Assembly (NCBI GenBank): GCA_003142475.1
Contig: PLMK01000006.1
Location: 10,225 to 74,224 of the forward strand
Source of the DNA: Ignavibacteriota bacterium
GTDB taxonomy: Bacteria > Bacteroidota > Ignavibacteria > UBA10030
Direction: 5' to 3'
DNA: 64,000 bases
Under the pieces are notes generated by a model. The model worked only from the letters and a program-made list of their open reading frames with translations, ran no database searches and was not told the DNA's origin. Positions 1 through 64,000 of the stretch are shown piece after piece (within the stretch, counting starts at the first letter, position 1; each line of letters opens with the position of its first letter). Position numbers and translations under genes: made by a program.

Positions 1-473
1 TTGCATACTGCCGCAATTCCGCCAATCCTATTGGAAGATTGCTCTTGCTGCTACTCAACTATCGCAGTGAAACAATGATGCATCTTTCGGATTCCATCTG
101 CACGGCATTGCAATTAACAAACTTTTGGCAGGATGTTTCAGAGGATTTACAGAAAGGTCGTATTTATTTTCCTTTAGAAGAATTGGAAGAATTCGGTTAT
201 TCCGAACAAGATTTGTTCAATCAAAAAGTTAATGATCACTTTTGTAATTTAGTGGCGTTTCAAGTACGGCGCACGGCGGAGCTTTTTGTAGAAGGAAAAC
301 CGTTATTGACTATGGTTGGTAAGGATTTATCGATGGAATTGAGACTTACGTGGAACGGCGGCATGAAAATATTACAAAAGATCCATAAACAGAATTATGA
401 CGTATTGACGAAACGCCCAGCACTTTCGAAGCTGGACAAACTGGGACTTCTCTTTCGTTCATTTTTATCGTAA
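1..473 (+). CDS. squalene/phytoene synthase family protein (HpnC-like), 5' end beyond window edge
   Basis: Frame stays open back to nt 3 and reads ...AYCRNSANPIGRLLLLL..., the conserved YCRxSAxPVG block of head-to-head isoprenoid synthases. C-terminal part resembles squalene synthase. It is followed immediately by a second family member. Confidence 0.6.
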   Translation, partial: AYCRNSANPIGRLLLLLLNYRSETMMHLSDSICTALQLTNFWQDVSEDLQKGRIYFPLEELEEFGYSEQDLFNQKVNDHFCNLVAFQVRRTAELFVEGKPLLTMVGKDLSMELRLTWNGGMKILQKIHKQNYDVLTKRPALSKLDKLGLLFRSFLS

Positions 474-482
474 CTTATAACC

Positions 483-1367
483 GTGCAAACAGCAGCATCG
501 GTCATACCGGATTTCTCACAGAATCGGAAGAGTAGTTTCTATTACTCATTCCTCATTTTGCCACGCCCGAAACGCGATGCCATCGAAACTATTTATGCCT
601 TTTGCAGATTTACCGACGACATTGTAGATGAAGTCGGAGACGAGAAAGAAAAATATGCGCTGCTTCTGCAGTGGACAGAAGAGTTGCGGCGCTCACTCTA
701 CGGAATCTCGCACTATTCATTACTAAACAAACTTTCCGCCATCATCAAACGATTCCATATTCCTATTGAACTTTTTTATGAGTTGATTAAGGGAATGGAA
801 ATGGATTTGTTAAACAAGCGCTATAATACATTTTCCGAATTAGAACAATACTGTTACCGCGCTGCTTCTACGGTAGGATTGATTTGTGCGGAAGTATTCG
901 GTTATACAAATGAGAAGACGAAACAATATGCTATCAACCTTGGCATCGCATTACAGTTGACAAATATATTACGAGATATTAAAACCGACGCCAAACGTGG
1001 ACGTATTTATTTGCCGCTCGAAGATTTGAGAAAGTTCGATTATTCTGAAGCTGATTTGTTGAATTCTACATACAACGAACGATTTGTTGAATTGATGAAG
1101 TTCGAGTGCGAACGCGCTCATGAATATTTCCACCGCGCTAAGGGATACCTCGCCGAAGAAGACAAGCCGCTCTTTACTGCAGCTCGCACAATGGGGAATA
1201 TATATTATCTGCTTCTACTTAGGATTGAGCGTGCACGATACGATGTATTTTCTAAGCGCATTCGTCTGTCATCACCGCTCAAGATTCTCATAGCAATGGT
1301 CTTGCAACTGCGTAAAAAGTTCCCCAAAAACTTTCACCGCTATGTGCACACAGAATTGCCTGCATAA
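483..1367 (+). CDS. squalene/phytoene synthase family protein (HpnD/CrtB-like)
   Basis: Carries YCYRAASTVGL, the Asp-rich FCRFTDDIVDE region, and RGRIYLPLEDL. GTG start sits 10 nt after the previous stop, so the tandem arrangement is like hpnC-hpnD. Confidence 0.6.
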   Translation: MQTAASVIPDFSQNRKSSFYYSFLILPRPKRDAIETIYAFCRFTDDIVDEVGDEKEKYALLLQWTEELRRSLYGISHYSLLNKLSAIIKRFHIPIELFYELIKGMEMDLLNKRYNTFSELEQYCYRAASTVGLICAEVFGYTNEKTKQYAINLGIALQLTNILRDIKTDAKRGRIYLPLEDLRKFDYSEADLLNSTYNERFVELMKFECERAHEYFHRAKGYLAEEDKPLFTAARTMGNIYYLLLLRIERARYDVFSKRIRLSSPLKILIAMVLQLRKKFPKNFHRYVHTELPA

Positions 1368-1498
1368 GTAGCAGTGCGAACATTTCCAAAATCCATTGAG
1401 ATTAGGTTTGAGATGACTTTCGTAAAGTCTCAAGATTGCAACTCAATGCAACATTTACTACTTTTCTATCGAACAACTGATTTATAAACGAGGCGTCA

Positions 1499-1882
1499 AT
1501 GAAAAGTACTAGCATCAAAAAACTTTACTATTCCATTAGCGAAGTCAGCAGGATTACAGGATTAGAGCAATATGTTTTACGCTATTGGGAAACTGAATTT
1601 CCTGAACTGAAGCCAGCGAAGAATCGAGCCGGAAACCGCATTTACACAAACAAAGACATTAAGCTTATAATGCACATCAAGCAATTGCTGCGGGATGAGA
1701 AATACACAATCGAAGGTGCCAAGCAGGTGATGAAAGAGTTCACGCCGGAACCAGATACTGGAGAGCAGCTCGAACTTCTCAACGTTCCACAAAAGAAAAA
1801 AATTCAAGACGACGAAATTAAAAAAGAAATGATAGAAGTAAAGGAATTTTTAGAAGAGGTATTAGTGAAGCTGGAAAAGTAA
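1499..1882 (+). CDS. MerR-family transcriptional regulator
   Basis: N-terminal HTH with YYSISEVSRITGLEQYVLRYWE, typical of the MerR family. Short coiled-coil C-terminus and no effector domain. Confidence 0.7.
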   Translation: MKSTSIKKLYYSISEVSRITGLEQYVLRYWETEFPELKPAKNRAGNRIYTNKDIKLIMHIKQLLRDEKYTIEGAKQVMKEFTPEPDTGEQLELLNVPQKKKIQDDEIKKEMIEVKEFLEEVLVKLEK

Positions 1883-1980
1883 CGGAGAATTGATCATCGG
1901 GAAGATTCAGATGCCTTTTATTTCGATGATATAATGTTATTGTTGTAATAGAAATAAAGAAATTTATTTTTAGAGAAGGA

Positions 1981-3270
1981 ATGAAGATGGGCAAAGTTGC
2001 GAAACTCGAATTGGATAACAAAGTATACGAATTTCCAGTTGTTGTAGGTTCAGAGGGTGAACATTCTCTTGATATCTCATCACTTCGGAGTAAAACCGGG
2101 TACATTACTCTTGACGAGGGATATGGAAACACCGGATCATGCCTCAGCAATATTACATTCATTGATGGCGAAAAAGGAATTCTCCGTTATCGCGGCATCC
2201 CTATCGAAGAGCTAGCAGAAAAGTCAACATTTGTGGAGACAGCGTACCTTCTTATTTACGGTAAATTACCAAACTCGCATGAGATGAAGATCTTTTCAAA
2301 CCTTCTCACAAAAAATGAGATGCTTCATGAGGATATGAAACTTCAATTCGAGGGATTCCCTACACATGCTCATCCCATGGCGATCCTTTCATCCATGATT
2401 AACGCTGCAGGTTGCTTTCTTCCCGAAGTATTAAATCCCGACGAGGTTTTTCTGATGCAGGCTGCACGCCTTATTTCTCAAGTGCGAACTATCGCTGCAT
2501 TTTCTTATCGAAAATCGTTAGGGTTGCCAATTATCTATCCAAAACCTCTTTATAAATACACAGCAAACTTTTTGCACATGATGTTCTCTGAACCATACGT
2601 AGACTATGAATTACAACCAGAAGTTGTAAATGCGCTTGATCTTATTTTTCTCTTGCATGCAGATCATGAACAGAATTGCTCTACTTCAACCGTGCGAATG
2701 GTCGCATCAAGTCAAGCTAACTTGTTTGCAAGTGCAGCAGCCGGTGTATGCGCTCTCTGGGGACATCTCCATGGCGGTGCGAATCAGGCTGTTATTGAAA
2801 TGCTTGAGAATATCCATAAATCAGGCGATAACGGATCGAAATTTATTGAAGCGGCAAAAGATAAAACATCTGGAAAACGTTTGATGGGATTTGGTCACCG
2901 GGTATATAAGAATTACGATCCGCGTGCACGAATTATTAAAAAGAAATGTGATGAGTTACTCGCGGTCTTAAAAAGAAACGACCCATTGCTCGATATTGCC
3001 AAACGCTTAGAAGAAGCTGCACTCAGTGATCCCTATTTTATTGAACGGAAACTATATCCTAATGTCGATTTTTATAGCGGTATTATTATGCGGGCGATAG
3101 GAATTCCATTGAGTATGTATACCGTTATGTTTGCCATCGGGCGGATGCCGGGATGGATTGCCAACTTTAAAGAAATCCATGAAGTAAAGGACGGCCGTAT
3201 TTATCGACCACGTCAGGTCTATACGGGACCAACATTGTCTCATTACACACCGTTTCGCGAGCGTCCATAA
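1981..3270 (+). CDS. gltA: citrate synthase
   Basis: [14 protein letters not shown] signature, 429 aa, full-length homology pattern of type II citrate synthase. Confidence 0.9.
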
Positions 3271-3524
3271 CATCTTTGTTTCTTTCTATGTATAGGCCTG
3301 AGAACTTTTCAACGTAAGTACCAGAGCCGGATAATGGAAAGCCACTTGAGTTACTGAATGGTCCCCATGAAACGGAAGATCCATAATAAAGAGATTAGGA
3401 GTGCATTGAAAAAAAGTAAGGGAATTCCTGCAAGAGATACTTGATAAACCTAAGAAGTAACGAACACTATACGATCTTCGAGGATGATAGGGATAACGCA
3501 TAGAAAATAGAAAGAGAAACGACT

Positions 3525-4025
3525 TTGCGATGTTTAATCTTTGTTGGAATTCTGGTAGTGTGTTCTTCGTTCGTAACACTTGCACAAAATGATATAGGTT
3601 CGCTTAAATGGCACGAGTGGGAGGAAGGTGTTAGAGAAGCGCACGATTCGGGAAAATTTCTTTTAGTATATGTGTATACAGCTGGACATGAATGGCTCAA
3701 ACGGATGGATCAATCCGTCTATATTCATCCACGCGTGCAGGAATTACTTGCTGCACAATTCGTTCCGACTAAACTTAACGCTGAATCAGAGACTATTATT
3801 GCAAACGGTGCCGATCACTACACTGAACGAGAGTGTGCAAAACTGTTGAATGTCAATTCCTGTCCTACGACACTCGTTTTTAATTCAAACTTTCAGCTTG
3901 TTGCAAGGTTAAACGGCAATAAGAATGCCGATACATTCATCCGTTTCTTGCACTATGTGAGCGGAAAGTACTATAAACGGTACACGTTCGATCAATACTT
4001 GACGCAGGTTCCACCGGAATATTAA
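3525..4025 (+). CDS. secreted thioredoxin-fold protein without CxxC
   Basis: Signal peptide. LLVYVYTAGHEWLKRM occupies the place where thioredoxin_7-like proteins carry WCGWC. Confidence 0.45.
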   Translation: MRCLIFVGILVVCSSFVTLAQNDIGSLKWHEWEEGVREAHDSGKFLLVYVYTAGHEWLKRMDQSVYIHPRVQELLAAQFVPTKLNAESETIIANGADHYTERECAKLLNVNSCPTTLVFNSNFQLVARLNGNKNADTFIRFLHYVSGKYYKRYTFDQYLTQVPPEY

Positions 4026-4061
4026 GACCTCCAATTAGTGTTTTCTGTATCCTACTAGAAC

Positions 4062-5735
4062 TTATTCCCGTGTCAGTCGCTTGTACTTTATTCTATGTGG
4101 CTGGTCGGCATCGATACCGAGTTGTTTCTTCCGATGTTCTTCATACTCAGAGTAATTTCCGTCAAACCATACAACACTGCTATCACCTTCAAACGCGAGA
4201 ATATGAGTTGCTACACGGTCGAGGAACCAGCGGTCGTGCGAAATAACAACAGCACAACCAACAAAATTACCAAGTGCTTCTTCCAGTGCACGCAATGTGT
4301 TCACATCAAGATCGTTAGTCGGTTCGTCAAGTAAAAGTACGTTTGCGCCATCCTTAAGTACTTTAGCAAGATGTACACGATTACGCTCTCCACCGGAGAG
4401 TTTCCCGACCGGCTTTTGCTGGTCAGTTCCGCTAAAATTAAATCTTGCAACGTAGCCGCGCGAGTTTACCTCGCGATTACCGAGCATAATAATATCTTCT
4501 CCGCCAGAAATTTCCTGCCAAATTGTTTTATCGGGTTCAAGCGGCCGCATTTGATCAACGTAGGCAAGTTTTACCGTATCGCCAATTTTGATACTGCCAG
4601 TGTCTGACTTTTCCTGACCGGTAATGAGTTTGAAAAGCGTAGTTTTGCCGGCACCGTTTGGACCAATGACACCAATGATACCGCCGGGTGGAAGAGCAAA
4701 TTCCATATTTTCAAATAGTAATCTCTCACCAAATGCTTTTGATACACCATGTGCTTCGATGACAACATCACCTAAACGTGGACCCGGTGGAATATAAATT
4801 TCCATTTCTTCGTCATGCTTATCAGTTTGTTCGGCAAGCATTTTTTCGTAAGATGCAATGCGTGCTTTGCTTTTATCGTGGCGACCTTTTGGATTTAAGC
4901 GTACCCATTCCAACTCACGTTGCAGTACGCGCTGACGCTTGGATTCCTGCTTTTCTTCCACTTCCAACCGACGTTTCTTTTGATCTAGCCACGAAGAATA
5001 GTTTCCTTCAAATGGAATACCTTCGCCACGGTCCAGTTCTAATATCCATCCTGCGACGTTGTCGAGGAAGTAGCGATCATGTGTAACTGCAATGACGGTT
5101 CCTTTATACAAACCCAAATGATGTTCTAACCATGCCACAGATTCCGCGTCGAGGTGGTTGGTTGGTTCGTCGAGCAATAATACGTCTGGTTCCTGCAATA
5201 ATAGACGACAAAGGGCCACGCGTCGTCGTTCACCACCAGAAAGAATATTCACCGGCGTTTCAGGCGGTGGACAACGCAATGCATCCATTGCTTGTTCCAG
5301 TTTGCTGTCTAAATCCCAAGCGTTGAGATGATCGATTTTTTCTTGAAGTTTGCTTTGTTTTTCCAGCAAAGTATCATAATCAGCATCCGGTTCCGCAAGC
5401 TGAAGATTTACAGTTTCATATTCTTTTACTAGATCGACAATTTCCTGTACTCCTTCTTCTACAATATTTTTAACTGTTTTGGTCGAATCAAGTTCTGGTT
5501 CTTGCGAAAGAAAACCAAATGTAATTCCTTTTTGTGTAGTGATCTCGCCAAGATAGTCTTTGTCGATTCCGGCGATAATGCGCAGGAGCGTACTCTTGCC
5601 GGCACCGTTCAATCCAAGCACACCGATCTTCGCGCCGTAGAAAAAGGAGAGATAAATGTCTTTTAAAATCTGGCGATTTGGTTTAATGACTTTTCCAACA
5701 CCGACCATAGAAAATATTATTTTATTTTCACTCAT
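4062..5735 (-). CDS. ettA: ABC-F ATPase EttA (energy-dependent translational throttle)
   Basis: 557 aa, two ABC cassettes. Near-collinear similarity to E. coli EttA (VGKVIKPNRQILKDIYLSFFYGAKIGVLGLNGAGKSTLLRI..., C-terminal ...KRIKYKRL). Confidence 0.9.
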   Translation of the reverse strand: MSENKIIFSMVGVGKVIKPNRQILKDIYLSFFYGAKIGVLGLNGAGKSTLLRIIAGIDKDYLGEITTQKGITFGFLSQEPELDSTKTVKNIVEEGVQEIVDLVKEYETVNLQLAEPDADYDTLLEKQSKLQEKIDHLNAWDLDSKLEQAMDALRCPPPETPVNILSGGERRRVALCRLLLQEPDVLLLDEPTNHLDAESVAWLEHHLGLYKGTVIAVTHDRYFLDNVAGWILELDRGEGIPFEGNYSSWLDQKKRRLEVEEKQESKRQRVLQRELEWVRLNPKGRHDKSKARIASYEKMLAEQTDKHDEEMEIYIPPGPRLGDVVIEAHGVSKAFGERLLFENMEFALPPGGIIGVIGPNGAGKTTLFKLITGQEKSDTGSIKIGDTVKLAYVDQMRPLEPDKTIWQEISGGEDIIMLGNREVNSRGYVARFNFSGTDQQKPVGKLSGGERNRVHLAKVLKDGANVLLLDEPTNDLDVNTLRALEEALGNFVGCAVVISHDRWFLDRVATHILAFEGDSSVVWFDGNYSEYEEHRKKQLGIDADQPHRIKYKRLTRE

Positions 5736-6142
5736 AATATTATCTTCAGAGAGGGTTTAGTATATATCTACACTTGCAATGTAATAGGAGCAAACTACGC
5801 CTCTGTGTATTTTATCATTATTATTTACTCAGAAATGACGATTGAATACGACATTTGTATAGATAATATACGAAATTCTGTAGAAGGTTATTTGGATGAG
5901 GTTGGAAATTTAAAAAGAAATATTTTCCTGTGTATTACCAATAGTTAACTGATAAGGTTAATATTACGTGTCATCATCTGTTATAAAAATTTGGATTACA
6001 GGTTGCAATGTATAAGGAAGTGTGGCGGATAAACAAGCAATTCAAGAGGGGGGTGATCGCTTGTTTGGATTCGATTAACTTGATGCCAAGTAATGCAAAT
6101 CTCCGCCAGTGACTTCCTAGCTATACAATTTAAAATTATTGG

Positions 6143-6207
6143 CACAGGGTGAGGTGAACCACATTCCTTTCTTCCACCAGAAAAGAAACGTGTTATACCC
6201 TGTGCCT
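6143..6207 (-). terminator. long hairpin downstream of the T9SS protein gene
   Basis: 10-bp inverted repeat ggcacagggt / accctgtgcc enclosing an internally pairing loop, followed on the minus strand by A/T-rich sequence. Confidence 0.4.
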
Positions 6208-6228
6208 ATTACTCATTAAGATGATTCC

Positions 6229-7839
6229 TTATTTTATCAGAACTAGTTTTTTTATGGTAATAAAATTGTCAGCGGTCATTTTATAAAAATATACGCCGCT
6301 TGAAATACCCGAGGCATTAAAAGTTAATGAAGACTGCCCTGCACTTCGTCTCTCGTTCACCAGTGTTGCAACACGTTCACCTACAATATTGAACACTTCT
6401 AAATTGACATAGCTCTTTTTTGGTAATTCAAAAGAAATAGTAGTCGTCGGGTTAAATGGATTTGGATAATTTTGATTGAGTTTATAACTAGTAGGTTGCT
6501 CATTCTCTTGTTGATCAACGGCAGTTGAACCTTTAGGAGCTAAAACACCACTATTTACTAAAGAATAAGTTTTTCCTCCAAGCGCACTATTTACAGAAAG
6601 AGTTGCATCATAATAGACATTGAAACCATTCCCTGTGATGTTGGTAATAGAGGTGCCGGAAATTCCGCTTACGTCACTCAATGTGGATAAGTACGAAGTC
6701 GCTGTAACAATCCATTTACTACTCGCATCGAGGGTCAGAGTTGCTGTATTGGCAATATTTGCTTTATTAATTGCGCCAGTAAATACAGAAGTATCTTGTA
6801 ACGTGATATATGCCTTACTATCAGCATCCACATGGATCAGACCAGACAAGATTTGATTCTTTGCAACAAAATTGGTGATACCTCCGCTTGAAGCCGAGGA
6901 ACCACCCCAGCTACCTTTGATGCATCTAATTAATGTATCGCAACTATTAACAAGAGATACGCCGTTCAATGTATAATGTGCTGTTGAATTGGTATTGTAA
7001 AACATACCACCCGCTGTACCAGTGTAAGTGAACGAACCGCCTGTCATCGTTAAATATCCATCAACTCCGGCAGCATCACCTGACATGCTTTGGTAAAGTA
7101 ATGATCCCCACTTGTTATAAGTACATTTTACAGTACAATTATTAAGTATTATTTTATTTGAGCCTTCTATTACAAGCGCTTCAGCTCCATTTGCTATTAA
7201 TGTTGCATCGGTACAAGTAATTATACCTGTTGAATAGATGGCCGCAGAATTATTTCCGTTTGAGGTATAAGATCCGCCATTGACCGTTATTGTACCTCCA
7301 CCCCTGTCTGTTGCTATGTTGCTCGAGCTGCCGCCAGAAGTTACAGCCGTATCATTATCGACCGTGATAGTTCCTCCGCCACTACACATGATAGCATGGG
7401 CTCCACCTCCTGTCATAGTATATTTATCATTTGTACTTGTGATACTGGCCGTTCCATAAGCAAAAACACCGTTTGCCCCTGAGCCGGTGGTTGTTATCGT
7501 ACAACCCGTAAGTGTAATTTGACCAGCAGAAGTTGCCAATGCACCAGCGTTAAGACCGTAAAAACTGCTGTTATCATTTGAGCTTGAGCTACCGCTTGTC
7601 GATATGGTGCAATTAGTTAAGGAAAGAATGCCGGAATTGAGAACATAAACTGCTGATTGATCGGTTGTAGAAGAAGTAATCGTTTCACCTGTTTTCGCGG
7701 CTGATCCACCATTCAATGTGTAAGTGCCTGCTAATGTATAACTCGTACTTCCACCTCCTGGCTGAGCCGGACTTTGAATTATGATTGCAACAGTTAGTAC
7801 CATCGCAATAACTATTGAACTTTTTAATTGTTTCATTGC
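6229..7839 (-). CDS. T9SS C-terminal-domain secreted protein with Gly/Ser/Thr-rich beta-helix repeats
   Basis: Ends in NYPNPFNPTTTISFELP...KKLVLIK (Por/T9SS sorting domain). The body is low-complexity G/S/T repeats typical of parallel beta-helix adhesins. Likely start is MKQLKSSIVIAMVL (signal peptide) at 7839; the track's longer ORF to 7974 would overlap the next gene. Confidence 0.7.
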   Translation of the reverse strand, partial: AMKQLKSSIVIAMVLTVAIIIQSPAQPGGGSTSYTLAGTYTLNGGSAAKTGETITSSTTDQSAVYVLNSGILSLTNCTISTSGSSSSNDNSSFYGLNAGALATSAGQITLTGCTITTTGSGANGVFAYGTASITSTNDKYTMTGGGAHAIMCSGGGTITVDNDTAVTSGGSSSNIATDRGGGTITVNGGSYTSNGNNSAAIYSTGIITCTDATLIANGAEALVIEGSNKIILNNCTVKCTYNKWGSLLYQSMSGDAAGVDGYLTMTGGSFTYTGTAGGMFYNTNSTAHYTLNGVSLVNSCDTLIRCIKGSWGGSSASSGGITNFVAKNQILSGLIHVDADSKAYITLQDTSVFTGAINKANIANTATLTLDASSKWIVTATSYLSTLSDVSGISGTSITNITGNGFNVYYDATLSVNSALGGKTYSLVNSGVLAPKGSTAVDQQENEQPTSYKLNQNYPNPFNPTTTISFELPKKSYVNLEVFNIVGERVATLVNERRSAGQSSLTFNASGISSGVYFYKMTADNFITIKKLVLIK

Positions 7840-7867
7840 TTTCCACCCTCCTGTAAAATATTTATCG

Positions 7868-8671
7868 TTATTCGTTCCTATCAGGACATTCTTCATGCAT
7901 CGGTCGATCTTGTTCATTCTCGGGTTTTGGCATGCGCGGCGGTCTTTGAGAATTTTTTTTTTGCAGTTCTTCATATTTCTTTTTCTGATTATCCGTTAGT
8001 ACAGCAGAGATTTTTGCATCGGTTTCCTTCCGCTGCTTTTCCATTTTCTCATGCATTGCTTCGCGTTCCTTCTTCATCTCTTCGCGCTTTGCCTCACGAT
8101 CTTTCTTTGCGGATTCGAACATCTTTTTCACTTCTTCACTTTGGGCCTCGAGGATTTTCTGAATTTTTGTTTCTTGATCGCTAGTAAAATTCAATTCTTT
8201 CTTTAACTCTTTCACAAATTCCTCGGGCGGCAGAGGCGGTTGATCCTCTGGCGGTATGTGTCCAAACATTGGCGGTTGACAATGAGTCTCTTCTTGGCGA
8301 CGATTAAATTTTTCACATTGCTTTTTCTGCATTTCTGTAAACGTTTCTTTTTGTTCTTTGGTTAACAAAGCGGTAATTTTTTCATCAGTTTCTTTTTTGA
8401 TTTTCATCATTGCTTCATGCGTTACTTTATATTCGTTTTCCGATGCTTTTGCTAACTTATCCATTTCGACCTTCTTTGCATCCATAATGGCCTTTATTTT
8501 TGCAATTTGTGCATCTGAAAGATTCAGATCTTTTTGAAGCTGTTCAATCCGATCTGGCTGATCTGCCGACGGCATGGGATGAGATTCCCGGGGTTGACCG
8601 TACACATACGTATAAACAATTAGGATGCAAACGACGAAAATCATTGATTTTAAAGCGACTGTATTTTTCAT
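7868..8671 (-). CDS. periplasmic LTXXQ-motif protein (CpxP/Spy-like), two repeats
   Basis: Signal peptide. Two LTXXQ repeats (LTKEQKETFTEMQKK and LTDNQKKKYEELQKK), highly charged helical repeats, and a Pro-rich linker. Confidence 0.65.
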   Translation of the reverse strand: MKNTVALKSMIFVVCILIVYTYVYGQPRESHPMPSADQPDRIEQLQKDLNLSDAQIAKIKAIMDAKKVEMDKLAKASENEYKVTHEAMMKIKKETDEKITALLTKEQKETFTEMQKKQCEKFNRRQEETHCQPPMFGHIPPEDQPPLPPEEFVKELKKELNFTSDQETKIQKILEAQSEEVKKMFESAKKDREAKREEMKKEREAMHEKMEKQRKETDAKISAVLTDNQKKKYEELQKKNSQRPPRMPKPENEQDRPMHEECPDRNE

Positions 8672-8736
8672 AGTTCACCTTTATTTATGTTTTATAGTTT
8701 CTTTGAAAATCATTTCTACTATTTCACAAATTTTTT

Positions 8737-8836
8737 TACAATTATCACTACTAACTTACAACTATCATCCTTCCAATGAGTTAAGAGCAGGATAAATCTT
8801 TGCTAAGAATGAAAAAAGATTGTTAAAATTGTTAAC
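8737..8836 (+). promoter_or_regulatory. conserved ~100-bp cis-element, copy A, upstream of the LTXXQ gene
   Basis: About 80-85% identical to 12988..13089. Core gagttaagagcaggataaatctttgctaagaatgaaaaaagattgttaaaattgttaa, with TGTTAA direct repeats 9 bp apart. Confidence 0.55.
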
Positions 8837-9101
8837 CCTTGTTTAGATAAATCATTGAGCAGCAATATGCTATTGAACTTTTTGTTTAGTTTTTTTTCTT
8901 TCATATTCATCGCTTCATATTCGGAAGAATAACAACCACCATATGCACCAAATGGGCCACAAATGGTTTCATACTAAACATCAAACTGTTTTTTCTACTG
9001 AATGGTTTCTATCGAGTGTAATTCTCACTTTACGATTCATCATTTCGGAATTATACCACACACCCTTTTTTACAGCTATTTTATCTTTCATTTCCAGATG
9101 C

Positions 9102-10085
9102 CTAATTATGAGCTAATGTTACTTGTGTCCATACTTCAATTGGTTCTGATGAATTAGAATCTTTTCCAGCACGACCGCCACCGGATCCTCCTGAACCACC
9201 ACCAGGAGGTGGTCCACCCTGTCCACCGCCAGAGCCACCTGATCCACCACCAGGAGGAGGTCCGCCTTGTCCACCGCCAGGACCGCCACCTCTAGGATCC
9301 ATTCCACTTGAAGAATTATCTTCTGTTTTAAATCCGATGCCAAGAACATTTTTCTTATCTGTAGGAGCAAGTGCCAACGGAAAATCACTTGTCTTATGTA
9401 GCGGTACTTGAAGTTCATACACAAAAACTTTTTGAGTTATCCCAATTTGCACCTTCATGGTTTTTAGCTCGATTGTGGTTTCTTGTTGTATGTCTTTTTC
9501 TTCTGGCCCAAGAAACTGTATTTCGCGTAAAGCACTGTTAAACATTGCCGACATTTTTCCATCATTGCTGCCTAAATTTGGCCTCGACATTATAGTATCC
9601 ATATTGCCGGGCATTGGAGGAGGCATACGGCTTTCATTTCTGTTGTTATCGGAATAATTATCCTCGTCACTATTAATCCCAGGCATTTGTGAAGAACTGC
9701 CATCTTTTTCCTTGTTCATTGGTTTGGTACCTTTAGGACGACCAACCGGAAATTTGATGCCGTACCGCTCATCCGTTCCTCCGGATGGGTCAAACCAGAC
9801 AGTAAATCCACCATCCATAATTTGGCGCCTTACACCTTGATCATAGGAAATGAAACATAGATAGATGTTCTCTGCGTCATTACGAACTCCGATAGTAACA
9901 TTGACTTTTTTCAAGTCATATAAACTTCCCTCCCATTCATTGAATTTACCGTCGATGACAATCTCGGACTTTTTCCAGTCACTGATCAATGGTACAGCAC
10001 TACTGCATCCCAACAATCCCAGCATGCTTATGAACATAAAATTGAGTAAGAATATTGCTGGTATTTGAAATATTCGTCTATTCAT
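9102..10085 (-). CDS. lipoprotein with C-terminal Gly/Pro-rich tandem repeats
   Basis: Probable start MNRRIFQ...LLGCSS (lipobox). C-terminal GGGQGGPPPGGGSGGSGGG occurs twice, encoded by a ~54-bp tandem DNA repeat. Confidence 0.55.
   Translation of the reverse strand: MNRRIFQIPAIFLLNFMFISMLGLLGCSSAVPLISDWKKSEIVIDGKFNEWEGSLYDLKKVNVTIGVRNDAENIYLCFISYDQGVRRQIMDGGFTVWFDPSGGTDERYGIKFPVGRPKGTKPMNKEKDGSSSQMPGINSDEDNYSDNNRNESRMPPPMPGNMDTIMSRPNLGSNDGKMSAMFNSALREIQFLGPEEKDIQQETTIELKTMKVQIGITQKVFVYELQVPLHKTSDFPLALAPTDKKNVLGIGFKTEDNSSSGMDPRGGGPGGGQGGPPPGGGSGGSGGGQGGPPPGGGSGGSGGGRAGKDSNSSEPIEVWTQVTLAHN
9180..9300 (-). repeat. ~54-bp tandem coding repeat (x2) for the Gly/Pro-rich segment
   Basis: Two near-identical units (cctga..ccaccaccaggagg.ggtcc.cc.tgtccaccgcc). 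Lies inside a CDS and has no spacers, so it is not CRISPR. Confidence 0.6.
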
Positions 10086-10145
10086 AATAACTCCTAAAGT
10101 AAGTGAGTGTTCTATTTTATTGTCCAACATTCAAAAGAACAATTA

Positions 10146-12959
10146 TCAAAAAGTCCCAGGACGTATTGTATAAGTTACTGTCAGCATTACGTAATTGGTC
10201 AATATTTTTGATCGCGTGTCTTCAATATATGCCGATGTCACTGTGTGCGATATAGAACTGTTCTGATGCAATACGTCAAAGGCGTTGAGGGCAATTTCAA
10301 GACTTTGATTCTTTAATAATTTTTTGGCAATACCGAGATTCCAGAGAATATAATGCTGGTCCTCCGATGTGCCTTCCGCATCGTATAATTGACGAGTCAA
10401 ATCACTTCGCATTATAATTCCATTCCACACATTAATGTTTGTTCTGAGGTTTGCATTGTGCTGATAATAATGCGTATTCAGACTGGATTCTTCGGTGTTT
10501 CTAGAATAGGTTAATGTATAATTATACATCAGCGTAAAATCGATATCCTCATTAATATTACTGGCTAGTACGACCCCCTGATTTAAACCATATGCTTGAG
10601 AATAATTCAAAACAGTATTAGTTACAGCTGGCATGCGTGCGTACGACAATCCAGTATTGATATTAAAATTGCATTGAATCCAATCAAGGGGGATACCATA
10701 GGAACACATAGAGTTTACGTTGTAATGACCATTCACATTGACCGGCATAGTTAATTGTGTCCCCTTGTTCAATATTGTGCCATTACTTAAAGTTGTATCG
10801 TGAGAAAAGAGATACGTCGAAGAAGCGATATAATGGTTAGTTGTGCGAACATTAAGCATAACAAAAAGGGAACTGCCATTTATGATATTGTTGAAAGAAT
10901 AATGCAGCATCAACTCGTGCGAGTAGCTTTGAGAAAGGCTTGGATTTCCGGATGTTAACATTGTGGATTTAGTATTATCCATTACATTTTGTAATTGACT
11001 GATAGAGGGTGACGCTGTCGAAGTCTTGTACATTAAATGGAATGAAATAGAAGAAGATGGCTTGTACATCATCAACACCATAGGCAAAATATTTGAATAA
11101 TCTCTGCTCAAAGAAAAAATTGCAGGGAATGTGTAATCGCCGCGCAAAGATGCTCGTTGAAAAGCGACATCTGCTATAAAATTCATTCTTTTCGTTTTCC
11201 CGCGATAGCCAAAACCAATTTGCTGTGTCACGTAGTCGCTGCTCAAGACATTTGACAACGAATCCTTTAAAAGGTTGTACTGCTGGTCATTTGGATCATA
11301 ATCATATACTTTTCTGTCAGACTCGTTCTTTGTTACCAACATATTATAGTTTAATTGAAATAAGTGATGTTCTCCAAATGGTTCTGTGTAGGAGATACTT
11401 GATCCTAGATTTCTCCCAGGAGAACAAGAAATAGTTTTTTGATTTGTTGAATCGCTTTTCGCGATTGTATTATCATAGTAAGTTGTAAGGGATTGTGTCA
11501 ATCCATCGGATTGTGTCCGGTCGGTGTTGAAACGCACTTGGGCTACCAATGTTCGCCCTTGAAGATTGAACAGATGTCTATAAAGTGCAGAGGTTTCAAG
11601 ATTATATCCCTTTGAATTGGTCGACGATTTTACTTGAGCATTATTGATCGGGCTCCCATCAGGCATATTCATATATGAAGAAGAACTGCTTGACGCATCA
11701 TTGGATTGAGTACTCAATCGCGGATCAACAATAATTGTATTGAGCGAATCGATTTTATACTCCACCCGCATTTGAAGGCGGTGGTTATAATTATTGTTAT
11801 CAGTGTTGCTTTTTTCGTGATAAAGTTGATTTCCATTCGAACCAATTCCAAACTGACGATCAATAGTAATATCGTTGTCGTTCTTAATGATATTGCCAAA
11901 ATAATTTCCTGTTGTATACACGTCTTTTGCTAACTGGTTGCCGTAATTTAACCCGAACGAATGCACAGTGTTATCGCCGCTTTGTTGTCCGATAGAGTTC
12001 GATCCTTCGCCCGGAGGTCTGCCGTTTTCCCCGCCGGGACTTCCGCCTGCCCCGTTATTCATTATACCTAACATATCCTGTACAGCAAAATTTTGTTGAT
12101 TAATATCATTACTCGAAGCGATGATGGAATATCGTTCATCACCGTTAAACACGTTAAACATGGTGCCAGCGAGATATTTATCACCGCCATACCCACCATA
12201 TATTTTTCCGAATTCTCCATGCCGACGATCTTCTTTTGTAACAACATTCATAGTTTTTGTCGATTGGCCGTCGTCAAATTTTGTTAATTCTGCCTGATCG
12301 CTCAATTTGTTGTACACCTGAATATTGTCCACCATATCTGCCGGAAGATTACGCAGTGCAATCATTGGGTCACTTCCAAAAAACTCTTTCCCATCCACAA
12401 ACACTTGTTTGATTTCCTCTCCCTGCACTTTCACTGTTTTATCTTCCACGGTAATACCTGGAAGCTTTTTCACCAAATCTTCAATTGTTGCGTCAGGATT
12501 TGTTCGGAATGCTCCTGCATTAAATTGGATCGTGTCGTGGTGCTGTTCTACAGTCGGTAATTGTGCCACAACATCAACGCTTTGCATGAGGACAGGCTGC
12601 TGGATGAGTACAATTGTTCCAACATGTTCATGGGCACTTTGTACGGGAATATCTATTTTTGATTCACGAAATCCAACGCATGAAACTTTAAGGAGATATC
12701 GTGCATACGGTATATTGTTAAACTGAAAATATCCCTGTTCGTTAGTGGCAGTACTATAGCGAACATCAGAAGTATTATTACGCATTAAAAGAACGGTAAC
12801 ATGTTCTAACGGAGCACGGTTAATAGTGTCAATAACAATTCCTGTTAACGATGCTTCTTGTGCAACGAGGAAAACCGGCAGGAATACTAATCCTATGACA
12901 CATATCGCTACATTGTTTTTTCGAACACCTTGATAATTTCTTTTTGATGCTGGTATCAT
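10146..12959 (-). CDS. outer-membrane beta-barrel protein, TonB-dependent-receptor-like, with N-terminal carboxypeptidase-regulatory-like domain
   Basis: 937 aa with a signal peptide. The CarbopepD_reg-like N-terminus (GIVIDTINRAPLEHVTVLL...GYFQFNNIPYARYLLKVSCVGF) is the Bacteroidetes SusC/TBDR architecture. C-terminus ...RPGTF ends in an aromatic residue. Confidence 0.65.
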   Translation of the reverse strand: MIPASKRNYQGVRKNNVAICVIGLVFLPVFLVAQEASLTGIVIDTINRAPLEHVTVLLMRNNTSDVRYSTATNEQGYFQFNNIPYARYLLKVSCVGFRESKIDIPVQSAHEHVGTIVLIQQPVLMQSVDVVAQLPTVEQHHDTIQFNAGAFRTNPDATIEDLVKKLPGITVEDKTVKVQGEEIKQVFVDGKEFFGSDPMIALRNLPADMVDNIQVYNKLSDQAELTKFDDGQSTKTMNVVTKEDRRHGEFGKIYGGYGGDKYLAGTMFNVFNGDERYSIIASSNDINQQNFAVQDMLGIMNNGAGGSPGGENGRPPGEGSNSIGQQSGDNTVHSFGLNYGNQLAKDVYTTGNYFGNIIKNDNDITIDRQFGIGSNGNQLYHEKSNTDNNNYNHRLQMRVEYKIDSLNTIIVDPRLSTQSNDASSSSSSYMNMPDGSPINNAQVKSSTNSKGYNLETSALYRHLFNLQGRTLVAQVRFNTDRTQSDGLTQSLTTYYDNTIAKSDSTNQKTISCSPGRNLGSSISYTEPFGEHHLFQLNYNMLVTKNESDRKVYDYDPNDQQYNLLKDSLSNVLSSDYVTQQIGFGYRGKTKRMNFIADVAFQRASLRGDYTFPAIFSLSRDYSNILPMVLMMYKPSSSISFHLMYKTSTASPSISQLQNVMDNTKSTMLTSGNPSLSQSYSHELMLHYSFNNIINGSSLFVMLNVRTTNHYIASSTYLFSHDTTLSNGTILNKGTQLTMPVNVNGHYNVNSMCSYGIPLDWIQCNFNINTGLSYARMPAVTNTVLNYSQAYGLNQGVVLASNINEDIDFTLMYNYTLTYSRNTEESSLNTHYYQHNANLRTNINVWNGIIMRSDLTRQLYDAEGTSEDQHYILWNLGIAKKLLKNQSLEIALNAFDVLHQNSSISHTVTSAYIEDTRSKILTNYVMLTVTYTIRPGTF

Positions 12960-12987
12960 TATTCAATGATATTTGTGATGAAATAAT

Positions 12988-13089
12988 TACAGTATCTCGA
13001 CTACAGTAATGTAAAGTATTCTTGAAATGTTGAGTTAAAATGAGGATAAATATTTGCTAAAGATGAAAAGAGTTTGTTAAGAGTGTTAA
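12988..13089 (+). promoter_or_regulatory. conserved ~100-bp cis-element, copy B, between the outer-membrane barrel gene and the histidine-kinase gene
   Basis: Same orientation and same distance (~75-110 bp) from a minus-strand gene start as copy A. Core gagttaaaatgaggataaatatttgctaaagatgaaaagagtttgttaagagtgttaa. Confidence 0.55.
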
Positions 13090-13130
13090 AAAACAATGAA
13101 GAAGAATAAATGGATGTGTATATTTGAATT

Positions 13131-14837
13131 ATGAAACTCCTGCAAACATACGGTAGTGCAGTTATCATTGTTGTCATTGCCATGGTGATCATACTTCCGC
13201 TTCTCGCTTATTTACAATACACATGGCTTGGTCAAATAAGCGAACAAGAATATGAACGGATGAAACAAAATTTGCAGACTACTGCATTTCATTGTTCCAT
13301 GGATTTCAGCCGTGAAATAACAGACTTAATGAAATCCCTTGGTGGAACACTTATCGGCTCCGACGATGACGTAGAAAAGACATTGCACGAGAGAATTATA
13401 AAGTGGCAAACAATATCCACATATCCTGCGATTGTTTCCACAGAAATCAAGATCGGTTCTTCGCCTTCTCCTGAACAGACTGTTCAGATCAAAGCGGACG
13501 AAGAATCAATGCTTTTTCTATTTAAAGATTTATCCGCAATGGCTATACCAATTAAGAACCGATCTCATGAAGTTGTCTTAGTACCATTAAATCTTGAATA
13601 TATTTCATCTTCAATTCTGCCAAAGATTATAAAAACAAATTTTTCATCGATTACTAGATCTGAATATGATATCGTTATCATCAATGACAAAGGAAATCAT
13701 ATTTACAATTCAGTTGATACAACGAAGCATGATATTCTTCAGAAAGCCGATCTTGTTATTCCATTTTTAACCTTCCCGCAAGTGCCGCCGCTTTCTTCGA
13801 TGCCGCCCGATCGACCGATTCTTAATCGAATGCATCTATACCGAGAGAATCCGCCTGAACCATTTGAACGAAATCCGAGAGAACTCGAGCGCAGATATGA
13901 CCTTCCTCCCCCACAAGGAAATATGATGCCAAGGGAAGAGGAAAGAAGATTGAGAGAACGTGGATTATTCGAGATGCAGTTGAAACATCGTGAGGGTTCT
14001 TTAGAAATAGCAGTAAATAAAAATCGACTGCGAAATTTCGGAATTAGTTTCGGTGTTTTGATTTTACTCGGAGCAAGCATTGTCTTTCTTCTTCTTTCTA
14101 CAAATAGAGCACGGCGTCTTGCGCAACAGCAATTGGAATTCGTTGCCGGCATCTCACACGAACTGCGAACACCTCTCGCTGTTCTGAAATCAGCAGGCGA
14201 GAATCTTGCAGACGGCGTCATTCAGGAAAAAGACCGCACACGGAAATATGGAGAGCTTATTAAAAATGAAGTTATTCGTCTTTCCGATATGGTCGAAAAG
14301 GCATTAGCATATGCCGGTATCCACTCTGGAAAACAAAACTATGAACTGCGTTCTATCGATATTACACCTATCATTACAGAAGCGATACAAAATGCAAAAA
14401 AACTCTTGCCATCGTATAATTTTAAGGCCGATACAGTTATTGATCTAAATCTTCCACAAGTGCTTGGAGATGCAACTGCATTACAATCAGCAATAGAGAA
14501 CCTAATCGTCAACGGGATAAAATATAGCTTAGAAAAGAAGTGGATCAATATCGAAGCACATCAAGTGAAAAACTCAAATGGATCGTTTGTAGAAATCAAA
14601 GTTATAGATCGCGGTATCGGTATTGCAGCGGCAGATTTTTCCCACATTTTCAAACCTTTTTATCGAGGCCAAAATGCAATAGAAGGACAAATACAGGGCA
14701 GTGGCCTTGGATTGAGTATAACAAGACATATTATTGAATTGCATGGAGGAACAATTTCTATAAAAAGTTCGCCTAATGAAGGAAGTGTATTTACAATTCT
14801 CCTTCCTTCAATAATACAGGATGAAGAAAGTAAATGA
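13131..14837 (+). CDS. sensor histidine kinase (two transmembrane helices, periplasmic sensor domain)
   Basis: HisKA H-box AGISHELRTPLAVLK and HATPase_c motifs (NLIVNGIKYS, GSGLGLSI). The periplasmic part has a Pro/Arg/Glu-rich low-complexity stretch before the second transmembrane helix. Confidence 0.85.
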   Translation: MKLLQTYGSAVIIVVIAMVIILPLLAYLQYTWLGQISEQEYERMKQNLQTTAFHCSMDFSREITDLMKSLGGTLIGSDDDVEKTLHERIIKWQTISTYPAIVSTEIKIGSSPSPEQTVQIKADEESMLFLFKDLSAMAIPIKNRSHEVVLVPLNLEYISSSILPKIIKTNFSSITRSEYDIVIINDKGNHIYNSVDTTKHDILQKADLVIPFLTFPQVPPLSSMPPDRPILNRMHLYRENPPEPFERNPRELERRYDLPPPQGNMMPREEERRLRERGLFEMQLKHREGSLEIAVNKNRLRNFGISFGVLILLGASIVFLLLSTNRARRLAQQQLEFVAGISHELRTPLAVLKSAGENLADGVIQEKDRTRKYGELIKNEVIRLSDMVEKALAYAGIHSGKQNYELRSIDITPIITEAIQNAKKLLPSYNFKADTVIDLNLPQVLGDATALQSAIENLIVNGIKYSLEKKWINIEAHQVKNSNGSFVEIKVIDRGIGIAAADFSHIFKPFYRGQNAIEGQIQGSGLGLSITRHIIELHGGTISIKSSPNEGSVFTILLPSIIQDEESK

Positions 14838-15535
14838 TCTCAGGCCAAAAGAGAATTCTTTTAGTAGAAGATGAAACCGGCTTAGTGTTGACATTGACAG
14901 ATAGACTTTCAAGCGAAGGATATGCAGTTACACATGCTGGTGATGGAGAAAAAGGTGAGAAGCTCGCATCCGAAGGACATTTTGATGTAATTCTTCTTGA
15001 TGTGATGCTGCCGAAAAAGAACGGATTTGATATTATCAGGGATCTGCGTAAGCGAGGAGTCACCACGCCAGTTTTGATGCTAACCGCTCGGGGGCAACTA
15101 AACGAAAAGGTTGTCGGGTTGAAACTTGGTGCTGATGATTATCTCACGAAACCTTTCGAAACGCTTGAACTGCTTGCACGAATAGAATCACTCTTGCGGC
15201 GGCATGCACCGGTAATTATTCCTATCTTGGAACTTGCGTCATATTCTTTTGGATTATTTAAAATTGATTTTATAAAGATGGAAATAAAGCGCAAAGGCAA
15301 ACTGATCGAACTCTCAGCACGCGAATTTCTGCTACTTCGATACTTCATCGAACATCGCGGCAGTGTCTTATCCCGCGAAACTATTCTTAACGATGTGTGG
15401 GGTTATGATGCAATGCCCACCACAAGAACTATCGACACTCACATTACTTGGCTTCGGCAAAAATTAGAAGAGAATCCAAAATTTCCTAAGTACATTCTCA
15501 CAGTTCATGGATTCGGATACAAGTTTGTTGGATAA
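14834..15535 (+). CDS. OmpR/PhoB-family response regulator
   Basis: Receiver domain (ILLVEDE...DVILLDVMLP) plus winged-helix trans_reg_C (LSAREFLLLRYFIEHRGSVLSRETILNDVWG). Its ATG overlaps the histidine-kinase stop (ATGA). Confidence 0.9.
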   Translation: MISGQKRILLVEDETGLVLTLTDRLSSEGYAVTHAGDGEKGEKLASEGHFDVILLDVMLPKKNGFDIIRDLRKRGVTTPVLMLTARGQLNEKVVGLKLGADDYLTKPFETLELLARIESLLRRHAPVIIPILELASYSFGLFKIDFIKMEIKRKGKLIELSAREFLLLRYFIEHRGSVLSRETILNDVWGYDAMPTTRTIDTHITWLRQKLEENPKFPKYILTVHGFGYKFVG

Positions 15536-15754
15536 TCCCCAATCCAAACTAGTACAATAAAAACATACAAGGAGTTTTTTCGATACGTTTGGCTTAGTAC
15601 TATTGATTTGCAGGTTTAAATCAAAGGTTCATCAGTCCACAACAATCAGAAGTGGCATTTGCGATGACAATATACGAAATTGTATTAATCAGTAACTAAA
15701 ACGAGATTCATCATTCAAAGAAAAATTCATATTGTAACACTCGTTGCAACCTTT

Positions 15755-17260
15755 TTGTTGTTATTTGTCCAATGTTCCTTGTCTGCACAGCAACAAAAGA
15801 AGCCACAGGCGTTCCGGAGCACAGACGTTGAATCAATACCACTCGTTCTTCCCTCCACTCTTGATCTCCAGTTACTCGAAGAATTCGTTCTAATGCAGAA
15901 AGCAAATGCTGGCGAATCACCAGCACAGCATGAATTGGGATTACGCTATTTATTCGGTAAAGGATTTCCAGCCGATACCGCAAAAGCATCTTATTGGATT
16001 CAAAAAGCTGCAGATCAACACCTGCCGCCTGCGCAATTTAACCTGGGTATTTTACTAATGAATGGTCGCGGAGTTGAGTGGAATCCTTTTGAGGCATTCA
16101 AACAGTTTCGTGCCGCCGCCGAACAAGATATACCAGAAGCGCTTTATGTGACGGGACTAATGTACACTGAAGAACTTATTGTACCGCGGAGCTGGCCAAA
16201 AGCTTACGGCTTTTTTAAAAAGGCATCTGAACTCGGATCAGATGCCGCAAAGGTTACAAAGAAAGAAATGGAACGACGTGGGCTGGATAAGATAGACACT
16301 TTGGATATTATGGCGCCCAGAAAGGAACATCCGAAGAACAATACGACTCGGTCGATGCCAATCGATACAGGATCCAGTCTTTTGTTCATTGATTTCCACA
16401 CCGACACAACTTCAACTATTGAAGATACAACTCTTATTCGTGAAGCGTACCAAGGAATTGATACTCTCTCTCAATCGACAACCACTGAAAAGAACACGAC
16501 AGCAAGTCTGGACCCTAGCATTCAATCGTTATTGTCAAAAGTAGCAAAGTCTGGAAATCCGGAAGCACTTTGTCTGCTTGGACGTTGTTATGAACGTGGA
16601 CTAAATGTTCGCAAGGATATTATTCTTGCAGGTGTGTATTACTTGCGTGCTTTTATTCTTAACTCATATCGAGCACCGGCGTTGCTTTGGAAGTTGATGA
16701 ATACAGTAGAATTTGCCCGTGAACTTGAATTACGATCCTCAAAAAACGACCCAGATGCACTTTATCTGTGGTCTGGGATAACATCTATCGGTTTCAGTAA
16801 GCTGTTGAATGAGAAACAGGCATTCGATCTTCTCCAACGTGCGGCGGCGGCGGGACAATTGCCCGCGATGGTAGAATTAGGATCGTGTTACCTCACTGGA
16901 CGATGGGTTCAACAGGATCGTGATAAAGCAATTGAGTTATGGAATCGCGCCTCTCGATTAGGCAGTGTTGAGGCAGATATTCGTCTTGCGGGAGCAAATC
17001 TATTAGGCCAAATTCATACGGAAGAAATAGATTCTGCGTTGTTTGTTCTCCGAGTTACATCTCAAAATGGTTCATTGCTTTCGGATTTGACGCTAGCACA
17101 TTGCTATGAAAAAGGAATTGGATTGACACAGAACAAAGGTGAGGCGTACCGCATCTTTCATAAATCAATGCTGAGAGGAAGTGAGACAGCATTTCGTGCT
17201 CTTCGCAGTATGCATGATGAAATACGTCCCTCTACACAAGAATTTCAAATGCCAGACTGA
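15755..17260 (+). CDS. Sel1-repeat (TPR-like) secreted protein
   Basis: Repeated Sel1 motifs (A...LG..Y..G.GV..D...A..W..KAA.QG). TTG start; an alternative TTG lies at 15743. Confidence 0.6.
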   Translation: MLLFVQCSLSAQQQKKPQAFRSTDVESIPLVLPSTLDLQLLEEFVLMQKANAGESPAQHELGLRYLFGKGFPADTAKASYWIQKAADQHLPPAQFNLGILLMNGRGVEWNPFEAFKQFRAAAEQDIPEALYVTGLMYTEELIVPRSWPKAYGFFKKASELGSDAAKVTKKEMERRGLDKIDTLDIMAPRKEHPKNNTTRSMPIDTGSSLLFIDFHTDTTSTIEDTTLIREAYQGIDTLSQSTTTEKNTTASLDPSIQSLLSKVAKSGNPEALCLLGRCYERGLNVRKDIILAGVYYLRAFILNSYRAPALLWKLMNTVEFARELELRSSKNDPDALYLWSGITSIGFSKLLNEKQAFDLLQRAAAAGQLPAMVELGSCYLTGRWVQQDRDKAIELWNRASRLGSVEADIRLAGANLLGQIHTEEIDSALFVLRVTSQNGSLLSDLTLAHCYEKGIGLTQNKGEAYRIFHKSMLRGSETAFRALRSMHDEIRPSTQEFQMPD

Positions 17261-17333
17261 AACTGAATAAAGACTGAGAAGAAAGAACTCTTGAAGGAAC
17301 CCTGTAAGGATATCACACCTCAATCTCCGCTAA

Positions 17334-17429
17334 TAGATCTACCGAAGGAATAAAATTCCAACTCCGGCAACTGCCGTACACGCTCCAATGATAGCACGCC
17401 AAGAGAGCTTCTCGTGAAATAGAATCCAT
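17334..17429. repeat. 96-bp direct repeat, copy 1 (relic 3' ends of sensor and EamA paralogues)
   Basis: About 90% identical to 20309..20404. Retains in-frame codons ...DLPKE* (sensor-like) and, on the opposite strand, ...LFHEKLSWRAIIGACTAVAGVGILFLR* (EamA-like). Confidence 0.8.
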
Positions 17430-17503
17430 ACATTGATTCTTGTTCACCGTTATATTAGATTAATACTTAGTGTGATTCATTTCATTCATTAATAAATACG
17501 GCT

Positions 17504-20326
17504 ATGCAAAAAATTAATGTGATAGTAATGAGAATAGCGCTTCTATTTCTTGCGTCATTATTTACTATTTTTAGCACAATTGCCCAAACTGAGAAAATGG
17601 CATTTAAAAGCCTGACTACAAGCATGGGTTTGTCTCATGGAGATGTGTTGTGCTTTTATCAGGACCATGACGGTTATATTTGGATCGGTACGACGGATGG
17701 TTTAAACAAATATGATGGTGTCGGATTTACTGTATACAAAAATAATCAAAAAGATTCCACTTCTTTAATAAGTAGTTACATTAACTGTATATATGAAGAC
17801 AAACAAAATAATCTCTGGATTGGATTACAAGACGGTTTATGCAGATATGACCGGGATAAAAATAATTTCGAGAGAATATCCTTCATTGATATTCACGATA
17901 ACAAATTTGGTAATTCTGTAAATCAAATATTTGAAGACAATAGTAAGGGGTTGTGGGTTGGATGCAGTGAAGGAGTATATTTATTTAACAGGGAAAATAA
18001 AAGATTTACTGCCTGCTTTAAGGATTCTTCCAACATAAATACTTTAATGAATTGTTCCGGTATATGCCAGGATAAAGACGGGATGCTTTGGTTCTCTTTT
18101 ACGCATGCTCCTAACCTTGGTATCATACAATACAATGCGGTAACAAATACGGCAATCCAATATAGCACACAAAATCCTCTATATAAATTAAGGGAAAATT
18201 CTGTCAATTGCTTAATGGTTGATAACCAAAATAATATTTGGGTTGGTCATATTTCAAGCGGCATTGAGGTAATCAATTTACGAACAAAAACAATTACCAG
18301 CTATCAGACTATTGTCAATAATCATAATTCTTTAAGCAATAACAATATTTTTTCGATGGCACAGAATAAGGATGGGAAAATACTTATCGGTACGAATGGA
18401 GGAGGTATAAGTGTTTTCGATCCCAGCACAAAATTATTCTGCCAATACACTGCATCGGAATCCGATCGGTCATTATTAAGTAATGTCATTCAAAGAATAT
18501 ACATTAGTCGCGATGGTATGGTGTGGATTGGATGTTGGGGGGCCGGCGTAAGCATTTATGATAAGCGCTTTGAACGGTTTGCACTATATAGACAAAATAA
18601 AGAAGACATAAATTCTTTAGATGGTAGCTCGGTTACGTGTTTTACACAAGATTTAAATGGAAATATATGGATAGCGACAGATGGCGGCGGAATTAATTCA
18701 TTTAATCCGTCTACAGGAAACTTCACAAGACACAGAAGCGATAGTAAAAATCCTCTGACGTTAACCAACAACAAGGTTTTGGCGCTCAATAAAGATAATA
18801 AGGGCGGTTTGTGGGCAGGTATGTGGCAGGGCGGATTAAACTATTTTAAAATAGACGGTGATAAACTTATTTTAAAGAAGAAATACAATTTTGTTGATGA
18901 AAACGATTTGACCAGTAATAGTATTTTTAATATTTATTTTAATAAAGACAATGAACTCTGGGTAGGAAATTATTTAAGCGGGGCATATAAATATGATCCC
19001 TCTACTGAAAAATTTAAATCCATAAAATTTATTTCAGGAGCAATTACGTACATTTCAATAAGGGATATTTTATGTGATTCCTACAACGACGTATGGTTTG
19101 CCTCTGATACTTATGGTTTAACAAGGATGAACCGTGAATCCGGAGAAATTGACAGATTTATGCATGACGAAAAAGATAGCACCAGCTTGATTAAAAACTC
19201 AATAAATGTTGTTTTTGAAGACAGCAAAAAACGTTTATGGGTTAGTGGTGATGGAGATGGATTGAATCTTTTTAACCGTAAAACTAAATCTTTTACACAT
19301 TATACTACTGAACAGGGATTGCCTGATAATTCACTTGTGGGGATATTGGAAGATGAACATGGTAATCTATGGATTAGCAGCCATAATGGTATTTCAAAGG
19401 CAACCATCGATTCAACAAATTCAATAAATGGAAAACTAGATCTTACATTCAGGAATTATACGGTTCAGGATGGATTACAAGGTAAAGTTTTTAATCGCTG
19501 GGCTTATTATAAAAGCAGAACAGGTGAAATGTATTTTGGCGGGCTTAATGGTTTCAACGTGTTTCATCCGGATAGTATAAAAGATAATAGTTATATACCC
19601 CCGGTCCATATTACTGATTTTTTACTGTTCAATAAACCAGTGATCATTGGAGCAAAAGGCTCGCCCCTGCAAAAGCATATTTCGCAAACAAAAAAATTGG
19701 TGTTAAATTATGACCAAACCAACTTTACATTTAAGTTTATTGCATTAAATTATATTTTCAGCGAAAAGAACCAATATGCTTATATAATGGAAGGTTTTGA
19801 GAAAGACTGGAATTATGTAGGAAATAAGAAAGAGGCTGTTTACACGAACCTTGACCCGGGTGAATATACATTCAGAGTCAAGGCTTCCAACAACGATGGT
19901 ATCTGGAACGAAGAAGGGACTTCAATCAAAATCATTATTCTGCCTCCGTGGTGGAACACCTGGTGGTTCTATAGCTTTATACTGGTTGTGATGATAGGAT
20001 TCGTGTTTGGTCTGTACCGATGGCGTGTTTGGCAACTCTTAGCAAGAGAAAAAATGTTAAAAGCCAATGTTAAAGAAGCCGTGGCAAAAATCAAAGTGCT
20101 AAACGGTCTTATCCCCATTTGTGCAAGCTGCAAGAAAATACGCGATGACAAAGGATATTGGGATCAGTTAGAAGGATATATCCAGAGTCACTCAGAAGCT
20201 AAATTTAGTCATGGTGTTTGTCCGGAGTGTGCTGAAAAGTTATATGGTGACTTTTATAAAAAAATGAAAAATCAACAAGATGTGACTTCCGCAATATCAC
20301 TGCCGCCAGATCTACCTAAGGAATAA
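17504..20326 (+). CDS. membrane sensor protein: periplasmic two-component-regulator beta-propeller/Y_Y_Y repeats, one transmembrane helix, cytoplasmic coiled coil and Cys-rich C-terminal domain (no kinase)
   Basis: Repeated WIGT..GL..YD units and the Y_Y_Y-like region are typical of Bacteroidetes hybrid sensors. Transmembrane helix WWFYSFILVVMIGFVFGLY. Instead of HisKA/HATPase it ends in IPICASCKKIRDDKGYWDQLEGYIQSHSEAKFSHGVCPECAEK. Confidence 0.75.
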   Translation: MQKINVIVMRIALLFLASLFTIFSTIAQTEKMAFKSLTTSMGLSHGDVLCFYQDHDGYIWIGTTDGLNKYDGVGFTVYKNNQKDSTSLISSYINCIYEDKQNNLWIGLQDGLCRYDRDKNNFERISFIDIHDNKFGNSVNQIFEDNSKGLWVGCSEGVYLFNRENKRFTACFKDSSNINTLMNCSGICQDKDGMLWFSFTHAPNLGIIQYNAVTNTAIQYSTQNPLYKLRENSVNCLMVDNQNNIWVGHISSGIEVINLRTKTITSYQTIVNNHNSLSNNNIFSMAQNKDGKILIGTNGGGISVFDPSTKLFCQYTASESDRSLLSNVIQRIYISRDGMVWIGCWGAGVSIYDKRFERFALYRQNKEDINSLDGSSVTCFTQDLNGNIWIATDGGGINSFNPSTGNFTRHRSDSKNPLTLTNNKVLALNKDNKGGLWAGMWQGGLNYFKIDGDKLILKKKYNFVDENDLTSNSIFNIYFNKDNELWVGNYLSGAYKYDPSTEKFKSIKFISGAITYISIRDILCDSYNDVWFASDTYGLTRMNRESGEIDRFMHDEKDSTSLIKNSINVVFEDSKKRLWVSGDGDGLNLFNRKTKSFTHYTTEQGLPDNSLVGILEDEHGNLWISSHNGISKATIDSTNSINGKLDLTFRNYTVQDGLQGKVFNRWAYYKSRTGEMYFGGLNGFNVFHPDSIKDNSYIPPVHITDFLLFNKPVIIGAKGSPLQKHISQTKKLVLNYDQTNFTFKFIALNYIFSEKNQYAYIMEGFEKDWNYVGNKKEAVYTNLDPGEYTFRVKASNNDGIWNEEGTSIKIIILPPWWNTWWFYSFILVVMIGFVFGLYRWRVWQLLAREKMLKANVKEAVAKIKVLNGLIPICASCKKIRDDKGYWDQLEGYIQSHSEAKFSHGVCPECAEKLYGDFYKKMKNQQDVTSAISLPPDLPKE

Positions 20327-20404
20327 AATCCCAACTCCAGCGACTGCTACACATGCTCCAATGATAGCACGCCAAGAGAGCTTCTCGTGAAATAGAATCC
20401 ATAC
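20309..20404. repeat. 96-bp direct repeat, copy 2 (functional convergent 3' ends of the sensor and EamA genes)
   Basis: See copy 1. Covers the 15-bp convergent overlap of 17504..20326 and 20312..21202. Confidence 0.8.
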
Positions 20405-21202
20405 AGTCGGAAGCATAAGAATAGGAACTGTTGCCATAATCGTTGCTGCAACAGCGACAGTTGTTGATGAAATGGCAATGAGGCTGAATGTTACACCAAG
20501 ATATGGGCCAAGGAACGCACCCAGCATTGTGAAATTGAATGCTTTCTGGTCATCTCTGAATACTATAAAAGGGTGTGTAAATCGTCCCGCATAATAATTC
20601 AACGGCAGCAGTACGATGGTAGCGGCAACAGCTCGAATAAAAGTCGCAATAAATCCATTAATTTCTCCTAACGCAAAAGCCTTTTTTGCCAATATAAGTC
20701 CACCAGCCTGACCCGCCGCACCAAGGAGAGCGTACCATAAACCAGTCATAGATATCGGAGTATGATGTGAAGATGGTTCTCTTCGTTCTAGGATAACAAG
20801 AGCAATACCGCCAAGAGTGATGATCATTCCAAGAATAGCTGTGGACGAAAGTGTTTCTTGAAGAAAAAAATACGCAAATACCGCAGTGATAGCGGGTGCC
20901 GTTGACATTATGAGCATACTAATTCGCGCATCGTTATATTCGTACGATTTAAAAAGAAACGTATCGCCGAAAACAAACCCAATTAAACCACTAATGGAAA
21001 GAAACATCACCTGTACAGCAGATACATTCACCTTAATATCGCAAACGACGATAGTCGCAAATAAGAAAACAACCGCCGCAATAAGCCGCACAACATTTAC
21101 GTACACAGAACCGACACGCGTAGTTCCTGCAGCAAAAGCAAGCGCGCTTCCTGTCCACATCACGGCTGTTATAAGAGCGCTTAATTCCCCGGTGTATGAC
21201 AT
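20312..21202 (-). CDS. EamA/DMT-family transporter
   Basis: Ten predicted transmembrane helices with two EamA-like halves. 296 aa. Confidence 0.8.
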   Translation of the reverse strand: MSYTGELSALITAVMWTGSALAFAAGTTRVGSVYVNVVRLIAAVVFLFATIVVCDIKVNVSAVQVMFLSISGLIGFVFGDTFLFKSYEYNDARISMLIMSTAPAITAVFAYFFLQETLSSTAILGMIITLGGIALVILERREPSSHHTPISMTGLWYALLGAAGQAGGLILAKKAFALGEINGFIATFIRAVAATIVLLPLNYYAGRFTHPFIVFRDDQKAFNFTMLGAFLGPYLGVTFSLIAISSTTVAVAATIMATVPILMLPTVWILFHEKLSWRAIIGACVAVAGVGILFLR

Positions 21203-21357
21203 ACGATTAAAAATTTGTTTTCAAGTGGCATTGATTAAAAAGTGCATGCAAGGTAGGAAATTCTCCAACGAAAAGCAGGTAATCACAAATCAACCTGCTT
21301 TGAGAATTCGATGTAATCATTTTTTCTGGTTGCAGACTTCCTTACAGATAACGTTCT

Positions 21358-22149
21358 TCAAGTTTTTCTCTTTTGTTGAACTTTTTTTACTAGCTTCCCA
21401 GGGAATGATCGCGGCAAAAATCGGACTACTTGAGTACCAAGCCAATTTTTCCATCCTGAAATAACAAGCGGCTTTCCTTTCATCAACCCTTTATACCCGT
21501 CAAGCGCAACCTCTTGAGAATCCATCGACAACATACCGCCCATAAGTATTTCATTTGTAAAACCAGCTCTCTTTCCAAATCCTGTAGCTGTCGGGCCGGG
21601 ACAAAGCGTTGTAACTGTTATGCCTGTTCCTCGCAATTCTTCCGACAATGCCTCTGAGAAGCTTAGCACATAAGCTTTTGATGCATAGTATATAGCCATC
21701 AGCGGACCGGGTTGAAACGCGGCTGTCGATGCAACATTTAATATTTTTCCGCGCTTTCGTTCAATCATTCCTGGCAATAAGAGCCGTGTGAGATGTGTAA
21801 GCGCTATAATGTTCACTTGAATCATTTCCAAAGCATTAGTAAGTTCCATTTGTGCAAACTCACCGCGCCAACCAAAACCAGCATTGTTGACAAGTACATC
21901 AATGTTAATCATCTCACTTTTAAGTGATCGGACAATTTCATCTGATGCGGATGAAACAGATAAATCTTTAGAATAATATTTTACTTGTATGTTATATGTT
22001 TTTTCTAATTCATCAGCAATAGTTTTCAATTTATCATAACTGCGTGCAATAAGAACAAGATTGTACCCGTCACGCGCAAAAAGTTTTACCAACTCCAAGC
22101 CAATCCCGCCTGAGGCACCTGTAATGAGCGCAATAGGTTTTATATTCAT
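21358..22149 (-). CDS. SDR-family short-chain dehydrogenase/reductase
   Basis: TGASGGIGLELV Rossmann motif and YYASKAYVLSFSEAL catalytic YxxxK. Confidence 0.85.
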   Translation of the reverse strand: MNIKPIALITGASGGIGLELVKLFARDGYNLVLIARSYDKLKTIADELEKTYNIQVKYYSKDLSVSSASDEIVRSLKSEMINIDVLVNNAGFGWRGEFAQMELTNALEMIQVNIIALTHLTRLLLPGMIERKRGKILNVASTAAFQPGPLMAIYYASKAYVLSFSEALSEELRGTGITVTTLCPGPTATGFGKRAGFTNEILMGGMLSMDSQEVALDGYKGLMKGKPLVISGWKNWLGTQVVRFLPRSFPGKLVKKVQQKRKT

Positions 22150-22181
22150 AATAATTCCTTATTAATTACGTGTCAATTTCG

Positions 22182-23609
22182 TTACTTCACATACATCTCG
22201 ATCATCCGTTCAATAGCTGCGGCACAGACAGGATCAAAGTCCACCGGGTTCAAAGCAAACATCTTGCAGTCTATAGCAGGACGATACATGTCTTTCGACG
22301 TGTATCCTGAACCTTCAAATGCGCCGACGATTCCATTCCATTGAGGATTTTTTAGAATTTCGTTTGAACTTTTTAATAATCCTTCACGCTTCTCATAGTA
22401 ATCGGAAGCAAGACGGTCTAAATTACCTCTCAATGTCTCAATGCTATCGTACTTTGTTTTTTGCCAAGGTGTTGGAACTGGTGTGTCCAATGAAATAAAG
22501 TTGTGCCATTTTAAATTTTCTTTTGTATTCGTGCGCGTTACATTGGGTTCCCACGGTTCAACACCCTTCGGATAGAAGTCAACATATGAAACCTGCGAGC
22601 TGTAATATTCGTCGCCTAATCCGCCAAAGCAATGGCCAAATTCATGTACATAGACATAGTCCATTTCCGATTCTTGTCCGGCCTTTACAGGTTTCGTAAA
22701 GCAGGTTGTGTAGAGATTGAAGATTCCACCACCGCCATAACGGTTATCGTTCACAAGAATCGTAATAAAATCGTAAGGCGCTACATCAGCGATATCACGT
22801 AACACTCGATTTTCTTCCGTTAAAACGTACCGTGCAGAACCAAATGTGTTGTACATCGTGCCAAGTGCTGTATGTTTCCAAACATTTTGATCCGGTTTAT
22901 CGATGCCGGAATCGTCCGAGATCACTTCCATTGCACGAACGTTGAAATCATTTTTGTGTTTTTTAAATGGCTGGTACGAAAAAAGTTGTTCGGTAAAATG
23001 CTTCGCGTCCTTCCTGAATTTCTCAATGTCTCCTTTTGCATAGCCATCACCGAGGACAAGGATATCCACTTTCTTTTCAATCGAACCGTTGATCATGACA
23101 TCAAATATTTTATACGGGCTCTGCCTTTTTTCCCGATTAATTGCGGTTGGTGAATTTGGATCAACGATGAACGATGCAACTTCTCGGAACGTCATCATCT
23201 CGCCGACCGCTACAAATTTATCGCGTCTGAAAAAGCTGATAATAACTTTTTGTTTCGGAAATGGTAACCGAACAGTTTCATGAAATGTCCGCCACGATCC
23301 GCTCAACGCTTCTTCCGTGGTTTGCCATTCACCAAATACTGTTGAATAACCGCGTGAATAAAGAAGCAAATTAGTTTGAAGATCGCTTACCTTCACAAAA
23401 CAATCGCCGAGATTGAGTGTATCGAGCAAATTCACTTTGCTGCCGGGCCAGTCGCTTTCTTCGTACACACGATCCAGTGTGATTTGTTCTTGTCCTTTTG
23501 TGCCGATGTGATAGTAATCCACACGCATAGTGGAATTGGTAAAATATTTATCGTAGTTCTGAGCGAAGGAAAGGGAAATTGTGAAGAAAAGAAGGAATAA
23601 CATTTTCAT
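22182..23609 (-). CDS. secreted zinc metallopeptidase, M64 (IgA-peptidase-like) family
   Basis: Signal peptide and a HEFGHCFGGLGDEYY HExxH block like M64 peptidases. Size ~475 aa. Confidence 0.5.
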   Translation of the reverse strand: MKMLFLLFFTISLSFAQNYDKYFTNSTMRVDYYHIGTKGQEQITLDRVYEESDWPGSKVNLLDTLNLGDCFVKVSDLQTNLLLYSRGYSTVFGEWQTTEEALSGSWRTFHETVRLPFPKQKVIISFFRRDKFVAVGEMMTFREVASFIVDPNSPTAINREKRQSPYKIFDVMINGSIEKKVDILVLGDGYAKGDIEKFRKDAKHFTEQLFSYQPFKKHKNDFNVRAMEVISDDSGIDKPDQNVWKHTALGTMYNTFGSARYVLTEENRVLRDIADVAPYDFITILVNDNRYGGGGIFNLYTTCFTKPVKAGQESEMDYVYVHEFGHCFGGLGDEYYSSQVSYVDFYPKGVEPWEPNVTRTNTKENLKWHNFISLDTPVPTPWQKTKYDSIETLRGNLDRLASDYYEKREGLLKSSNEILKNPQWNGIVGAFEGSGYTSKDMYRPAIDCKMFALNPVDFDPVCAAAIERMIEMYVK

Positions 23610-23773
23610 ATCTAAATCCCTATTATATAAAATTAGGCAATCATATACTTAACAACCCTTGGGATATAAAGTATATGATTACCGCAAAACCGAGGTAATT
23701 ATGAAAACTCTTCAAGAAATCTCAATAACTGAGATATGGGCAAATACAACAGGCGTATGTAAACCTTCTACTG

Positions 23774-23998
23774 CTAACGCTCTAAGGCTAATAAGCCAAC
23801 GTATTTCGCGAACTCGATATCCTCGATTTCCAAGTAAGCTTTTGTGGCGAATGCGTCGACAGAGTTTATTGAAGGAATTGCATTCGATTTTACAAGCAGA
23901 GTTTCAAGTGCAAGATTCCGCGCCTTTAACTGAATCAAAGCCTTGATTACAAAATCCATTTCAGGAGAATTTGTTTTTGACATAAGACCTCCAACCAT
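23774..23998 (-). CDS. hypothetical small protein
   Basis: ORF only. Helical-looking composition. Overlaps an opposite-strand ORF of similar length. Confidence 0.2.
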   Translation of the reverse strand: MVGGLMSKTNSPEMDFVIKALIQLKARNLALETLLVKSNAIPSINSVDAFATKAYLEIEDIEFAKYVGLLALER

Positions 23999-24187
23999 TG
24001 GTTAAAAAGGATAGTTAATTTATGGGTAATTCTACAACAAAATCCAAGACTTTGATTAAATCAAATGAACGCATAATCAAAGCGATAAGTTTATTAAACA
24101 AGGCGTTAATTCAAAAAAGTATGTTCCTTAGTACATTCTCATTTGACGGAACAACATCAGATGATGGAGGTGTGAAGATAGAAGCCA

Positions 24188-24379
24188 CTATTTGGATTTT
24201 GTCAGACGGTCATAAATTGTCCGATAAACATTAAACACCTTGTCTAACGGACTTTCTACATTGCCAAGCTTTTTTCTCATGTCTTCTGCTATCGCAGATT
24301 GTGGCGTTCGTTCTGGTTTAATAGAAAGGTAAGCAATGGTAAGATTGCTGGCAACGATAGCACGAGTATTTTCATCCAT
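24188..24379 (-). CDS. hypothetical small protein
   Basis: ORF only. Confidence 0.2.
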   Translation of the reverse strand: MDENTRAIVASNLTIAYLSIKPERTPQSAIAEDMRKKLGNVESPLDKVFNVYRTIYDRLTKSK

Positions 24380-24406
24380 AGGGTCTCCTTTGGGTATATT
24401 ATTTAG

Positions 24407-24754
24407 TCATCTATTATTTTGGGAAATAATTTCTCTGAGATTCTCGTTAATTTCGATCAGAACAAATATAGAACCACATGATAATGTTGCGATTATAAAT
24501 CCGCATATAATACCAAGAATAGCACCCGGAAGACCGTTAAAATATGATCCGCCTGCAATGGCACAGAAAAGAATCATAATCCAATATAGGAAGAGCATCA
24601 TAGTATGAAGAGATTCTACAATAAATTTAGCCATGAGAGAGGCCTCTTTGATGGAGTTTGGAAGACAGTGGATTGCGGTAAATATCCATAGAAACAACAG
24701 TAAAATCAAACTAAAAAAAGATAAAATAAATACATTAGGCACTTGACAACCCAT
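24407..24754 (-). CDS. small integral membrane protein (3 transmembrane helices)
   Basis: Hydrophobic helices. Probable start MGCQVP... The longer ORF would abut the transposase start codon. Confidence 0.35.
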   Translation of the reverse strand: MGCQVPNVFILSFFSLILLLFLWIFTAIHCLPNSIKEASLMAKFIVESLHTMMLFLYWIMILFCAIAGGSYFNGLPGAILGIICGFIIATLSCGSIFVLIEINENLREIISQNNR

Positions 24755-24759
24755 AAAAT

Positions 24760-25730
24760 ATGTTGTATATTTTAGGTAGTTAAATAACCTAAGGAACATT
24801 ATGAAAACCGTTGCAAAACATACCGAACCGAAAATACAAAGCTTATTAGATGTTGAAAAAGTATTCCCAGATGAAAAAACATGTATTGAATATATGATTC
24901 AAAAGCGTTGGAACGGTAAGCCAAGATGCCCACACTGTGATAGTGAAAAAGTATATCGCTATTCAGACAACAAGCGGTTCAAGTGCCCCGCTTGTGCTAA
25001 ACAGTTCACAATAAAAATTGGTACCATCTTTGAAGATTCACCTCTTTCATTGCAAAAATGGTTCTTTGCAATATTCTTACTTACAGCACACAAAAAAGGA
25101 ATTTCATCTTGTCAATTGGCAAGAGATATTCATGTAACACAAAAATCAGCATGGTTTATGACTCAAAGAATTCGTGAATTGATGAAAACAAATTCCTTTG
25201 AAAAGAAATTAAACGGAATAGTTGAAGCAGATGAAACTTACGTCGGCGGAAAGAAACATAGTGGCAAACGTGGACGCGGTTCTGAGAACAAAACGCCAGT
25301 ATTCGGAATGGTAGCAAGACAGGGCGACGTAAGGACTATGCCAGTTGAAAGAGTGAACGGCGAAACCTTAAAAGGACTTATCCGAAAGAACGTAGACCTT
25401 AACGCCGTAGTAATGACAGACGAATGGACTGCGTATAATAATCTTTCCAATGAATTCAAACATGAAGTAATCAACCACAGTTCAAAAGAATATGTGAGAG
25501 GCAATATTCACACAAACAACATTGAAAACTTTTGGAGTTTGCTTAAACGCGGTATAGTAGGAATTTATCATCATGTTGATCCTAAACATTTACATCGCTA
25601 TACCGATGAATTTCAGTATCGTTATAATTCAAGAAAAATTACCGACGCAGATAGATTCACGCAAATTTTAAGTCAATGCGAAGGACGCTTGACATATGCA
25701 ACGCTTATTAATAAATAGGTGTTATTATGA
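24760..25730 (+). mobile_element. IS1595-family insertion sequence (ends not resolved)
   Basis: Contains a single IS1595-type transposase gene. Terminal inverted repeats could not be identified by eye, so boundaries are approximate. Confidence 0.5.
24801..25718 (+). CDS. IS1595-family transposase
   Basis: N-terminal zinc-ribbon (CPHCDSEKVYRY...KCPACAKQF), then ...SLQKWFFAIFLLTAHKKGISSCQLARDIHVTQKSAWFMTQRIRE... and a DDE core (VEADETYVGG...MTDEW). 305 aa. Confidence 0.85.
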   Translation: MKTVAKHTEPKIQSLLDVEKVFPDEKTCIEYMIQKRWNGKPRCPHCDSEKVYRYSDNKRFKCPACAKQFTIKIGTIFEDSPLSLQKWFFAIFLLTAHKKGISSCQLARDIHVTQKSAWFMTQRIRELMKTNSFEKKLNGIVEADETYVGGKKHSGKRGRGSENKTPVFGMVARQGDVRTMPVERVNGETLKGLIRKNVDLNAVVMTDEWTAYNNLSNEFKHEVINHSSKEYVRGNIHTNNIENFWSLLKRGIVGIYHHVDPKHLHRYTDEFQYRYNSRKITDADRFTQILSQCEGRLTYATLINK

Positions 25731-26230
25731 AACATCAAAAAACAAACGAAGAGAAATTCCCTTCTGTAAAATACGCTTATGAACTTTCGCTTCAATCTTA
25801 TGATTGGGCGATTAAACGGTTAGATGCGATAGATAATACTATTGCAAGTTTCACAGGATGGATAACGACAATAAATCTTGCTTTAATTACATTGGTGTCG
25901 TCGAGATTTGTTCAAAGTGCGACACAATATTCACCTTTTAAATCCTGTTTATTTTACACCGCGATGGAATTGTTGTTCGTAACGATTATCTATGCTATAA
26001 TTGTGAAAGCAAGAGGATATTTAATCTTAATTACACCAAAACAGCTTTATAATAAATCCCTTCGTTTTTCGGAATGGGAGTTTAAAAGGACGGTAATTGA
26101 AAATGCTAAGAATCATTTTGAGCGAAACAAAGCACTGGTGAATCGTAAGAGTGTTCATCTTACCGTAATCACTCTTTTATTTTTTATAGAAATAATATTA
26201 CTGGTGTTATGGATTGTCCAGATCGGGTAA
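25727..26230 (+). CDS. hypothetical membrane protein (possible IS passenger)
   Basis: Three transmembrane helices. Starts 9 nt after the transposase stop. Confidence 0.4.
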   Translation: MKHQKTNEEKFPSVKYAYELSLQSYDWAIKRLDAIDNTIASFTGWITTINLALITLVSSRFVQSATQYSPFKSCLFYTAMELLFVTIIYAIIVKARGYLILITPKQLYNKSLRFSEWEFKRTVIENAKNHFERNKALVNRKSVHLTVITLLFFIEIILLVLWIVQIG

Positions 26231-26592
26231 ATCATCTATATTGGCAGAGAGACTTTTTATCACTTCGCCTAATTCAACGTGATTTTCAGGAGGAGATTTT
26301 TCCTCTTGAACGGATTCTTCGGGAATATCTTTTGAATCATCATCACTCATAATAACCTCAAGGATATATGAAAAAAGTTAAACGAAATAAAAAACAAACT
26401 AAGAAGCGGAACAAAGAATACCAAAAGCCGCTTCATATAGATATGCCCTTTGAAGAGGCATTATCTGTAATAGTAAAAGCAAAGCCGACTAAGAAATGAT
26501 TGAAAAGCATATTATAATGCAACAATATAGCTCTAATCCTAAGGGTAGTCAAGTATATGATTGCCTAAATATTTATCTCGTAGAGAAACAAT

Positions 26593-26616
26593 AACGCCCT
26601 CTCTCAAGAGGGCGTT
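26593..26616. terminator. stem-loop terminator
   Basis: aacgccctct-ctca-agagggcgtt: perfect 10-bp stem with 4-nt loop. Confidence 0.5.
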
Positions 26617-26705
26617 AGAAATTCGTTATTAGGAGGCTCACCCGGCCTATCTCCAAATATTTTTCGCTTTTTCCTTTTCACTTAATATCTTATACTTGAA
26701 TTATT

Positions 26706-28127
26706 ATGGGACCAATAAAGACAGATGTGATCGTTATCGGCGAAGGCATTACCGGACTTTGTATTGCTTACTGGTTGAAGAAACGCGGCATCAATGTTAC
26801 CGTGCTCGCAAAAGATAGTGAAGTGGGTGGAACAATGAAGTCGGTGCAGGAGCAGGGTTTTCTGTATGAAACTGGGGCAAACACCGCGCTGGAAACAACG
26901 TCTCATTTCAAAGAACTTGTTTCCGACTTGAAGTTGGAATCGGAATTTATCTACGCCAACCCGGAAGGCAAGAATCGTTATATACTTCGTGATAATGTTT
27001 TACACTCGATGCCGTTAGGCCCCGGTTCTTTTTTCTTTACCAGACTTTTTTCCACTGCCGCAAAATTTCGTGTGATGAAAGAACCATTCATTGGCCGCGC
27101 AGAGAACGAAGAAAGTATTGCCGAGTTTGTTGAACGAAGATTGGGACGCGAATTTCTCGACTATGCCATCGATCCGTTCGTGGCAGGTGTTTTTGCCGGC
27201 AAGACAGAACAATTAAGCGTACGATCTGCTTTTCCCAAACTGTATGCGCTGGAAGAAAAGTACGGCGGATTGGTAAAGGGTATGATCAAAGGCGCGCAGG
27301 AAAGAAAACAACGGGCAGAGAAAGCAAAAGATCGAGCTGAAATTTTTTCATTCGTTAGCGGAATGCAAACATTACCGCAAGCTATAGGTAATTCACTTGG
27401 CAAGGTGATTTTTTTTAACGCAAAAGTAACCGGTATTCGTAACCTGACTACTGAACGTAATGAACCATCTGATGATCCAGATGCGCGGCGTTATCTTGTT
27501 GAGTACCTCTACAATGGCAAAGAGGAAGAAATAGAAGCAAACGTTGTCATCTTTGCCATTCCAGCATACGATGCTGCACCTATCATCAAATCATTATCGG
27601 TGGAAACAGCGAATGTGTTGTCGTCCATTTATTACTCTCCGGTTATCTCTGTATTCTTGGGTGTGAAGCGAGAAGATGTTCGACATAAGTTGGATGGTTT
27701 TGGATTTCTTATCCCATCAAAGGAAAAGCGAAATATCCTTGGTTGTTTGTGGAATTCGTGTTTATTCGGCAATCGTGCGCCTGCTGGAATGGCTGCGTTA
27801 AATGTTTTCGTTGGTGGTGCTCGACAGCCAGAATTGACCGGTTTGAACGATGGACAAATTATTCAAGAAACGCTTGATGAACTAAAATCTATTATGCAAT
27901 TTTCAGGAAAACCCGTATATTTGAATATAACGCGCTGGCAAAAATCTATTCCACAATACGAAATAGGTTACCAGCGGAAAATGGATATGCTCGCTAAATT
28001 TGAAGAATCCAACCAAGGTGTTTTGCTGGCTGGAAACTATCGAGGCGGCATTTCGGTTGGCGATTGTGTGAAAAATGCATTTGAGATTGCAGAGGACGTT
28101 TCCTCGCAGGTACTCTCAACACGTTAG
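26706..28127 (+). CDS. hemY: FAD-dependent protoporphyrinogen oxidase (HemY/PgoX family)
   Basis: N-terminal dinucleotide-binding VIVIGEGITGLCIAYWL, ~470 aa, C-terminal ...WQKSIPQYEIGY... block typical of protoporphyrinogen oxidase (PPOX). Confidence 0.65.
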   Translation: MGPIKTDVIVIGEGITGLCIAYWLKKRGINVTVLAKDSEVGGTMKSVQEQGFLYETGANTALETTSHFKELVSDLKLESEFIYANPEGKNRYILRDNVLHSMPLGPGSFFFTRLFSTAAKFRVMKEPFIGRAENEESIAEFVERRLGREFLDYAIDPFVAGVFAGKTEQLSVRSAFPKLYALEEKYGGLVKGMIKGAQERKQRAEKAKDRAEIFSFVSGMQTLPQAIGNSLGKVIFFNAKVTGIRNLTTERNEPSDDPDARRYLVEYLYNGKEEEIEANVVIFAIPAYDAAPIIKSLSVETANVLSSIYYSPVISVFLGVKREDVRHKLDGFGFLIPSKEKRNILGCLWNSCLFGNRAPAGMAALNVFVGGARQPELTGLNDGQIIQETLDELKSIMQFSGKPVYLNITRWQKSIPQYEIGYQRKMDMLAKFEESNQGVLLAGNYRGGISVGDCVKNAFEIAEDVSSQVLSTR

Positions 28128-28161
28128 ACTTTGTTTGATGTTATCCTTGAAAGGATTAAAT

Positions 28162-28866
28162 ATGAAAAAAAATATCGCACTTTTCGTTTCATTGTTTAGT
28201 TTTATTACCACCGCAACACTAATGGCGCAGGTACCACAGCCGGTGTATCAAGATGAAGATACTCCACCTGAATCATTCACAATCCTTCTGAAAGATGAAT
28301 GGGCCTACTTGCGTGACGCCGTTGCCCAATTAAAAAAGGAAACAGAAGTAAGAGACGAATTTGAAACGACACCGGAATTTCAAGCACGTGCGGTTCGTTC
28401 TCGTGATTCCCTTCAAAGTAAACTGGATAAGCACCTCCAAGAGACAAAGTTAGATCACAGAATTTTTGGTTTGTGGTTTAAAGCAACACTCGTATCATAC
28501 AACGCGGACGCGGGAATATATTCTGTGAAATGTACGGCGACTGTCGAAGCACCTTACAGCATTCCAAGCGTGGATTGTATTGTTCCATCTAATCCGTATG
28601 TTGATTTAGCAGACAGTATTCGAGGCGGTTATCGGTCATCGAGCATCTTTATGAAGTTTAATCCGGATTTTGAGTGGAAAGTTGGAAGAGGTGAAGCGCG
28701 ATCAGCAAAAGGAAACGAAGCCAACATATTTTTTAAAATTCATTTTATCGTAGGCTTGACGCAGGAAAGATCTGCCAATCATGGACAATTGAAAATAATC
28801 CCCAAAGATATTTCATTGATGAATCGAAGCAATAATTATGTGTATTGGAAAGAAGAAATAAGGTAG
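28162..28866 (+). CDS. hypothetical secreted protein
   Basis: Signal peptide MKKNIALFVSLFSFITTATLMAQ. The track ORF extends to 28075, but the signal-peptide Met is more plausible. Confidence 0.45.
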   Translation: MKKNIALFVSLFSFITTATLMAQVPQPVYQDEDTPPESFTILLKDEWAYLRDAVAQLKKETEVRDEFETTPEFQARAVRSRDSLQSKLDKHLQETKLDHRIFGLWFKATLVSYNADAGIYSVKCTATVEAPYSIPSVDCIVPSNPYVDLADSIRGGYRSSSIFMKFNPDFEWKVGRGEARSAKGNEANIFFKIHFIVGLTQERSANHGQLKIIPKDISLMNRSNNYVYWKEEIR

Positions 28867-28889
28867 GGACGAAGAAAGTAATTGAATAG

Positions 28890-28924
28890 AATACAATGGG
28901 CGGCTTCAAGCCGCCCATTGTATT
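28890..28924. terminator. bidirectional rho-independent terminator (perfect 15-bp palindrome)
   Basis: aatacaatgggcggc-ttcaa-gccgcccattgtatt followed by tttc. Sits between convergent genes. Confidence 0.75.
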
Positions 28925-28972
28925 TTCAAAAAGATGATCTGCAAAATTCTCTAATCTAAAACGGGAAAGTTT

Positions 28973-31222
28973 TTAAATATTATTTTGATTCATTCGACGC
29001 ATCATTGCTATTGTTAAACCGCTAATAATCATCACGGAAGCAATCCACACGAGACTCATAAACGGCTTCACACTAATCTCAGCAATAAGAGTTTCAGGTT
29101 TTTGTATTCCCGTATGCATCATCCCTTTGACGTCAACCACATTAATTTGTACCTGTGACTTCTTTGTACCAGATGCCACGTTCATTGCCACAAGTTGAAA
29201 TCCAAGATGTCCATTCTTGAGATATGCTGTCTTCATCTCAAGATTTCCCTGTGTAGTATATGTTGTTGTTGGTACAATTTCCTGAACATCCTTTTCAGTT
29301 TTGATTTGAAGCACTGCGCCAATGGTGATAGAATTCTCTCCGCCCATCATGCCGCCTTTGCCATGCGCTCCCATATCAAATCTTTGGAAAGTAAGGGTAA
29401 TAGCACCGTAAATCTGTGGTTCATTTTTAACCAGAACAATCAGGTTCTGTTGATTTGTTTCTCCCTGCTCAATGGAAAGCGGCTCAAGATAGAAATCACC
29501 AGCCCACGAACTTACATAGTCTGGAATCCGCATCAGACTATTGTTGTAATTACTTTCGAACATTATTGGCTCGAGGAGTGAGAATTTACCATTGTATTCA
29601 ACGTTGATTGCATACTTTGTCTTCCCATCCTGCGCAGGTTTTGCACCGGTAAAATTCATTTGATAACCAAATGCAGACTTCGGCTGATTCAGTGGAAGCG
29701 CGATAGATTGTTTTTGTCCGTACCTGCCAGATGCGATGATGCCCAAAAATAGAATTGCCAATCCGACATGTGCGAGCGCTCCGCCGATAAAACGTGGTTG
29801 TTCCTTTGCAATTTGGTAACCATGACTGACACTGACAAAGAATGCGAAGAGCGATGTTAGTATGAGCAATGCAGCAAGAATATCATGCAAACCCATTATT
29901 ATGAAAATACCGAGAACGACAAAGGATAAGATGCCGGGAATAATAAGTTTTTTCATAAATAACGGTAGTTCTTCTTTGTTCCATTTTGTACGTAGACTGA
30001 GTCCGAGAAGTAACGTCATTAACACAGCAAGCGGAAGATTGGTACGATCGTAGAACGATGACTCAACCATAGAAGAATAAAAGAGCGGTTTGCTAGTTCC
30101 AAAAAGAATAACTGCTGCGCAGACTCCCATCACAATTGTGGCAATAGTGAGCATAGATTCGCGGTTGAACCATGCACTATGAGGGGTTGCGATTTTCAGT
30201 TCCTTCCACCGTAGAATAGTCATTCCAAATCCACAGAAGGCAATCACTCCTAACCATACGATAAGCAATGAATATGCAAACGTGCCGGGATCCACAAATG
30301 AGTGCACTGAAGCATTTGCAAGAATTCCACTGCGTGTTAAGAACGTACTATAAATAACAAGGAGATATGCCAGTACAGCAAGAATAAAGTTTGTGCGTGC
30401 AAGCTTGCCGGTGAACATCTGAATGAGCATTGTATGAATTAACATAATAGCAACCATCCAGGGAATGAGCGATGAATTCTCCACTGGATCCCAGCCCCAC
30501 CAACCACCCCAGCCCAGCACACCGTACGCCCAATAACCGCCGAGTATAAGACCGACACCAAGCGACATCGCACTGAAAAGTACCCAAGGCAAAGCATTAT
30601 GTAGCCACTTTTCGTACTTTTTCTGCCAGAGAGCGGCAATAGCGAGAACAAATGGAACTGCAAGTGAAGCAAATCCTAAAAACAATATTGGGGGATGGAT
30701 TATCATCCAAAAATTTTGCAATAATGGATTAAGTCCTTTGCCTTCCTGAGGAATAAATCCGGTTGGAACATTGTTCGCTGCTACATCCCAGATTAATTGA
30801 AACGGTGATTTAATTGCAATGAGCAGAAGAAGAAATGAAAGCACAAGCGAGTACGCCGCCATCGCCTCACTTTCTATACGTTCATGCAAGACAGTGCGCT
30901 GCAAAACAAATCCTATAACTGCGGCAAAAAACGCCCAGAGCAAAAAACTGCCTTCTTGTCCGGCCCAGAATGTCGTAATCAATAATTGTATGGGAAGATC
31001 GCGAGAGCTATAGTTTGCAATGTAATTGTACTCAAATCGATGCTGAAGAATGTATACCATAAGCAGTGCAGAAGCTGCGAAGACACCTATGAGGGAAATA
31101 AAAAAGCTTCCGCGCGCAACCAACAACAGCTTCTTTTTTGCTGTCGATATATAATAGAAGTAAGTTGATGCAAGCGTTGCTGCGAACGTAATCCAAATAA
31201 TAACCGAGCCTATCATTTTCAA
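28973..31222 (-). CDS. ccsBA: cytochrome c biogenesis system II protein, fused CcsBA-type (ResB/CcsA)
   Basis: Polytopic membrane protein carrying the CcsA tryptophan-rich WWD motif GWGGWWGWDPVENSSLIPW and conserved His residues. 749 aa with a large C-terminal periplasmic domain. Confidence 0.75.
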   Translation of the reverse strand: MKMIGSVIIWITFAATLASTYFYYISTAKKKLLLVARGSFFISLIGVFAASALLMVYILQHRFEYNYIANYSSRDLPIQLLITTFWAGQEGSFLLWAFFAAVIGFVLQRTVLHERIESEAMAAYSLVLSFLLLLIAIKSPFQLIWDVAANNVPTGFIPQEGKGLNPLLQNFWMIIHPPILFLGFASLAVPFVLAIAALWQKKYEKWLHNALPWVLFSAMSLGVGLILGGYWAYGVLGWGGWWGWDPVENSSLIPWMVAIMLIHTMLIQMFTGKLARTNFILAVLAYLLVIYSTFLTRSGILANASVHSFVDPGTFAYSLLIVWLGVIAFCGFGMTILRWKELKIATPHSAWFNRESMLTIATIVMGVCAAVILFGTSKPLFYSSMVESSFYDRTNLPLAVLMTLLLGLSLRTKWNKEELPLFMKKLIIPGILSFVVLGIFIIMGLHDILAALLILTSLFAFFVSVSHGYQIAKEQPRFIGGALAHVGLAILFLGIIASGRYGQKQSIALPLNQPKSAFGYQMNFTGAKPAQDGKTKYAINVEYNGKFSLLEPIMFESNYNNSLMRIPDYVSSWAGDFYLEPLSIEQGETNQQNLIVLVKNEPQIYGAITLTFQRFDMGAHGKGGMMGGENSITIGAVLQIKTEKDVQEIVPTTTYTTQGNLEMKTAYLKNGHLGFQLVAMNVASGTKKSQVQINVVDVKGMMHTGIQKPETLIAEISVKPFMSLVWIASVMIISGLTIAMMRRMNQNNI

Positions 31223-31386
31223 TCCTTCAATAGAGAGTTATCAATCACTGTTGGTTTACAACAAAAGAGAATACTCAAAGGTTTCATCACAAGGAATAGA
31301 CGGAATAAAACAACAGTGCGGGAGTTCTGGCTCCCGCACTTGTTAAGACAATGGATAATAACGCTTGGGTATTGTTACACCTGCAT

Positions 31387-32670
31387 TTACTTGTTGAGAT
31401 CTGCAATAGAATTATCCAAAAGAGCTTTAACATATTTATAGTTATGAATACCATGACTCTTTTCATATTGAATCTGTTGCAGGTTCCACAATGCACTAGC
31501 CTTGGAAGCCGGAAAAATTACTAACGGTTGTAAGGATGACGCATTAGCGGACCACGTGGAATCACCTGTGACCGCGCTGGCCGTCAGCGTTACCCATGGA
31601 ACAGCTTTTCCACTTTGTGGAAGCGACCACTTCTTCGTTATCGTTGTATCCATCATCATGCTAGCCAATTGTGATGTCTTTGCAATGATTTCATTGCGAA
31701 CCTGTGCCCAATGTGGATCGCTGGCATTGCTTGTTGAAACAGGACTAGAAGAATGACACCCGGTCACATTGCAGCCGTTTACATTGTACGATGGGCTTGT
31801 TGATCCAGAAGCAAGATATCTGACCCAGAATGTATGTCCGCCGTTTTGATTGCTGCTATTAACGGTCGCCATATGGCAATCCTCGCAACCGAGAGTACGC
31901 ATGCCGACCAATGTAGTATGATAGGAATTGTTGTACGGAGTAGGACCTGGAATTTCAACTCCGCCAAAACCTAAAAGAGTTTGTGTCGGTTCACCTGATA
32001 CGTGGTTATTCCATCTGGACGTATAGATCTTTGCTGTATCAGTAGTATTCGTCTTTGATGGATCGGGCTGCCACGATGCTGGTGTCGTGCCGGACTTCCA
32101 CATAAACGTGGAAGTCATACGTGGTTGATGGCACTTCACACATAGATTGGATGCATTACTACTATTCCATTGTTTCGTTGTTTGTCCTGCAACAAGTGTA
32201 AAAATATTCACTACACTGGAGTCACGCACAGTAAAATTAGCACGGCTATGTGGTGAATGGCAAGTAAAACAACCGGGAGGCGAAGCATTAGGATAACCTT
32301 GGTTACAAATTGGTCCGGATGGAGCAATTGGATTGAATGTTTCATTCGTAAAACCTTTGCTATAGCGTTCTAAGAAACCTTCATTCGTATGACAGCCAGC
32401 GCAATCAAATGAATTGCGAGCGAAATTACCGCCCTCAAAATGACTGGAGGCTTCATATTGAACTTCTTTAGTAAGTACACGATATGTTGTATCCAGATCT
32501 GGATTGTGGCAGGTCGCGCATTTAATACCGGGCGCAAAACCCTCGAGGGTGCTCTCTGAAGCATCTTTACCAGCAGGACCAGTAGGACCTTCTTTACAGC
32601 CAGACATAGCCGCAATTACAAAGATACCTATCCCCAAGATAGTAATACCCCAAAATATTTTTTTCACCAT
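31387..32670 (-). CDS. multiheme c-type cytochrome lipoprotein (5 CxxCH + 1 CX4CH)
   Basis: Lipobox AAMSGC. CATCH, CAGCH, CFTCH, CVKCH, CEDCH and CNVTGCH. Ser/Thr/Asn-rich linker regions. Confidence 0.8.
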   Translation of the reverse strand: MVKKIFWGITILGIGIFVIAAMSGCKEGPTGPAGKDASESTLEGFAPGIKCATCHNPDLDTTYRVLTKEVQYEASSHFEGGNFARNSFDCAGCHTNEGFLERYSKGFTNETFNPIAPSGPICNQGYPNASPPGCFTCHSPHSRANFTVRDSSVVNIFTLVAGQTTKQWNSSNASNLCVKCHQPRMTSTFMWKSGTTPASWQPDPSKTNTTDTAKIYTSRWNNHVSGEPTQTLLGFGGVEIPGPTPYNNSYHTTLVGMRTLGCEDCHMATVNSSNQNGGHTFWVRYLASGSTSPSYNVNGCNVTGCHSSSPVSTSNASDPHWAQVRNEIIAKTSQLASMMMDTTITKKWSLPQSGKAVPWVTLTASAVTGDSTWSANASSLQPLVIFPASKASALWNLQQIQYEKSHGIHNYKYVKALLDNSIADLNK

Positions 32671-32765
32671 AAAAACGCCTTTAGGCTAAAGTAAATAGTT
32701 AATTTTAGTAATTTTTATATTTTTGGGTTTTCGTTTTAAATATCTTATGAATTCTTTCAGTTTTA

Positions 32766-33656
32766 TTATCGAAAATTAAGCACTACTCCACCGGCAAGAT
32801 CAATTTTTCCGTTTATATGCTTTGCTTTGTTTTTAATATTGCCTGAAGCATCCATCACATCTCCATGACATGTATAACATATCGTCAAAGCGGAAGGTTT
32901 ATGACCATTCGGTGGCAAAGTATGACAAGTGGTCGTACTGCCGCAACTTTTTTCTACTGGACCACCATTCCAGCGAGGTGCATAACTAGCACCGGTCATT
33001 ATACTAGTGGTAAACATCGTGGTATCAGGCGAACCTACTTTTGGAAGACGCCACGCTCCATGGCAGAATGTATTCGTGCATGTCATAGAACTTGGATCAT
33101 ATGTCGGGGTAGGTGTTATACCACTGCTTGTGAGATTAGCCAAGGGATCATTCAGAATAACTTCTGCACGTCCATCTGCACTGATATGAGCTGGATCATA
33201 AATACTCGTCGGCATGTGATGGCACGCATCGCATAACATACTATGGGATGAATAGGTCCCGTTGCCGATAAAATGGATTTGATGAGCTCCTACACCATGG
33301 GCTGTATATGAAGTGCTTCCATCGAGAGCCGGTGCGGGGGGCATGCCATGACAGGTTGCACAATTTTGCGGACCACCAGGTGCTGTATGGCAAATATTGC
33401 ATGATTTTCCTGATATCCCTCCAGTATAGTCAGCACCATGACAAGATTGGCAGACGTGCATATCCCAATTATTATTTTGGATCGCTTTGCCATGAAAATT
33501 GGCAGAAGTAGTATCCGTCCACCCTTGTACATGAATTTGCAACTCATCACTCTCTTCTGTCGGCAAATCCTTCTTCAAATCGCTGCATGAGCTAAGGAAA
33601 AGAATAAGCACAAGAGTTGTAAAAATCGAGATTATATAGTGTCTCTTCATATTCAA
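32766..33656 (-). CDS. multiheme c-type cytochrome lipoprotein (5 CxxCH + CX4CH/CX5CH)
   Basis: Lipobox FLSSCS. CQSCH, CNICH, CATCH, CDACH, CYTCH, CTNTFCH and CGSTTTCH. Confidence 0.8.
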   Translation of the reverse strand: MNMKRHYIISIFTTLVLILFLSSCSDLKKDLPTEESDELQIHVQGWTDTTSANFHGKAIQNNNWDMHVCQSCHGADYTGGISGKSCNICHTAPGGPQNCATCHGMPPAPALDGSTSYTAHGVGAHQIHFIGNGTYSSHSMLCDACHHMPTSIYDPAHISADGRAEVILNDPLANLTSSGITPTPTYDPSSMTCTNTFCHGAWRLPKVGSPDTTMFTTSIMTGASYAPRWNGGPVEKSCGSTTTCHTLPPNGHKPSALTICYTCHGDVMDASGNIKNKAKHINGKIDLAGGVVLNFR

Positions 33657-33665
33657 TTCGCTCTA

Positions 33666-34877
33666 TTATCGGTGTTGATGGCAATAACCGCAAAATTTTT
33701 GTCCTCTAACACCACTTGGCCGCGCATTGGAATCTGTATGGCACATATAGCATGTCGCACCAGGATCATCATGCCAGCTCCCATGATTACCGGACATAAA
33801 TCCGGGGTCATGAGTTTTTGGATCTGTACCTTTGATGCCGTCAGGATCGTTATGACACGTGATGCATACCGGATCGGTGCCTTCTGAGCCATGACATGCT
33901 GCACACGACTCAATGTCACGTCTTGCCAAGCGGGCATGTTCACCGCCGCCGCTTCCAACTCCTAGCGTTGTAAATCCAGCTACTGCATGTGATGCCGGCT
34001 TGAATGCACTTTGATTTATATTGCCTCCGGCTTCATGACATGTTGAACAATATTTTTCTGAGCTGTGGCAAGTTTGACATTCCAATGCCTTACCCTTTGC
34101 GGCAATACCATGTGTGAAGCGGAAATTCAAATCGTGTATTTTTGTCAAACGCATTTCTTGTCCTCGATCGATTGCTGTGAGACGCGGCGATCGTTGTGAT
34201 GTAAGATTGCGTCCCGGCACATCTACTTTTATTAATTCCGATCCGTTGTGACAATCGATACAGGTTTCTTGCGAGTGGCAAACGCCGCACTTGGCATCAC
34301 CAAGCCGCGCTAATCGTTTATGTTCATGGATAAAATTTGTACGATTGTGCTCTACAGGACGCAGCGACGCAAAATTGGTATGGCACTTCTCACATGCACC
34401 TGTTGCTTTCGTATCGTTGTGGCAGGAGTTGCATGTTGCCATTGCAGGTACAAGTTCTCCGGTTGCAACACCGGCTTTATCGAGAACAGTATGACATGTT
34501 TCGCATGTTACTTTTTGATCTTCCACATGCTGTTGATGTGAGAACATCAGTTCGCGTATAGGATTTAGTGTCGCTGTATATATTGTAGAATCCGAATTCA
34601 GATGACAATAAGTGCAATTATTCTTCAATGGTTCTTCATGGCAGCTCTTGCAAGCTTCCATCTTCGCAAGAAGATTATCGGATGCTTTTGTGCTCTTTGA
34701 TGCGTCGGTATGGCAATCTATACAGGCGACGCCGGCTTCGCTCACATGGAATTGATGCGAAAATTTTACACCCTTCTGATGTTTATCACCATCGGTTTGT
34801 TCATGTGGTACCAATGCACCGGTGAAGGTAAAAAGCAATGTCAGCACTACGCTGATGAGAAGAAATCCATGCTTCAT
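33666..34877 (-). CDS. periplasmic multiheme c-type cytochrome with 14 CxxCH motifs
   Basis: Signal peptide. 14 CxxCH in 403 aa (about one per 29 aa), a density typical of c7/c3-type poly-triheme cytochromes. Starts 10 nt downstream of the preceding gene. Confidence 0.85.
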   Translation of the reverse strand: MKHGFLLISVVLTLLFTFTGALVPHEQTDGDKHQKGVKFSHQFHVSEAGVACIDCHTDASKSTKASDNLLAKMEACKSCHEEPLKNNCTYCHLNSDSTIYTATLNPIRELMFSHQQHVEDQKVTCETCHTVLDKAGVATGELVPAMATCNSCHNDTKATGACEKCHTNFASLRPVEHNRTNFIHEHKRLARLGDAKCGVCHSQETCIDCHNGSELIKVDVPGRNLTSQRSPRLTAIDRGQEMRLTKIHDLNFRFTHGIAAKGKALECQTCHSSEKYCSTCHEAGGNINQSAFKPASHAVAGFTTLGVGSGGGEHARLARRDIESCAACHGSEGTDPVCITCHNDPDGIKGTDPKTHDPGFMSGNHGSWHDDPGATCYMCHTDSNARPSGVRGQKFCGYCHQHR

Positions 34878-34917
34878 AATAATTGACGTGTTCTTTCGAT
34901 TTGTTGGTATGGTAATC

Positions 34918-36216
34918 TCAGAAAATGTTCAAACGTTCGCCTAAATAATAACTGCCTCGTAAAAAGAGGCGCACATCATTGTTATAAATTTTATTTTGGA
35001 TCCACTGTACCTGCGCATCCAGCGAAAGGGCCGGAATTGGGCGGTACACCGCTCCGACAGCACCGCTTAGAGCATCTGTTATTGGTGCATTGCTGTTTAA
35101 TTTATAGTGTGCATACCCCGCTACAATAGTCGGTGTAAGTTTATTATCAAATAATGGATAACCCGCATTCATAGAAAACGCTGCTAATTCTCCGCCATAA
35201 CCGGTGTTCCAGCTAAAACTTGCCGAGGCGTACTTTATATTGCAGCCAAGTGTAACTTGATTGGAATTGTCATCACCGTATGAAACGGCACCGAACTTCC
35301 CAAATACTTGCCAGTCCTTGCAGATTGCGTATTCGGCGCCAAGTTCATATTCGCTTATCGTGTTATAAGCAAATACCCAGAATATGGAATTATATGAAAG
35401 ATGCGGTTCGCGGTGGATATATTCACCTGTAAGCGAAAACGGTTCCGTTACCCTTACTCGTGTAAAGAATTGAATTCGTGAAAATATTTCCTGATTTAAA
35501 TCGAAATCGCTTCGAGCATATGCAGAGATCATGTCGTAGTCAATGCTGATGTCTCCGCTAATATATTGTTCGGCCGTCGCACTTGGAGATATCTCTGTTA
35601 TAACGGGATTGAAAAGGGAGTCTTTTCTGAGCGCCCAGTACGTTTCAGGTTTAATATTTTTCTGCATATAGCTCAATGATACACGTGCAAAGTCCATCGG
35701 CATACCAATCAACTGTGCGCCGAACATATTATTATTTTTCTGATCACTAATCATCTCAAATTTTTGTCCGGGAGATGGCAGAGCACCATAATAACCGAAC
35801 ACCTTCAATCTTGAATCAAGCAATCGGATTGAAGCGATGCCGCCATCGATTGTGCCGTTACCAACGCCTGCAAAGATCGCTTGACGACCGAGACTGATAT
35901 CGACCATTTCAAATAAGTTTGCGTAATTCAAATAAAAATTATAGAACCGAATTGTACCTTCATTTTTTAACGGACCGGCAAAATCGTTAAACCCTTGCAG
36001 ATACGTATGAAACGAAAGATGCTCACCTGCCAACGCGAGCTGTACTGTCTGGTATCCGAACAGGTGGTTGGATGATTGACCTACTGTATCTTGTTGCTGC
36101 CACGCAGAGGCGGAAGAGACAAGTCGCAATTGAAAAAATTGAGCCGATGTTTCACAGAAAAGAAAAATGAACATCGCCAACATCATTAAAATGCTGCGCT
36201 GCATTGGATGTTTCAT
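34918..36216 (-). CDS. outer-membrane beta-barrel (porin-like) protein within the cytochrome cluster
   Basis: Signal peptide, alternating amphipathic beta-strand pattern, and C-terminus ...LGERLNIF ending in Phe (outer-membrane beta-signal). 432 aa. Confidence 0.65.
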   Translation of the reverse strand: MKHPMQRSILMMLAMFIFLFCETSAQFFQLRLVSSASAWQQQDTVGQSSNHLFGYQTVQLALAGEHLSFHTYLQGFNDFAGPLKNEGTIRFYNFYLNYANLFEMVDISLGRQAIFAGVGNGTIDGGIASIRLLDSRLKVFGYYGALPSPGQKFEMISDQKNNNMFGAQLIGMPMDFARVSLSYMQKNIKPETYWALRKDSLFNPVITEISPSATAEQYISGDISIDYDMISAYARSDFDLNQEIFSRIQFFTRVRVTEPFSLTGEYIHREPHLSYNSIFWVFAYNTISEYELGAEYAICKDWQVFGKFGAVSYGDDNSNQVTLGCNIKYASASFSWNTGYGGELAAFSMNAGYPLFDNKLTPTIVAGYAHYKLNSNAPITDALSGAVGAVYRPIPALSLDAQVQWIQNKIYNNDVRLFLRGSYYLGERLNIF

Positions 36217-36326
36217 TGGTCGTCTATTATATGTGGTCGTGAATATACAAAACGCAAATAATTGAGCGCCTCAGTCTATTATTTCCAAGACGCCCGACCA
36301 AACAATTGGAATATTTATTCCAGCTA

Positions 36327-36845
36327 TTATCCTTTGGGAATTGGATGCTTAATCTTTGCCCACATTTCATCAAATTTAAAGGGCTTATAGGATGGACTTT
36401 TCTCGTTGTGGCATGTCTTGCATTTTTTTTCAATCGCTCCCTTATCTTTGAATTCCATTAAGCCCGCAGTAATTGCTTTTGCGTTATCTTTCATAATTGA
36501 AAAAGCCTTGTATGCTGAACCCGCACCGTGGCAAGTTTCGCATTGCACTCCATCGGCAGTGAGCTTAGTATCAGCTGTAATGGCATGGCACTCGAGGCAT
36601 TCAGGTGATTCATTTGCCGCCTTTTTCAATCCCCTTGCCTTAGTAATTTCGGCTGCTTTAGTCTCAGTTAAAGTTTTATAAGCTTCGGCGTGTTTGCTCT
36701 TCTGCCAAATTTCGAATTGTGCACCTTTCTTTTCGCCTTTATGGCACATACCACACATTTTAGCTCCAATATACTTGTTCTGGGCAAATGTGGAAAGTGA
36801 AAGCAGGAACAAAGTCGCAAGAAGAAATGTAATCGCCTTCTGCAT
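36327..36845 (-). CDS. periplasmic tetraheme c-type cytochrome
   Basis: Signal peptide. CGMCH, CLECH, CETCH, CKTCH. 172 aa, Lys-rich. Confidence 0.8.
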   Translation of the reverse strand: MQKAITFLLATLFLLSLSTFAQNKYIGAKMCGMCHKGEKKGAQFEIWQKSKHAEAYKTLTETKAAEITKARGLKKAANESPECLECHAITADTKLTADGVQCETCHGAGSAYKAFSIMKDNAKAITAGLMEFKDKGAIEKKCKTCHNEKSPSYKPFKFDEMWAKIKHPIPKG

Positions 36846-37074
36846 ATGAGACTCTCCTTTTATTTAATTCTTAATTAATAATAATATTTGCTAATGATGA
36901 CAGGAATTGTTTTTTCTACGTTCAGCCGGCGTGCATATACGTATAAATATGGTAAAAATAAATGTAGAAAACACCAACTTAAAATCCGTAAATTTGCCAT
37001 AACCTAATATACATATTAGTTTCTCTTCGATCACAATCTTCCCTAATTATTATCGTTTATAAAACCAAATTTAA

Positions 37075-38583
37075 CTACTCTTCTGCGTTATGGCAGTCGC
37101 TACAATTTATTTCTTTCCATGAATCTCCGATGTCTACAGGATGTTGGTATTGGACACCATCCAGCGAAACACTGTTTTCTCCTTTTCCAAAACTCTGAGC
37201 AAGAATTGTATGACAAACAGAACATTCGTTCGTGAGGATTTTCCCATCTTCTCTAATATGTTTATTATCATGGCATCGGAAACAACCTTTATAAAAAAGG
37301 TGACCAATATTGTTTGGAAAATGTCGCCATGTGACAGCCATTGTTGGAAAGTAATTTCGCGCATAAAACTTTTGGACTGTTGAAACCATCTGGCTAATTG
37401 CTGCGCTTTTTTCTGAAGCAACCTGAGGATAATTCGTTTTGTAATATCCTTCAATCGCAAGCCGGATACTATCCTGTGCGACATTTGAAGAAGAATATGT
37501 TTGATCAAGTGCCTTGACAGCAATGCTTTTTGCATATGGTAACTTTGAATCTATCAATCCGGCTGATATAACATGATCTACCGTCGGTACCGGGGGATGA
37601 TAGATGTGCGAGGGACGATTATGACAATCGATGCAATCCATCGTGCGTTTTTCTAACAATGCTAACGAATCTTCGGTGATAGGATTTTCGAGGTTGCGAT
37701 AGATATGTTCAGTTCCGTCTTTTTTACTTTTTACTTTAATCCATGGAATAATTTGACGCTGCCTATCTGCCGGTGCGTACGTAATTGCATTTGCAATATT
37801 CATGTTCCAATGAATACCTCCCGAAAGTCCGGTTTCTTCGTTTCCCCCGCCAACTTTGATAAGTAAATCCAAATTCCATCGTGTATTGGTTTCATCAGAG
37901 AGAAAATACGATTTCGATACACGCATTTCGCTAAAGAAATGCTTCGGCCAATGACATTGCTCGCATGTTTCTTGTGCTGGTCGAAGATTCTCGATTGGTG
38001 TGGCAATAGGGCGTGAATATTTATTGAAGATAGTGGAATACACCTGATATGCGCCGGAGAGCTTAGAGCGTACAAACCATCCAGCACCGGGACCTATGTG
38101 GCATTTTGCACAACCGACATGCGCATGTGGCGAACTGTTATAAGCTGTATATTCCGGCTCCATAACTTTATGGCACATAGTTCCACAGAATTCATCGGAA
38201 TCAGTATACTCGTAAGCTTTGAAACTGCCGAAGGCTGAGAAAATTAAGAGCAGCAATGCACCAAATGAAAACCAAAAGAACGCATTCCGTTGCTTTGGAT
38301 CATTTAAATCAATACGTGGTAATTTGAGATCTTGCGGCAGTCCTTGTTTCTCACGTCTGTGCTCACGCCAAATACCATAGAACACAAGTATAAGTCCAAA
38401 GAGAACGAATATTGGAAGAATAATAAATGTAAGAATGCCTATGTAGGGTTTCTGCTCTCCTTCAAACAGATCAAGGACAGTCAAGAAGAGCACAAGTCCG
38501 AAACTCACCGATGCAATTGCCGCACCGATCAGTGTCCGCAAATTATAAAATGCCGGCGGGAAAATGCGCTTCATATATTTCAT
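37075..38583 (-). CDS. inner-membrane multiheme c-type cytochrome (7 haem motifs), ImcH/NapC-NirT-like putative quinol dehydrogenase
   Basis: Two N-terminal transmembrane helices, then CGTMCH (CX3CH) plus CAKCH, CEQCH, CIDCH, CFRCH, CSVCH, CSDCH. About 500 aa. Confidence 0.6.
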   Translation of the reverse strand: MKYMKRIFPPAFYNLRTLIGAAIASVSFGLVLFLTVLDLFEGEQKPYIGILTFIILPIFVLFGLILVFYGIWREHRREKQGLPQDLKLPRIDLNDPKQRNAFFWFSFGALLLLIFSAFGSFKAYEYTDSDEFCGTMCHKVMEPEYTAYNSSPHAHVGCAKCHIGPGAGWFVRSKLSGAYQVYSTIFNKYSRPIATPIENLRPAQETCEQCHWPKHFFSEMRVSKSYFLSDETNTRWNLDLLIKVGGGNEETGLSGGIHWNMNIANAITYAPADRQRQIIPWIKVKSKKDGTEHIYRNLENPITEDSLALLEKRTMDCIDCHNRPSHIYHPPVPTVDHVISAGLIDSKLPYAKSIAVKALDQTYSSSNVAQDSIRLAIEGYYKTNYPQVASEKSAAISQMVSTVQKFYARNYFPTMAVTWRHFPNNIGHLFYKGCFRCHDNKHIREDGKILTNECSVCHTILAQSFGKGENSVSLDGVQYQHPVDIGDSWKEINCSDCHNAEE

Positions 38584-38784
38584 CCTCTATTCGATGCACG
38601 ATGATAAGCATATTTTTCTGATTGCTTGTTGGTGATATTTCATTTTGTATTCTTTTCAGAATCTACGCTGATCATCACGTTACTTTCTTTTAGCTTCTTA
38701 CACTTTATTGTCTCCAACTCCGATAAATATTTGTCTACTATTTCAGCTACGAGGATTGTGACTTTGAGCCAAACAGATAGATAT

Positions 38785-40092
38785 CTAACACTTAGGATTT
38801 TGTAAATATTCTTCAAGCATCTGACGAAACGAAGGGTGCGCTATCGCAATGAGTGCTTCCGCACGCTGGTGCAGATTTTTTCCATGAAGAGAGGCTACAC
38901 CATATTCCGTCACTACATAATGTACATCTGCCCGTGAAGTAACTACTCCGGCGCCGGACTGTAGCTGGGGTACGATGCGAGATACTGTTCCCTTCTTCGT
39001 AGTTGAGGACAAGGCAATGATCGGTTTGCCTCCTTTTGAATGAGCAGCTCCGCGCACAAAATCCACTTGTCCGCCGAAACCACTATAAATTTTAGTGCCG
39101 ATAGAATCAGCACATACCTGCCCCGTAATATCCACCTCGATACAGGAATTTATCGCAACCATTTTATCGTTTTGCGCTATAATAAAAGGATTGTTTGTAT
39201 AATCGCAAGGATGTATTTCGAACAGTGGATTGTTGTGAACATAGTCGTACAATTTTTTAGTGCCCATAACAAAGGTTGCAACAACCTTGCCCGAATGAAT
39301 CGTTTTTTTCTGACTTGTGATAATGCCTTTTTCAATTGCTTCTACTACGCCGTCGGAAATCATTTCTGTGTGAATACCCAAATGCTGTTTGCCTTCGATA
39401 CGTGCAAGCACAGCATCCGGAATGCCGCCGATACCCAATTGAAGCGTTGCTCCATCTTCAATAATTGGAGTAATAAAATCTGCAATTTTTGCTTCGATAT
39501 CTGAAGCTGTCGTCGGTTTTAATTCCATAATGGGAATAGAACATTCAACAATTTTATGAACTCGTGAAACGTGTATGAATACATCGCCTAAAGTACGCGG
39601 CATGCACTCATTCACTTGTGCTATAACAATCTTCGCATTTTCTGCCGCTGCTTTCGAAGCAGCGCATTCAACACCAAAACTCATAAAACCATGTGCATCG
39701 GGCGGCGAAACATGAATGAACGCAACATCGAGAGGTATGTATTCATCACAAAATAATGACGGGACCTGCGAAAGATGAATTGGTACATAATCAGAAATTC
39801 CATCAGCAATAGATTGACGGTCACCGGGACCAACAAAAAACGAGTTGTGCCGGAAATGGTTATTCATGTCCGGCTTGGAAAGCGGGTCGCCTCCAAATAA
39901 TAAAATATGATTGACTTCAACGTTTGAAAGTTCCTGCGCACGTTTTGCCAGCGCTTCTGTCAATAGAAGAGGCGTTGCCGCGTTGCCGCTGAGAAAAATC
40001 CGGTCATTCGATTTGACAACCTTGACCGCTTCCTCAACTGTCACAACTTTCGACTTGTATTGATCAAGCCAATTCATAATTATTCCTATCAA
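38785..40092 (-). CDS. acetyl-CoA hydrolase/transferase family protein (4-hydroxybutyrate/succinyl-CoA:acetate CoA-transferase-like)
   Basis: Full-length family similarity (GGQVDFVRGA..., ...SGFGGQ...). 435 aa. Confidence 0.7.
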   Translation of the reverse strand: MIGIIMNWLDQYKSKVVTVEEAVKVVKSNDRIFLSGNAATPLLLTEALAKRAQELSNVEVNHILLFGGDPLSKPDMNNHFRHNSFFVGPGDRQSIADGISDYVPIHLSQVPSLFCDEYIPLDVAFIHVSPPDAHGFMSFGVECAASKAAAENAKIVIAQVNECMPRTLGDVFIHVSRVHKIVECSIPIMELKPTTASDIEAKIADFITPIIEDGATLQLGIGGIPDAVLARIEGKQHLGIHTEMISDGVVEAIEKGIITSQKKTIHSGKVVATFVMGTKKLYDYVHNNPLFEIHPCDYTNNPFIIAQNDKMVAINSCIEVDITGQVCADSIGTKIYSGFGGQVDFVRGAAHSKGGKPIIALSSTTKKGTVSRIVPQLQSGAGVVTSRADVHYVVTEYGVASLHGKNLHQRAEALIAIAHPSFRQMLEEYLQNPKC

Positions 40093-41225
40093 GCTTTATT
40101 GAGCGGAGAGTTGAGTAATGTTTGAATGTCTTCTGCTTTTAAATCGAATGCCTTGGCGGAAGCGTTGTTCGTACAACATCCGCGGAATGTGCATACTCCC
40201 TTAGAAAGTCCGACATCAGCACGAAGCACTTGTTCCATTCCAAGTTCAGTCGCTTCTCTCAAGAACGGAAGAAGAACATTTGTCCATCCAACAGTTGCAG
40301 TGCGCGGGACTAATGCAGGTGTATTGGGAACACAATAATGCACTATGCCATGAGTAATATAAACAGGATCGGTTATTGTCGTTGGACGGCTCGTTTCAAT
40401 ACAACCGCCTTGATCAATGGAAATATCAACAATAACAGAACCGGGTTTCATCTGTTTCACTAAATCTTCAGAAACTAAGTGTGGCGTCTTTTCCCCTTTT
40501 AATAGAACAGCTCCAATAAGCGCATCTGCTTCCCGCACTGCACACTCAATATTATATTGATCAGAAACGGCAGTGGCAATTCTCCACTGAAACAAATTCT
40601 CCACTTCGCGCAGGCGGCCGATGTTCTTGTCAATAATCATCACTTTCGCCCCAAGTCCGAGTGCAACACGCGCAGCGGTGCGTCCCACAGTTCCAGCGCC
40701 AAGAATGAGCACATCGGCGGCAGGTACACCGGGAACACTTCCCAAGAGTACACCGCGTCCGCCTTGGCGTGCTTGCAAATAGTGCGCAGCTACTTGAATC
40801 GAAATTTGCCCGGCAATTTCTGCCATGGTCTGAACTATCGGTAGTTCACAATGTTCATTTTCTATCAATTCATATCCGATTGCAGTGATTTTTTTTTCTA
40901 GAAATGTTTCTATTGTTTTACGTTTGGAAATGGCGAGGTGCAATGCTGAAAAAAAGGTCTGTCCTTCGTGCAAAAGTTTTAGTTCCGAATCAGCTGGCGG
41001 TGCAATTTTCAAAACTATATCTGAACGATTAATAACTTCTTCCGGACTGTACACAATGACGGCGCCTGCATTGCTGTATTCATCGTCCGTAAAGAAACTA
41101 AGTGCTCCAGCATTCCGTTCTACATACACAATAGCGCCCAAGCTCACTAATGTTTGCACGCCACCTGGCGTCAGTGCTACGCGTCGTTCCGATGGAGCTA
41201 TTTCTTTCAGTATGCCGATGTTCAT
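40089..41225 (-). CDS. alanine dehydrogenase/PNT-family NAD(P)-dependent dehydrogenase
   Basis: N-terminal KEIAPSERRVALTPGGV and Rossmann LILGAGTVGRTAARVALGLGAKV. ATGA overlap with the downstream CoA-transferase. Confidence 0.65.
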   Translation of the reverse strand: MNIGILKEIAPSERRVALTPGGVQTLVSLGAIVYVERNAGALSFFTDDEYSNAGAVIVYSPEEVINRSDIVLKIAPPADSELKLLHEGQTFFSALHLAISKRKTIETFLEKKITAIGYELIENEHCELPIVQTMAEIAGQISIQVAAHYLQARQGGRGVLLGSVPGVPAADVLILGAGTVGRTAARVALGLGAKVMIIDKNIGRLREVENLFQWRIATAVSDQYNIECAVREADALIGAVLLKGEKTPHLVSEDLVKQMKPGSVIVDISIDQGGCIETSRPTTITDPVYITHGIVHYCVPNTPALVPRTATVGWTNVLLPFLREATELGMEQVLRADVGLSKGVCTFRGCCTNNASAKAFDLKAEDIQTLLNSPLNKA

Positions 41226-41462
41226 GCCGATAATCCTTCCTATAATATATTTCTTGCCGTACCTTAGAAAATGATTATGTGAAGTGCAAGATGCATTCTC
41301 AGTTTGCTATGATTCTATTTTATAATGGTACTGTGAAGGAAAAAAGGTAATAATATTTAAGGTTGACACGTTGAAGTTCTTTGGTCTTCATACCAGAACC
41401 TCCGTTCAAAATTCATAGGAATAATATTTCTAAATAAGAATATGCTCTTTGTTTAAGCAGTC

Positions 41463-41786
41463 TTACAAGAATTCAGGATTGCATTCAGAGATGACGCCAT
41501 TACTTACTTGACCGCAGGCGCGGATTTCATTCAGTTTCTGATTAATGTGCAGCACAATGCGACTCTTTTCTTCTAAAAGTTCACGTACAAAAGAATTCAC
41601 AGCCGGATAATCGCATTCCGTCATAATTGTCTCATAGAATTGGATCATCTCTGCTTCTTTTCGCATTGCCTCAGTCAACATTTTACATGTGATACGACAG
41701 TCATGGTTGCATTTCGCATTACCAGACTCAATTGCATGTTCACTCCATGCTTGAATTGCGGATTGTGTGTTTTCTATCTGCTTCAT
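41463..41786 (-). CDS. hypothetical small Cys-containing protein
   Basis: ORF is translationally coupled (4-nt overlap) to the OFOR gamma subunit. Six Cys in 107 aa. Confidence 0.35.
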   Translation of the reverse strand: MKQIENTQSAIQAWSEHAIESGNAKCNHDCRITCKMLTEAMRKEAEMIQFYETIMTECDYPAVNSFVRELLEEKSRIVLHINQKLNEIRACGQVSNGVISECNPEFL

Positions 41787-42358
41787 CGTACCACCATTTC
41801 AGTTGCCACTTGTATTGCTAATTCTTTACCTCGTGCTAAAGCTTGCTCATTGAGAGGAATCAAATGTTGTCTATGCGGAGGCAGGACACTGTGTAGAGCA
41901 CTTATTACATGTTCCAACTTTACAATAGGACGCATCTCAAGGAAAGCGCCGAGTAAAATCATGTTTGCCACTTGTTTACTCTTGAGTTTTTGAGCTTCTT
42001 CTAATCCGGGAATGGCAAGAACCTCAATGTCTTTTCTCGACGGCGGACGAAGTATCGTGGATTTTTCATAGATCAAAATGCCACCCGGTTTCACAGCATT
42101 TTCAAATTTTTCAATCGACGGCTGATTTAATACAATTGCAGTATCAAACTTCGTGATAATAGGAGAACTGATGCGTGAATCAGAAACTATTACAGTGCAA
42201 TTCGCTGTGCCGCCGCGCATCTCAGGGCCGTACGAAGGCATCCAACTCACTTCTTTCTTTCCTTCCATTGCAGCGTATGCAATGATTTGTCCCATTGAAA
42301 GAACGCCCTGACCGCCAAAGCCGGCAATAATTATTTCTTGAGTCATGCTCATATTCAT
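41783..42358 (-). CDS. 2-oxoacid:ferredoxin oxidoreductase, gamma subunit
   Basis: IIIAGFGGQGVLSMGQIIAYAAM...GPEMRGG, typical of PorG/KorC. Confidence 0.85.
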   Translation of the reverse strand: MNMSMTQEIIIAGFGGQGVLSMGQIIAYAAMEGKKEVSWMPSYGPEMRGGTANCTVIVSDSRISSPIITKFDTAIVLNQPSIEKFENAVKPGGILIYEKSTILRPPSRKDIEVLAIPGLEEAQKLKSKQVANMILLGAFLEMRPIVKLEHVISALHSVLPPHRQHLIPLNEQALARGKELAIQVATEMVVR

Positions 42359-42422
42359 AATCGCTTTATTATCTAAGAATTTATTGTTTCACCATCTTTA
42401 CAGATTTCTATGATATTCCAAA

Positions 42423-43232
42423 TTAACTCTTTGGCACTTTAATATCACCAAGTGGATAAATTGGAAACATGTTTTTCTCTAGCCACTCGTTGGATTCTAC
42501 TGGTGTCATTTTCCAACCGGACGGACAATTAGAGACAATCTCAATAAAACAAGTTCCTTTTTTTTCTTTTTGGTATTTGAATGACGTAGAAATTGCTTTT
42601 TTCAACTTACGTACGGCTGCCGTATTGTGTACCGAGTGCCGTGAGACGTAGTACGCACCGGGAAGCTGTGCAAGCATTTCTGTAATCTTCAATGGATTGC
42701 CCATTGTCGCTACTTCGCGTCCAAATGGTGATGTTGTTGTTTTCATGCCCAATATTGATGTCGGAGCCATTTGACCACCAGTCATTCCGTATATACCGTT
42801 ATTGATGAAGAGCATGAGAATATTTTCACCGCGGTTAACTGTATGAATTGTTTCACCAGTACCAATTGCCGCAAGATCGCCGTCGCCTTGATAAGAAAAA
42901 ACATATTTATCGGGAAGGACACGCTTGACTCCTGTCGCTACAGCACTTGCGCGTCCGTGTGCCGCTTCCTGCATGTCGATGTTCATATAATCGTACGCAA
43001 AGACAGCGCATCCGACCGGCGCAACGCCGATAGTTTCTTCCTGAATATTCATTTCCTCAATAACTTCCATCAGAATTTTATGCACTACACCATGTCCGCA
43101 TCCCGGGCAATAGTGTGTCGGCGTGTCGGTAAGCGTTTTAGGCTTTGCATAAACGACTTCTAATCCGTCAATATTCGTTGCTGTTTCCATTTCTTCCATC
43201 CTATGCATGCGCCGTTTGAAATTCTTTGGCAA
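42423..43232 (-). CDS. 2-oxoacid:ferredoxin oxidoreductase, beta subunit (TPP-binding)
   Basis: CPGCGHG motif and GDG...N TPP-binding block. Confidence 0.85.
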   Translation of the reverse strand: MPKNFKRRMHRMEEMETATNIDGLEVVYAKPKTLTDTPTHYCPGCGHGVVHKILMEVIEEMNIQEETIGVAPVGCAVFAYDYMNIDMQEAAHGRASAVATGVKRVLPDKYVFSYQGDGDLAAIGTGETIHTVNRGENILMLFINNGIYGMTGGQMAPTSILGMKTTTSPFGREVATMGNPLKITEMLAQLPGAYYVSRHSVHNTAAVRKLKKAISTSFKYQKEKKGTCFIEIVSNCPSGWKMTPVESNEWLEKNMFPIYPLGDIKVPKS

Positions 43233-44304
43233 TTGATTCCACTTTTATCAGTACTTCTTCCGGTGATGGAATCATTCCGCCCATCCGTCCGTAAAAATGT
43301 ACCGGGCATTTGCCATTAATTGCAAGCCGCACATCTTCCACCATTTGTCCCGCATTCATCTCAACCGTCAGAAATACTTTTGCATGCTTCGCTAACTTTG
43401 CAAGCGCATTTGTTGGAAATGGATACAGGGTGATGGGACGAAGCAATCCAACCTTTAATCCTTTTTCGCGTGCCAAGTTCATTGTCTTATCACAAATGCG
43501 GGATGTTAATCCGAATGCGACAAGAACAATTTCTGCATCTTCGGTCTGGTATTCTTCCCAGCGAACTTCCTTCTGCAATTGATTGTATTTTTCTTGCAGG
43601 ACTAAATTCAATTTCTCCATTCGCTCCGGTTGGATGAAAAGAGAAGTAATAATATTTCGTTCGCGCGAATTCGGTTTGCCTATCGTCGCCCAAGGGGCAT
43701 TCGTTTTTGGCAAAGAACCAGCCACAGGTAATGTAACCTTTTCCATCATCTGACCGAGAGCACCGTCGGCAAGAATCATCGCCGGATTACGGTACTTCTC
43801 CGTTAAACGAAACGCATCGAATATAAAATCTACCATTTCCTGCACAGACGATGGTGCAAGGACGATAAGATGATAATCACCATGACCGCCACCTTTTACT
43901 GCCTGAAAATAATCTGCTTGTGAAGGCTGAATAGTGCCAAGACCGGGTCCGCCTCGCTGAACATTTACAATTACTGCCGGCAATTGCGCTGACGCCATAT
44001 ACGAAAGACACTCCTGCATTAAACTAATACCGGGGCTGGAAGATGAAATCATTACCCGCGCACCAACACCGGAAGCACCATGCACCATATTAATAGCCGC
44101 AATTTCGCTCTCTGCTTGCAGTATCACAACACCCGGATAATTTGGTGCCTGAATTGAAAGATACTCCATTACTTCTGTTTGCGGTGTAATTGGATATCCA
44201 AAGTATGCCTGCATACCCGCACGCAAAGCGGCCTCTGCAAGAGCTTCGTTGCCTTTCATTAATCGAGTGTTAGATTTTCCGTTTCCACTTGCCATGTTTT
44301 TCAC
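43201..44304 (-). CDS. 2-oxoacid:ferredoxin oxidoreductase, alpha subunit
   Basis: LMKGNEALAEAALRAG...YFGYPITPQTEV N-terminus typical of PorA/KorA. Confidence 0.85.
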   Translation of the reverse strand: MKNMASGNGKSNTRLMKGNEALAEAALRAGMQAYFGYPITPQTEVMEYLSIQAPNYPGVVILQAESEIAAINMVHGASGVGARVMISSSSPGISLMQECLSYMASAQLPAVIVNVQRGGPGLGTIQPSQADYFQAVKGGGHGDYHLIVLAPSSVQEMVDFIFDAFRLTEKYRNPAMILADGALGQMMEKVTLPVAGSLPKTNAPWATIGKPNSRERNIITSLFIQPERMEKLNLVLQEKYNQLQKEVRWEEYQTEDAEIVLVAFGLTSRICDKTMNLAREKGLKVGLLRPITLYPFPTNALAKLAKHAKVFLTVEMNAGQMVEDVRLAINGKCPVHFYGRMGGMIPSPEEVLIKVESIAKEFQTAHA

Positions 44305-44365
44305 ATTTCTTAATCTAGTAATTTATTTTAGAGTGCTTCCTGCGATTTTTTTGTCCTGTTGTTAT

Positions 44366-44611
44366 TTATGAAATTTTTTGCGTTGCTGACTTGATCTCTT
44401 TTTTTTGACGGTACACTGTAATAGCACTATCAGGACAAACGATAGCGCAGTTGATGCATCCTGTACAAGAATCATTCTTCAATTGTGCGTAGCGGTAACC
44501 CTTCGAATTCAATTGGGCTGATAACTCCAAACAATCCTGCGGACAAGCTGTAACGCACAACTCGCACGCTTTACAAATTTCTATTGAAACGATTATCGTA
44601 CCTCGAATCAT
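44366..44611 (-). CDS. 2-oxoacid:ferredoxin oxidoreductase, delta subunit (2x[4Fe-4S] ferredoxin)
   Basis: Two CxxCxxCxxxCP motifs in 81 aa. Confidence 0.8.
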   Translation of the reverse strand: MIRGTIIVSIEICKACELCVTACPQDCLELSAQLNSKGYRYAQLKNDSCTGCINCAIVCPDSAITVYRQKKEIKSATQKIS

Positions 44612-45088
44612 TTAATACTCCGGCGGATTTGTTTTTCGCTAACGATTAACTATAGAAGAAATCACATATTAGTCTATAACGCTCAAGTAGTGTGCCACAT
44701 TGCATATTATTTGAGAGAACAGCTTAAACGCTATATTTCAAAGGAAATAAAGCGAGCTTGGCACTTTTAGGAAGATTCCAAAATAGCTTTCCCGAAAGCG
44801 ATAAGTAATAAAATAAACGAATTGAAGCATTATTGCAATATAGTTACATCCTCAATGCAACTCACTGTTTTTTACTTTGCTATTTGTCAATGCATCCAAA
44901 ACCTATAAAAAGGGATAACATTTACAATATGCGATGTTTCTGAAATTGCGATCTCGTACATGGAATCATTTCCTTATTAAATCTATTGAAAGGTATATAT
45001 ACTGTTATCCTTCCATTGCTTGATTATGGAAGGAAAAAAAACTAAAGTGATTCTATTATTCAAACAATACTTAATATAGGAGAATGTT

Positions 45089-46543
45089 ATGCAAAATTTC
45101 GATTTTACACTTAATAATTTGAATAATTTCTTTCCAGAGAATTTTAGCGAAGAGCAAAAAGCAAAAGCGAAAACCTTTTTTTTAAAAGAACTTTCGCTTT
45201 TATGTCATAAATTTTACAGAGGAAAGATAGCTACAATACCAAAGGCGGGAATTTATGGATTCAACTGGTTTAATGTCTGGTATACGCCGGGTGTTTCAAA
45301 AATCTCTACGACGATTCGCGATAACAACGACACTTCGTTCGACCTATCAAATCGAGGAAATTTAGTTGCCGTCGTGTCTGATTCAACCCGTGTTCTCGGT
45401 GATGGTGATTGCACGCCTCCCGGTGGATTAGGTGTCATGGAGGGAAAAGGACTTCTCATGAAATACCTTGGCGGTGTCGATGCTGTTGCGCTTTGCATCA
45501 ACTCAATCAATGCAAAAGGAGAACATGATCCAGACAAAATTATCGAATTTGTTAAAATGCTGGAACCTAGCTTCGGAGCTGTAAATCTCGAAGACATTTC
45601 TCAGCCCAATTGTTTTAAAGTACTTGATACACTGCGTGAGGAATGCAATATTCCTGTGTGGCATGACGATGCTCAAGGGACGGGCAGCGTGACACTTGCA
45701 GGATTGATCAATGCTCTTCGTGTTGTTGGTAAAGACATGAAGAATGTGAAGATCGTATTCTTTGGCGCAGGAGCATCAAACACTACAATTGCCCGATTGA
45801 TATTAAAGGCTGGCGTCGATCCGTATAAAGTGATTATGTTCGATACAAAGAGTGCACTTCACAGAAATCGTAAGGATATTGAGGTAGATAAAGCATTTTA
45901 CCGTAAGTGGGAAATCTGCCAGACAACAAATCCATCATGCATCGAAGACATTGAAACTGCAGTAACTGATGCTGATGTTCTCATTGCGTTAAGTAAACCT
46001 GGTCCCGATGTTATTAAACGAACATGGATACAGAAAATGGCTAAGAAGTCTATCGTTTTTGCTTGTGCAAATCCGGTTCCTGAAATTTATCCGTATGCCG
46101 CTAAAGAAGCCGGTGCTTACATTGTTGCGACCGGACGTGGTGATTTCCCTAATCAAGTGAACAACTCGATGGGCTTCCCCGGTATTCTCAAAGGTGCTCT
46201 TATGGTGCGTGCAAGAAAAATTACAGATGAAATGGCAATTACCGCAGCATATTCCATGGCAAATTTCGCAATGAAAAAAGGTCTCAATCCTGATTATATC
46301 ATGCCCACAATGGAAGAAACTGAATTATTTGCTCAAGAAGCCGCTGATGTTGGCACGCAGGCGATTAAGCAAGGTGTTGCGCGAATTCAACTCAGTCATC
46401 AAGAAATTTACGATACAACACTTCGCGATATAAAAGAGGCTCGCAGTATATTAGATTTGTTAATGAAAGAAAATTTTATAAAAAAACCCGATATTGCATT
46501 TATCGAAGAAGCAGTGAAAAAGGCAATTGAATCAGTTACATAA
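45089..46543 (+). CDS. NAD(P)-dependent malic enzyme
   Basis: VVSDSTRVLGDGDCTPPGGLGVMEGKGLLMKYLGG malic-enzyme signature and GAGASN NAD-binding motif. Confidence 0.8.
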   Translation: MQNFDFTLNNLNNFFPENFSEEQKAKAKTFFLKELSLLCHKFYRGKIATIPKAGIYGFNWFNVWYTPGVSKISTTIRDNNDTSFDLSNRGNLVAVVSDSTRVLGDGDCTPPGGLGVMEGKGLLMKYLGGVDAVALCINSINAKGEHDPDKIIEFVKMLEPSFGAVNLEDISQPNCFKVLDTLREECNIPVWHDDAQGTGSVTLAGLINALRVVGKDMKNVKIVFFGAGASNTTIARLILKAGVDPYKVIMFDTKSALHRNRKDIEVDKAFYRKWEICQTTNPSCIEDIETAVTDADVLIALSKPGPDVIKRTWIQKMAKKSIVFACANPVPEIYPYAAKEAGAYIVATGRGDFPNQVNNSMGFPGILKGALMVRARKITDEMAITAAYSMANFAMKKGLNPDYIMPTMEETELFAQEAADVGTQAIKQGVARIQLSHQEIYDTTLRDIKEARSILDLLMKENFIKKPDIAFIEEAVKKAIESVT

Positions 46544-46657
46544 ATCTATAATAATGCATAGAAAATCGTTTTCTACATTGAAACAAAACTGAAAACGATA
46601 CGATTAATTATTCGTATTTGAAATACGAAGTGTCTTAGTAATAAGACGAGGTGTAAT

Positions 46658-48886
46658 ATGAAGAAGATAATTATTAAGATATTTTTCCCAATTATTGGAT
46701 TGATATCACTTATCTGGTTTTTATTTCGTGTCGTTCCCAAACCAAGTCGTGCCACGTATCCCTGCATGCGTGTTGCCTATCCTATAGCCTCTTCTTTTGT
46801 AATCTACTTTCTTGGATTGGTTACTTCTGCTTTTGCTTTTGGCAAAATGAAAGAGCATTGGAAATATTCACACTATTGGACTATGATCGGCTTTTTGGTG
46901 ATTGCACTAATAACAGGATTTTTCTCTTTTCAGGCAGATCAACCTCCAGTATATGCTAATACAAGCAATCTTGGTGCAGCTAACGCACCTATTGGCGAAG
47001 CAAAAGGAATATACCCGGGAAGAGTGGTTTGGGTGCATGATTCTGCCGCTACAAATCAAAATTGTGTCCCCGGTTCTTACGGTCATGGATGGTTTTTGCC
47101 TGAGAACAATAATCAGACAGTTGTAGACGGGATGGTTTCTTCTGCTGTTCAAAAACTGACAGGACAGATTACAGATAGTGCTGCTTGGAGGGCGATATTT
47201 GAATATCATAATACGACACGCGGCAAGGGGGCTGTCAATTACGCAGCCGGAGAAAAAATCCTCATAAAAATAAACGCTACAAGCGGCTGGAGTGGAAACT
47301 ATAATACATCGGATCTATCAAAGGTATACAATTCAAATTACGGTATCTCCGAAACTTCCCCGGCGATTGTGCTGTCGGTACTGCGTCACCTCGTGAACAA
47401 GGTGCGTGTTTCACAGACCGATATCTATATCGGCGATCCGATGAAGCACATCTACAAACACTGCTACGACCTCTGGCATGCGGAATTTCCGAACGTCCAC
47501 TATCTCGATAACAGCTACTCCACGCTGGGAAGAGAAAAAGCAACCGCAAGCACTACAGCAAAAATATATTATTCCGATCACGGAGCCGTGTTGCGCGCGA
47601 ACGTTTGGGACCCGGGGAGACCCGGGGGAAGTCCTATCTATAATGATTATCTTTACACAATATTATCAACCACGGAATATGTTATCAACCTGCCGATGTT
47701 AAAAGGACACCAGCGGGCGGGCATAACGGCTTTTGCTAAGAATAATTTCGGTTCACAAACCAGAGCAGATGCGTCACAGCTACATGACGGTCTTGTGGCT
47801 CCGATGCAAATGGAGAATGGCATAACAAGACCTGGATACGGTTTATATCGCGTTCAGGTCGATTTCATGACACATTCACTCACCGGAAAAAAGAACCTAT
47901 TTTACTTGATGGATGCCCTGTGGGCGACCGACTACGAAGCGGACGTTCCTTTAAAATGGCAAATGGCTCCGTTCAATAACGACTGGATGTCTTCGGTATT
48001 CGCATCATTCGATCCTGTCGCTATCGAATCTGTTGGGTACGATTTTCTCCGTTCTGAATTTACTGCCGCGCGCGGCAACTGCTCTACTGTTGTTCAAATG
48101 GATGGAGTTGATGATTATTTACATCAGGCAGCGGATTCATTGAATTGGGCAAGCGGTATTAAGTATGATCCTGATAGTAATGGGGTACATATTAAAAGCC
48201 TTGGAACGCATGAACACTGGAATAATGCGACTGAAAAACAATACACAAGGAATCTCGGAACTGGTCAAGGAATTGAATTAATCTCTATTGATAATTCTTC
48301 CCTTCTCGTCCAACTCGTTTCTTTTGGTGTTATGCTTAAAGAAACTCAAATATTGCTTGTATGGAAAACTGCATCAGAAGAGAATAACTATGGATTTGAA
48401 GTGGAGAGAAGAGCAATTGTCAGTGATCAGTCATCGATGACCAATACGTGGCAGAAAATTGGGTTTGTTGCCGGTAACGGTTCCAGCAATATTACGCATG
48501 AGTATTCTTTCAGCGATCTCAAGCTTACGGTAGGCAGATATGTCTATCGTTTGAAACAGATTGATAATGATGGGACGTTTACATATTCAACAAGTGTAGA
48601 AGTGAAGATTGGAGCAGCGCCGGCTGTTTTCTCTTTGTCTCAAAATTATCCTAATCCATTCAATCCATCTACGGTTATTAAGTATCAAATAAAAAGTTTC
48701 TGCAATGTTCACTTGGAGGTGTTCGATATGCTGGGAAGAGAAGTAAAAAAATTAGTACACGATGAACAAGATGCAGGTTTTTACTCAGTAACTTTCGATG
48801 CAAACAATTTACCCAGTGGAACATATCTCTATAGATTACATGCAGGAAATTTTGTTGAGACGAAAAAGCTAATTTTACTGAAATGA
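46658..48886 (+). CDS. T9SS C-terminal-domain protein with N-terminal hydrophobic segments
   Basis: Ends NYPNPFNPSTVIKYQ...YLYRLHAGNFVETKKLILLK (T9SS CTD). Three N-terminal hydrophobic stretches. Confidence 0.6.
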   Translation: MKKIIIKIFFPIIGLISLIWFLFRVVPKPSRATYPCMRVAYPIASSFVIYFLGLVTSAFAFGKMKEHWKYSHYWTMIGFLVIALITGFFSFQADQPPVYANTSNLGAANAPIGEAKGIYPGRVVWVHDSAATNQNCVPGSYGHGWFLPENNNQTVVDGMVSSAVQKLTGQITDSAAWRAIFEYHNTTRGKGAVNYAAGEKILIKINATSGWSGNYNTSDLSKVYNSNYGISETSPAIVLSVLRHLVNKVRVSQTDIYIGDPMKHIYKHCYDLWHAEFPNVHYLDNSYSTLGREKATASTTAKIYYSDHGAVLRANVWDPGRPGGSPIYNDYLYTILSTTEYVINLPMLKGHQRAGITAFAKNNFGSQTRADASQLHDGLVAPMQMENGITRPGYGLYRVQVDFMTHSLTGKKNLFYLMDALWATDYEADVPLKWQMAPFNNDWMSSVFASFDPVAIESVGYDFLRSEFTAARGNCSTVVQMDGVDDYLHQAADSLNWASGIKYDPDSNGVHIKSLGTHEHWNNATEKQYTRNLGTGQGIELISIDNSSLLVQLVSFGVMLKETQILLVWKTASEENNYGFEVERRAIVSDQSSMTNTWQKIGFVAGNGSSNITHEYSFSDLKLTVGRYVYRLKQIDNDGTFTYSTSVEVKIGAAPAVFSLSQNYPNPFNPSTVIKYQIKSFCNVHLEVFDMLGREVKKLVHDEQDAGFYSVTFDANNLPSGTYLYRLHAGNFVETKKLILLK

Positions 48887-48960
48887 GACAATTGTAAAAG
48901 ACAACAAAAACAATATCATCGCTTATACGCATATTAAGAATCATTGTCTAAAAAAATTAA

Positions 48961-48998
48961 AAGCTTGACTCTATTATCTCAGAATCAAGCTTTTTTAT
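48961..48998 (+). terminator. rho-independent terminator
   Basis: aagcttgactct...agaatcaagctt stem followed by ttttttatttt. Confidence 0.6.
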
Positions 48999-49018
48999 TT
49001 TCAGTATAAAATGTTCTC

Positions 49019-51268
49019 TTACTTTGTCGTCATCACAAAGACACCGTTCCATTCAACCGGCGGCGGAGTAATTTGATACAAGTTTGCACGTTCTGTGTAA
49101 ATCTGTGCGACATAACAGGACTCGTCCAATGAATGTGCTTGCTGCATATACGCAATCGCTTCTTCCCATTTCCTTGAGCGGTAGAATTTCAATCCTTCGT
49201 GGTACATCTCAAGTGCCTGTCGCTGATTCTCAGTCATTTCCATTTCTGCAGTGCCGAGCAATTCGTACACCTTCACCGGTTCTGTCTTGCCTTTCACTTG
49301 AATCAAATCAAGTTCCCGTACTATAACTTTGTTTTTCACATGCGTATATGTAAAATCACTGATCATAATACTTGATTGGTATTGTTTGTTAGCGCCTTCA
49401 AGCCGCGAAGCAAGGTTTACACTATCACCGATAACCGTGTAATCAAACCTATCTTTTCCTCCTATATTACCGACAATCATAATGCCAGTATTGATACCCA
49501 TTCGTACTGAAATTACAGGCTTGCTTTCCTTTGCCCATTTTTGCCTGAGTACACGCAAGCGTTTCTGCATCTCCAGCGCTGCAAGACATGTCCGTAGTGC
49601 ATGATCCTTTTGCGGAAGCGGTGCGCCCCAGAATGCCATAATTGCGTCGCCTTCGTATTTATCTAATGTTCCTTCACATTTAAGTACAATATGTGTCATT
49701 TCATTTAAGTATTCATTGAGCAGCGCAACCAATACCTCCGGTTTGCTGTGGTACTGTTCCGAAATACTAGTGAAGTTGGCTATATCAGAGAAAAATACTG
49801 TCAGTTCGCGGCGATCTCCACCAAGCTTTGCTTTCTCCGGATTCAAAACCAGTTCATTTACGACCGTACGATTAATATAATGGCCGAACATATTTTTTAT
49901 GATTGCTTTTTGCTGTCGCTCGGTCAAATACTGATAAACAGTTGTACCGAAATAAGCCAATACAATTGCAAGACACGGGTTAACAACATTCATCAAAATA
50001 TTATTGTTGCTAAACACAATAATAGAAACTTCGAATACAGCGCCAATAAAAATAATGGTTAAAAGAAATGCTCCGATCTCCAGTAGCCACATATGTCGTA
50101 TGTGAACCTGCTTTAGCGCCAATAGACCAAGGAAGCAGATGAGCGAGAGAAGAATTATAACAATTCCTTCGATCAATGGATCCACTGTTGTGATAAAGTG
50201 TTTGTCGATAACATTCTGAATGGCTGTGGCATGAATTTCTACGCCATTCATCGCGTAGTTTCTTTTCCCACCTTCTTCTTTGTAAAGAGGCACATTGTGA
50301 TAATCGCGTTCTTCTGCCATAATGGAACCGATAATGACGATTTTGTCTTTAAAAAGTTTCATTGTGGTCGTATCAAAGGCATTGATCTGTTCACCTAATT
50401 CCAATTCGTCTTTGGTCTGGAAAGTCGAATCATCAATAACTTGAGAAAATGGAACATAGCGAAACGTTCTGTCCGGACCGTAAAAGTTCAACATAAAGGT
50501 GCTGCCATTTCGCGGAATCTTTCGATCTTTGTAGATAAAGAATTGCTCGTTTCTCCAGTCAACGGTTGTCCCTGGTCTGAGTCTGAAGTACTTGTTTAGG
50601 GCAGCAAATCCGAGTGTTGGCGTTTCCCAGCCTTTAACATCTAACAGTGGAAAATAGGAACGGCAGACATTATCTCGATCCTTAAGGATGTTGGTTATGC
50701 CAATATTCTTATCGACGTCATAAAAAATATTATCATAGGTTGGTTCTGTCGCACGTATCTCCGCTTTTTCGTTCGACGATCCCGTTCCTACTGTTGCTGC
50801 AAGTATAACATTGTTGTATTTAGTTAGCGTTGCACGTAATGTACTGTCTCCTTGAACATTTTTTCCGGGCGATTGCAATGTTATATCAAACACTATGGCC
50901 TTTGCACCAGCTTCATTTAAGTTCTCGATGACATGAGCATAATATGACCTAGGAAACGGAAACGGTTCTTGGAGCGCCTTTAGATCCTCCTCATCCGATA
51001 TGCTCACAATAACGATATCACAATTTTTAAGATCTCGTGTCTGCTCGGTTCGTTCATATCTACTTTGGTAACGCAGGTCAATCGTCAATAAATCGATATT
51101 CTTTAGAAAGCTCAGTTCGAAGAGCCATCCTTGTCCGATGATAATGACGAAGATGCCTATGCTCAGACCGATTGACAGCTTAATAAGCATCGGCATTATT
51201 TTTCTTTTGAATTCATAGGAAGGCATAATTCTGATTCCTTTTACGATCAATCGGAGGAATAATCCCAC
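49019..51268 (-). CDS. CHASE2-domain sensor adenylate/guanylate cyclase (class III) with C-terminal TPR-like region
   Basis: N-terminal CHASE2-like extracytoplasmic domain, transmembrane helices, cyclase core (FFSDIANFTSISE..., FDYTVIGDSVNLASRLE). Confidence 0.75.
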   Translation of the reverse strand: MGLFLRLIVKGIRIMPSYEFKRKIMPMLIKLSIGLSIGIFVIIIGQGWLFELSFLKNIDLLTIDLRYQSRYERTEQTRDLKNCDIVIVSISDEEDLKALQEPFPFPRSYYAHVIENLNEAGAKAIVFDITLQSPGKNVQGDSTLRATLTKYNNVILAATVGTGSSNEKAEIRATEPTYDNIFYDVDKNIGITNILKDRDNVCRSYFPLLDVKGWETPTLGFAALNKYFRLRPGTTVDWRNEQFFIYKDRKIPRNGSTFMLNFYGPDRTFRYVPFSQVIDDSTFQTKDELELGEQINAFDTTTMKLFKDKIVIIGSIMAEERDYHNVPLYKEEGGKRNYAMNGVEIHATAIQNVIDKHFITTVDPLIEGIVIILLSLICFLGLLALKQVHIRHMWLLEIGAFLLTIIFIGAVFEVSIIVFSNNNILMNVVNPCLAIVLAYFGTTVYQYLTERQQKAIIKNMFGHYINRTVVNELVLNPEKAKLGGDRRELTVFFSDIANFTSISEQYHSKPEVLVALLNEYLNEMTHIVLKCEGTLDKYEGDAIMAFWGAPLPQKDHALRTCLAALEMQKRLRVLRQKWAKESKPVISVRMGINTGIMIVGNIGGKDRFDYTVIGDSVNLASRLEGANKQYQSSIMISDFTYTHVKNKVIVRELDLIQVKGKTEPVKVYELLGTAEMEMTENQRQALEMYHEGLKFYRSRKWEEAIAYMQQAHSLDESCYVAQIYTERANLYQITPPPVEWNGVFVMTTK

Positions 51269-51319
51269 TTCCTTTTTGCGACGAAGAGAATTGGGAATTT
51301 ATATGTAAAAAATAATTTG

Positions 51320-53857
51320 TTAGAATGTGAAACGATAAATGATACTTGCAATAACATCGTTTCTTATATCCGGGTTCTGAATGAAATCAAGCTGGCCAAC
51401 AATAAACTGATTGTTTATTACTTGATAATCGATACCAGCTTGCACCAAGAACCGTTTGAAATCGCCGAAAGAAGGTGCCAAAGTTGTGAACACATTGAGG
51501 CGATCATTATACATCCGGTAACGTGCAGTAATTGAAAGAGTTTGATAATCAAACGCCTGTTTATTTGTGATGCTAGAATATTGTTTCTTTGCAGTATCTT
51601 CCAATGCAGAATATGTGGCATTATGACTGACAATAATTGCTATAGTTGTTTGCAGTGGAATTTTATAGAGTGTTGTTAACGCTGCAGAAATACTGACATT
51701 GTTCTGATCGTTCTTGTAAAATGTGTCATCTTTTTTGTTTGCGATAGTGACAGACATTGTTGCTGTTTGGCGCGCAAGAAAATTAAAATTATAATTTGTT
51801 GAAAGAAAAAAACGGTTTGTAATTTCATCTGCACAATTCACCGAATCCAATGCCGTAGAGGGGAAAATTGTGTCTGCGGCAGCCGTTACAATAGGATTCA
51901 GATGAAGTTCTATAGGATTTTTACGTGTATTCATGCCGTACCCAACGGTGAAAGAAGGCAGTTCTACACCCGGAAACACCGTTATGTTTGTATTCAGTGT
52001 GTTATATGTTGTTGTCGGAGTATTTACATCGTTCTGTGTATTATTACGTTTTGTTTCGTAGGACACGCTTGCCATCAATTTGTTATCCAATAGCCGAATG
52101 CGGTCAGAGACGTTAATGCCTTCAATATCGGTTTGAATAAAATCATTACCGAATGATTTATAAGCAATGCCGCGCCGGAAGACCAAAGCATGAATATAAT
52201 TATTGAAATAATTCAGCGAAAGATCTGATTCATATGCTAACGATGGTAACGAAGAATTTACAGGATTGAGTGGCCAGAGTTGGCTGTTCACTGTAATAAA
52301 GTTACGGCCGATTTTGGCGGTATTTATATAGTCATTTACCGTTTGGGCAGAATCAGATTTTCCTATTCCAAATTGTCTAAATTCATCGTCTGTCATACTG
52401 CCGCCGGTGATATCATTATTTGTCATACTCATTGCCGCTTGGCTTGCCCACCGGACTTTCTGATTATCAAATGCAATCAGTAGATCTGCACCGGCAACAA
52501 TATTTTCCTGCGGATAAGTACCATATGTAATAGAATTAATGTCGTCTTTTGATTGCATATAGGTAATGCCTAATTGGAAATGTTCTCCGCTTCCAAAACT
52601 AGGACGAATGGCAAAAAAATTACGGGCAAATGTGCCGGAAGTGTACATTCGATAGAAAAGAGTATCCATTGTTGTGGCATATGCAGGATTTTGTCCACCG
52701 AATCTTTCGAATATTGTTTCTTTTGAACGCGCAGATGCCGAAGAAGAATCAGCAAAAAGTGTATCCCCAATTATTGTTCCTTCAATAGCACGGTCTGTTT
52801 TTCCGTATGAGACATCAACATTGAAATAACCAAATGTGAGTGAACCTGTAATACCCCGTACACGTTTTCCGCTTACCACTAGCGATGGTAGAATTGGATA
52901 TGCATCACCGATTTGCACCTTTGCATATTCACCTGCTTGCAATGTTCCAAGAAATCGATCTTGTGGTTGACGATCTGGTTTTTCTTCATTTGTCAAGTGG
53001 ACATCGCCGCCAAACATCAAAAATTTGTATGTTCCGTTCACATGAAGATCTCCGCGTACGTATGTTGTGTTTGCGGAGTCAATCTTCTCATTCCGTAATT
53101 CCAATTGACCGTTACCCTCGTATTGAAGTAAACTTTTTTCTTCTTCGATAGCAGTGGTAGTAGAAAGATTGAAATCTGTGCGTTTTGTGAAGTACAGATT
53201 TCCTAATGTATCACGTAATTCAATTTTAATAGAGTGCACACCAAGTGTAAGTGGCTTATCAAAATTTTTCGGACTGTATAGAATCACATCATCTGAAAGC
53301 AAAGCTTCCTTTGTTACATCAGCTTCGTCAAGATAAACATGTGTACGACGTTTATCGACAGCATCAGATGCGTACATGAGCGATACAGCAACTGCCAAAT
53401 CTTCTGCTGCCAAAGTTTCTCCCTGTTCAGGGCTGAGAAAACGGACCTCCATATCTTTTGGATCCACCCCTTTCACTGAAATCTTTATCGGATTGATTTC
53501 TGGATTTTCTGATGGGAATGTCGCTTGTACGTTATTGCCGAGTCGCATTTCAATATAATATTCAATGTAAGGCGGCGTCATTGATTTTGCCGGGATTGTA
53601 GCAACTGCTGTGCGGCCGGAAAGCAACATATCCATTGCTTTATATTCCGTTACTCCAAATTCGCGATAGTGAAGCAAAACTCTTTGAATTTTAGTATTTT
53701 GAGTCAATTTGACGCTTACAGAAAGTGATGATTGTTCGGAGGCAGGCGGCACTTTTACCTCAATAACGTATTGACTGACTTGCCCATACATCATAGGGAA
53801 TAAGAAAACAAAGAAGAAAAGAAAGGATAGCACGGCAGTGTAGCGAATCCGATTCAT
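51320..53857 (-). CDS. large hypothetical outer-membrane beta-barrel protein
   Basis: Signal peptide (MNRIRYTAVLSFLFFFVFLFPMMYGQ). C-terminus ...IYRFTF with terminal Phe. Last gene of a three-gene secreted/outer-membrane operon. Confidence 0.5.
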   Translation of the reverse strand: MNRIRYTAVLSFLFFFVFLFPMMYGQVSQYVIEVKVPPASEQSSLSVSVKLTQNTKIQRVLLHYREFGVTEYKAMDMLLSGRTAVATIPAKSMTPPYIEYYIEMRLGNNVQATFPSENPEINPIKISVKGVDPKDMEVRFLSPEQGETLAAEDLAVAVSLMYASDAVDKRRTHVYLDEADVTKEALLSDDVILYSPKNFDKPLTLGVHSIKIELRDTLGNLYFTKRTDFNLSTTTAIEEEKSLLQYEGNGQLELRNEKIDSANTTYVRGDLHVNGTYKFLMFGGDVHLTNEEKPDRQPQDRFLGTLQAGEYAKVQIGDAYPILPSLVVSGKRVRGITGSLTFGYFNVDVSYGKTDRAIEGTIIGDTLFADSSSASARSKETIFERFGGQNPAYATTMDTLFYRMYTSGTFARNFFAIRPSFGSGEHFQLGITYMQSKDDINSITYGTYPQENIVAGADLLIAFDNQKVRWASQAAMSMTNNDITGGSMTDDEFRQFGIGKSDSAQTVNDYINTAKIGRNFITVNSQLWPLNPVNSSLPSLAYESDLSLNYFNNYIHALVFRRGIAYKSFGNDFIQTDIEGINVSDRIRLLDNKLMASVSYETKRNNTQNDVNTPTTTYNTLNTNITVFPGVELPSFTVGYGMNTRKNPIELHLNPIVTAAADTIFPSTALDSVNCADEITNRFFLSTNYNFNFLARQTATMSVTIANKKDDTFYKNDQNNVSISAALTTLYKIPLQTTIAIIVSHNATYSALEDTAKKQYSSITNKQAFDYQTLSITARYRMYNDRLNVFTTLAPSFGDFKRFLVQAGIDYQVINNQFIVGQLDFIQNPDIRNDVIASIIYRFTF

Positions 53858-53998
53858 ATCAATTCCTTTAAAAATGTAAGTTAAAATTCTGATGAATAAC
53901 AATGGCAAAGAAGGAAACGGCGGGTTGCCTAATACCCGCCGTTCAAGTTATTAAAAGCATTTATATGAAGCAAGACTACGACGTATGCCAGGATCAGT

Positions 53999-55036
53999 TT
54001 AATCATTCCATTTCAGGATAAGTACTTTTTCCTGCAGTGTGCCGGTTTGACCGGGGATTATCAGCACATGTTGAACCGACTCTACCGGTACTGTGGCAGG
54101 TTTTAGTGATCCGTTAGGCGGTACTATCGTCAAAGAACCATCATTCAATTTTATTGAGAGATAATATTCAAGCTGTGGATATCTTACTTTATCTGCGGAC
54201 AACTGGCCTTGAGCAGTTTGCCCAATAATGGTTAATGGAAGTTCGGTGAATGCCTGTTCATTCTGTTTTCGATAGAATAAAGTTGCGGCTACTGCTCCTC
54301 CTTGAAACGATGACAAATTAACGCGAACAAAGCCAGCAATTCTTGATTTGAGATGGCCGAAATCTGCACCGAGATTATTATAATTGTTTAAAGTAGAATC
54401 CTTGCTATTATCTTCGCCAATATTCTGCCCATTTATTATATTATTAAGAGCTTCCCTGCCAGCTTGGTGTATATTTAACTTGCCACTGCTATCGGCGACA
54501 CCAGTATTCCCAGTACCAACATGTGCGGTTCTACCTGATAGTGAATTTGTGAAGTCAGCAAGGCCTTCGGCAATCGTTAAAGAATCTGCCTTGCCACCAG
54601 CAACATAACCTCCCTGCGTTCCACGAATGGAGGCGACAGAAATTGGAGATGAGAATCGAAATTGCTCTGTCTCAGCTTTTTTAACATTGAAAATCATGTC
54701 TCCCCGATCCATATGAACACTTCGGCTGAGAATTTCCTTTCCCCGCACCTCACCCTTGATGGTTACAATGGATTTTTCACGAAGAATCAATTTTGATTGA
54801 TCGGCAAAAAGAATCATTGCAAGGGATCCTTTATCGGTTTGCACTTCATATCCGGATTTTAGAGTGCTCAACGGAATCGCTTTATGCCATCCAGTGGCAG
54901 GTGATTTCATATTGACGTCTCGGATAACTTTTACAATGTATGCGGAAATATCTTTTTTGTCTTGCTTCCCTTTTTGTCCCAGCGAAAGCACAACAAGGAG
55001 TACCAATACACCTACGATGAGAATTTTCTTTATCAT
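53999..55036 (-). CDS. secreted FecR-domain-like protein
   Basis: Signal/transmembrane anchor, then a FecR-like beta-sandwich region (...ILREKSIVTIKGEVRGKEILSRSVHMDRGDMIFNV...RGTQG). Confidence 0.4.
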   Translation of the reverse strand: MIKKILIVGVLVLLVVLSLGQKGKQDKKDISAYIVKVIRDVNMKSPATGWHKAIPLSTLKSGYEVQTDKGSLAMILFADQSKLILREKSIVTIKGEVRGKEILSRSVHMDRGDMIFNVKKAETEQFRFSSPISVASIRGTQGGYVAGGKADSLTIAEGLADFTNSLSGRTAHVGTGNTGVADSSGKLNIHQAGREALNNIINGQNIGEDNSKDSTLNNYNNLGADFGHLKSRIAGFVRVNLSSFQGGAVAATLFYRKQNEQAFTELPLTIIGQTAQGQLSADKVRYPQLEYYLSIKLNDGSLTIVPPNGSLKPATVPVESVQHVLIIPGQTGTLQEKVLILKWND

Positions 55037-55054
55037 GGTTTTCTCCTTAAGCGC

Positions 55055-56188
55055 TTATTGGTTTTGAACACTTAGTTGTAGATTTACATTAGGATTGCCA
55101 GTGAGATCACGAATAAGATTTTGCAAGTCGGTCTCGGTTAATATACTGCCATCAAGTGTCATCGTGCCATATGCCTGCCAAGCAACCCAATTGCTTGGTT
55201 CTGCTCGAAGCGATGAAAAAATTCCGGATGCACTGCCGGCAGACGTACTCAAGAAATTATCAAGCATTTTCCCAACATTGTCATTGGTAATGCGGAACAC
55301 AACCGGAAGGCTGGCGTTTCCTATTTCACCGCGATTGGTTAACACTTCTGCTTCGACTTGAAGAACGTACGCCTTATTTTCTTGAAGCTGGCGGCTTGCA
55401 TCTTGCGGATATGTGAGTGACGTAGTACCAGTTAATTCTTTTACAAGGTACGGATTTCCGCCTTTCAATGCGTCCTGCGGTGACCGTTGATTCGACCCGG
55501 CTTCATATACAGAAACTTTGACTGTGCTCGCATTCGTTGTCCAACTAAATGTTGGTGCAAGATTCATAAAGTAACTTCCATTCTTCGGATCGTTGATTTC
55601 TACAAAGGCTTCATCCGTTGTGGCATATGGAACGACAATACTCTTTGAAACTCCTCCATAGGTGACTGCATTTGAACTCCACGAATTTGCCTGCAGCACT
55701 TTCGCTGTGATTTGATATTTTCCAGGCGGAGCCGTCGGAGTTGTCAGCGCGAAATCTGTTATTTTCTTTTTCAAACTTGCATTCATATAATAAGTAGAAG
55801 GTTTAAGCAGTGCGACTCCAGATCCGTTTATTGCAAAGTCATTCGCAGTGAGTGTTCGGCTGCCATTAATGATGAAATCTTTTGAAATCCCACTTACCAA
55901 TACTGCAGGTCGAGGATCTCCACGAAGTTGAACTTGAATTTCCAAGTAAATACAAACTTTAATATTTCCACCTGGGGGAGTTACTACTGTCAAATCCAGC
56001 GAGATTCCTGATATGGAAGAATTTACCATTTGGGTTTTAGTATCAATAAAATCTATAAGGTAAATGACATCGTAATCAGTGAAGTTAAGATTTGCTTGGA
56101 CTTGCTGTGCCTTGGCAGTTGTGAAGCACAATTCTAATATGATCACGGCAAATATAAGCAGTAACAATTTCATTTGGATGCTTTTCAT
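55055..56188 (-). CDS. hypothetical secreted protein
   Basis: Signal peptide and Ser/Thr/Asn-rich beta-rich composition. 18 nt upstream of the FecR-like gene. Confidence 0.45.
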   Translation of the reverse strand: MKSIQMKLLLLIFAVIILELCFTTAKAQQVQANLNFTDYDVIYLIDFIDTKTQMVNSSISGISLDLTVVTPPGGNIKVCIYLEIQVQLRGDPRPAVLVSGISKDFIINGSRTLTANDFAINGSGVALLKPSTYYMNASLKKKITDFALTTPTAPPGKYQITAKVLQANSWSSNAVTYGGVSKSIVVPYATTDEAFVEINDPKNGSYFMNLAPTFSWTTNASTVKVSVYEAGSNQRSPQDALKGGNPYLVKELTGTTSLTYPQDASRQLQENKAYVLQVEAEVLTNRGEIGNASLPVVFRITNDNVGKMLDNFLSTSAGSASGIFSSLRAEPSNWVAWQAYGTMTLDGSILTETDLQNLIRDLTGNPNVNLQLSVQNQ

Positions 56189-56279
56189 AACATAAAGCTC
56201 CTTTGGTTCGTTAATTTATATGTCTATATATAGCAGATGGAGTAATAAAACACGTTGACAACTATCACGCAGGCAGGGT

Positions 56280-57641
56280 TTAAAAATTCACGACATCATT
56301 ATAAAGAACGAACGCCATAAAAACAAGCAATAAGATAAATCCCGCTTGCTGAAGAGCAATTTTGATTTTGGCAGGTACTTCCCTTCTAAAGACAGCTTCA
56401 TAGACGAGAAAAACAAGATGTCCGCCGTCAAGCGCCGGGAACGGAAGTATATTCAGTAATGCAAGACTGATACTTAATATGCTGATGAAACCGAAGAACT
56501 CCAAAACGCCGTCTTCGGCAGATCGTTTTGCCATTTGGGCAATTTTCACCGGCCCGCCGACTGATTTACTCAGCGAAGCTTTTCCCGTTACAATTTGGTA
56601 GAGATTGGTGAGAATAAGAACACTTGTCGTTTTCAATTCTCCGACACCAATCGGAAGGGCTTCGAACAGGGAATATTGTTTATGAATTACCGGACCTTGA
56701 TATGCACCGGAGAGAGAAATCCCGATGCGTCCTTCTGCGGTTGGTCTTACATGCGCATTCATTCTCTGATTTCCGCGCGCCCAGGACAATAAAATTTCTT
56801 TCCCGGCATTCATCCGAATTGCTTCCTGCAACGAACCAAAGCCTACCGGTACTTCGTTCACTGCAAGCAATGTATCACCCGACTGCAAACCAATTTGTTC
56901 AGCCGGCTTTCCGCGGTCCACAAGCTCAACTACGGGGACAATACCGGTCGGGAACATGCCAAACCCTTCTTTCATAAAATCCGGCAGCTCCGAACGGCGA
57001 ATGGAAAGAGTATGGACCGCACCGGAACGTTGTATCTGTATCGTTAAATCATTTGTCACCGATTCAGTATACAACGTGCTTTCAATTTCATCCCACTGTT
57101 TCACAGGATGATTATTGATGGAAATAATTTTATCGCCGCTCTGCATTCCGGCTTTTGCTGCAACACTGTTCGATGTTACATAACCGATTTCCGTCACCGG
57201 ACGGATCGTCTTACCCTGGTGAAAAATTATCCCCCAAAAAATAAAAACGGCAAGAAGAAGATTCATCATGACGCCGGCGGAAATAACGATCATCCGCTTC
57301 CAAATAGGCTTGGAACGGAACTCCCACGGCTGCGGTTCTTTATTTAAAAACTCTGTATCGAGGCTTTCGTCGATCATCCCTGCAATTTTTACATACCCGC
57401 CGATGGGAAAAGCAGCAACGCGGTAATCGGTATTCCCCTGCAGATCCAAATCTTCTTTCAATGAACCAAAGGTAAATTTGCTGACCTTGTTCCAGCCAAA
57501 AACGCGGTTGCCCATTCCCAGTGCAAATACTTCGGCGCGCATTCCGCAAGCGATCGCCGCAAGAAAGTGTCCTGACTCATGCACCAGCACAAGGATGCCG
57601 ATGGTGATGATAAAATAGAATAACGTACTTACTATCGCCAT
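56280..57641 (-). CDS. rseP: RIP metalloprotease RseP (site-2 protease)
   Basis: HESGHFLAA (HExxH in transmembrane helix 1), PDZ domains, and LDGGH motif in the C-terminal membrane region. Confidence 0.9.
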   Translation of the reverse strand: MAIVSTLFYFIITIGILVLVHESGHFLAAIACGMRAEVFALGMGNRVFGWNKVSKFTFGSLKEDLDLQGNTDYRVAAFPIGGYVKIAGMIDESLDTEFLNKEPQPWEFRSKPIWKRMIVISAGVMMNLLLAVFIFWGIIFHQGKTIRPVTEIGYVTSNSVAAKAGMQSGDKIISINNHPVKQWDEIESTLYTESVTNDLTIQIQRSGAVHTLSIRRSELPDFMKEGFGMFPTGIVPVVELVDRGKPAEQIGLQSGDTLLAVNEVPVGFGSLQEAIRMNAGKEILLSWARGNQRMNAHVRPTAEGRIGISLSGAYQGPVIHKQYSLFEALPIGVGELKTTSVLILTNLYQIVTGKASLSKSVGGPVKIAQMAKRSAEDGVLEFFGFISILSISLALLNILPFPALDGGHLVFLVYEAVFRREVPAKIKIALQQAGFILLLVFMAFVLYNDVVNF

Positions 57642-57694
57642 AAGTTTAATTCATTTTTGTTCTATTATGGAAGGTTAATGTTCAACACTGCAGG

Positions 57695-58849
57695 TTACAA
57701 TAAAGTTCGGACATACTCCCGTGTTTTATGGTCGCTTTGAAACGTGTGTTCAAGATCGGGCGAAACGTGGTTTTTTTGTTTGGCCAAGGCTTGTTCAATT
57801 AATTCGGGTATTCTCTGGAATGGAATTTTCTTTTCTAAAAAAGCCTGCACTGCCACTTCGTTGGCAGCATTCATAATGGCGGGAGCGGTTCCGCCCAAGG
57901 CCATTGCGTCGTACGCCAATTGCAGGCATGGGAATTTTTTGCGGTCCGGTGCAAAGAATGTCATTGACTGCAACTTTGGAAAATCCACGTGACTTCCGTT
58001 CATCGGACATCGTTCAGGATATGTTAATGCGTATTGAATCGGAAGTTTCATGTCTGGCATGCCAAGCTGCGCTTTTATGGAACCGTCTACGAACTCTACC
58101 ATCGAATGAATAATAGATTGCGGATGAATCACAACATCAATACGTTCTGTTGGTAGGCCGAATAGCCAGCGTGCTTCAATCACTTCCAGACCCTTGTTCA
58201 TCAAGGTGGCTGAGTCGATTGTAATCTTATTTCCCATTTTCCAATTAGGGTGATTCAGCGCTTGTTCAACGGTAATAGATGCGAATGCATCTTCAGGCGT
58301 GTTCAGTAGCGGTCCACCGGATGCTGTAAGGATAATCCTACTCGCACTATTCCAATCTTCGCCGACAAGACATTGCAAAATAGCACTGTGCTCACTATCA
58401 ATCGGAACTAAATGAACACTATATTCCTTTACTAACGAAGTAACAAGTTCTCCGGCAACAACAAGTGTTTCTTTGTTCGCAAGAGCAATGTGTTTTCGAT
58501 GTTTGATTGCCTCGACGGTCGGTTTCAATCCGGCAAACCCGACAATTGAATTGATGACGAGATCGACATCATCCCGGCGAACAACTTCCAGCAATCCTTC
58601 TCGTCCGGTAAGTACTTCCACCGAATCACCAAACATTGACTGCAACGCCGCAGCTTTGGTTTCGTCTAATACTACAACACCGTGTGGGTGAAAATGCTCG
58701 ATCTGGTTTTGCAGTAGTTCGATGTTGGTATTAGTTGTAAGGTAGGTAATACTGAATCTGTCTTTAAGATTATGAATAACCGAAAGGCAGTTCCGGCCAA
58801 TAGAGCCGGTCGAACCAAGGATAGCAATATGCTTTGGATTCTGACTCAT
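57695..58849 (-). CDS. dxr: 1-deoxy-D-xylulose 5-phosphate reductoisomerase
   Basis: ILGSTGSIGRNCLSVI NADPH motif and full-length DXR pattern. Conserved dxr-rseP neighbourhood. Confidence 0.9.
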   Translation of the reverse strand: MSQNPKHIAILGSTGSIGRNCLSVIHNLKDRFSITYLTTNTNIELLQNQIEHFHPHGVVVLDETKAAALQSMFGDSVEVLTGREGLLEVVRRDDVDLVINSIVGFAGLKPTVEAIKHRKHIALANKETLVVAGELVTSLVKEYSVHLVPIDSEHSAILQCLVGEDWNSASRIILTASGGPLLNTPEDAFASITVEQALNHPNWKMGNKITIDSATLMNKGLEVIEARWLFGLPTERIDVVIHPQSIIHSMVEFVDGSIKAQLGMPDMKLPIQYALTYPERCPMNGSHVDFPKLQSMTFFAPDRKKFPCLQLAYDAMALGGTAPAIMNAANEVAVQAFLEKKIPFQRIPELIEQALAKQKNHVSPDLEHTFQSDHKTREYVRTLL

Positions 58850-58985
58850 ACTGTATTATCAAGGTAATCAAATTCGCAAGGCATGTCAAGGAAGGCAATC
58901 TTCACAATTCGTCATCGCAAATCGAAATTGCTTTTTGTATATTGACGCAAAGATTAATTCATAATCATAAATTATTAATGAAAAA

Positions 58986-60821
58986 ATGATAAAGGTATTT
59001 GGACATAAAGCGCTCTTGTTCATTTTAAACTTTACACTTTGTACTTTTACTCTTGCCCAAGATACTGATAAGCTTGCAAAACTTCGTCTGGCACAGGGAT
59101 TTGAAGAAGCTGGTGAGTGGGAACGTGCAGCAGCTCTCTACGAAGATCTCAGCACCTTAGAGCCGAATAATTTTTTATTCCTCGATGGACTTCAGCGTAG
59201 TTACACGCAAATCAAAGAGTATGGCAAAGCTATCAACGTTATTCGCCGATGGCTGATTTTTCAACCGCAAGATATGAATAAGATGACTACACTCGGCGGA
59301 CTCTATTATGATTCTGGCAACGAAGTAGCTGCCGACTCTGTTTGGAAATCAGTCATTGCCACTAATCCGCATAATTTACAAATTTACCGCGTTGTCGCCA
59401 ATGAAATGTTGCAGCATCGGATGTACGACCAATGTATCCGCATTTATCTTGCGGGGCGTTCGATGACCAAGAGCGACGCAACGTTTGCAGATGAATTAGG
59501 AAATCTTTACGCTGCGCTTCAGCAGTACGCATCTGCATCAAAAGAATATCTCCGTCTCATCAACACAGCGCCGGAACAATTGTCTTTTGTTCAATTGCGT
59601 CTCAGTGCATTTACTACAAAACCGGAAGGCATCAGCGCCGCATCTAAGACCGTTAAGGATGAAATAAGAAACTCACCGGACAATATCGCACTGCATCGAT
59701 TGTATACGTGGCTATTATCAGAGGAACGACGCTACGATGAAGCGTTAGAGCAATATCGCATCATCGATCGTCTCTCTAATGCGAACGGTAACGAACTCTA
59801 CAACTTCGCCCAGAGGCTTCAGCAAGAACGCGCATACAAAACCTCTGCGGAAGCATTTAAAGAAATTATCAATGAACATAAAAATTTGCCTCTTCTCCCA
59901 TATGCACATTTTGGATATGCAAGAGCACTTGAGGAACTGATTGCTCAGACGGATTCGGTGGTATTGTCATCAGAATCGCAGCCAACGTACAATAAACCAA
60001 TTCAATTGTACGAATCGCTCGTCGCCGAATATGCGAATCCAGATCTCACTGCTCAATCATTGTATCGTATTGGCGTTATAAAATTTGACAAACTTTTCGA
60101 CCTCGATGGTGCTCTTAATGCATTCAACCGAATGAATAACGTACCGTCAACATCAAATATTTCCAATGATGCTGTGCTAAAGATAGGTGATATACAGATC
60201 GCGCGGAACGATCTTGCCGAAGCACGGAAAGAATATAACCGGCTTAGCAAGATTTCGCCAGCGATGTATCAAGATCAAGCGGCATTCAAATTAGCGGAAT
60301 TAAATTACTTCGAAGCGAAATTCGATTCAGCGCTATCAATTCTGAAATGGTTTAATACGAATCTCAATACAGACTTGACGAACGATGCGTTGCATCTGCA
60401 ATTCTTTATTCAGGAAAACAATACTTCTGCACCTCAGGCATTAACGGAATTTGCCAAAGCTGACTTGCTGATACGTCAGCATAAATACTCAGAGTCACTT
60501 GTGCAGTTTCAAGATATTGCCAAACATTATTCAACAGCCTTGTTGATGGATGACGCGATGATGAAGATTGGTGAACTGTATCTTTTATTAAAACATCCCA
60601 ACGAAGCAATTGCGGCATTCCACTTTATTGCCGACTCGATTCAGTTGAGCATTCTCAAAGACCGGGCACAGTTTAGAATTGCAGAAATTTATCAAACGAT
60701 ATTAAACAAGAAGACACAAGCGATTGAAGCGTACGAGAAACTGCTGGCACAATTTCCGAATTCTCTTTATGCGGAAGAATCTAGGAAGCGCATACGGTTA
60801 TTGAGGGGAGATAATCTGTAA
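58986..60821 (+). CDS. secreted tetratricopeptide-repeat protein
   Basis: Signal peptide and many TPR-like helical repeats. Confidence 0.6.
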   Translation: MIKVFGHKALLFILNFTLCTFTLAQDTDKLAKLRLAQGFEEAGEWERAAALYEDLSTLEPNNFLFLDGLQRSYTQIKEYGKAINVIRRWLIFQPQDMNKMTTLGGLYYDSGNEVAADSVWKSVIATNPHNLQIYRVVANEMLQHRMYDQCIRIYLAGRSMTKSDATFADELGNLYAALQQYASASKEYLRLINTAPEQLSFVQLRLSAFTTKPEGISAASKTVKDEIRNSPDNIALHRLYTWLLSEERRYDEALEQYRIIDRLSNANGNELYNFAQRLQQERAYKTSAEAFKEIINEHKNLPLLPYAHFGYARALEELIAQTDSVVLSSESQPTYNKPIQLYESLVAEYANPDLTAQSLYRIGVIKFDKLFDLDGALNAFNRMNNVPSTSNISNDAVLKIGDIQIARNDLAEARKEYNRLSKISPAMYQDQAAFKLAELNYFEAKFDSALSILKWFNTNLNTDLTNDALHLQFFIQENNTSAPQALTEFAKADLLIRQHKYSESLVQFQDIAKHYSTALLMDDAMMKIGELYLLLKHPNEAIAAFHFIADSIQLSILKDRAQFRIAEIYQTILNKKTQAIEAYEKLLAQFPNSLYAEESRKRIRLLRGDNL

Positions 60822-60834
60822 TATCTGAAAGACT

Positions 60835-60888
60835 TGTAGGGACATTCAATTTTTGCCGCCAATCTTTATGGCAGGAAACGTCCCTACA
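60835..60888. terminator. hairpin between convergent genes
   Basis: tgtagggac ... gtccctaca 9-bp stem with a structured loop, followed by ttgttatttc. Confidence 0.45.
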
Positions 60889-60903
60889 TTGTTATTTCAA
60901 TTA

Positions 60904-62730
60904 TTACGCATGTTCAGTTTCTTTCTTTTTCTTCTTCGCTTCACCGTTTGATTTCCATACAAACAGTCCGCGCTTCTCATATGTCGTGTGTAGAAGATGA
61001 TGGGAAATATGTCCCAGCGGCTCCTTTAAGAATTCTTTATATAATGCCACAACTTCCGGGTTTTCATGTGATTTACGAATCAGTTTATGAGCATCTTCTG
61101 CATAAATGGATTCTGCGCGTTTCTTTCTTATATCCCATGTAGTAGGAATCGGCTGGCCGCCACCGCCAAGGCATCCACCCGGACATGTCATCACTTCAAT
61201 GAATGCATACGGCGATTCACCTTTTTCTATTTGCTCTAAAAGCTTCCGCGCATTGCCCAAGGTGTGTGCGACGGCTACTTTTACTTTTGTGCCGTTCATA
61301 TCAATTTCCGCTTCTTTTATTCCTTCCATTCCACGGACAGAGGTCAAATTGATATTCGCGAGCGGCTTTCCTGTTACGACTTCATATACTGTTCGTAAGG
61401 CAGCTTCCATAACTCCTCCAGTCGCACCGAAGATCACTGCTGCACCGGTGGATTCGCCGATCGGACTGTCAAATTCCTCAGCAGGAAGTCCCGAAAATTG
61501 AATGCCGGATTCTTTGAACATCCGAGCAAGCTCTCTTGTCGTCAAGACATAGTCGACATCATAGAACGCGTCATCATTAGACCATCCTTTTTTATCTTTC
61601 CAATGCTCGAACGCACTCATCATCTCGGGGCGCTTTGCTTCATATTTCTTCGCTGTGCATGGCATAATTGAAACGACGACCATCTTCCGCGGATCGATTC
61701 CCATTTTTGCTGCATAATATGTTTTCGCTACTGATCCGAACATCTGCTGCGGTGATTTGCATGTGGAAAGATAATCAAGGGAATTCGGAAAGAAATGTTC
61801 TGCAAACTTGATCCATCCCGGAGAACATGAGGTAATCATTGGCAGAGTACCTTTATTCGAAAGACGTTTAAGTAATTCATGCCCTTCTTCCATAATGGTA
61901 AGATCGGCAGCAAACTGCGTATCGAAGACTTTATTGAAGCCGAGTCTGCGTAAACCGGCGACCATCTGGCCTGTCACAAGAGCACCGGAATTCATTCCCA
62001 TTGCTTCACCGATACCGACACGAATTGCGGGAGCAGTTTGCACGACAACAACTTTATCCGGATTCATGATATCTTCAAACACTTCATCTGTGTCATCCCG
62101 TTCAACAATAGCTCCGGTGGGACAAACTAACGCACACTGTCCGCAATTAGTACAGGCAACATTCCCAAGCCCTTTTTCCATATAAGTTGAAATCTTCGTT
62201 CTGATACCGCGCCCAGAAAGACCGATCGCATATACTGTTTGAACATTGCCGCAGACGGCAATACATCTGCCGCACAGGATGCACTTGTTCGGATCTCTGA
62301 TGATGGAGGGTGAGGTCTCATCACAGAGTTGTTCTTTTTTGGTTCGGATAAATCGATCTTCTTTCACACCCAAATCAGAAGCGATCGCTTGCAATTCGCA
62401 ATTCTGATTGCGCAAACATGAAAGACAATCTTTTGGGTGATTGGCAAGGATCAATTCGACGTTCGTTTTTCTTGCATCACGGATGCGCGCTGAGTTTGTC
62501 ATAATCTCTGTTCCTTCATGCACACAAGCAGTACAGGAGCGAACAAGCGACCGTGCACCTTTCACTTCAACAACGCAAACTCCGCATGAAGAATTTCTAG
62601 AAACATCTTCGAGATAACAGAGTGTCGGTATTTCAATTCCAGCGCGTTTACAGGCATCGAGGATTGTTATACCATCGGGAGCCTGATAATCGTTACCGTT
62701 AATTTTAATATTGATCATCTTCGTTTCCAT
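60904..62730 (-). CDS. [FeFe]-hydrogenase-like protein (2Fe-2S and 2x[4Fe-4S] N-terminus, H-cluster domain) with variant L1 motif
   Basis: NuoG/HydA-type N-terminus (plant-type 2Fe-2S, then CxxCxxC ferredoxin motifs). H-cluster motifs P2 MPCTAKKYE and P3 EVMTCPGGCLGGGGQP are present. P1 reads TSCSPGW rather than TSCCPGW. Confidence 0.75.
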   Translation of the reverse strand: METKMINIKINGNDYQAPDGITILDACKRAGIEIPTLCYLEDVSRNSSCGVCVVEVKGARSLVRSCTACVHEGTEIMTNSARIRDARKTNVELILANHPKDCLSCLRNQNCELQAIASDLGVKEDRFIRTKKEQLCDETSPSIIRDPNKCILCGRCIAVCGNVQTVYAIGLSGRGIRTKISTYMEKGLGNVACTNCGQCALVCPTGAIVERDDTDEVFEDIMNPDKVVVVQTAPAIRVGIGEAMGMNSGALVTGQMVAGLRRLGFNKVFDTQFAADLTIMEEGHELLKRLSNKGTLPMITSCSPGWIKFAEHFFPNSLDYLSTCKSPQQMFGSVAKTYYAAKMGIDPRKMVVVSIMPCTAKKYEAKRPEMMSAFEHWKDKKGWSNDDAFYDVDYVLTTRELARMFKESGIQFSGLPAEEFDSPIGESTGAAVIFGATGGVMEAALRTVYEVVTGKPLANINLTSVRGMEGIKEAEIDMNGTKVKVAVAHTLGNARKLLEQIEKGESPYAFIEVMTCPGGCLGGGGQPIPTTWDIRKKRAESIYAEDAHKLIRKSHENPEVVALYKEFLKEPLGHISHHLLHTTYEKRGLFVWKSNGEAKKKKKETEHA

Positions 62731-62739
62731 GGTATCCTC

Positions 62740-64000
62740 TCAATTATCCTGTTCTTCGTGGCATTTGACATCACATCGCAGACAGCGAGCCGCTTCCTGC
62801 AATGCTTCTTCTCCGGAATATCCGGCGAGAACTTCCTGGAAACTTGAAATTCGTTCCTTGATAGGAAGTTTTTTCGGATTGATTTTTTTGCCGCCTTCGG
62901 GTTCAGGAATCACTTCATCTTTATATTTGAAATCCCTGAATAACCGATGAAATCGTTTCTCCTTCATCAAATCAATATCGATTGCTTCTGCTGCTTGGCG
63001 GGCAAGTCCCATGGCTTCAGATACCGTTGCCGGACCGGTCACCGCATCGCCGCCAGCATAGACCTTCGGCAAGTTGGTACGGCAGTTTGGCTGCTGTACC
63101 TTAATCGAGCCGTTCTTCCGGAGTTCCAGGCCGATTTCCTTTGCGGGTTCAAATTCAACTTTCTCACCAACGGAAAGAATAATCGTGTTACATTCCAGAA
63201 TTGCCGTCTCACCAGTTTCTATAGGTTTCTTTCTTCCGGTATTATCGAAGCCGTCAAATCTCATTTTGTGAATTTCAAGACCTGTCACTCTTCCTTTTAT
63301 ATCACCGATGACTTGATGGGGCGCTGACAAAAACATAAATCGGATATTTTCGTCTATGGCATCTTTAATTTCGTGTGCATTCGCCGGCATTTCGTCTTTA
63401 TCGCGGCGATAGACGATTGTTACATCGGCACCGAGCCGCAGACATGAACGTGCTGCATCGATTGCCACATTTCCGGCACCGACTACGACCACCTTCTTTC
63501 CAAGGTGAAGCTTCTTGCCGCTGGCAAATTCCTCAAGAAATTCATAGCCTTGAATAACTCCGGCAAGTTGTCGGCCCGGAATATTAAGATCAATATCTTT
63601 TTGAGCACCAATAGCTATGAAGACAGCATCGTTCTGCTTTTGCAGGTTTTTGAAGGAAAGTTCTTTGCCAATACGCGTGTTGAAAACAAATTTCACTCCC
63701 AGCTTTTTGAATAGTTCGAGTTCCTTATTAAGACCATCCTTTGGCAGACGATATGCCGGAATTCCGTATTGCAGAATTCCACCAGCCTTTGCATGATTAT
63801 CATAGATTGTAACGCTGTGACCAAGACGAACAAGAAAATATGCTGCTGTCAATCCGGCCGGTCCCGCGCCAACAATAGCAACTTTCTTCCCTGTAGGTGA
63901 TAGTTTTTCTTTTATCAGCCGCTGATAAATTTCTCGTTCCTTGCCCATCTTGTACATCGTATCTGCAAGGTAGCGGTGAATATCGCCTTGTGAAACCGGA
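62740..64000 (-). CDS. GltD-like FAD/NAD(P)H oxidoreductase (glutamate synthase small-subunit family), N-terminus beyond window edge
   Basis: GKKVAIVGAGPAGL dinucleotide motif. The frame stays open upstream of the annotated ATG to the window edge, and ...GDIHRYLADTMYKMG aligns with the GltD region GNIERYINDKAFEMGW, so the N-terminal Fe-S domain probably lies outside the window. Confidence 0.65.
   Translation of the reverse strand, partial: PVSQGDIHRYLADTMYKMGKEREIYQRLIKEKLSPTGKKVAIVGAGPAGLTAAYFLVRLGHSVTIYDNHAKAGGILQYGIPAYRLPKDGLNKELELFKKLGVKFVFNTRIGKELSFKNLQKQNDAVFIAIGAQKDIDLNIPGRQLAGVIQGYEFLEEFASGKKLHLGKKVVVVGAGNVAIDAARSCLRLGADVTIVYRRDKDEMPANAHEIKDAIDENIRFMFLSAPHQVIGDIKGRVTGLEIHKMRFDGFDNTGRKKPIETGETAILECNTIILSVGEKVEFEPAKEIGLELRKNGSIKVQQPNCRTNLPKVYAGGDAVTGPATVSEAMGLARQAAEAIDIDLMKEKRFHRLFRDFKYKDEVIPEPEGGKKINPKKLPIKERISSFQEVLAGYSGEEALQEAARCLRCDVKCHEEQDN

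Follow-up and report, generated by a model that had tools for sequence, protein, structure and literature searches.

The window analysed here, a stretch of 64,000 nucleotides from an Ignavibacteriota bacterium, encodes a c-type cytochrome of 403 residues with fourteen haem-binding motifs (33666..34877, minus strand). The question arises whether such a protein is a free electron wire or capacitor in the periplasm, or a component of a conduit that crosses the outer membrane. The open reading frame begins with ATG and ends with the tandem stop codons TAA TAG; its location on the minus strand was not mentioned in the initial annotation. The CxxCH motifs are located at residues 52, 76, 88, 125, 149, 162, 197, 206, 267, 277, 325, 338, 376, and 396, and together they use all 28 cysteines of the protein. 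The initial annotation had reported 14 motifs in 403 residues, approximately one haem per 29 residues, and both values were reproduced, the exact spacing being 28.8 residues per haem. Because 2000 shuffles of the same protein produced a mean of 0.15 and a maximum of three CxxCH motifs, the count is far above that expected by chance.

The N-terminus of the 14-haem protein, MKHGFLLISVVLTLLFTFTGALVP, is hydrophobic and signal-like, and it lacks a lipobox cysteine. The hydrophobic segment (residues 1–22; 34812..34877, minus strand) may be a Sec signal peptide or an uncleaved signal anchor. Residues 2–22 form a helix in the AF2 model, the charges at the N-terminus give way to a stretch of approximately 20 uncharged residues, and the cleavage of the signal peptide was assessed by eye, with no canonical AXA site found. 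The first 30 residues show no conservation among homologues. The fourteen motifs and the signal-like N-terminus agree with the initial description of an exported, very haem-dense cytochrome, and the protein is predicted to be exported as a multihaem c-type cytochrome that carries no lipoprotein signal.

The haems of the protein are distributed among four modules in a 3+3+4+4 scheme, in which two tandem c7-type trihaem units (residues 32–175) precede a pair of related tetrahaem c3-like units (residues 176–403). The first trihaem unit, D1 (residues 32–100; 34578..34784, minus strand), was delineated using hhalign and matches to GSU1996 and PpcA; it contains haems at C52, C76, and C88, and distal histidines 41 and 44. 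The second unit, D2 (residues 101–175; 34353..34577, minus strand), contains haems at C125, C149, and C162, and distal histidines 114 and 117. Tetrahaem unit D3 (residues 176–290; 34008..34352, minus strand) contains haems at C197, C206, C267, and C277, together with invariant histidines 177, 186, 248, and 256, and the c3-like tetrahaem unit D4 (residues 291–403; 33669..34007, minus strand) contains haems at C325, C338, C376, and C396, with invariant histidines 297, 314, 356, and 369. The repeat character, which was to be checked by self-alignment, is evident from hhalign comparisons of D1 with D2 (98.8% probability, 38% identity) and of D3 with D4 (96.8% probability, E 2.5e-10). The protein scores 67.3 bits against Pfam Cytochrome_C7, for which the cut-off is 24.8, and its residues 320–400 match Pfam Cytochrom_CIII (E 2.5e-10); the score against NCBIfam TIGR04257 (nanowire_3heme) is 34.1 bits, short of the 40-bit cut-off.

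The relative with a solved structure that is most similar to the 14-haem protein is GSU1996 of Geobacter sulfurreducens, a dodecahaem c7-type "nanowire" (PDB 3OV0, E 1.3e-29). The two proteins share tandem c7-type trihaem domains with the pattern FSHxxH...CxxCH, a similar haem density, and one methionine per domain placed as a candidate His/Met ligand. However, the similarity is limited to residues ~40–180 of the window protein, which correspond to two of the four domains of GSU1996. The initial proposal of a polymer of c7/c3-type trihaem domains therefore holds for the N-terminal half, whereas the C-terminal 228 residues are built from two tetrahaem units, whose eight haems had no sequence match in the profile search of the PDB. 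The AF2 model, calculated from an alignment of 112 sequences, has a mean pLDDT of 56.8 and a pTM of 0.40; only residues ~35–170 are confident, and the C-terminal half has a pLDDT below 50.

None of the fourteen CxxCH motifs varies in either of two alignments, one of 30 and one of 112 homologues, and 70 of 79 homologous open reading frames from species-representative genomes, with identities down to 38%, contain exactly fourteen; a shorter variant with twelve haems also occurs in the family. Twelve histidines outside the motifs are invariant, and Met146 and Met361 are retained in at least 90% of the homologues. A candidate sixth ligand is present for every haem. Met146 lies three residues ahead of the second CxxCH of D2, and the position of Met73 in D1 is occupied by M, H, K, or Q across the family. 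Met73 and Met146 may serve as His/Met haem ligands in the c7 units. A database search returned more than 1,000 homologous proteins (E <= 0.001). When a profile was searched against 1.84 billion representatives, 234 proteins matched at E<=1e-30, along with many shorter relatives of ~290–360 residues that matched in two stretches, for which OmaB-like or Anaeromyxobacter-type 12-haem proteins are candidates.

The position of the 14-haem protein in the cell is suggested by the genes around it. A gene for a porin-like outer-membrane β-barrel protein of 432 residues, with a signal peptide ending in ...TSA/QF, is located 40 nt upstream (34918..36216, minus strand) and was recognised from its AF2 model, fold matches, and synteny. 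The model has a pLDDT of 84.6 and 24 strand elements, and its best fold matches are the 24-strand usher pores FimD/PapC; the protein is thus predicted to form an outer-membrane barrel of about 22–24 strands. MtrB is a larger barrel, with 26 strands and ~700 residues; by analogy with it, the lumen of the modelled barrel is predicted to fall in the size range required to hold a cytochrome. In the genome scan, from which the best 80 of 105 loci were used for all locus counts given here, all 77 loci that have upstream sequence carry the barrel gene immediately upstream of the 14-haem gene. This decisive neighbour was absent from the initial annotation.

Downstream of the 14-haem gene are two genes for lipoprotein multihaem cytochromes. 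The product of the first (32766..33656, minus strand), which has the lipobox LSSC, five CxxCH motifs, one CX4CH, one CX5CH, and a TIGR01904 CxxxxCH/CxxCH domain, is the likely surface partner. The initial annotation had placed it 10 nt away as the preceding gene. The close spacing was confirmed, with 9 nt from the 14-haem stop to a TTG start and 15 nt to the ATG at 33650 at which public gene calls start the gene, but the direction was reversed, since the lipoprotein gene is downstream and the barrel gene upstream. The tight linkage itself is real and conserved: a lipoprotein multihaem cytochrome gene adjoins the 14-haem gene in 74 of the 80 loci, nearly always directly downstream. The second lipoprotein cytochrome (427 residues; 31387..32670, minus strand; lipobox MSGC, five CxxCH and one CX4CH) is present in 33 of the 80 loci.

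Further genes of the cluster encode other cytochromes and a haem lyase. A small periplasmic c554-like cytochrome of 172 residues with four haems (36327..36845, minus strand; PF13435, E 1.4e-14), a candidate shuttle, is encoded in 55 of the 80 loci, and its position equals that of IALB_1840 (PMC4245776). An ImcH-like inner-membrane cytochrome of 502 residues (37075..38583, minus strand) has three N-terminal hydrophobic helices, a NapC/NirT region, and seven haem motifs, the first of which is CX3CH; the published description of ImcH (PMC4251993) fits this protein, including the unusual first motif. The ImcH-like gene is found within 8 kb in 38 of the 80 loci. A CcmF/NrfE-family haem lyase of 749 residues (28973..31222, minus strand), assigned from family matches and synteny, is retained downstream in 47 of the 80.

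This gene set resembles the Pcc gene cluster IALB_1837-1840 of Ignavibacterium album JCM 16511, described by Shi et al. in 2014 (PMC4245776), which includes a periplasmic cytochrome of "400 aa, 14 haem" (IALB_1838). The order of the genes is the same, with a small periplasmic cytochrome, a porin-like barrel, a 14-haem cytochrome, and an outer-membrane lipoprotein cytochrome with atypical CXnCH motifs. The lipoboxes and the atypical CX4CH motifs of the lipoprotein cytochromes in the window correspond to those that Shi et al. report for IALB_1837 (PMC4245776). The window protein can be aligned end to end, every haem motif in register, with a 400-residue, 14-haem protein cluster of the genus Ignavibacterium (E 1e-96), although the identity is just 39%. 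This protein, which shares both its length of ~400 residues and its fourteen CxxCH motifs with the window protein, is probably IALB_1838, judging by its genus, gene neighbourhood, size, and number of haems; the best 80 of 105 loci of the genome scan did not include the I. album type strain. It belongs to a four-gene cluster that also encodes a 177-residue c554-like protein, an unannotated 421-residue protein in the position of the barrel, and a 308-residue cytochrome. The cluster in the window is larger than the Ignavibacterium locus L084, to which it adds the ImcH-like gene, the second lipoprotein cytochrome, and the CcmF-family lyase.

The 14-haem gene is flanked by a gene for a porin-like barrel, which marks a Pcc cluster, and by one for an outer-membrane lipoprotein multihaem cytochrome, which is adjacent in most such clusters. 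Judged by gene content and order, the set is the Pcc arrangement of Shi et al. 2014, and the 14-haem protein is of an already described kind, the putative inner component of a porin-cytochrome conduit typical of Ignavibacteria. The porin and cytochrome of I. album fall outside all five phylogenetic groups centred on Geobacter (Shi et al., PMC4245776). We found no experimental study of IALB_1838, the window protein, or their family in the literature, in which IALB_1838 was mentioned by a single paper. Since the cluster type was published in 2014, the locus opens no new mechanism.

Based on the gene neighbourhood, the modular architecture, and the relatives of the encoded proteins, a path of electrons can be proposed. 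We estimate a probability of roughly three in four that the 14-haem protein is the periplasm-facing, barrel-inserted multihaem cytochrome of a Pcc-type electron conduit across the outer membrane. The ImcH-like cytochrome would oxidise menaquinol in the inner membrane and pass electrons, probably via the small 4-haem cytochrome, to the N-terminal pair of c7-type trihaem units. The fourteen closely packed haems may act as one wire, with most haems ligated by two histidines and one or two in the c7 units perhaps by histidine and methionine. The C-terminal tetrahaem units would reside inside the 22–24-strand barrel and donate to one or two lipoprotein cytochromes at the cell surface, and these would presumably reduce acceptors outside the cell, for example Fe(III) minerals or humic substances.

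The proposed arrangement has parallels in other electron conduits. In the OmaB-OmbB-OmcB and ExtABCD systems of G. sulfurreducens, a periplasmic multihaem cytochrome, a porin-like barrel, and one or more lipoprotein multihaem cytochromes are likewise encoded together; the periplasmic component has eight haems in OmaB and twelve in ExtA, compared with fourteen in the window protein. ExtABCD, as reported by Chan and colleagues in 2017, also has two lipoprotein cytochromes. The G. sulfurreducens pathway likewise uses an ImcH-type quinol oxidase (PMC4251993). The 14-haem protein may also resemble MtrA of the Shewanella MtrCAB complex, as a haem wire with little secondary structure that is insulated in a large barrel and touches a surface lipoprotein cytochrome. 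Membership of the MtrA/DmsE family was rejected: no match to TIGR03508 was found in NCBIfam at E<=0.01, and the window protein has fourteen haems rather than ten. The protein has no detectable similarity to MtrA/DmsE, and therefore the analogy with MtrCAB is functional and not homologous.

The initial annotation had favoured a periplasmic wire or capacitor. According to this reading, the 14-haem protein would be a soluble cytochrome like GSU1996 that stores or relays electrons outside the barrel, and the barrel could, for example, be a pore through which the lipoprotein cytochromes are secreted or in which they are anchored. GSU1996, a linear haem wire of 12 nm, has been suggested to serve as a capacitor in the periplasm (PMC10138318), and its similarity to the c7 tandem of the N-terminal half, like the missing lipobox, is consistent with a free protein. 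However, GSU1996 has not been reported to be associated with a barrel (PMC10138318), whereas genes of the window type adjoin a barrel gene in all 77 loci that have upstream sequence and nearly always lie between it and a lipoprotein cytochrome gene. The haem number is held at fourteen, or at twelve in the shorter variant, and such constancy suits a fixed spanning distance better than a storage capacity. Furthermore, the similarity to GSU1996 does not extend beyond the N-terminal half, and the cluster already provides a separate small periplasmic cytochrome. We therefore consider a free wire or capacitor unlikely; because the outer-membrane barrel gene is directly upstream, a haem wire threaded into the barrel is the most likely form of the protein.

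The same barrel-inserted wire could conduct in the opposite direction, taking up electrons from donors outside the cell such as Fe(II), cathodes, partner cells, or reduced humics, in the manner of MtoAB and PioAB. Porin-cytochrome modules run both ways in other lineages, and mtr clusters function in Fe(II) oxidation (Shi et al., PMC4245776). Possible His/Met haems at Met73 and Met146 would raise the potentials of the wire. Electron uptake nevertheless appears improbable, since the cluster contains an ImcH-like protein, and ImcH of Geobacter is required for the reduction of high-potential extracellular acceptors (PMC4251993). Modules for Fe(II) oxidation typically lack surface lipoprotein cytochromes (PMC4245776), of which the window cluster encodes two, and cultured relatives among the Ignavibacteria are reported to reduce Fe(III) and As (PMC7399161).

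The N-terminal half of the 14-haem protein is also similar to ActA, the pentahaem subunit of Alternative Complex III (PDB 6BTM, 6LOD, 8K9E). Residues ~16–212, among them the hydrophobic N-terminus, which is matched to the N-terminal helix region of ActA, align with ActA chains 8k9e_A (E 7e-16), 6lod_A, and 6btm_A, with E-values from 1e-12 to 7e-16, and the five haems of ActA correspond to haems 1, 2, 4, 5, and 7 of the window protein, which has nine more. The N-terminal helix of ActA is a retained membrane anchor. The window protein might accordingly keep its N-terminal helix uncleaved, as the absence of an AXA site and the long uncharged stretch would allow, and remain in the inner membrane as the subunit through which electrons leave a quinol-oxidising module. 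ActA chains were the only matches in a Foldseek search of the PDB, but the TM-scores were 0.2–0.35 for a low-confidence model, and these matches were given no weight. That a hydrophobic helix can be aligned says little, the N-terminal 30 residues vary within the family, no ActB-F genes are located nearby, and the 14-haem gene is linked to the barrel gene rather than to the ImcH-like gene. Such a role is very doubtful. Assignment to ActA of Alternative Complex III was rejected, given that the similarity covers only the N-terminal half of a protein with fourteen haems and that the neighbourhood in the window contains no genes of this complex.

We speculate, with equally little expectation, that both ends of the protein could be fixed. 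The N-terminal helix would be kept as an anchor in the inner membrane while the C-terminal tetrahaem units plug the barrel, so that a single polypeptide of ~12 nm bridges the quinol oxidase and the cell surface. If true, this would be a hard-wired conduit across the envelope without a diffusing periplasmic shuttle, built from c7/c3 units independently of MtrA. A compact globular multihaem enzyme of the HAO, NrfA/NrfB, or octahaem-reductase type, which the initial annotation had named as the finding that would overturn a linear wire, is scarcely credible and was rejected: beyond a chance-level profile match to one NrfA chain (6v0a_A, E 0.091), searches of Pfam, NCBIfam, and PDB profiles gave no HAO-, NrfA-, or NrfB-like signal, Pfam and NCBIfam gave no match to HAO, c552, NrfB, or MccA families, and the protein is a string of small c7/c3 units that lacks CxxCK and any other special active-site motif and offers a candidate sixth ligand for each haem.

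Returning to the conduit reading, Ignavibacteriota are frequently found in peat, fens, aquifers, and anode biofilms, and their capacity for extracellular electron transfer has been inferred almost entirely from clusters of this type. In at least 77 species-level genomes, the predicted triad of barrel, 14-haem cytochrome, and lipoprotein cytochrome forms a conserved signature of the phylum. It is a concrete object for structure determination and genetics in the small number of relatives in culture, and metagenomic studies of iron and humic reduction can use it as a marker.

A scan for sigma-70 promoters identified 23 sites, compared with 28.7 expected, and thus gave no signal above expectation. 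A terminator-like hairpin with a 10-bp stem containing seven GC pairs, followed by a T-rich tail (31315..31340, minus strand), separates the gene of the second lipoprotein cytochrome from that of the haem lyase.

The 14-haem cytochrome is encoded by a single ORF at 33666-34877 on the minus strand, with an ATG start, 403 codons and the tandem stops TAA TAG. Its CxxCH motifs number exactly 14 (residues 52, 76, 88, 125, 149, 162, 197, 206, 267, 277, 325, 338, 376 and 396) and include all 28 of the protein's cysteines. The motifs occur every 28.8 residues, in agreement with the motif count and the density of about one haem per 29 residues reported in the initial annotation; 2000 shuffles of the protein yielded a mean of 0.15 motifs and a maximum of three. 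The N-terminus is signal-like and hydrophobic, and lacks a lipobox.

Profile-profile self-comparison of the cytochrome identified two types of repeat. The first is a trihaem unit duplicated in tandem, at residues 32-100 and 101-175 (98.8% probability, 38% identity); both copies show the c7 signature FSHxxH...CxxCH...CxxCH...CxxCH. The second type comprises residues 176-290 and 291-403, which match one another with 96.8% probability (E 2.5e-10); each follows the pattern H..H..CxxCH..CxxCH..H..H..CxxCH..CxxCH, and these C-terminal units are tetrahaem and c3-like (Pfam Cytochrom_CIII over residues 320-400). The trihaem pair and the tetrahaem pair therefore constitute a 3+3+4+4 haem architecture. 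The protein had been proposed to be a periplasmic wire or capacitor of polymerised c7/c3 triheme domains. This is partly right: the triheme make-up holds for the N-terminal half, a tandem c7 pair, but not for the tetrahaem C-terminal half, and the proposal overlooks the barrel encoded next to it, which points to the likely role.

When the profile was searched against all PDB sequences, the best match was GSU1996 (3OV0; E 1.3e-29). The likeness to this four-domain c7 polymer is limited to residues ~40-180, and the search found no solved structure related in sequence to the C-terminal half. GSU1996 is a crescent-shaped linear haem wire of 12 nm with one His/Met haem per domain (PMC10138318). Both c7 units of the window protein have a methionine three residues ahead of the second CxxCH; Met146 is conserved, and the position of Met73, in the first unit, is M, H, K or Q across the family, so that one or two candidate His/Met haems are plausible in these units. 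An AlphaFold2 model built on a 112-sequence alignment reached a mean pLDDT of 56.8 and is confident for the two c7 units only, with values below 50 in the C-terminal half. Scaled from the ~3 nm per trihaem domain of GSU1996, the protein would measure roughly 12 nm if extended.

A database search (E <= 0.001) found 1085 homologues. Nearly all of the best 120 are ~410 residues long, with a few shorter fragments, and have essentially the Pfam set of the window protein; those with names, from Ignavibacteriales/Bacteroidota metagenome-assembled genomes, are annotated as 'cytochrome c3 family' or as 'c(7)-type cytochrome triheme protein'. Alignments of 30 and of 112 sequences (53-86% identity) show every one of the 14 CxxCH motifs to be invariant, as are 12 further histidines (41, 44, 114, 117, 177, 186, 248, 256, 297, 314, 356 and 369), and Met146 and Met361 are conserved in at least 90%. 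The finding of a 14-haem protein is real, well conserved and interpretable. Among homologous ORFs from species-representative loci, 70 of 79 contain exactly 14 haem motifs, seven are a 12-haem variant of ~350 residues, and two are truncated. The variant (~340-353 residues; loci L058, L060, L065, L068, L069, L078 and L079) still lies in a barrel/cytochrome/lipoprotein context. Profile searches also returned many relatives of ~290-360 residues that match in two separate stretches. Together with the 12-CxxCH variant, these may link the 14-haem family to the 12-haem Pcc (porin-cytochrome) cytochromes of other phyla.

The cluster neighbours are all on the minus strand. In transcription order, the first gene (37075-38583) encodes a 502-residue ImcH-like cytochrome. 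Its N-terminus has three hydrophobic helices, it includes a NapC/NirT region, and the first of its seven haem motifs is CX3CH (CGTMCH, residue 133); it has all the hallmarks listed for Geobacter ImcH (PMC4251993). It is followed by a four-haem c554-like cytochrome (36327-36845, 172 residues) and a predicted outer-membrane beta-barrel (34918-36216, 432 residues). The barrel model (pLDDT 84.6) has 24 strand elements and resembles most closely, in fold, the 24-strand FimD/PapC usher pores, which indicates a predicted barrel of the wide-lumen type rather than a diffusion porin of 16-18 strands. The barrel gene, 40 nt upstream, precedes the 14-haem gene. The initial annotation had placed a lipoprotein cytochrome there, but the order is the reverse, and the 14-haem stop lies 9-15 nt upstream of the lipoprotein cytochrome start. 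This first lipoprotein cytochrome (32766-33656, 296 residues) has five CxxCH, one CX4CH and one CX5CH motif, and the second (31387-32670, 427 residues) has five CxxCH and one CX4CH. The residues after the lipidated cysteine are charged in both (C-SDLKKD..., 32700-33650; C-KEGPTG..., 32590-32670, minus strand), which we take to be reminiscent of the surface-export signal of Bacteroidota lipoproteins. A strong terminator-like hairpin (31315-31340) separates the cytochrome genes from the last gene, which encodes a CcmF/NrfE-family haem lyase (28973-31222, 749 residues). Because of the atypical CX4CH and CX5CH motifs, the lyase may be dedicated to the lipoprotein cytochromes.

The gene context was compared by tblastn of seven window proteins against the best 80 of 105 loci from a scan of one genome per species. 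By record titles, these loci are mostly from Ignavibacteriota/Ignavibacteria or unclassified Bacteroidota metagenome-assembled genomes, with sources including peat (SPRUCE), fens, groundwater and other metagenomes; the closest match is 88% identical. The barrel gene is immediately upstream of the 14-haem gene in 77 of 80 loci, and a contig end truncates each of the other three. Homologues of the lipoprotein cytochrome occur in 74 of 80, nearly always directly downstream. The c554-like gene is found in 55 and the haem lyase in 47, where it comes after the lipoprotein cytochromes; 38 loci have the ImcH-like gene and 33 the second lipoprotein cytochrome. The downstream lipoprotein cytochrome varies from ~240 residues with 4-6 haems to 875 residues with 18+3 haem motifs (window 32766-33656 compared with L011, L021, L027, L030, L032 and L046). 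Since the barrel and the 14-haem protein are constant, the conduit appears to evolve through its surface module. Locus L003 (157-5738) and most of L002-L009 and L011-L025 carry ~3 kb with three extra genes between the ImcH-like and c554-like genes, encoding a Rieske protein (151 residues), a cytochrome b (357 residues) and a large multihaem cytochrome that has a membrane helix at its C-terminus, and have a CbcL-like haem-c/cytochrome-b fusion upstream; neither the window nor L001, its closest relative, has these genes.

Shi, Fredrickson and Zachara defined pcc gene clusters in 2014 and listed one for Ignavibacterium album JCM 16511, with the periplasmic cytochrome IALB_1840, the porin-like IALB_1839 and the outer-membrane cytochrome IALB_1837, which has an atypical haem motif; its porin and cytochrome are only distant kin of the Geobacter groups (PMC4245776). 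Later metagenomics reported OmbB-like PCCs in Ignavibacteria genomes, citing M. roseus (PMC7399161). We found no mention in the literature of IALB_1838, the 400-residue, 14-haem periplasmic cytochrome of the I. album cluster, outside Shi et al. Starting from a low-GC relative, a further search reached 400-residue proteins, clustered at 90% identity and labelled Ignavibacterium sp. The window protein is 39% identical to them along its entire length (E 1e-96), and all motifs align. The corresponding genes encode a 177-residue c554-like protein, a 421-residue unannotated protein in the position of the window's barrel gene, the 400-residue protein and a 308-residue cytochrome, which is the arrangement published for I. 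album. Judged by this identity and gene arrangement, the window protein is probably an orthologue-level member of the published Pcc class, linked through the Ignavibacterium sp. proteins. This kind of system was described bioinformatically in 2014, so the finding adds a member to a known kind; new here are the map of the 3+3+4+4 modules, the constant number of 14 haems across the family, the barrel predicted at roughly 24 strands, and the ImcH-like oxidase and CcmF-family lyase that travel with the conduit in the window's lineage.

In the best-supported reading, to which we assign a probability of about 75%, the 14-haem protein serves as the haem wire in a conduit across the outer membrane. 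Its N-terminal c7 pair would lie on the periplasmic side and take electrons from the ImcH-like quinol oxidase, probably through the four-haem cytochrome. The C-terminal tetrahaem units would lie inside the wide barrel and touch the surface lipoprotein cytochromes, which would reduce Fe(III) minerals or humic substances. The analysis establishes the module layout, its conservation and the triad of genes, whereas barrel insertion, orientation, direction of flow and acceptor are inferred by analogy with Geobacter Pcc and Shewanella MtrCAB. The ImcH-like gene shares a gene string with the porin-cytochrome genes, so one site may encode a complete pathway from quinol to the surface.

The protein could instead be a free capacitor, the role proposed for GSU1996 (PMC10138318), but this is unlikely, because linkage to the barrel is invariant, the number of haems is fixed and the cluster has a small shuttle cytochrome of its own. 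A conduit of the same make running inward has a similarly small chance, as the ImcH-like gene and the two surface cytochromes speak against it. An ActA-like subunit anchored in the inner membrane is more doubtful still, even though the pentahaem ActA of ACIII gave the next PDB matches (E 7e-16 to 1.5e-12, residues ~16-212), along with single c7/PpcA proteins, and the only, weak, Foldseek matches of the cytochrome model. A catalytic enzyme is highly improbable: domain-family and PDB profile searches gave no sequence evidence of an HAO-, NrfA- or NrfB-like enzyme. The initial annotation had named a compact fold, such as an HAO- or NrfB-like unit, as the alternative to a wire.

Just past the haem lyase gene, 26706-28127 on the plus strand encodes a flavin amine-oxidase family protein (Pfam Amino_oxidase, E 2e-49), which is possibly protoporphyrinogen-oxidase-like and thus a candidate for a step of haem biosynthesis. 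An IS1595-family transposase (24801-25718, plus strand) lies ~1 kb beyond it. Directly upstream of the cytochrome cluster, 38785-44304 on the minus strand contains genes for an acetyl-CoA hydrolase/transferase, an alanine dehydrogenase and a four-subunit 2-oxoacid:ferredoxin oxidoreductase, which also flank the cluster in public contigs with an identical 14-haem protein. This suggests that organic-acid or amino-acid oxidation is encoded beside the electron outlet.

Follow-up and report, generated by a model that had tools for sequence, protein, structure and literature searches.

ImcH is one of the few known points at which the quinone pool is linked to extracellular electron transfer. To our knowledge, it has so far been studied only in Geobacter. 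As typified by GSU3259, ImcH proteins have three transmembrane helices, a first haem motif of the CX3CH type by the membrane domain and six CxxCH motifs within 495-519 aa (PMC4251993, PMC6295460), and a NapC/NirT-like stretch is one of their described features (PMC4251993). Biochemical work on Geobacter ImcH has reported menaquinol oxidation, proton release to the periplasm and reduction of a periplasmic cytochrome; haem 1 of GSU3259 is ligated by His137 and Gln179, and the conserved residues E127, K173 and Y188 lie at the presumed menaquinol site (bioRxiv 10.1101/2023.05.03.539133). In Geobacter, where imcH is monocistronic, the protein is required specifically for acceptors above about -0.1 V, a physiological trait known from this genus alone (PMC4251993). 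Identity between the Geobacter proteins and other ImcH homologues ranges from 31.5 to 49%, and according to a survey of 2018 imcH often stands beside cytochrome genes, never beside mtrAB (PMC6295460). ImcH homologues in Ignavibacteria, as well as the porin-cytochrome module of the Ignavibacterium album type, are already in the literature.

Here we describe a window of 64 kb, by which we mean the whole stretch of DNA analysed, from an Ignavibacteria-like bacterium. We regard it as likely, with a probability of roughly 0.7, that the locus encodes an ImcH-family cytochrome feeding the adjacent porin conduit, and thereby a route from quinol to the cell surface, in a trimmed version of an ancestral cluster (Table 1).

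Table 1. Positions within the window of the imcH-like gene and its neighbouring features, in descending order of position.
Feature	Positions	Strand	Basis or counterpart
CbcL-like remnant, last 51 codons, with in-frame stop	38622..38774	minus	tblastn with the CbcL-like protein of L048: 51% identity, E 7e-8, syntenic position
imcH-like gene; seven-haem inner-membrane cytochrome with 3 TM helices	37075..38583	minus	502-aa ORF
Scar corresponding to the 3' end of the 11-haem gene and the c554 upstream region of L048	36851..36946	minus	blastn: 71% identity, 98 nt, E 4.5e-7, small search space
c554-like cytochrome, 4-haem, 172 aa, signal peptide; candidate periplasmic shuttle	36327..36845	minus	counterpart of IALB_1840 (PMC4245776)
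Porin-like outer-membrane beta-barrel, 432 aa	34918..36216	minus	AlphaFold2 and Foldseek
14-haem cytochrome, 403 aa, signal peptide	33666..34877	minus	size and haem count of IALB_1838 (PMC4245776)
Putative lipoprotein cytochrome, 296 aa, five CxxCH and one CX4CH; candidate surface cytochrome	32766..33656	minus	TIGR01904 CxxxxCH/CxxCH domain, E 2.5e-9
Putative lipoprotein cytochrome, 427 aa, five CxxCH and one CX4CH	31387..32670	minus	weak MtrC/MtrF domain II/IV match
Terminator-like hairpin after the last cytochrome gene, 10 pairs, 7 G-C	31315..31340	minus	
CcmF/NrfE-family haem lyase, 749 aa	28973..31222	minus	last gene of the cluster in the window and in all relatives examined

An earlier note on this DNA had placed a cytochrome gene at the position of the imcH-like gene. 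The open reading frame proved real, but its strand is minus, the plus-strand reading of the same interval giving no open reading frame and a translation full of stops, and its start had to be corrected. Since close homologues start at MKRIF, translation probably begins at the ATG at 38574, which would yield a protein of 499 aa. Kyte-Doolittle analysis revealed three hydrophobic segments (residues ~15-42, 44-74 and 100-121), and the AlphaFold2 model, built on 70 homologues (pLDDT 76, pTM 0.71), contains helices at residues 15-40, 46-79 and 96-127. The membrane anchoring proposed for this cytochrome thus holds, with three N-terminal segments in place of the two helices that had been counted. The N-terminus is basic (4 K/R, 0 D/E) and the loop 72-100 carries 8 K/R, while the loop 40-47 and the stretch following TM3 are acidic, a charge distribution that fits a topology with the N-terminus inside and the C-terminus outside (positive-inside bias). 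By hydropathy, no segment past residue 130 is hydrophobic enough to span the membrane, and the haem domain of ~370 aa should therefore be periplasmic.

The seven haem motifs are exactly those claimed for the protein from the beginning. CGTMCH, a CX3CH motif, occupies residues 133-138, twelve residues past TM3, and CxxCH motifs are found at residues 158, 207, 317, 434, 454 and 494. These are not chance occurrences, since all seven were invariant in an alignment of 70 sequences with identities down to 39%. Lys174 and Gln180 were invariant in the same alignment, together with exactly six histidines outside the motifs (153, 258, 326, 428, 442 and 481). With Gln180, these histidines supply just as many distal ligands as six bis-His haems and one His/Gln haem would need. 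The successive gaps between motifs (24, 49, ~108-110, 117, 20 and 39-40 residues) are shared by the window protein and the published Ignavibacteria ImcH homologues (Melioribacter roseus WP_014855859.1, PIP78050.1 and PIU45462.1; Table S3, PMC6295460), which also have three TM helices, the comparison being one of features given in that table. A Foldseek search of the ImcH model against the PDB gave no match with E below 0.05, which is unsurprising because the model of this multihaem protein lacks its haems.

As Geobacter reference we used L042, a metagenomic contig of 2070 bp with 61% G+C that was found through the published GSU3259 primer 3259KHis1. This contig carries primer 3259KHis6 exactly, and the flanking primers match with one to three mismatches. 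Its open reading frame encodes 507 aa, the length of GSU3259 in Table S3 (PMC6295460), with six CxxCH positions that agree given the constant offset of one in the table, and it contains all of the residues singled out in GSU3259 (E127, H137, K173, Q179 and Y188). Because primers, length, motif positions and pocket residues agree, L042 is taken as a G. sulfurreducens-type imcH; judged by these sequence features, it is an orthologue from a close relative of G. sulfurreducens PCA, metagenomic in origin and not PCA itself. The upstream primer sequence of GSU3259 gave 0 matches in the scan of the genome collection, no named Geobacter entry was among the matches listed for the homologue search seeded with the Desulfuromonadales-type protein P0130, and a fingerprint search for the exact GSU3259 residue numbering did not find it among 150 cluster representatives. 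Another protein, P0140, was suspected of being Geobacter-like because of its C-terminal end and a PRMKV motif; the scan returned only Acidobacteriota and delta-proteobacterial MAGs for it, and the loci of its relatives were used only as negative context controls.

Compared with the ImcH of L042, the window protein showed 44% identity over 491 residues (E 8e-162) with nine gap positions and all seven motifs in register, a value that falls within the published range of 31.5-49%. In the alignment, K173, Q179 and Y188 have K174, Q180 and Y189 as their counterparts, and E127 gives way to D128, a conservative change; the spacing of the whole pocket set (D128, H138, K174, Q180 and Y189) is identical to that of the Geobacter-type residues. 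The two proteins are alike in length (502 vs 507 aa), in their three TM helices, in the CX3CH motif after TM3, in six aligned CxxCH motifs and in the NapC/NirT-like region, and they differ in the replacement of Glu127 by Asp128 and in the Ignavibacteria-like phylum of the host. The ImcH-like identity originally suggested from size and haem count is therefore borne out on broader grounds, namely end-to-end homology to L042 and conservation of the haem-1 pocket, and with every trait of the family that can be tested on a sequence present, membership of the window protein in the ImcH family is well supported.

The same comparison decides against a different origin of the protein, in which a NrfH/NapC-type tetrahaem quinol dehydrogenase would be fused to an unrelated C-terminal cytochrome domain and would serve a soluble reductase. 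What speaks for such a fusion is that matches to curated models were limited to the NapC/NirT N-terminal region (PF03264, residues 102-190, E 8.7e-10) and to NrfH (TIGR03153, E 3e-13), and that NrfH (2j7a_C, E 1.5e-5) was the sole sequence match in the PDB. These matches span only residues ~102-215, however, and the NrfH score of 50.1 bits stays under the cut-off of 134.2, whereas the alignment to the Geobacter-type ImcH runs over the full length and includes the C-terminal half. NrfH, NapC and CymA resemble the window protein in a homologous TM helix, in the first haems and in a quinol site near haem 1, but they have one TM helix, four haems, ~160-200 aa and a CXXCHXM motif for haem 1, as opposed to three TM helices, seven haems and CX3CH. 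No reductase gene adjoins imcH in the window. Comparison with the NapC/NirT/NrfH models, which had been proposed as a check, thus yielded only a partial match below the cut-off, and the end-to-end alignment to ImcH rules the fusion out, leaving it a negligible probability.

The nearest named relatives of the window protein are annotated as 'NapC/NirT family cytochrome c' in Ignavibacteria/Bacteroidota MAGs and share 60-71% identity with it. The family is very large: at least 7946 of 8000 scored candidates from a set of 5.8 billion proteins matched at E <= 1e-5, and 715 clusters of the set clustered at 50% identity matched at E <= 1e-30.

Downstream of imcH, the barrel-cytochrome module announced in the earlier note is real and consists of a 4-haem cytochrome, a porin barrel, a 14-haem cytochrome and two cytochromes with lipobox-like N-termini, the latter being the two proteins of 296 aa and 427 aa with five regular motifs and one atypical motif each. 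The model of the 432-aa porin (AlphaFold2, pLDDT 81) consists of a signal helix and ~24-26 beta-strands, and Foldseek gave 306 matches in the PDB at E <= 1e-3, of which the best 50 of 306 were all outer-membrane barrels (FimD, AlgE and porins). With a predicted barrel, a secreted multihaem cytochrome and putative lipoprotein cytochromes, the module has the make-up of a porin-cytochrome (Pcc) conduit. On the basis of published descriptions, it resembles the Pcc of I. album (IALB_1837-1840; PMC4245776) in its small periplasmic cytochrome, porin, 14-haem cytochrome of ~400 aa, a type that is uncommon elsewhere, and outer cytochrome with atypical motif. The description of that cluster is without an ImcH homologue, in contrast to the window, where imcH stands directly upstream of the module. 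The two are separated by an AT-rich gap of 229 bp between imcH and the c554-like gene, to which neither a terminator nor a promoter could be assigned; a scan for sigma-70 promoters gave no more matches than in shuffled sequence, and the phylum uses other promoter types.

The physical linkage of imcH to a barrel-cytochrome module had been called unusual. Relative to Geobacter this stands, for imcH is unlinked to porin-cytochrome genes there and heads a cytochrome cluster in the window. Within the Ignavibacteria-type relatives it does not: the same porin module was no more than 10 kb from imcH in 6/8 contexts with enough flanking sequence. In L005/6, L007/8, L045, L047 and L048 (61-71% identity), the module of c554-like, porin, 14-haem, further cytochrome and haem-lyase genes lies ~3-4 kb downstream of imcH. 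L009 and L046 also have imcH among cytochrome genes, but no porin was present within 10 kb of it. Both imcH and porin genes appear to be carried by at least nine further contigs, some of just 10.6 and 13.7 kb, as judged by the proxy of contigs of the same sizes occurring in both match lists. The flanks of 28 homologue loci from Acidobacteriota and delta-proteobacterial MAGs (at most 6 kb, depending on the contig) contained no homologue of the module. Linkage of imcH to the porin module is therefore the norm for the Ignavibacteria group.

The immediate adjacency seen in the window is another matter. The usual gene order in the relatives is a CbcL-like gene (13-haem, with a cytochrome b domain), imcH, Rieske, cytochrome b6/ExtP-like and 11-haem genes, and then the porin module. 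The Rieske, cytochrome b6/ExtP-like and 11-haem genes were found downstream of imcH in 7/7 other Ignavibacteria contexts with downstream sequence; in six of them the Rieske unit begins 8-15 bp past imcH, and in L009 it lies behind three intervening genes. L048 shares synteny with the window to the left and right (83-94% identity for flanking genes, 86-87% for pcc genes) and possesses both extra units, that is, the CbcL-like gene and the Rieske/cytochrome b/11-haem genes. Because L048 keeps both units and the window retains traces of both, as a CbcL-like remnant and a scar (Table 1), sequence comparison indicates that the direct adjacency of imcH and porin module in the window is derived by deletion from a larger ancestral cluster. 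The contig L050, whose protein is 95% identical, has the same trimmed arrangement and a CbcL-like remnant in the form of a 55-aa open reading frame. In L049 (83% identical) the CbcL-like gene is still present, and there is no Rieske gene in the 184 bp downstream of imcH.

This history lends some weight to a reading of ImcH as a general menaquinol dehydrogenase hub of the CymA kind, supplying a number of pathways in the periplasm (a bc-type Rieske/cytochrome b complex, nitrite reductase or other reductases), with its position beside the porin module a mere by-product of deletion. ImcH has indeed been compared with CymA (bioRxiv 10.1101/2023.05.03.539133), in most relatives it is the Rieske gene and not the porin module that directly follows imcH, so that the native partner could be the bc-type complex missing from the window locus, and the direct adjacency in the window did arise by deletion. 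Nevertheless, the trimmed arrangement has been maintained in no fewer than two lineages and in many samples, as the identical protein was read on 20 contigs and the arrangement recurs in L050. All haem ligands of the window protein are intact, and ImcH thus evidently works without an adjacent Rieske unit. Moreover, apart from imcH itself, the 64-kb window retains no cytochrome genes other than those belonging to the porin module. We therefore consider a general hub rather unlikely and prefer an ImcH-family cytochrome that feeds the porin conduit next to it.

The window protein appears to be a mosaic. It is only 71% identical to the copy in L048, whose neighbouring genes are 83-94% identical to those of the window. 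Against ~50 near relatives, the N-terminal half showed ~85% identity and the C-terminal half ~56%. At the DNA level, identity to syntenic relatives is 84-94% over the first ~400 nt, which encode the membrane anchor, and drops abruptly to 50-74% from the first haem motif onwards, with the block of low identity extending into the scar of the Rieske/cytochrome b/11-haem deletion. The C-terminal half stands at much the same distance (53-60% identity) from every other Ignavibacteria homologue in the sample; these are 59-89% identical among themselves, and together with P0001 and P0002 the window protein forms a small sub-lineage with a divergent haem domain, the haem ligands of which are nevertheless all intact.

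The abrupt drop in nucleotide identity favours recombination over accelerated divergence of the haem domain. Accelerated divergence would be the less favoured but still plausible explanation, and in a relative-rate comparison the identity of the C-terminal half to outgroups was just 2-3 points below that of the relatives, a difference that does not by itself separate the two. Identity falls at a sharp breakpoint, synonymous sites included, and the divergent block reaches into the scar. Both observations suggest a single event, and we tentatively raise the possibility, although we think it somewhat doubtful, that one recombination exchanged the whole periplasmic haem domain and at the same time removed the bc-type partner, the CbcL-like gene being deleted later. 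Only two features of the locus are mildly unexpected, namely this mosaic haem domain and the scars left by deletion.

By homology to Geobacter ImcH, the route proposed for the window would run as follows. Three helices would anchor ImcH with its N-terminus in the cytoplasm, and menaquinol would be oxidised in a pocket by haem 1 at the periplasmic face, where the haem on the CX3CH motif would have His138 as proximal and Gln180 as distal ligand, with Lys174, Tyr189 and Asp128 nearby. Protons would be released to the periplasm and electrons would travel through a chain of seven close-set haems, the last of which would be exposed. The 4-haem c554-like protein is nominated as the periplasmic acceptor because of gene order, and imcH may be co-transcribed with the genes that follow. 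From the c554-like protein, electrons would move to a trans-outer-membrane complex of the porin and the 14-haem cytochrome and then to the lipoprotein cytochromes, completing a quinol-to-cell-surface route that could reduce Fe(III), Mn(IV) or electrodes. The CcmF/NrfE-type lyase may mature the atypical CX3CH and CX4CH sites.

The same chain of proteins could in principle run inward: Fe(II), a cathode or a partner cell would donate electrons to the conduit, and menaquinone would be reduced by the ImcH-like protein. Haem chains are intrinsically reversible, and both metal reducers and metal oxidisers possess related cytochromes that interact with quinones (CymA, CbcL/MtoC; PMC6295460), but ImcH homologues have so far been reported from reducers only (PMC6295460), and electron transfer from Fe(II) to menaquinone is thermodynamically uphill. 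The genes flanking the cluster are catabolic and generate reductant: a CoA transferase, an alanine dehydrogenase and a 2-oxoacid:ferredoxin oxidoreductase lie upstream of imcH, and a malic enzyme is also among the flanking genes. An inward route is thus highly improbable, and the outward direction from quinol to cell surface is retained. In Geobacter, CbcL serves low-potential acceptors. Loss of the CbcL-like gene from the window locus would fit a bias towards high-potential acceptors, though other copies may exist elsewhere in the genome.

The locus confirms that the ImcH family and its unusual His/Gln haem-1 pocket are conserved in Ignavibacteria-like bacteria. In this group, unlike in Geobacter, the genes for inner-membrane, periplasmic, outer-membrane and haem-lyase functions stand together, and with the components encoded together the partners of ImcH become predictable from gene order, which the genetics of Geobacter does not offer. 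The trimmed locus, in which ImcH has been kept while the CbcL-like and Rieske/cytochrome b units have been lost, represents a natural experiment on which inner-membrane modules are needed, as well as a compact candidate for heterologous reconstruction. Current understanding is not overturned by this locus, which is a solid but ordinary find. If the exchange of the haem domain is true, the ImcH haem domain would be an exchangeable module that specifies the partner, and the locus would hold a minimal, self-contained quinol-to-surface route in ~9.6 kb, a compact cassette for transplanting extracellular electron transfer.

Comparison with relatives revealed that imcH, the gene for the seven-haem ImcH-family inner-membrane cytochrome, is a mosaic. 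The first ~400 nt, which encode the membrane anchor, share 84-94% identity with the syntenic relative L048, and the remainder, encoding the haem domain, shares 50-74%. Contrary to this lower identity of the haem domain, the genes neighbouring imcH retain 83-94% identity at the protein level. None of the other sampled Ignavibacteria homologues stands markedly closer to this divergent portion than the rest; its distance to each is roughly the same.

The M141 residue of ImcH (about 38161-38163), located three residues past the haem-1 histidine (CGTMCHKVM), was invariant among 70 homologues and is reminiscent of the methionine ligand of haem 1 in NrfH (CXXCHXM), although the spacing differs.

Upstream of imcH, a pseudogene fragment of a CbcL-like gene separates it from a CoA-transferase gene, and an intact CbcL-like gene of 749 aa occupies the equivalent position in L048, L005, L045 and L049. 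Further genes of the window include that of a protein with DUF362 and type IX sorting domains, which fits a Bacteroidota/Ignavibacteriota host, and an ORF without Pfam match adjoining a cyclase gene.

In the relatives (L005, L007, L009, L045-L048), imcH is followed by genes for a Rieske protein, an ExtP-like cytochrome b6 and an 11-haem cytochrome, which are absent from the window. These genes begin 8-15 bp past imcH in six contexts, and three intervening genes separate them from it in L009. The relatives' cytochrome b matched the Geobacter ExtP model with an E-value of 6e-61. A limited literature search found no description of this pairing of imcH with bc-type genes.

Coordinates of the features (window positions unless a relative is named)
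Feature	Location	Strand	Remarks
imcH mosaic gene	37075-38574	-	breakpoint near 38175
CbcL-like multihaem/cytochrome b pseudogene fragment	38622-38774	-	last 51 codons remain, in-frame stop
CcmF/NrfE-family haem lyase	28973-31222	-	end of cytochrome cluster
Rieske/cytochrome b6/ExtP-like/11-haem unit	L005:10509-13497		relative, outside window
IS1595-family transposase	24801-25718	+	DDE_Tnp_IS1595, zinc ribbon
DUF362 protein	46658-48886	+	742 aa, type IX secretion C-terminal sorting domain
ORF without Pfam match	51320-53908	-	862 aa
CHASE2-adenylate/guanylate cyclase	49019-51268	-	

A transposase gene is found ~3 kb past the haem-lyase end of the cytochrome cluster. The CcmF/NrfE-family lyase gene closes this cluster not only in the window but also in all relatives that were inspected (L005, L007, L009, L045-L048). 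By analogy with NrfE, which serves CXXCK, the lyase may be dedicated to the unusual haem-binding motifs CX3CH and CX4CH.
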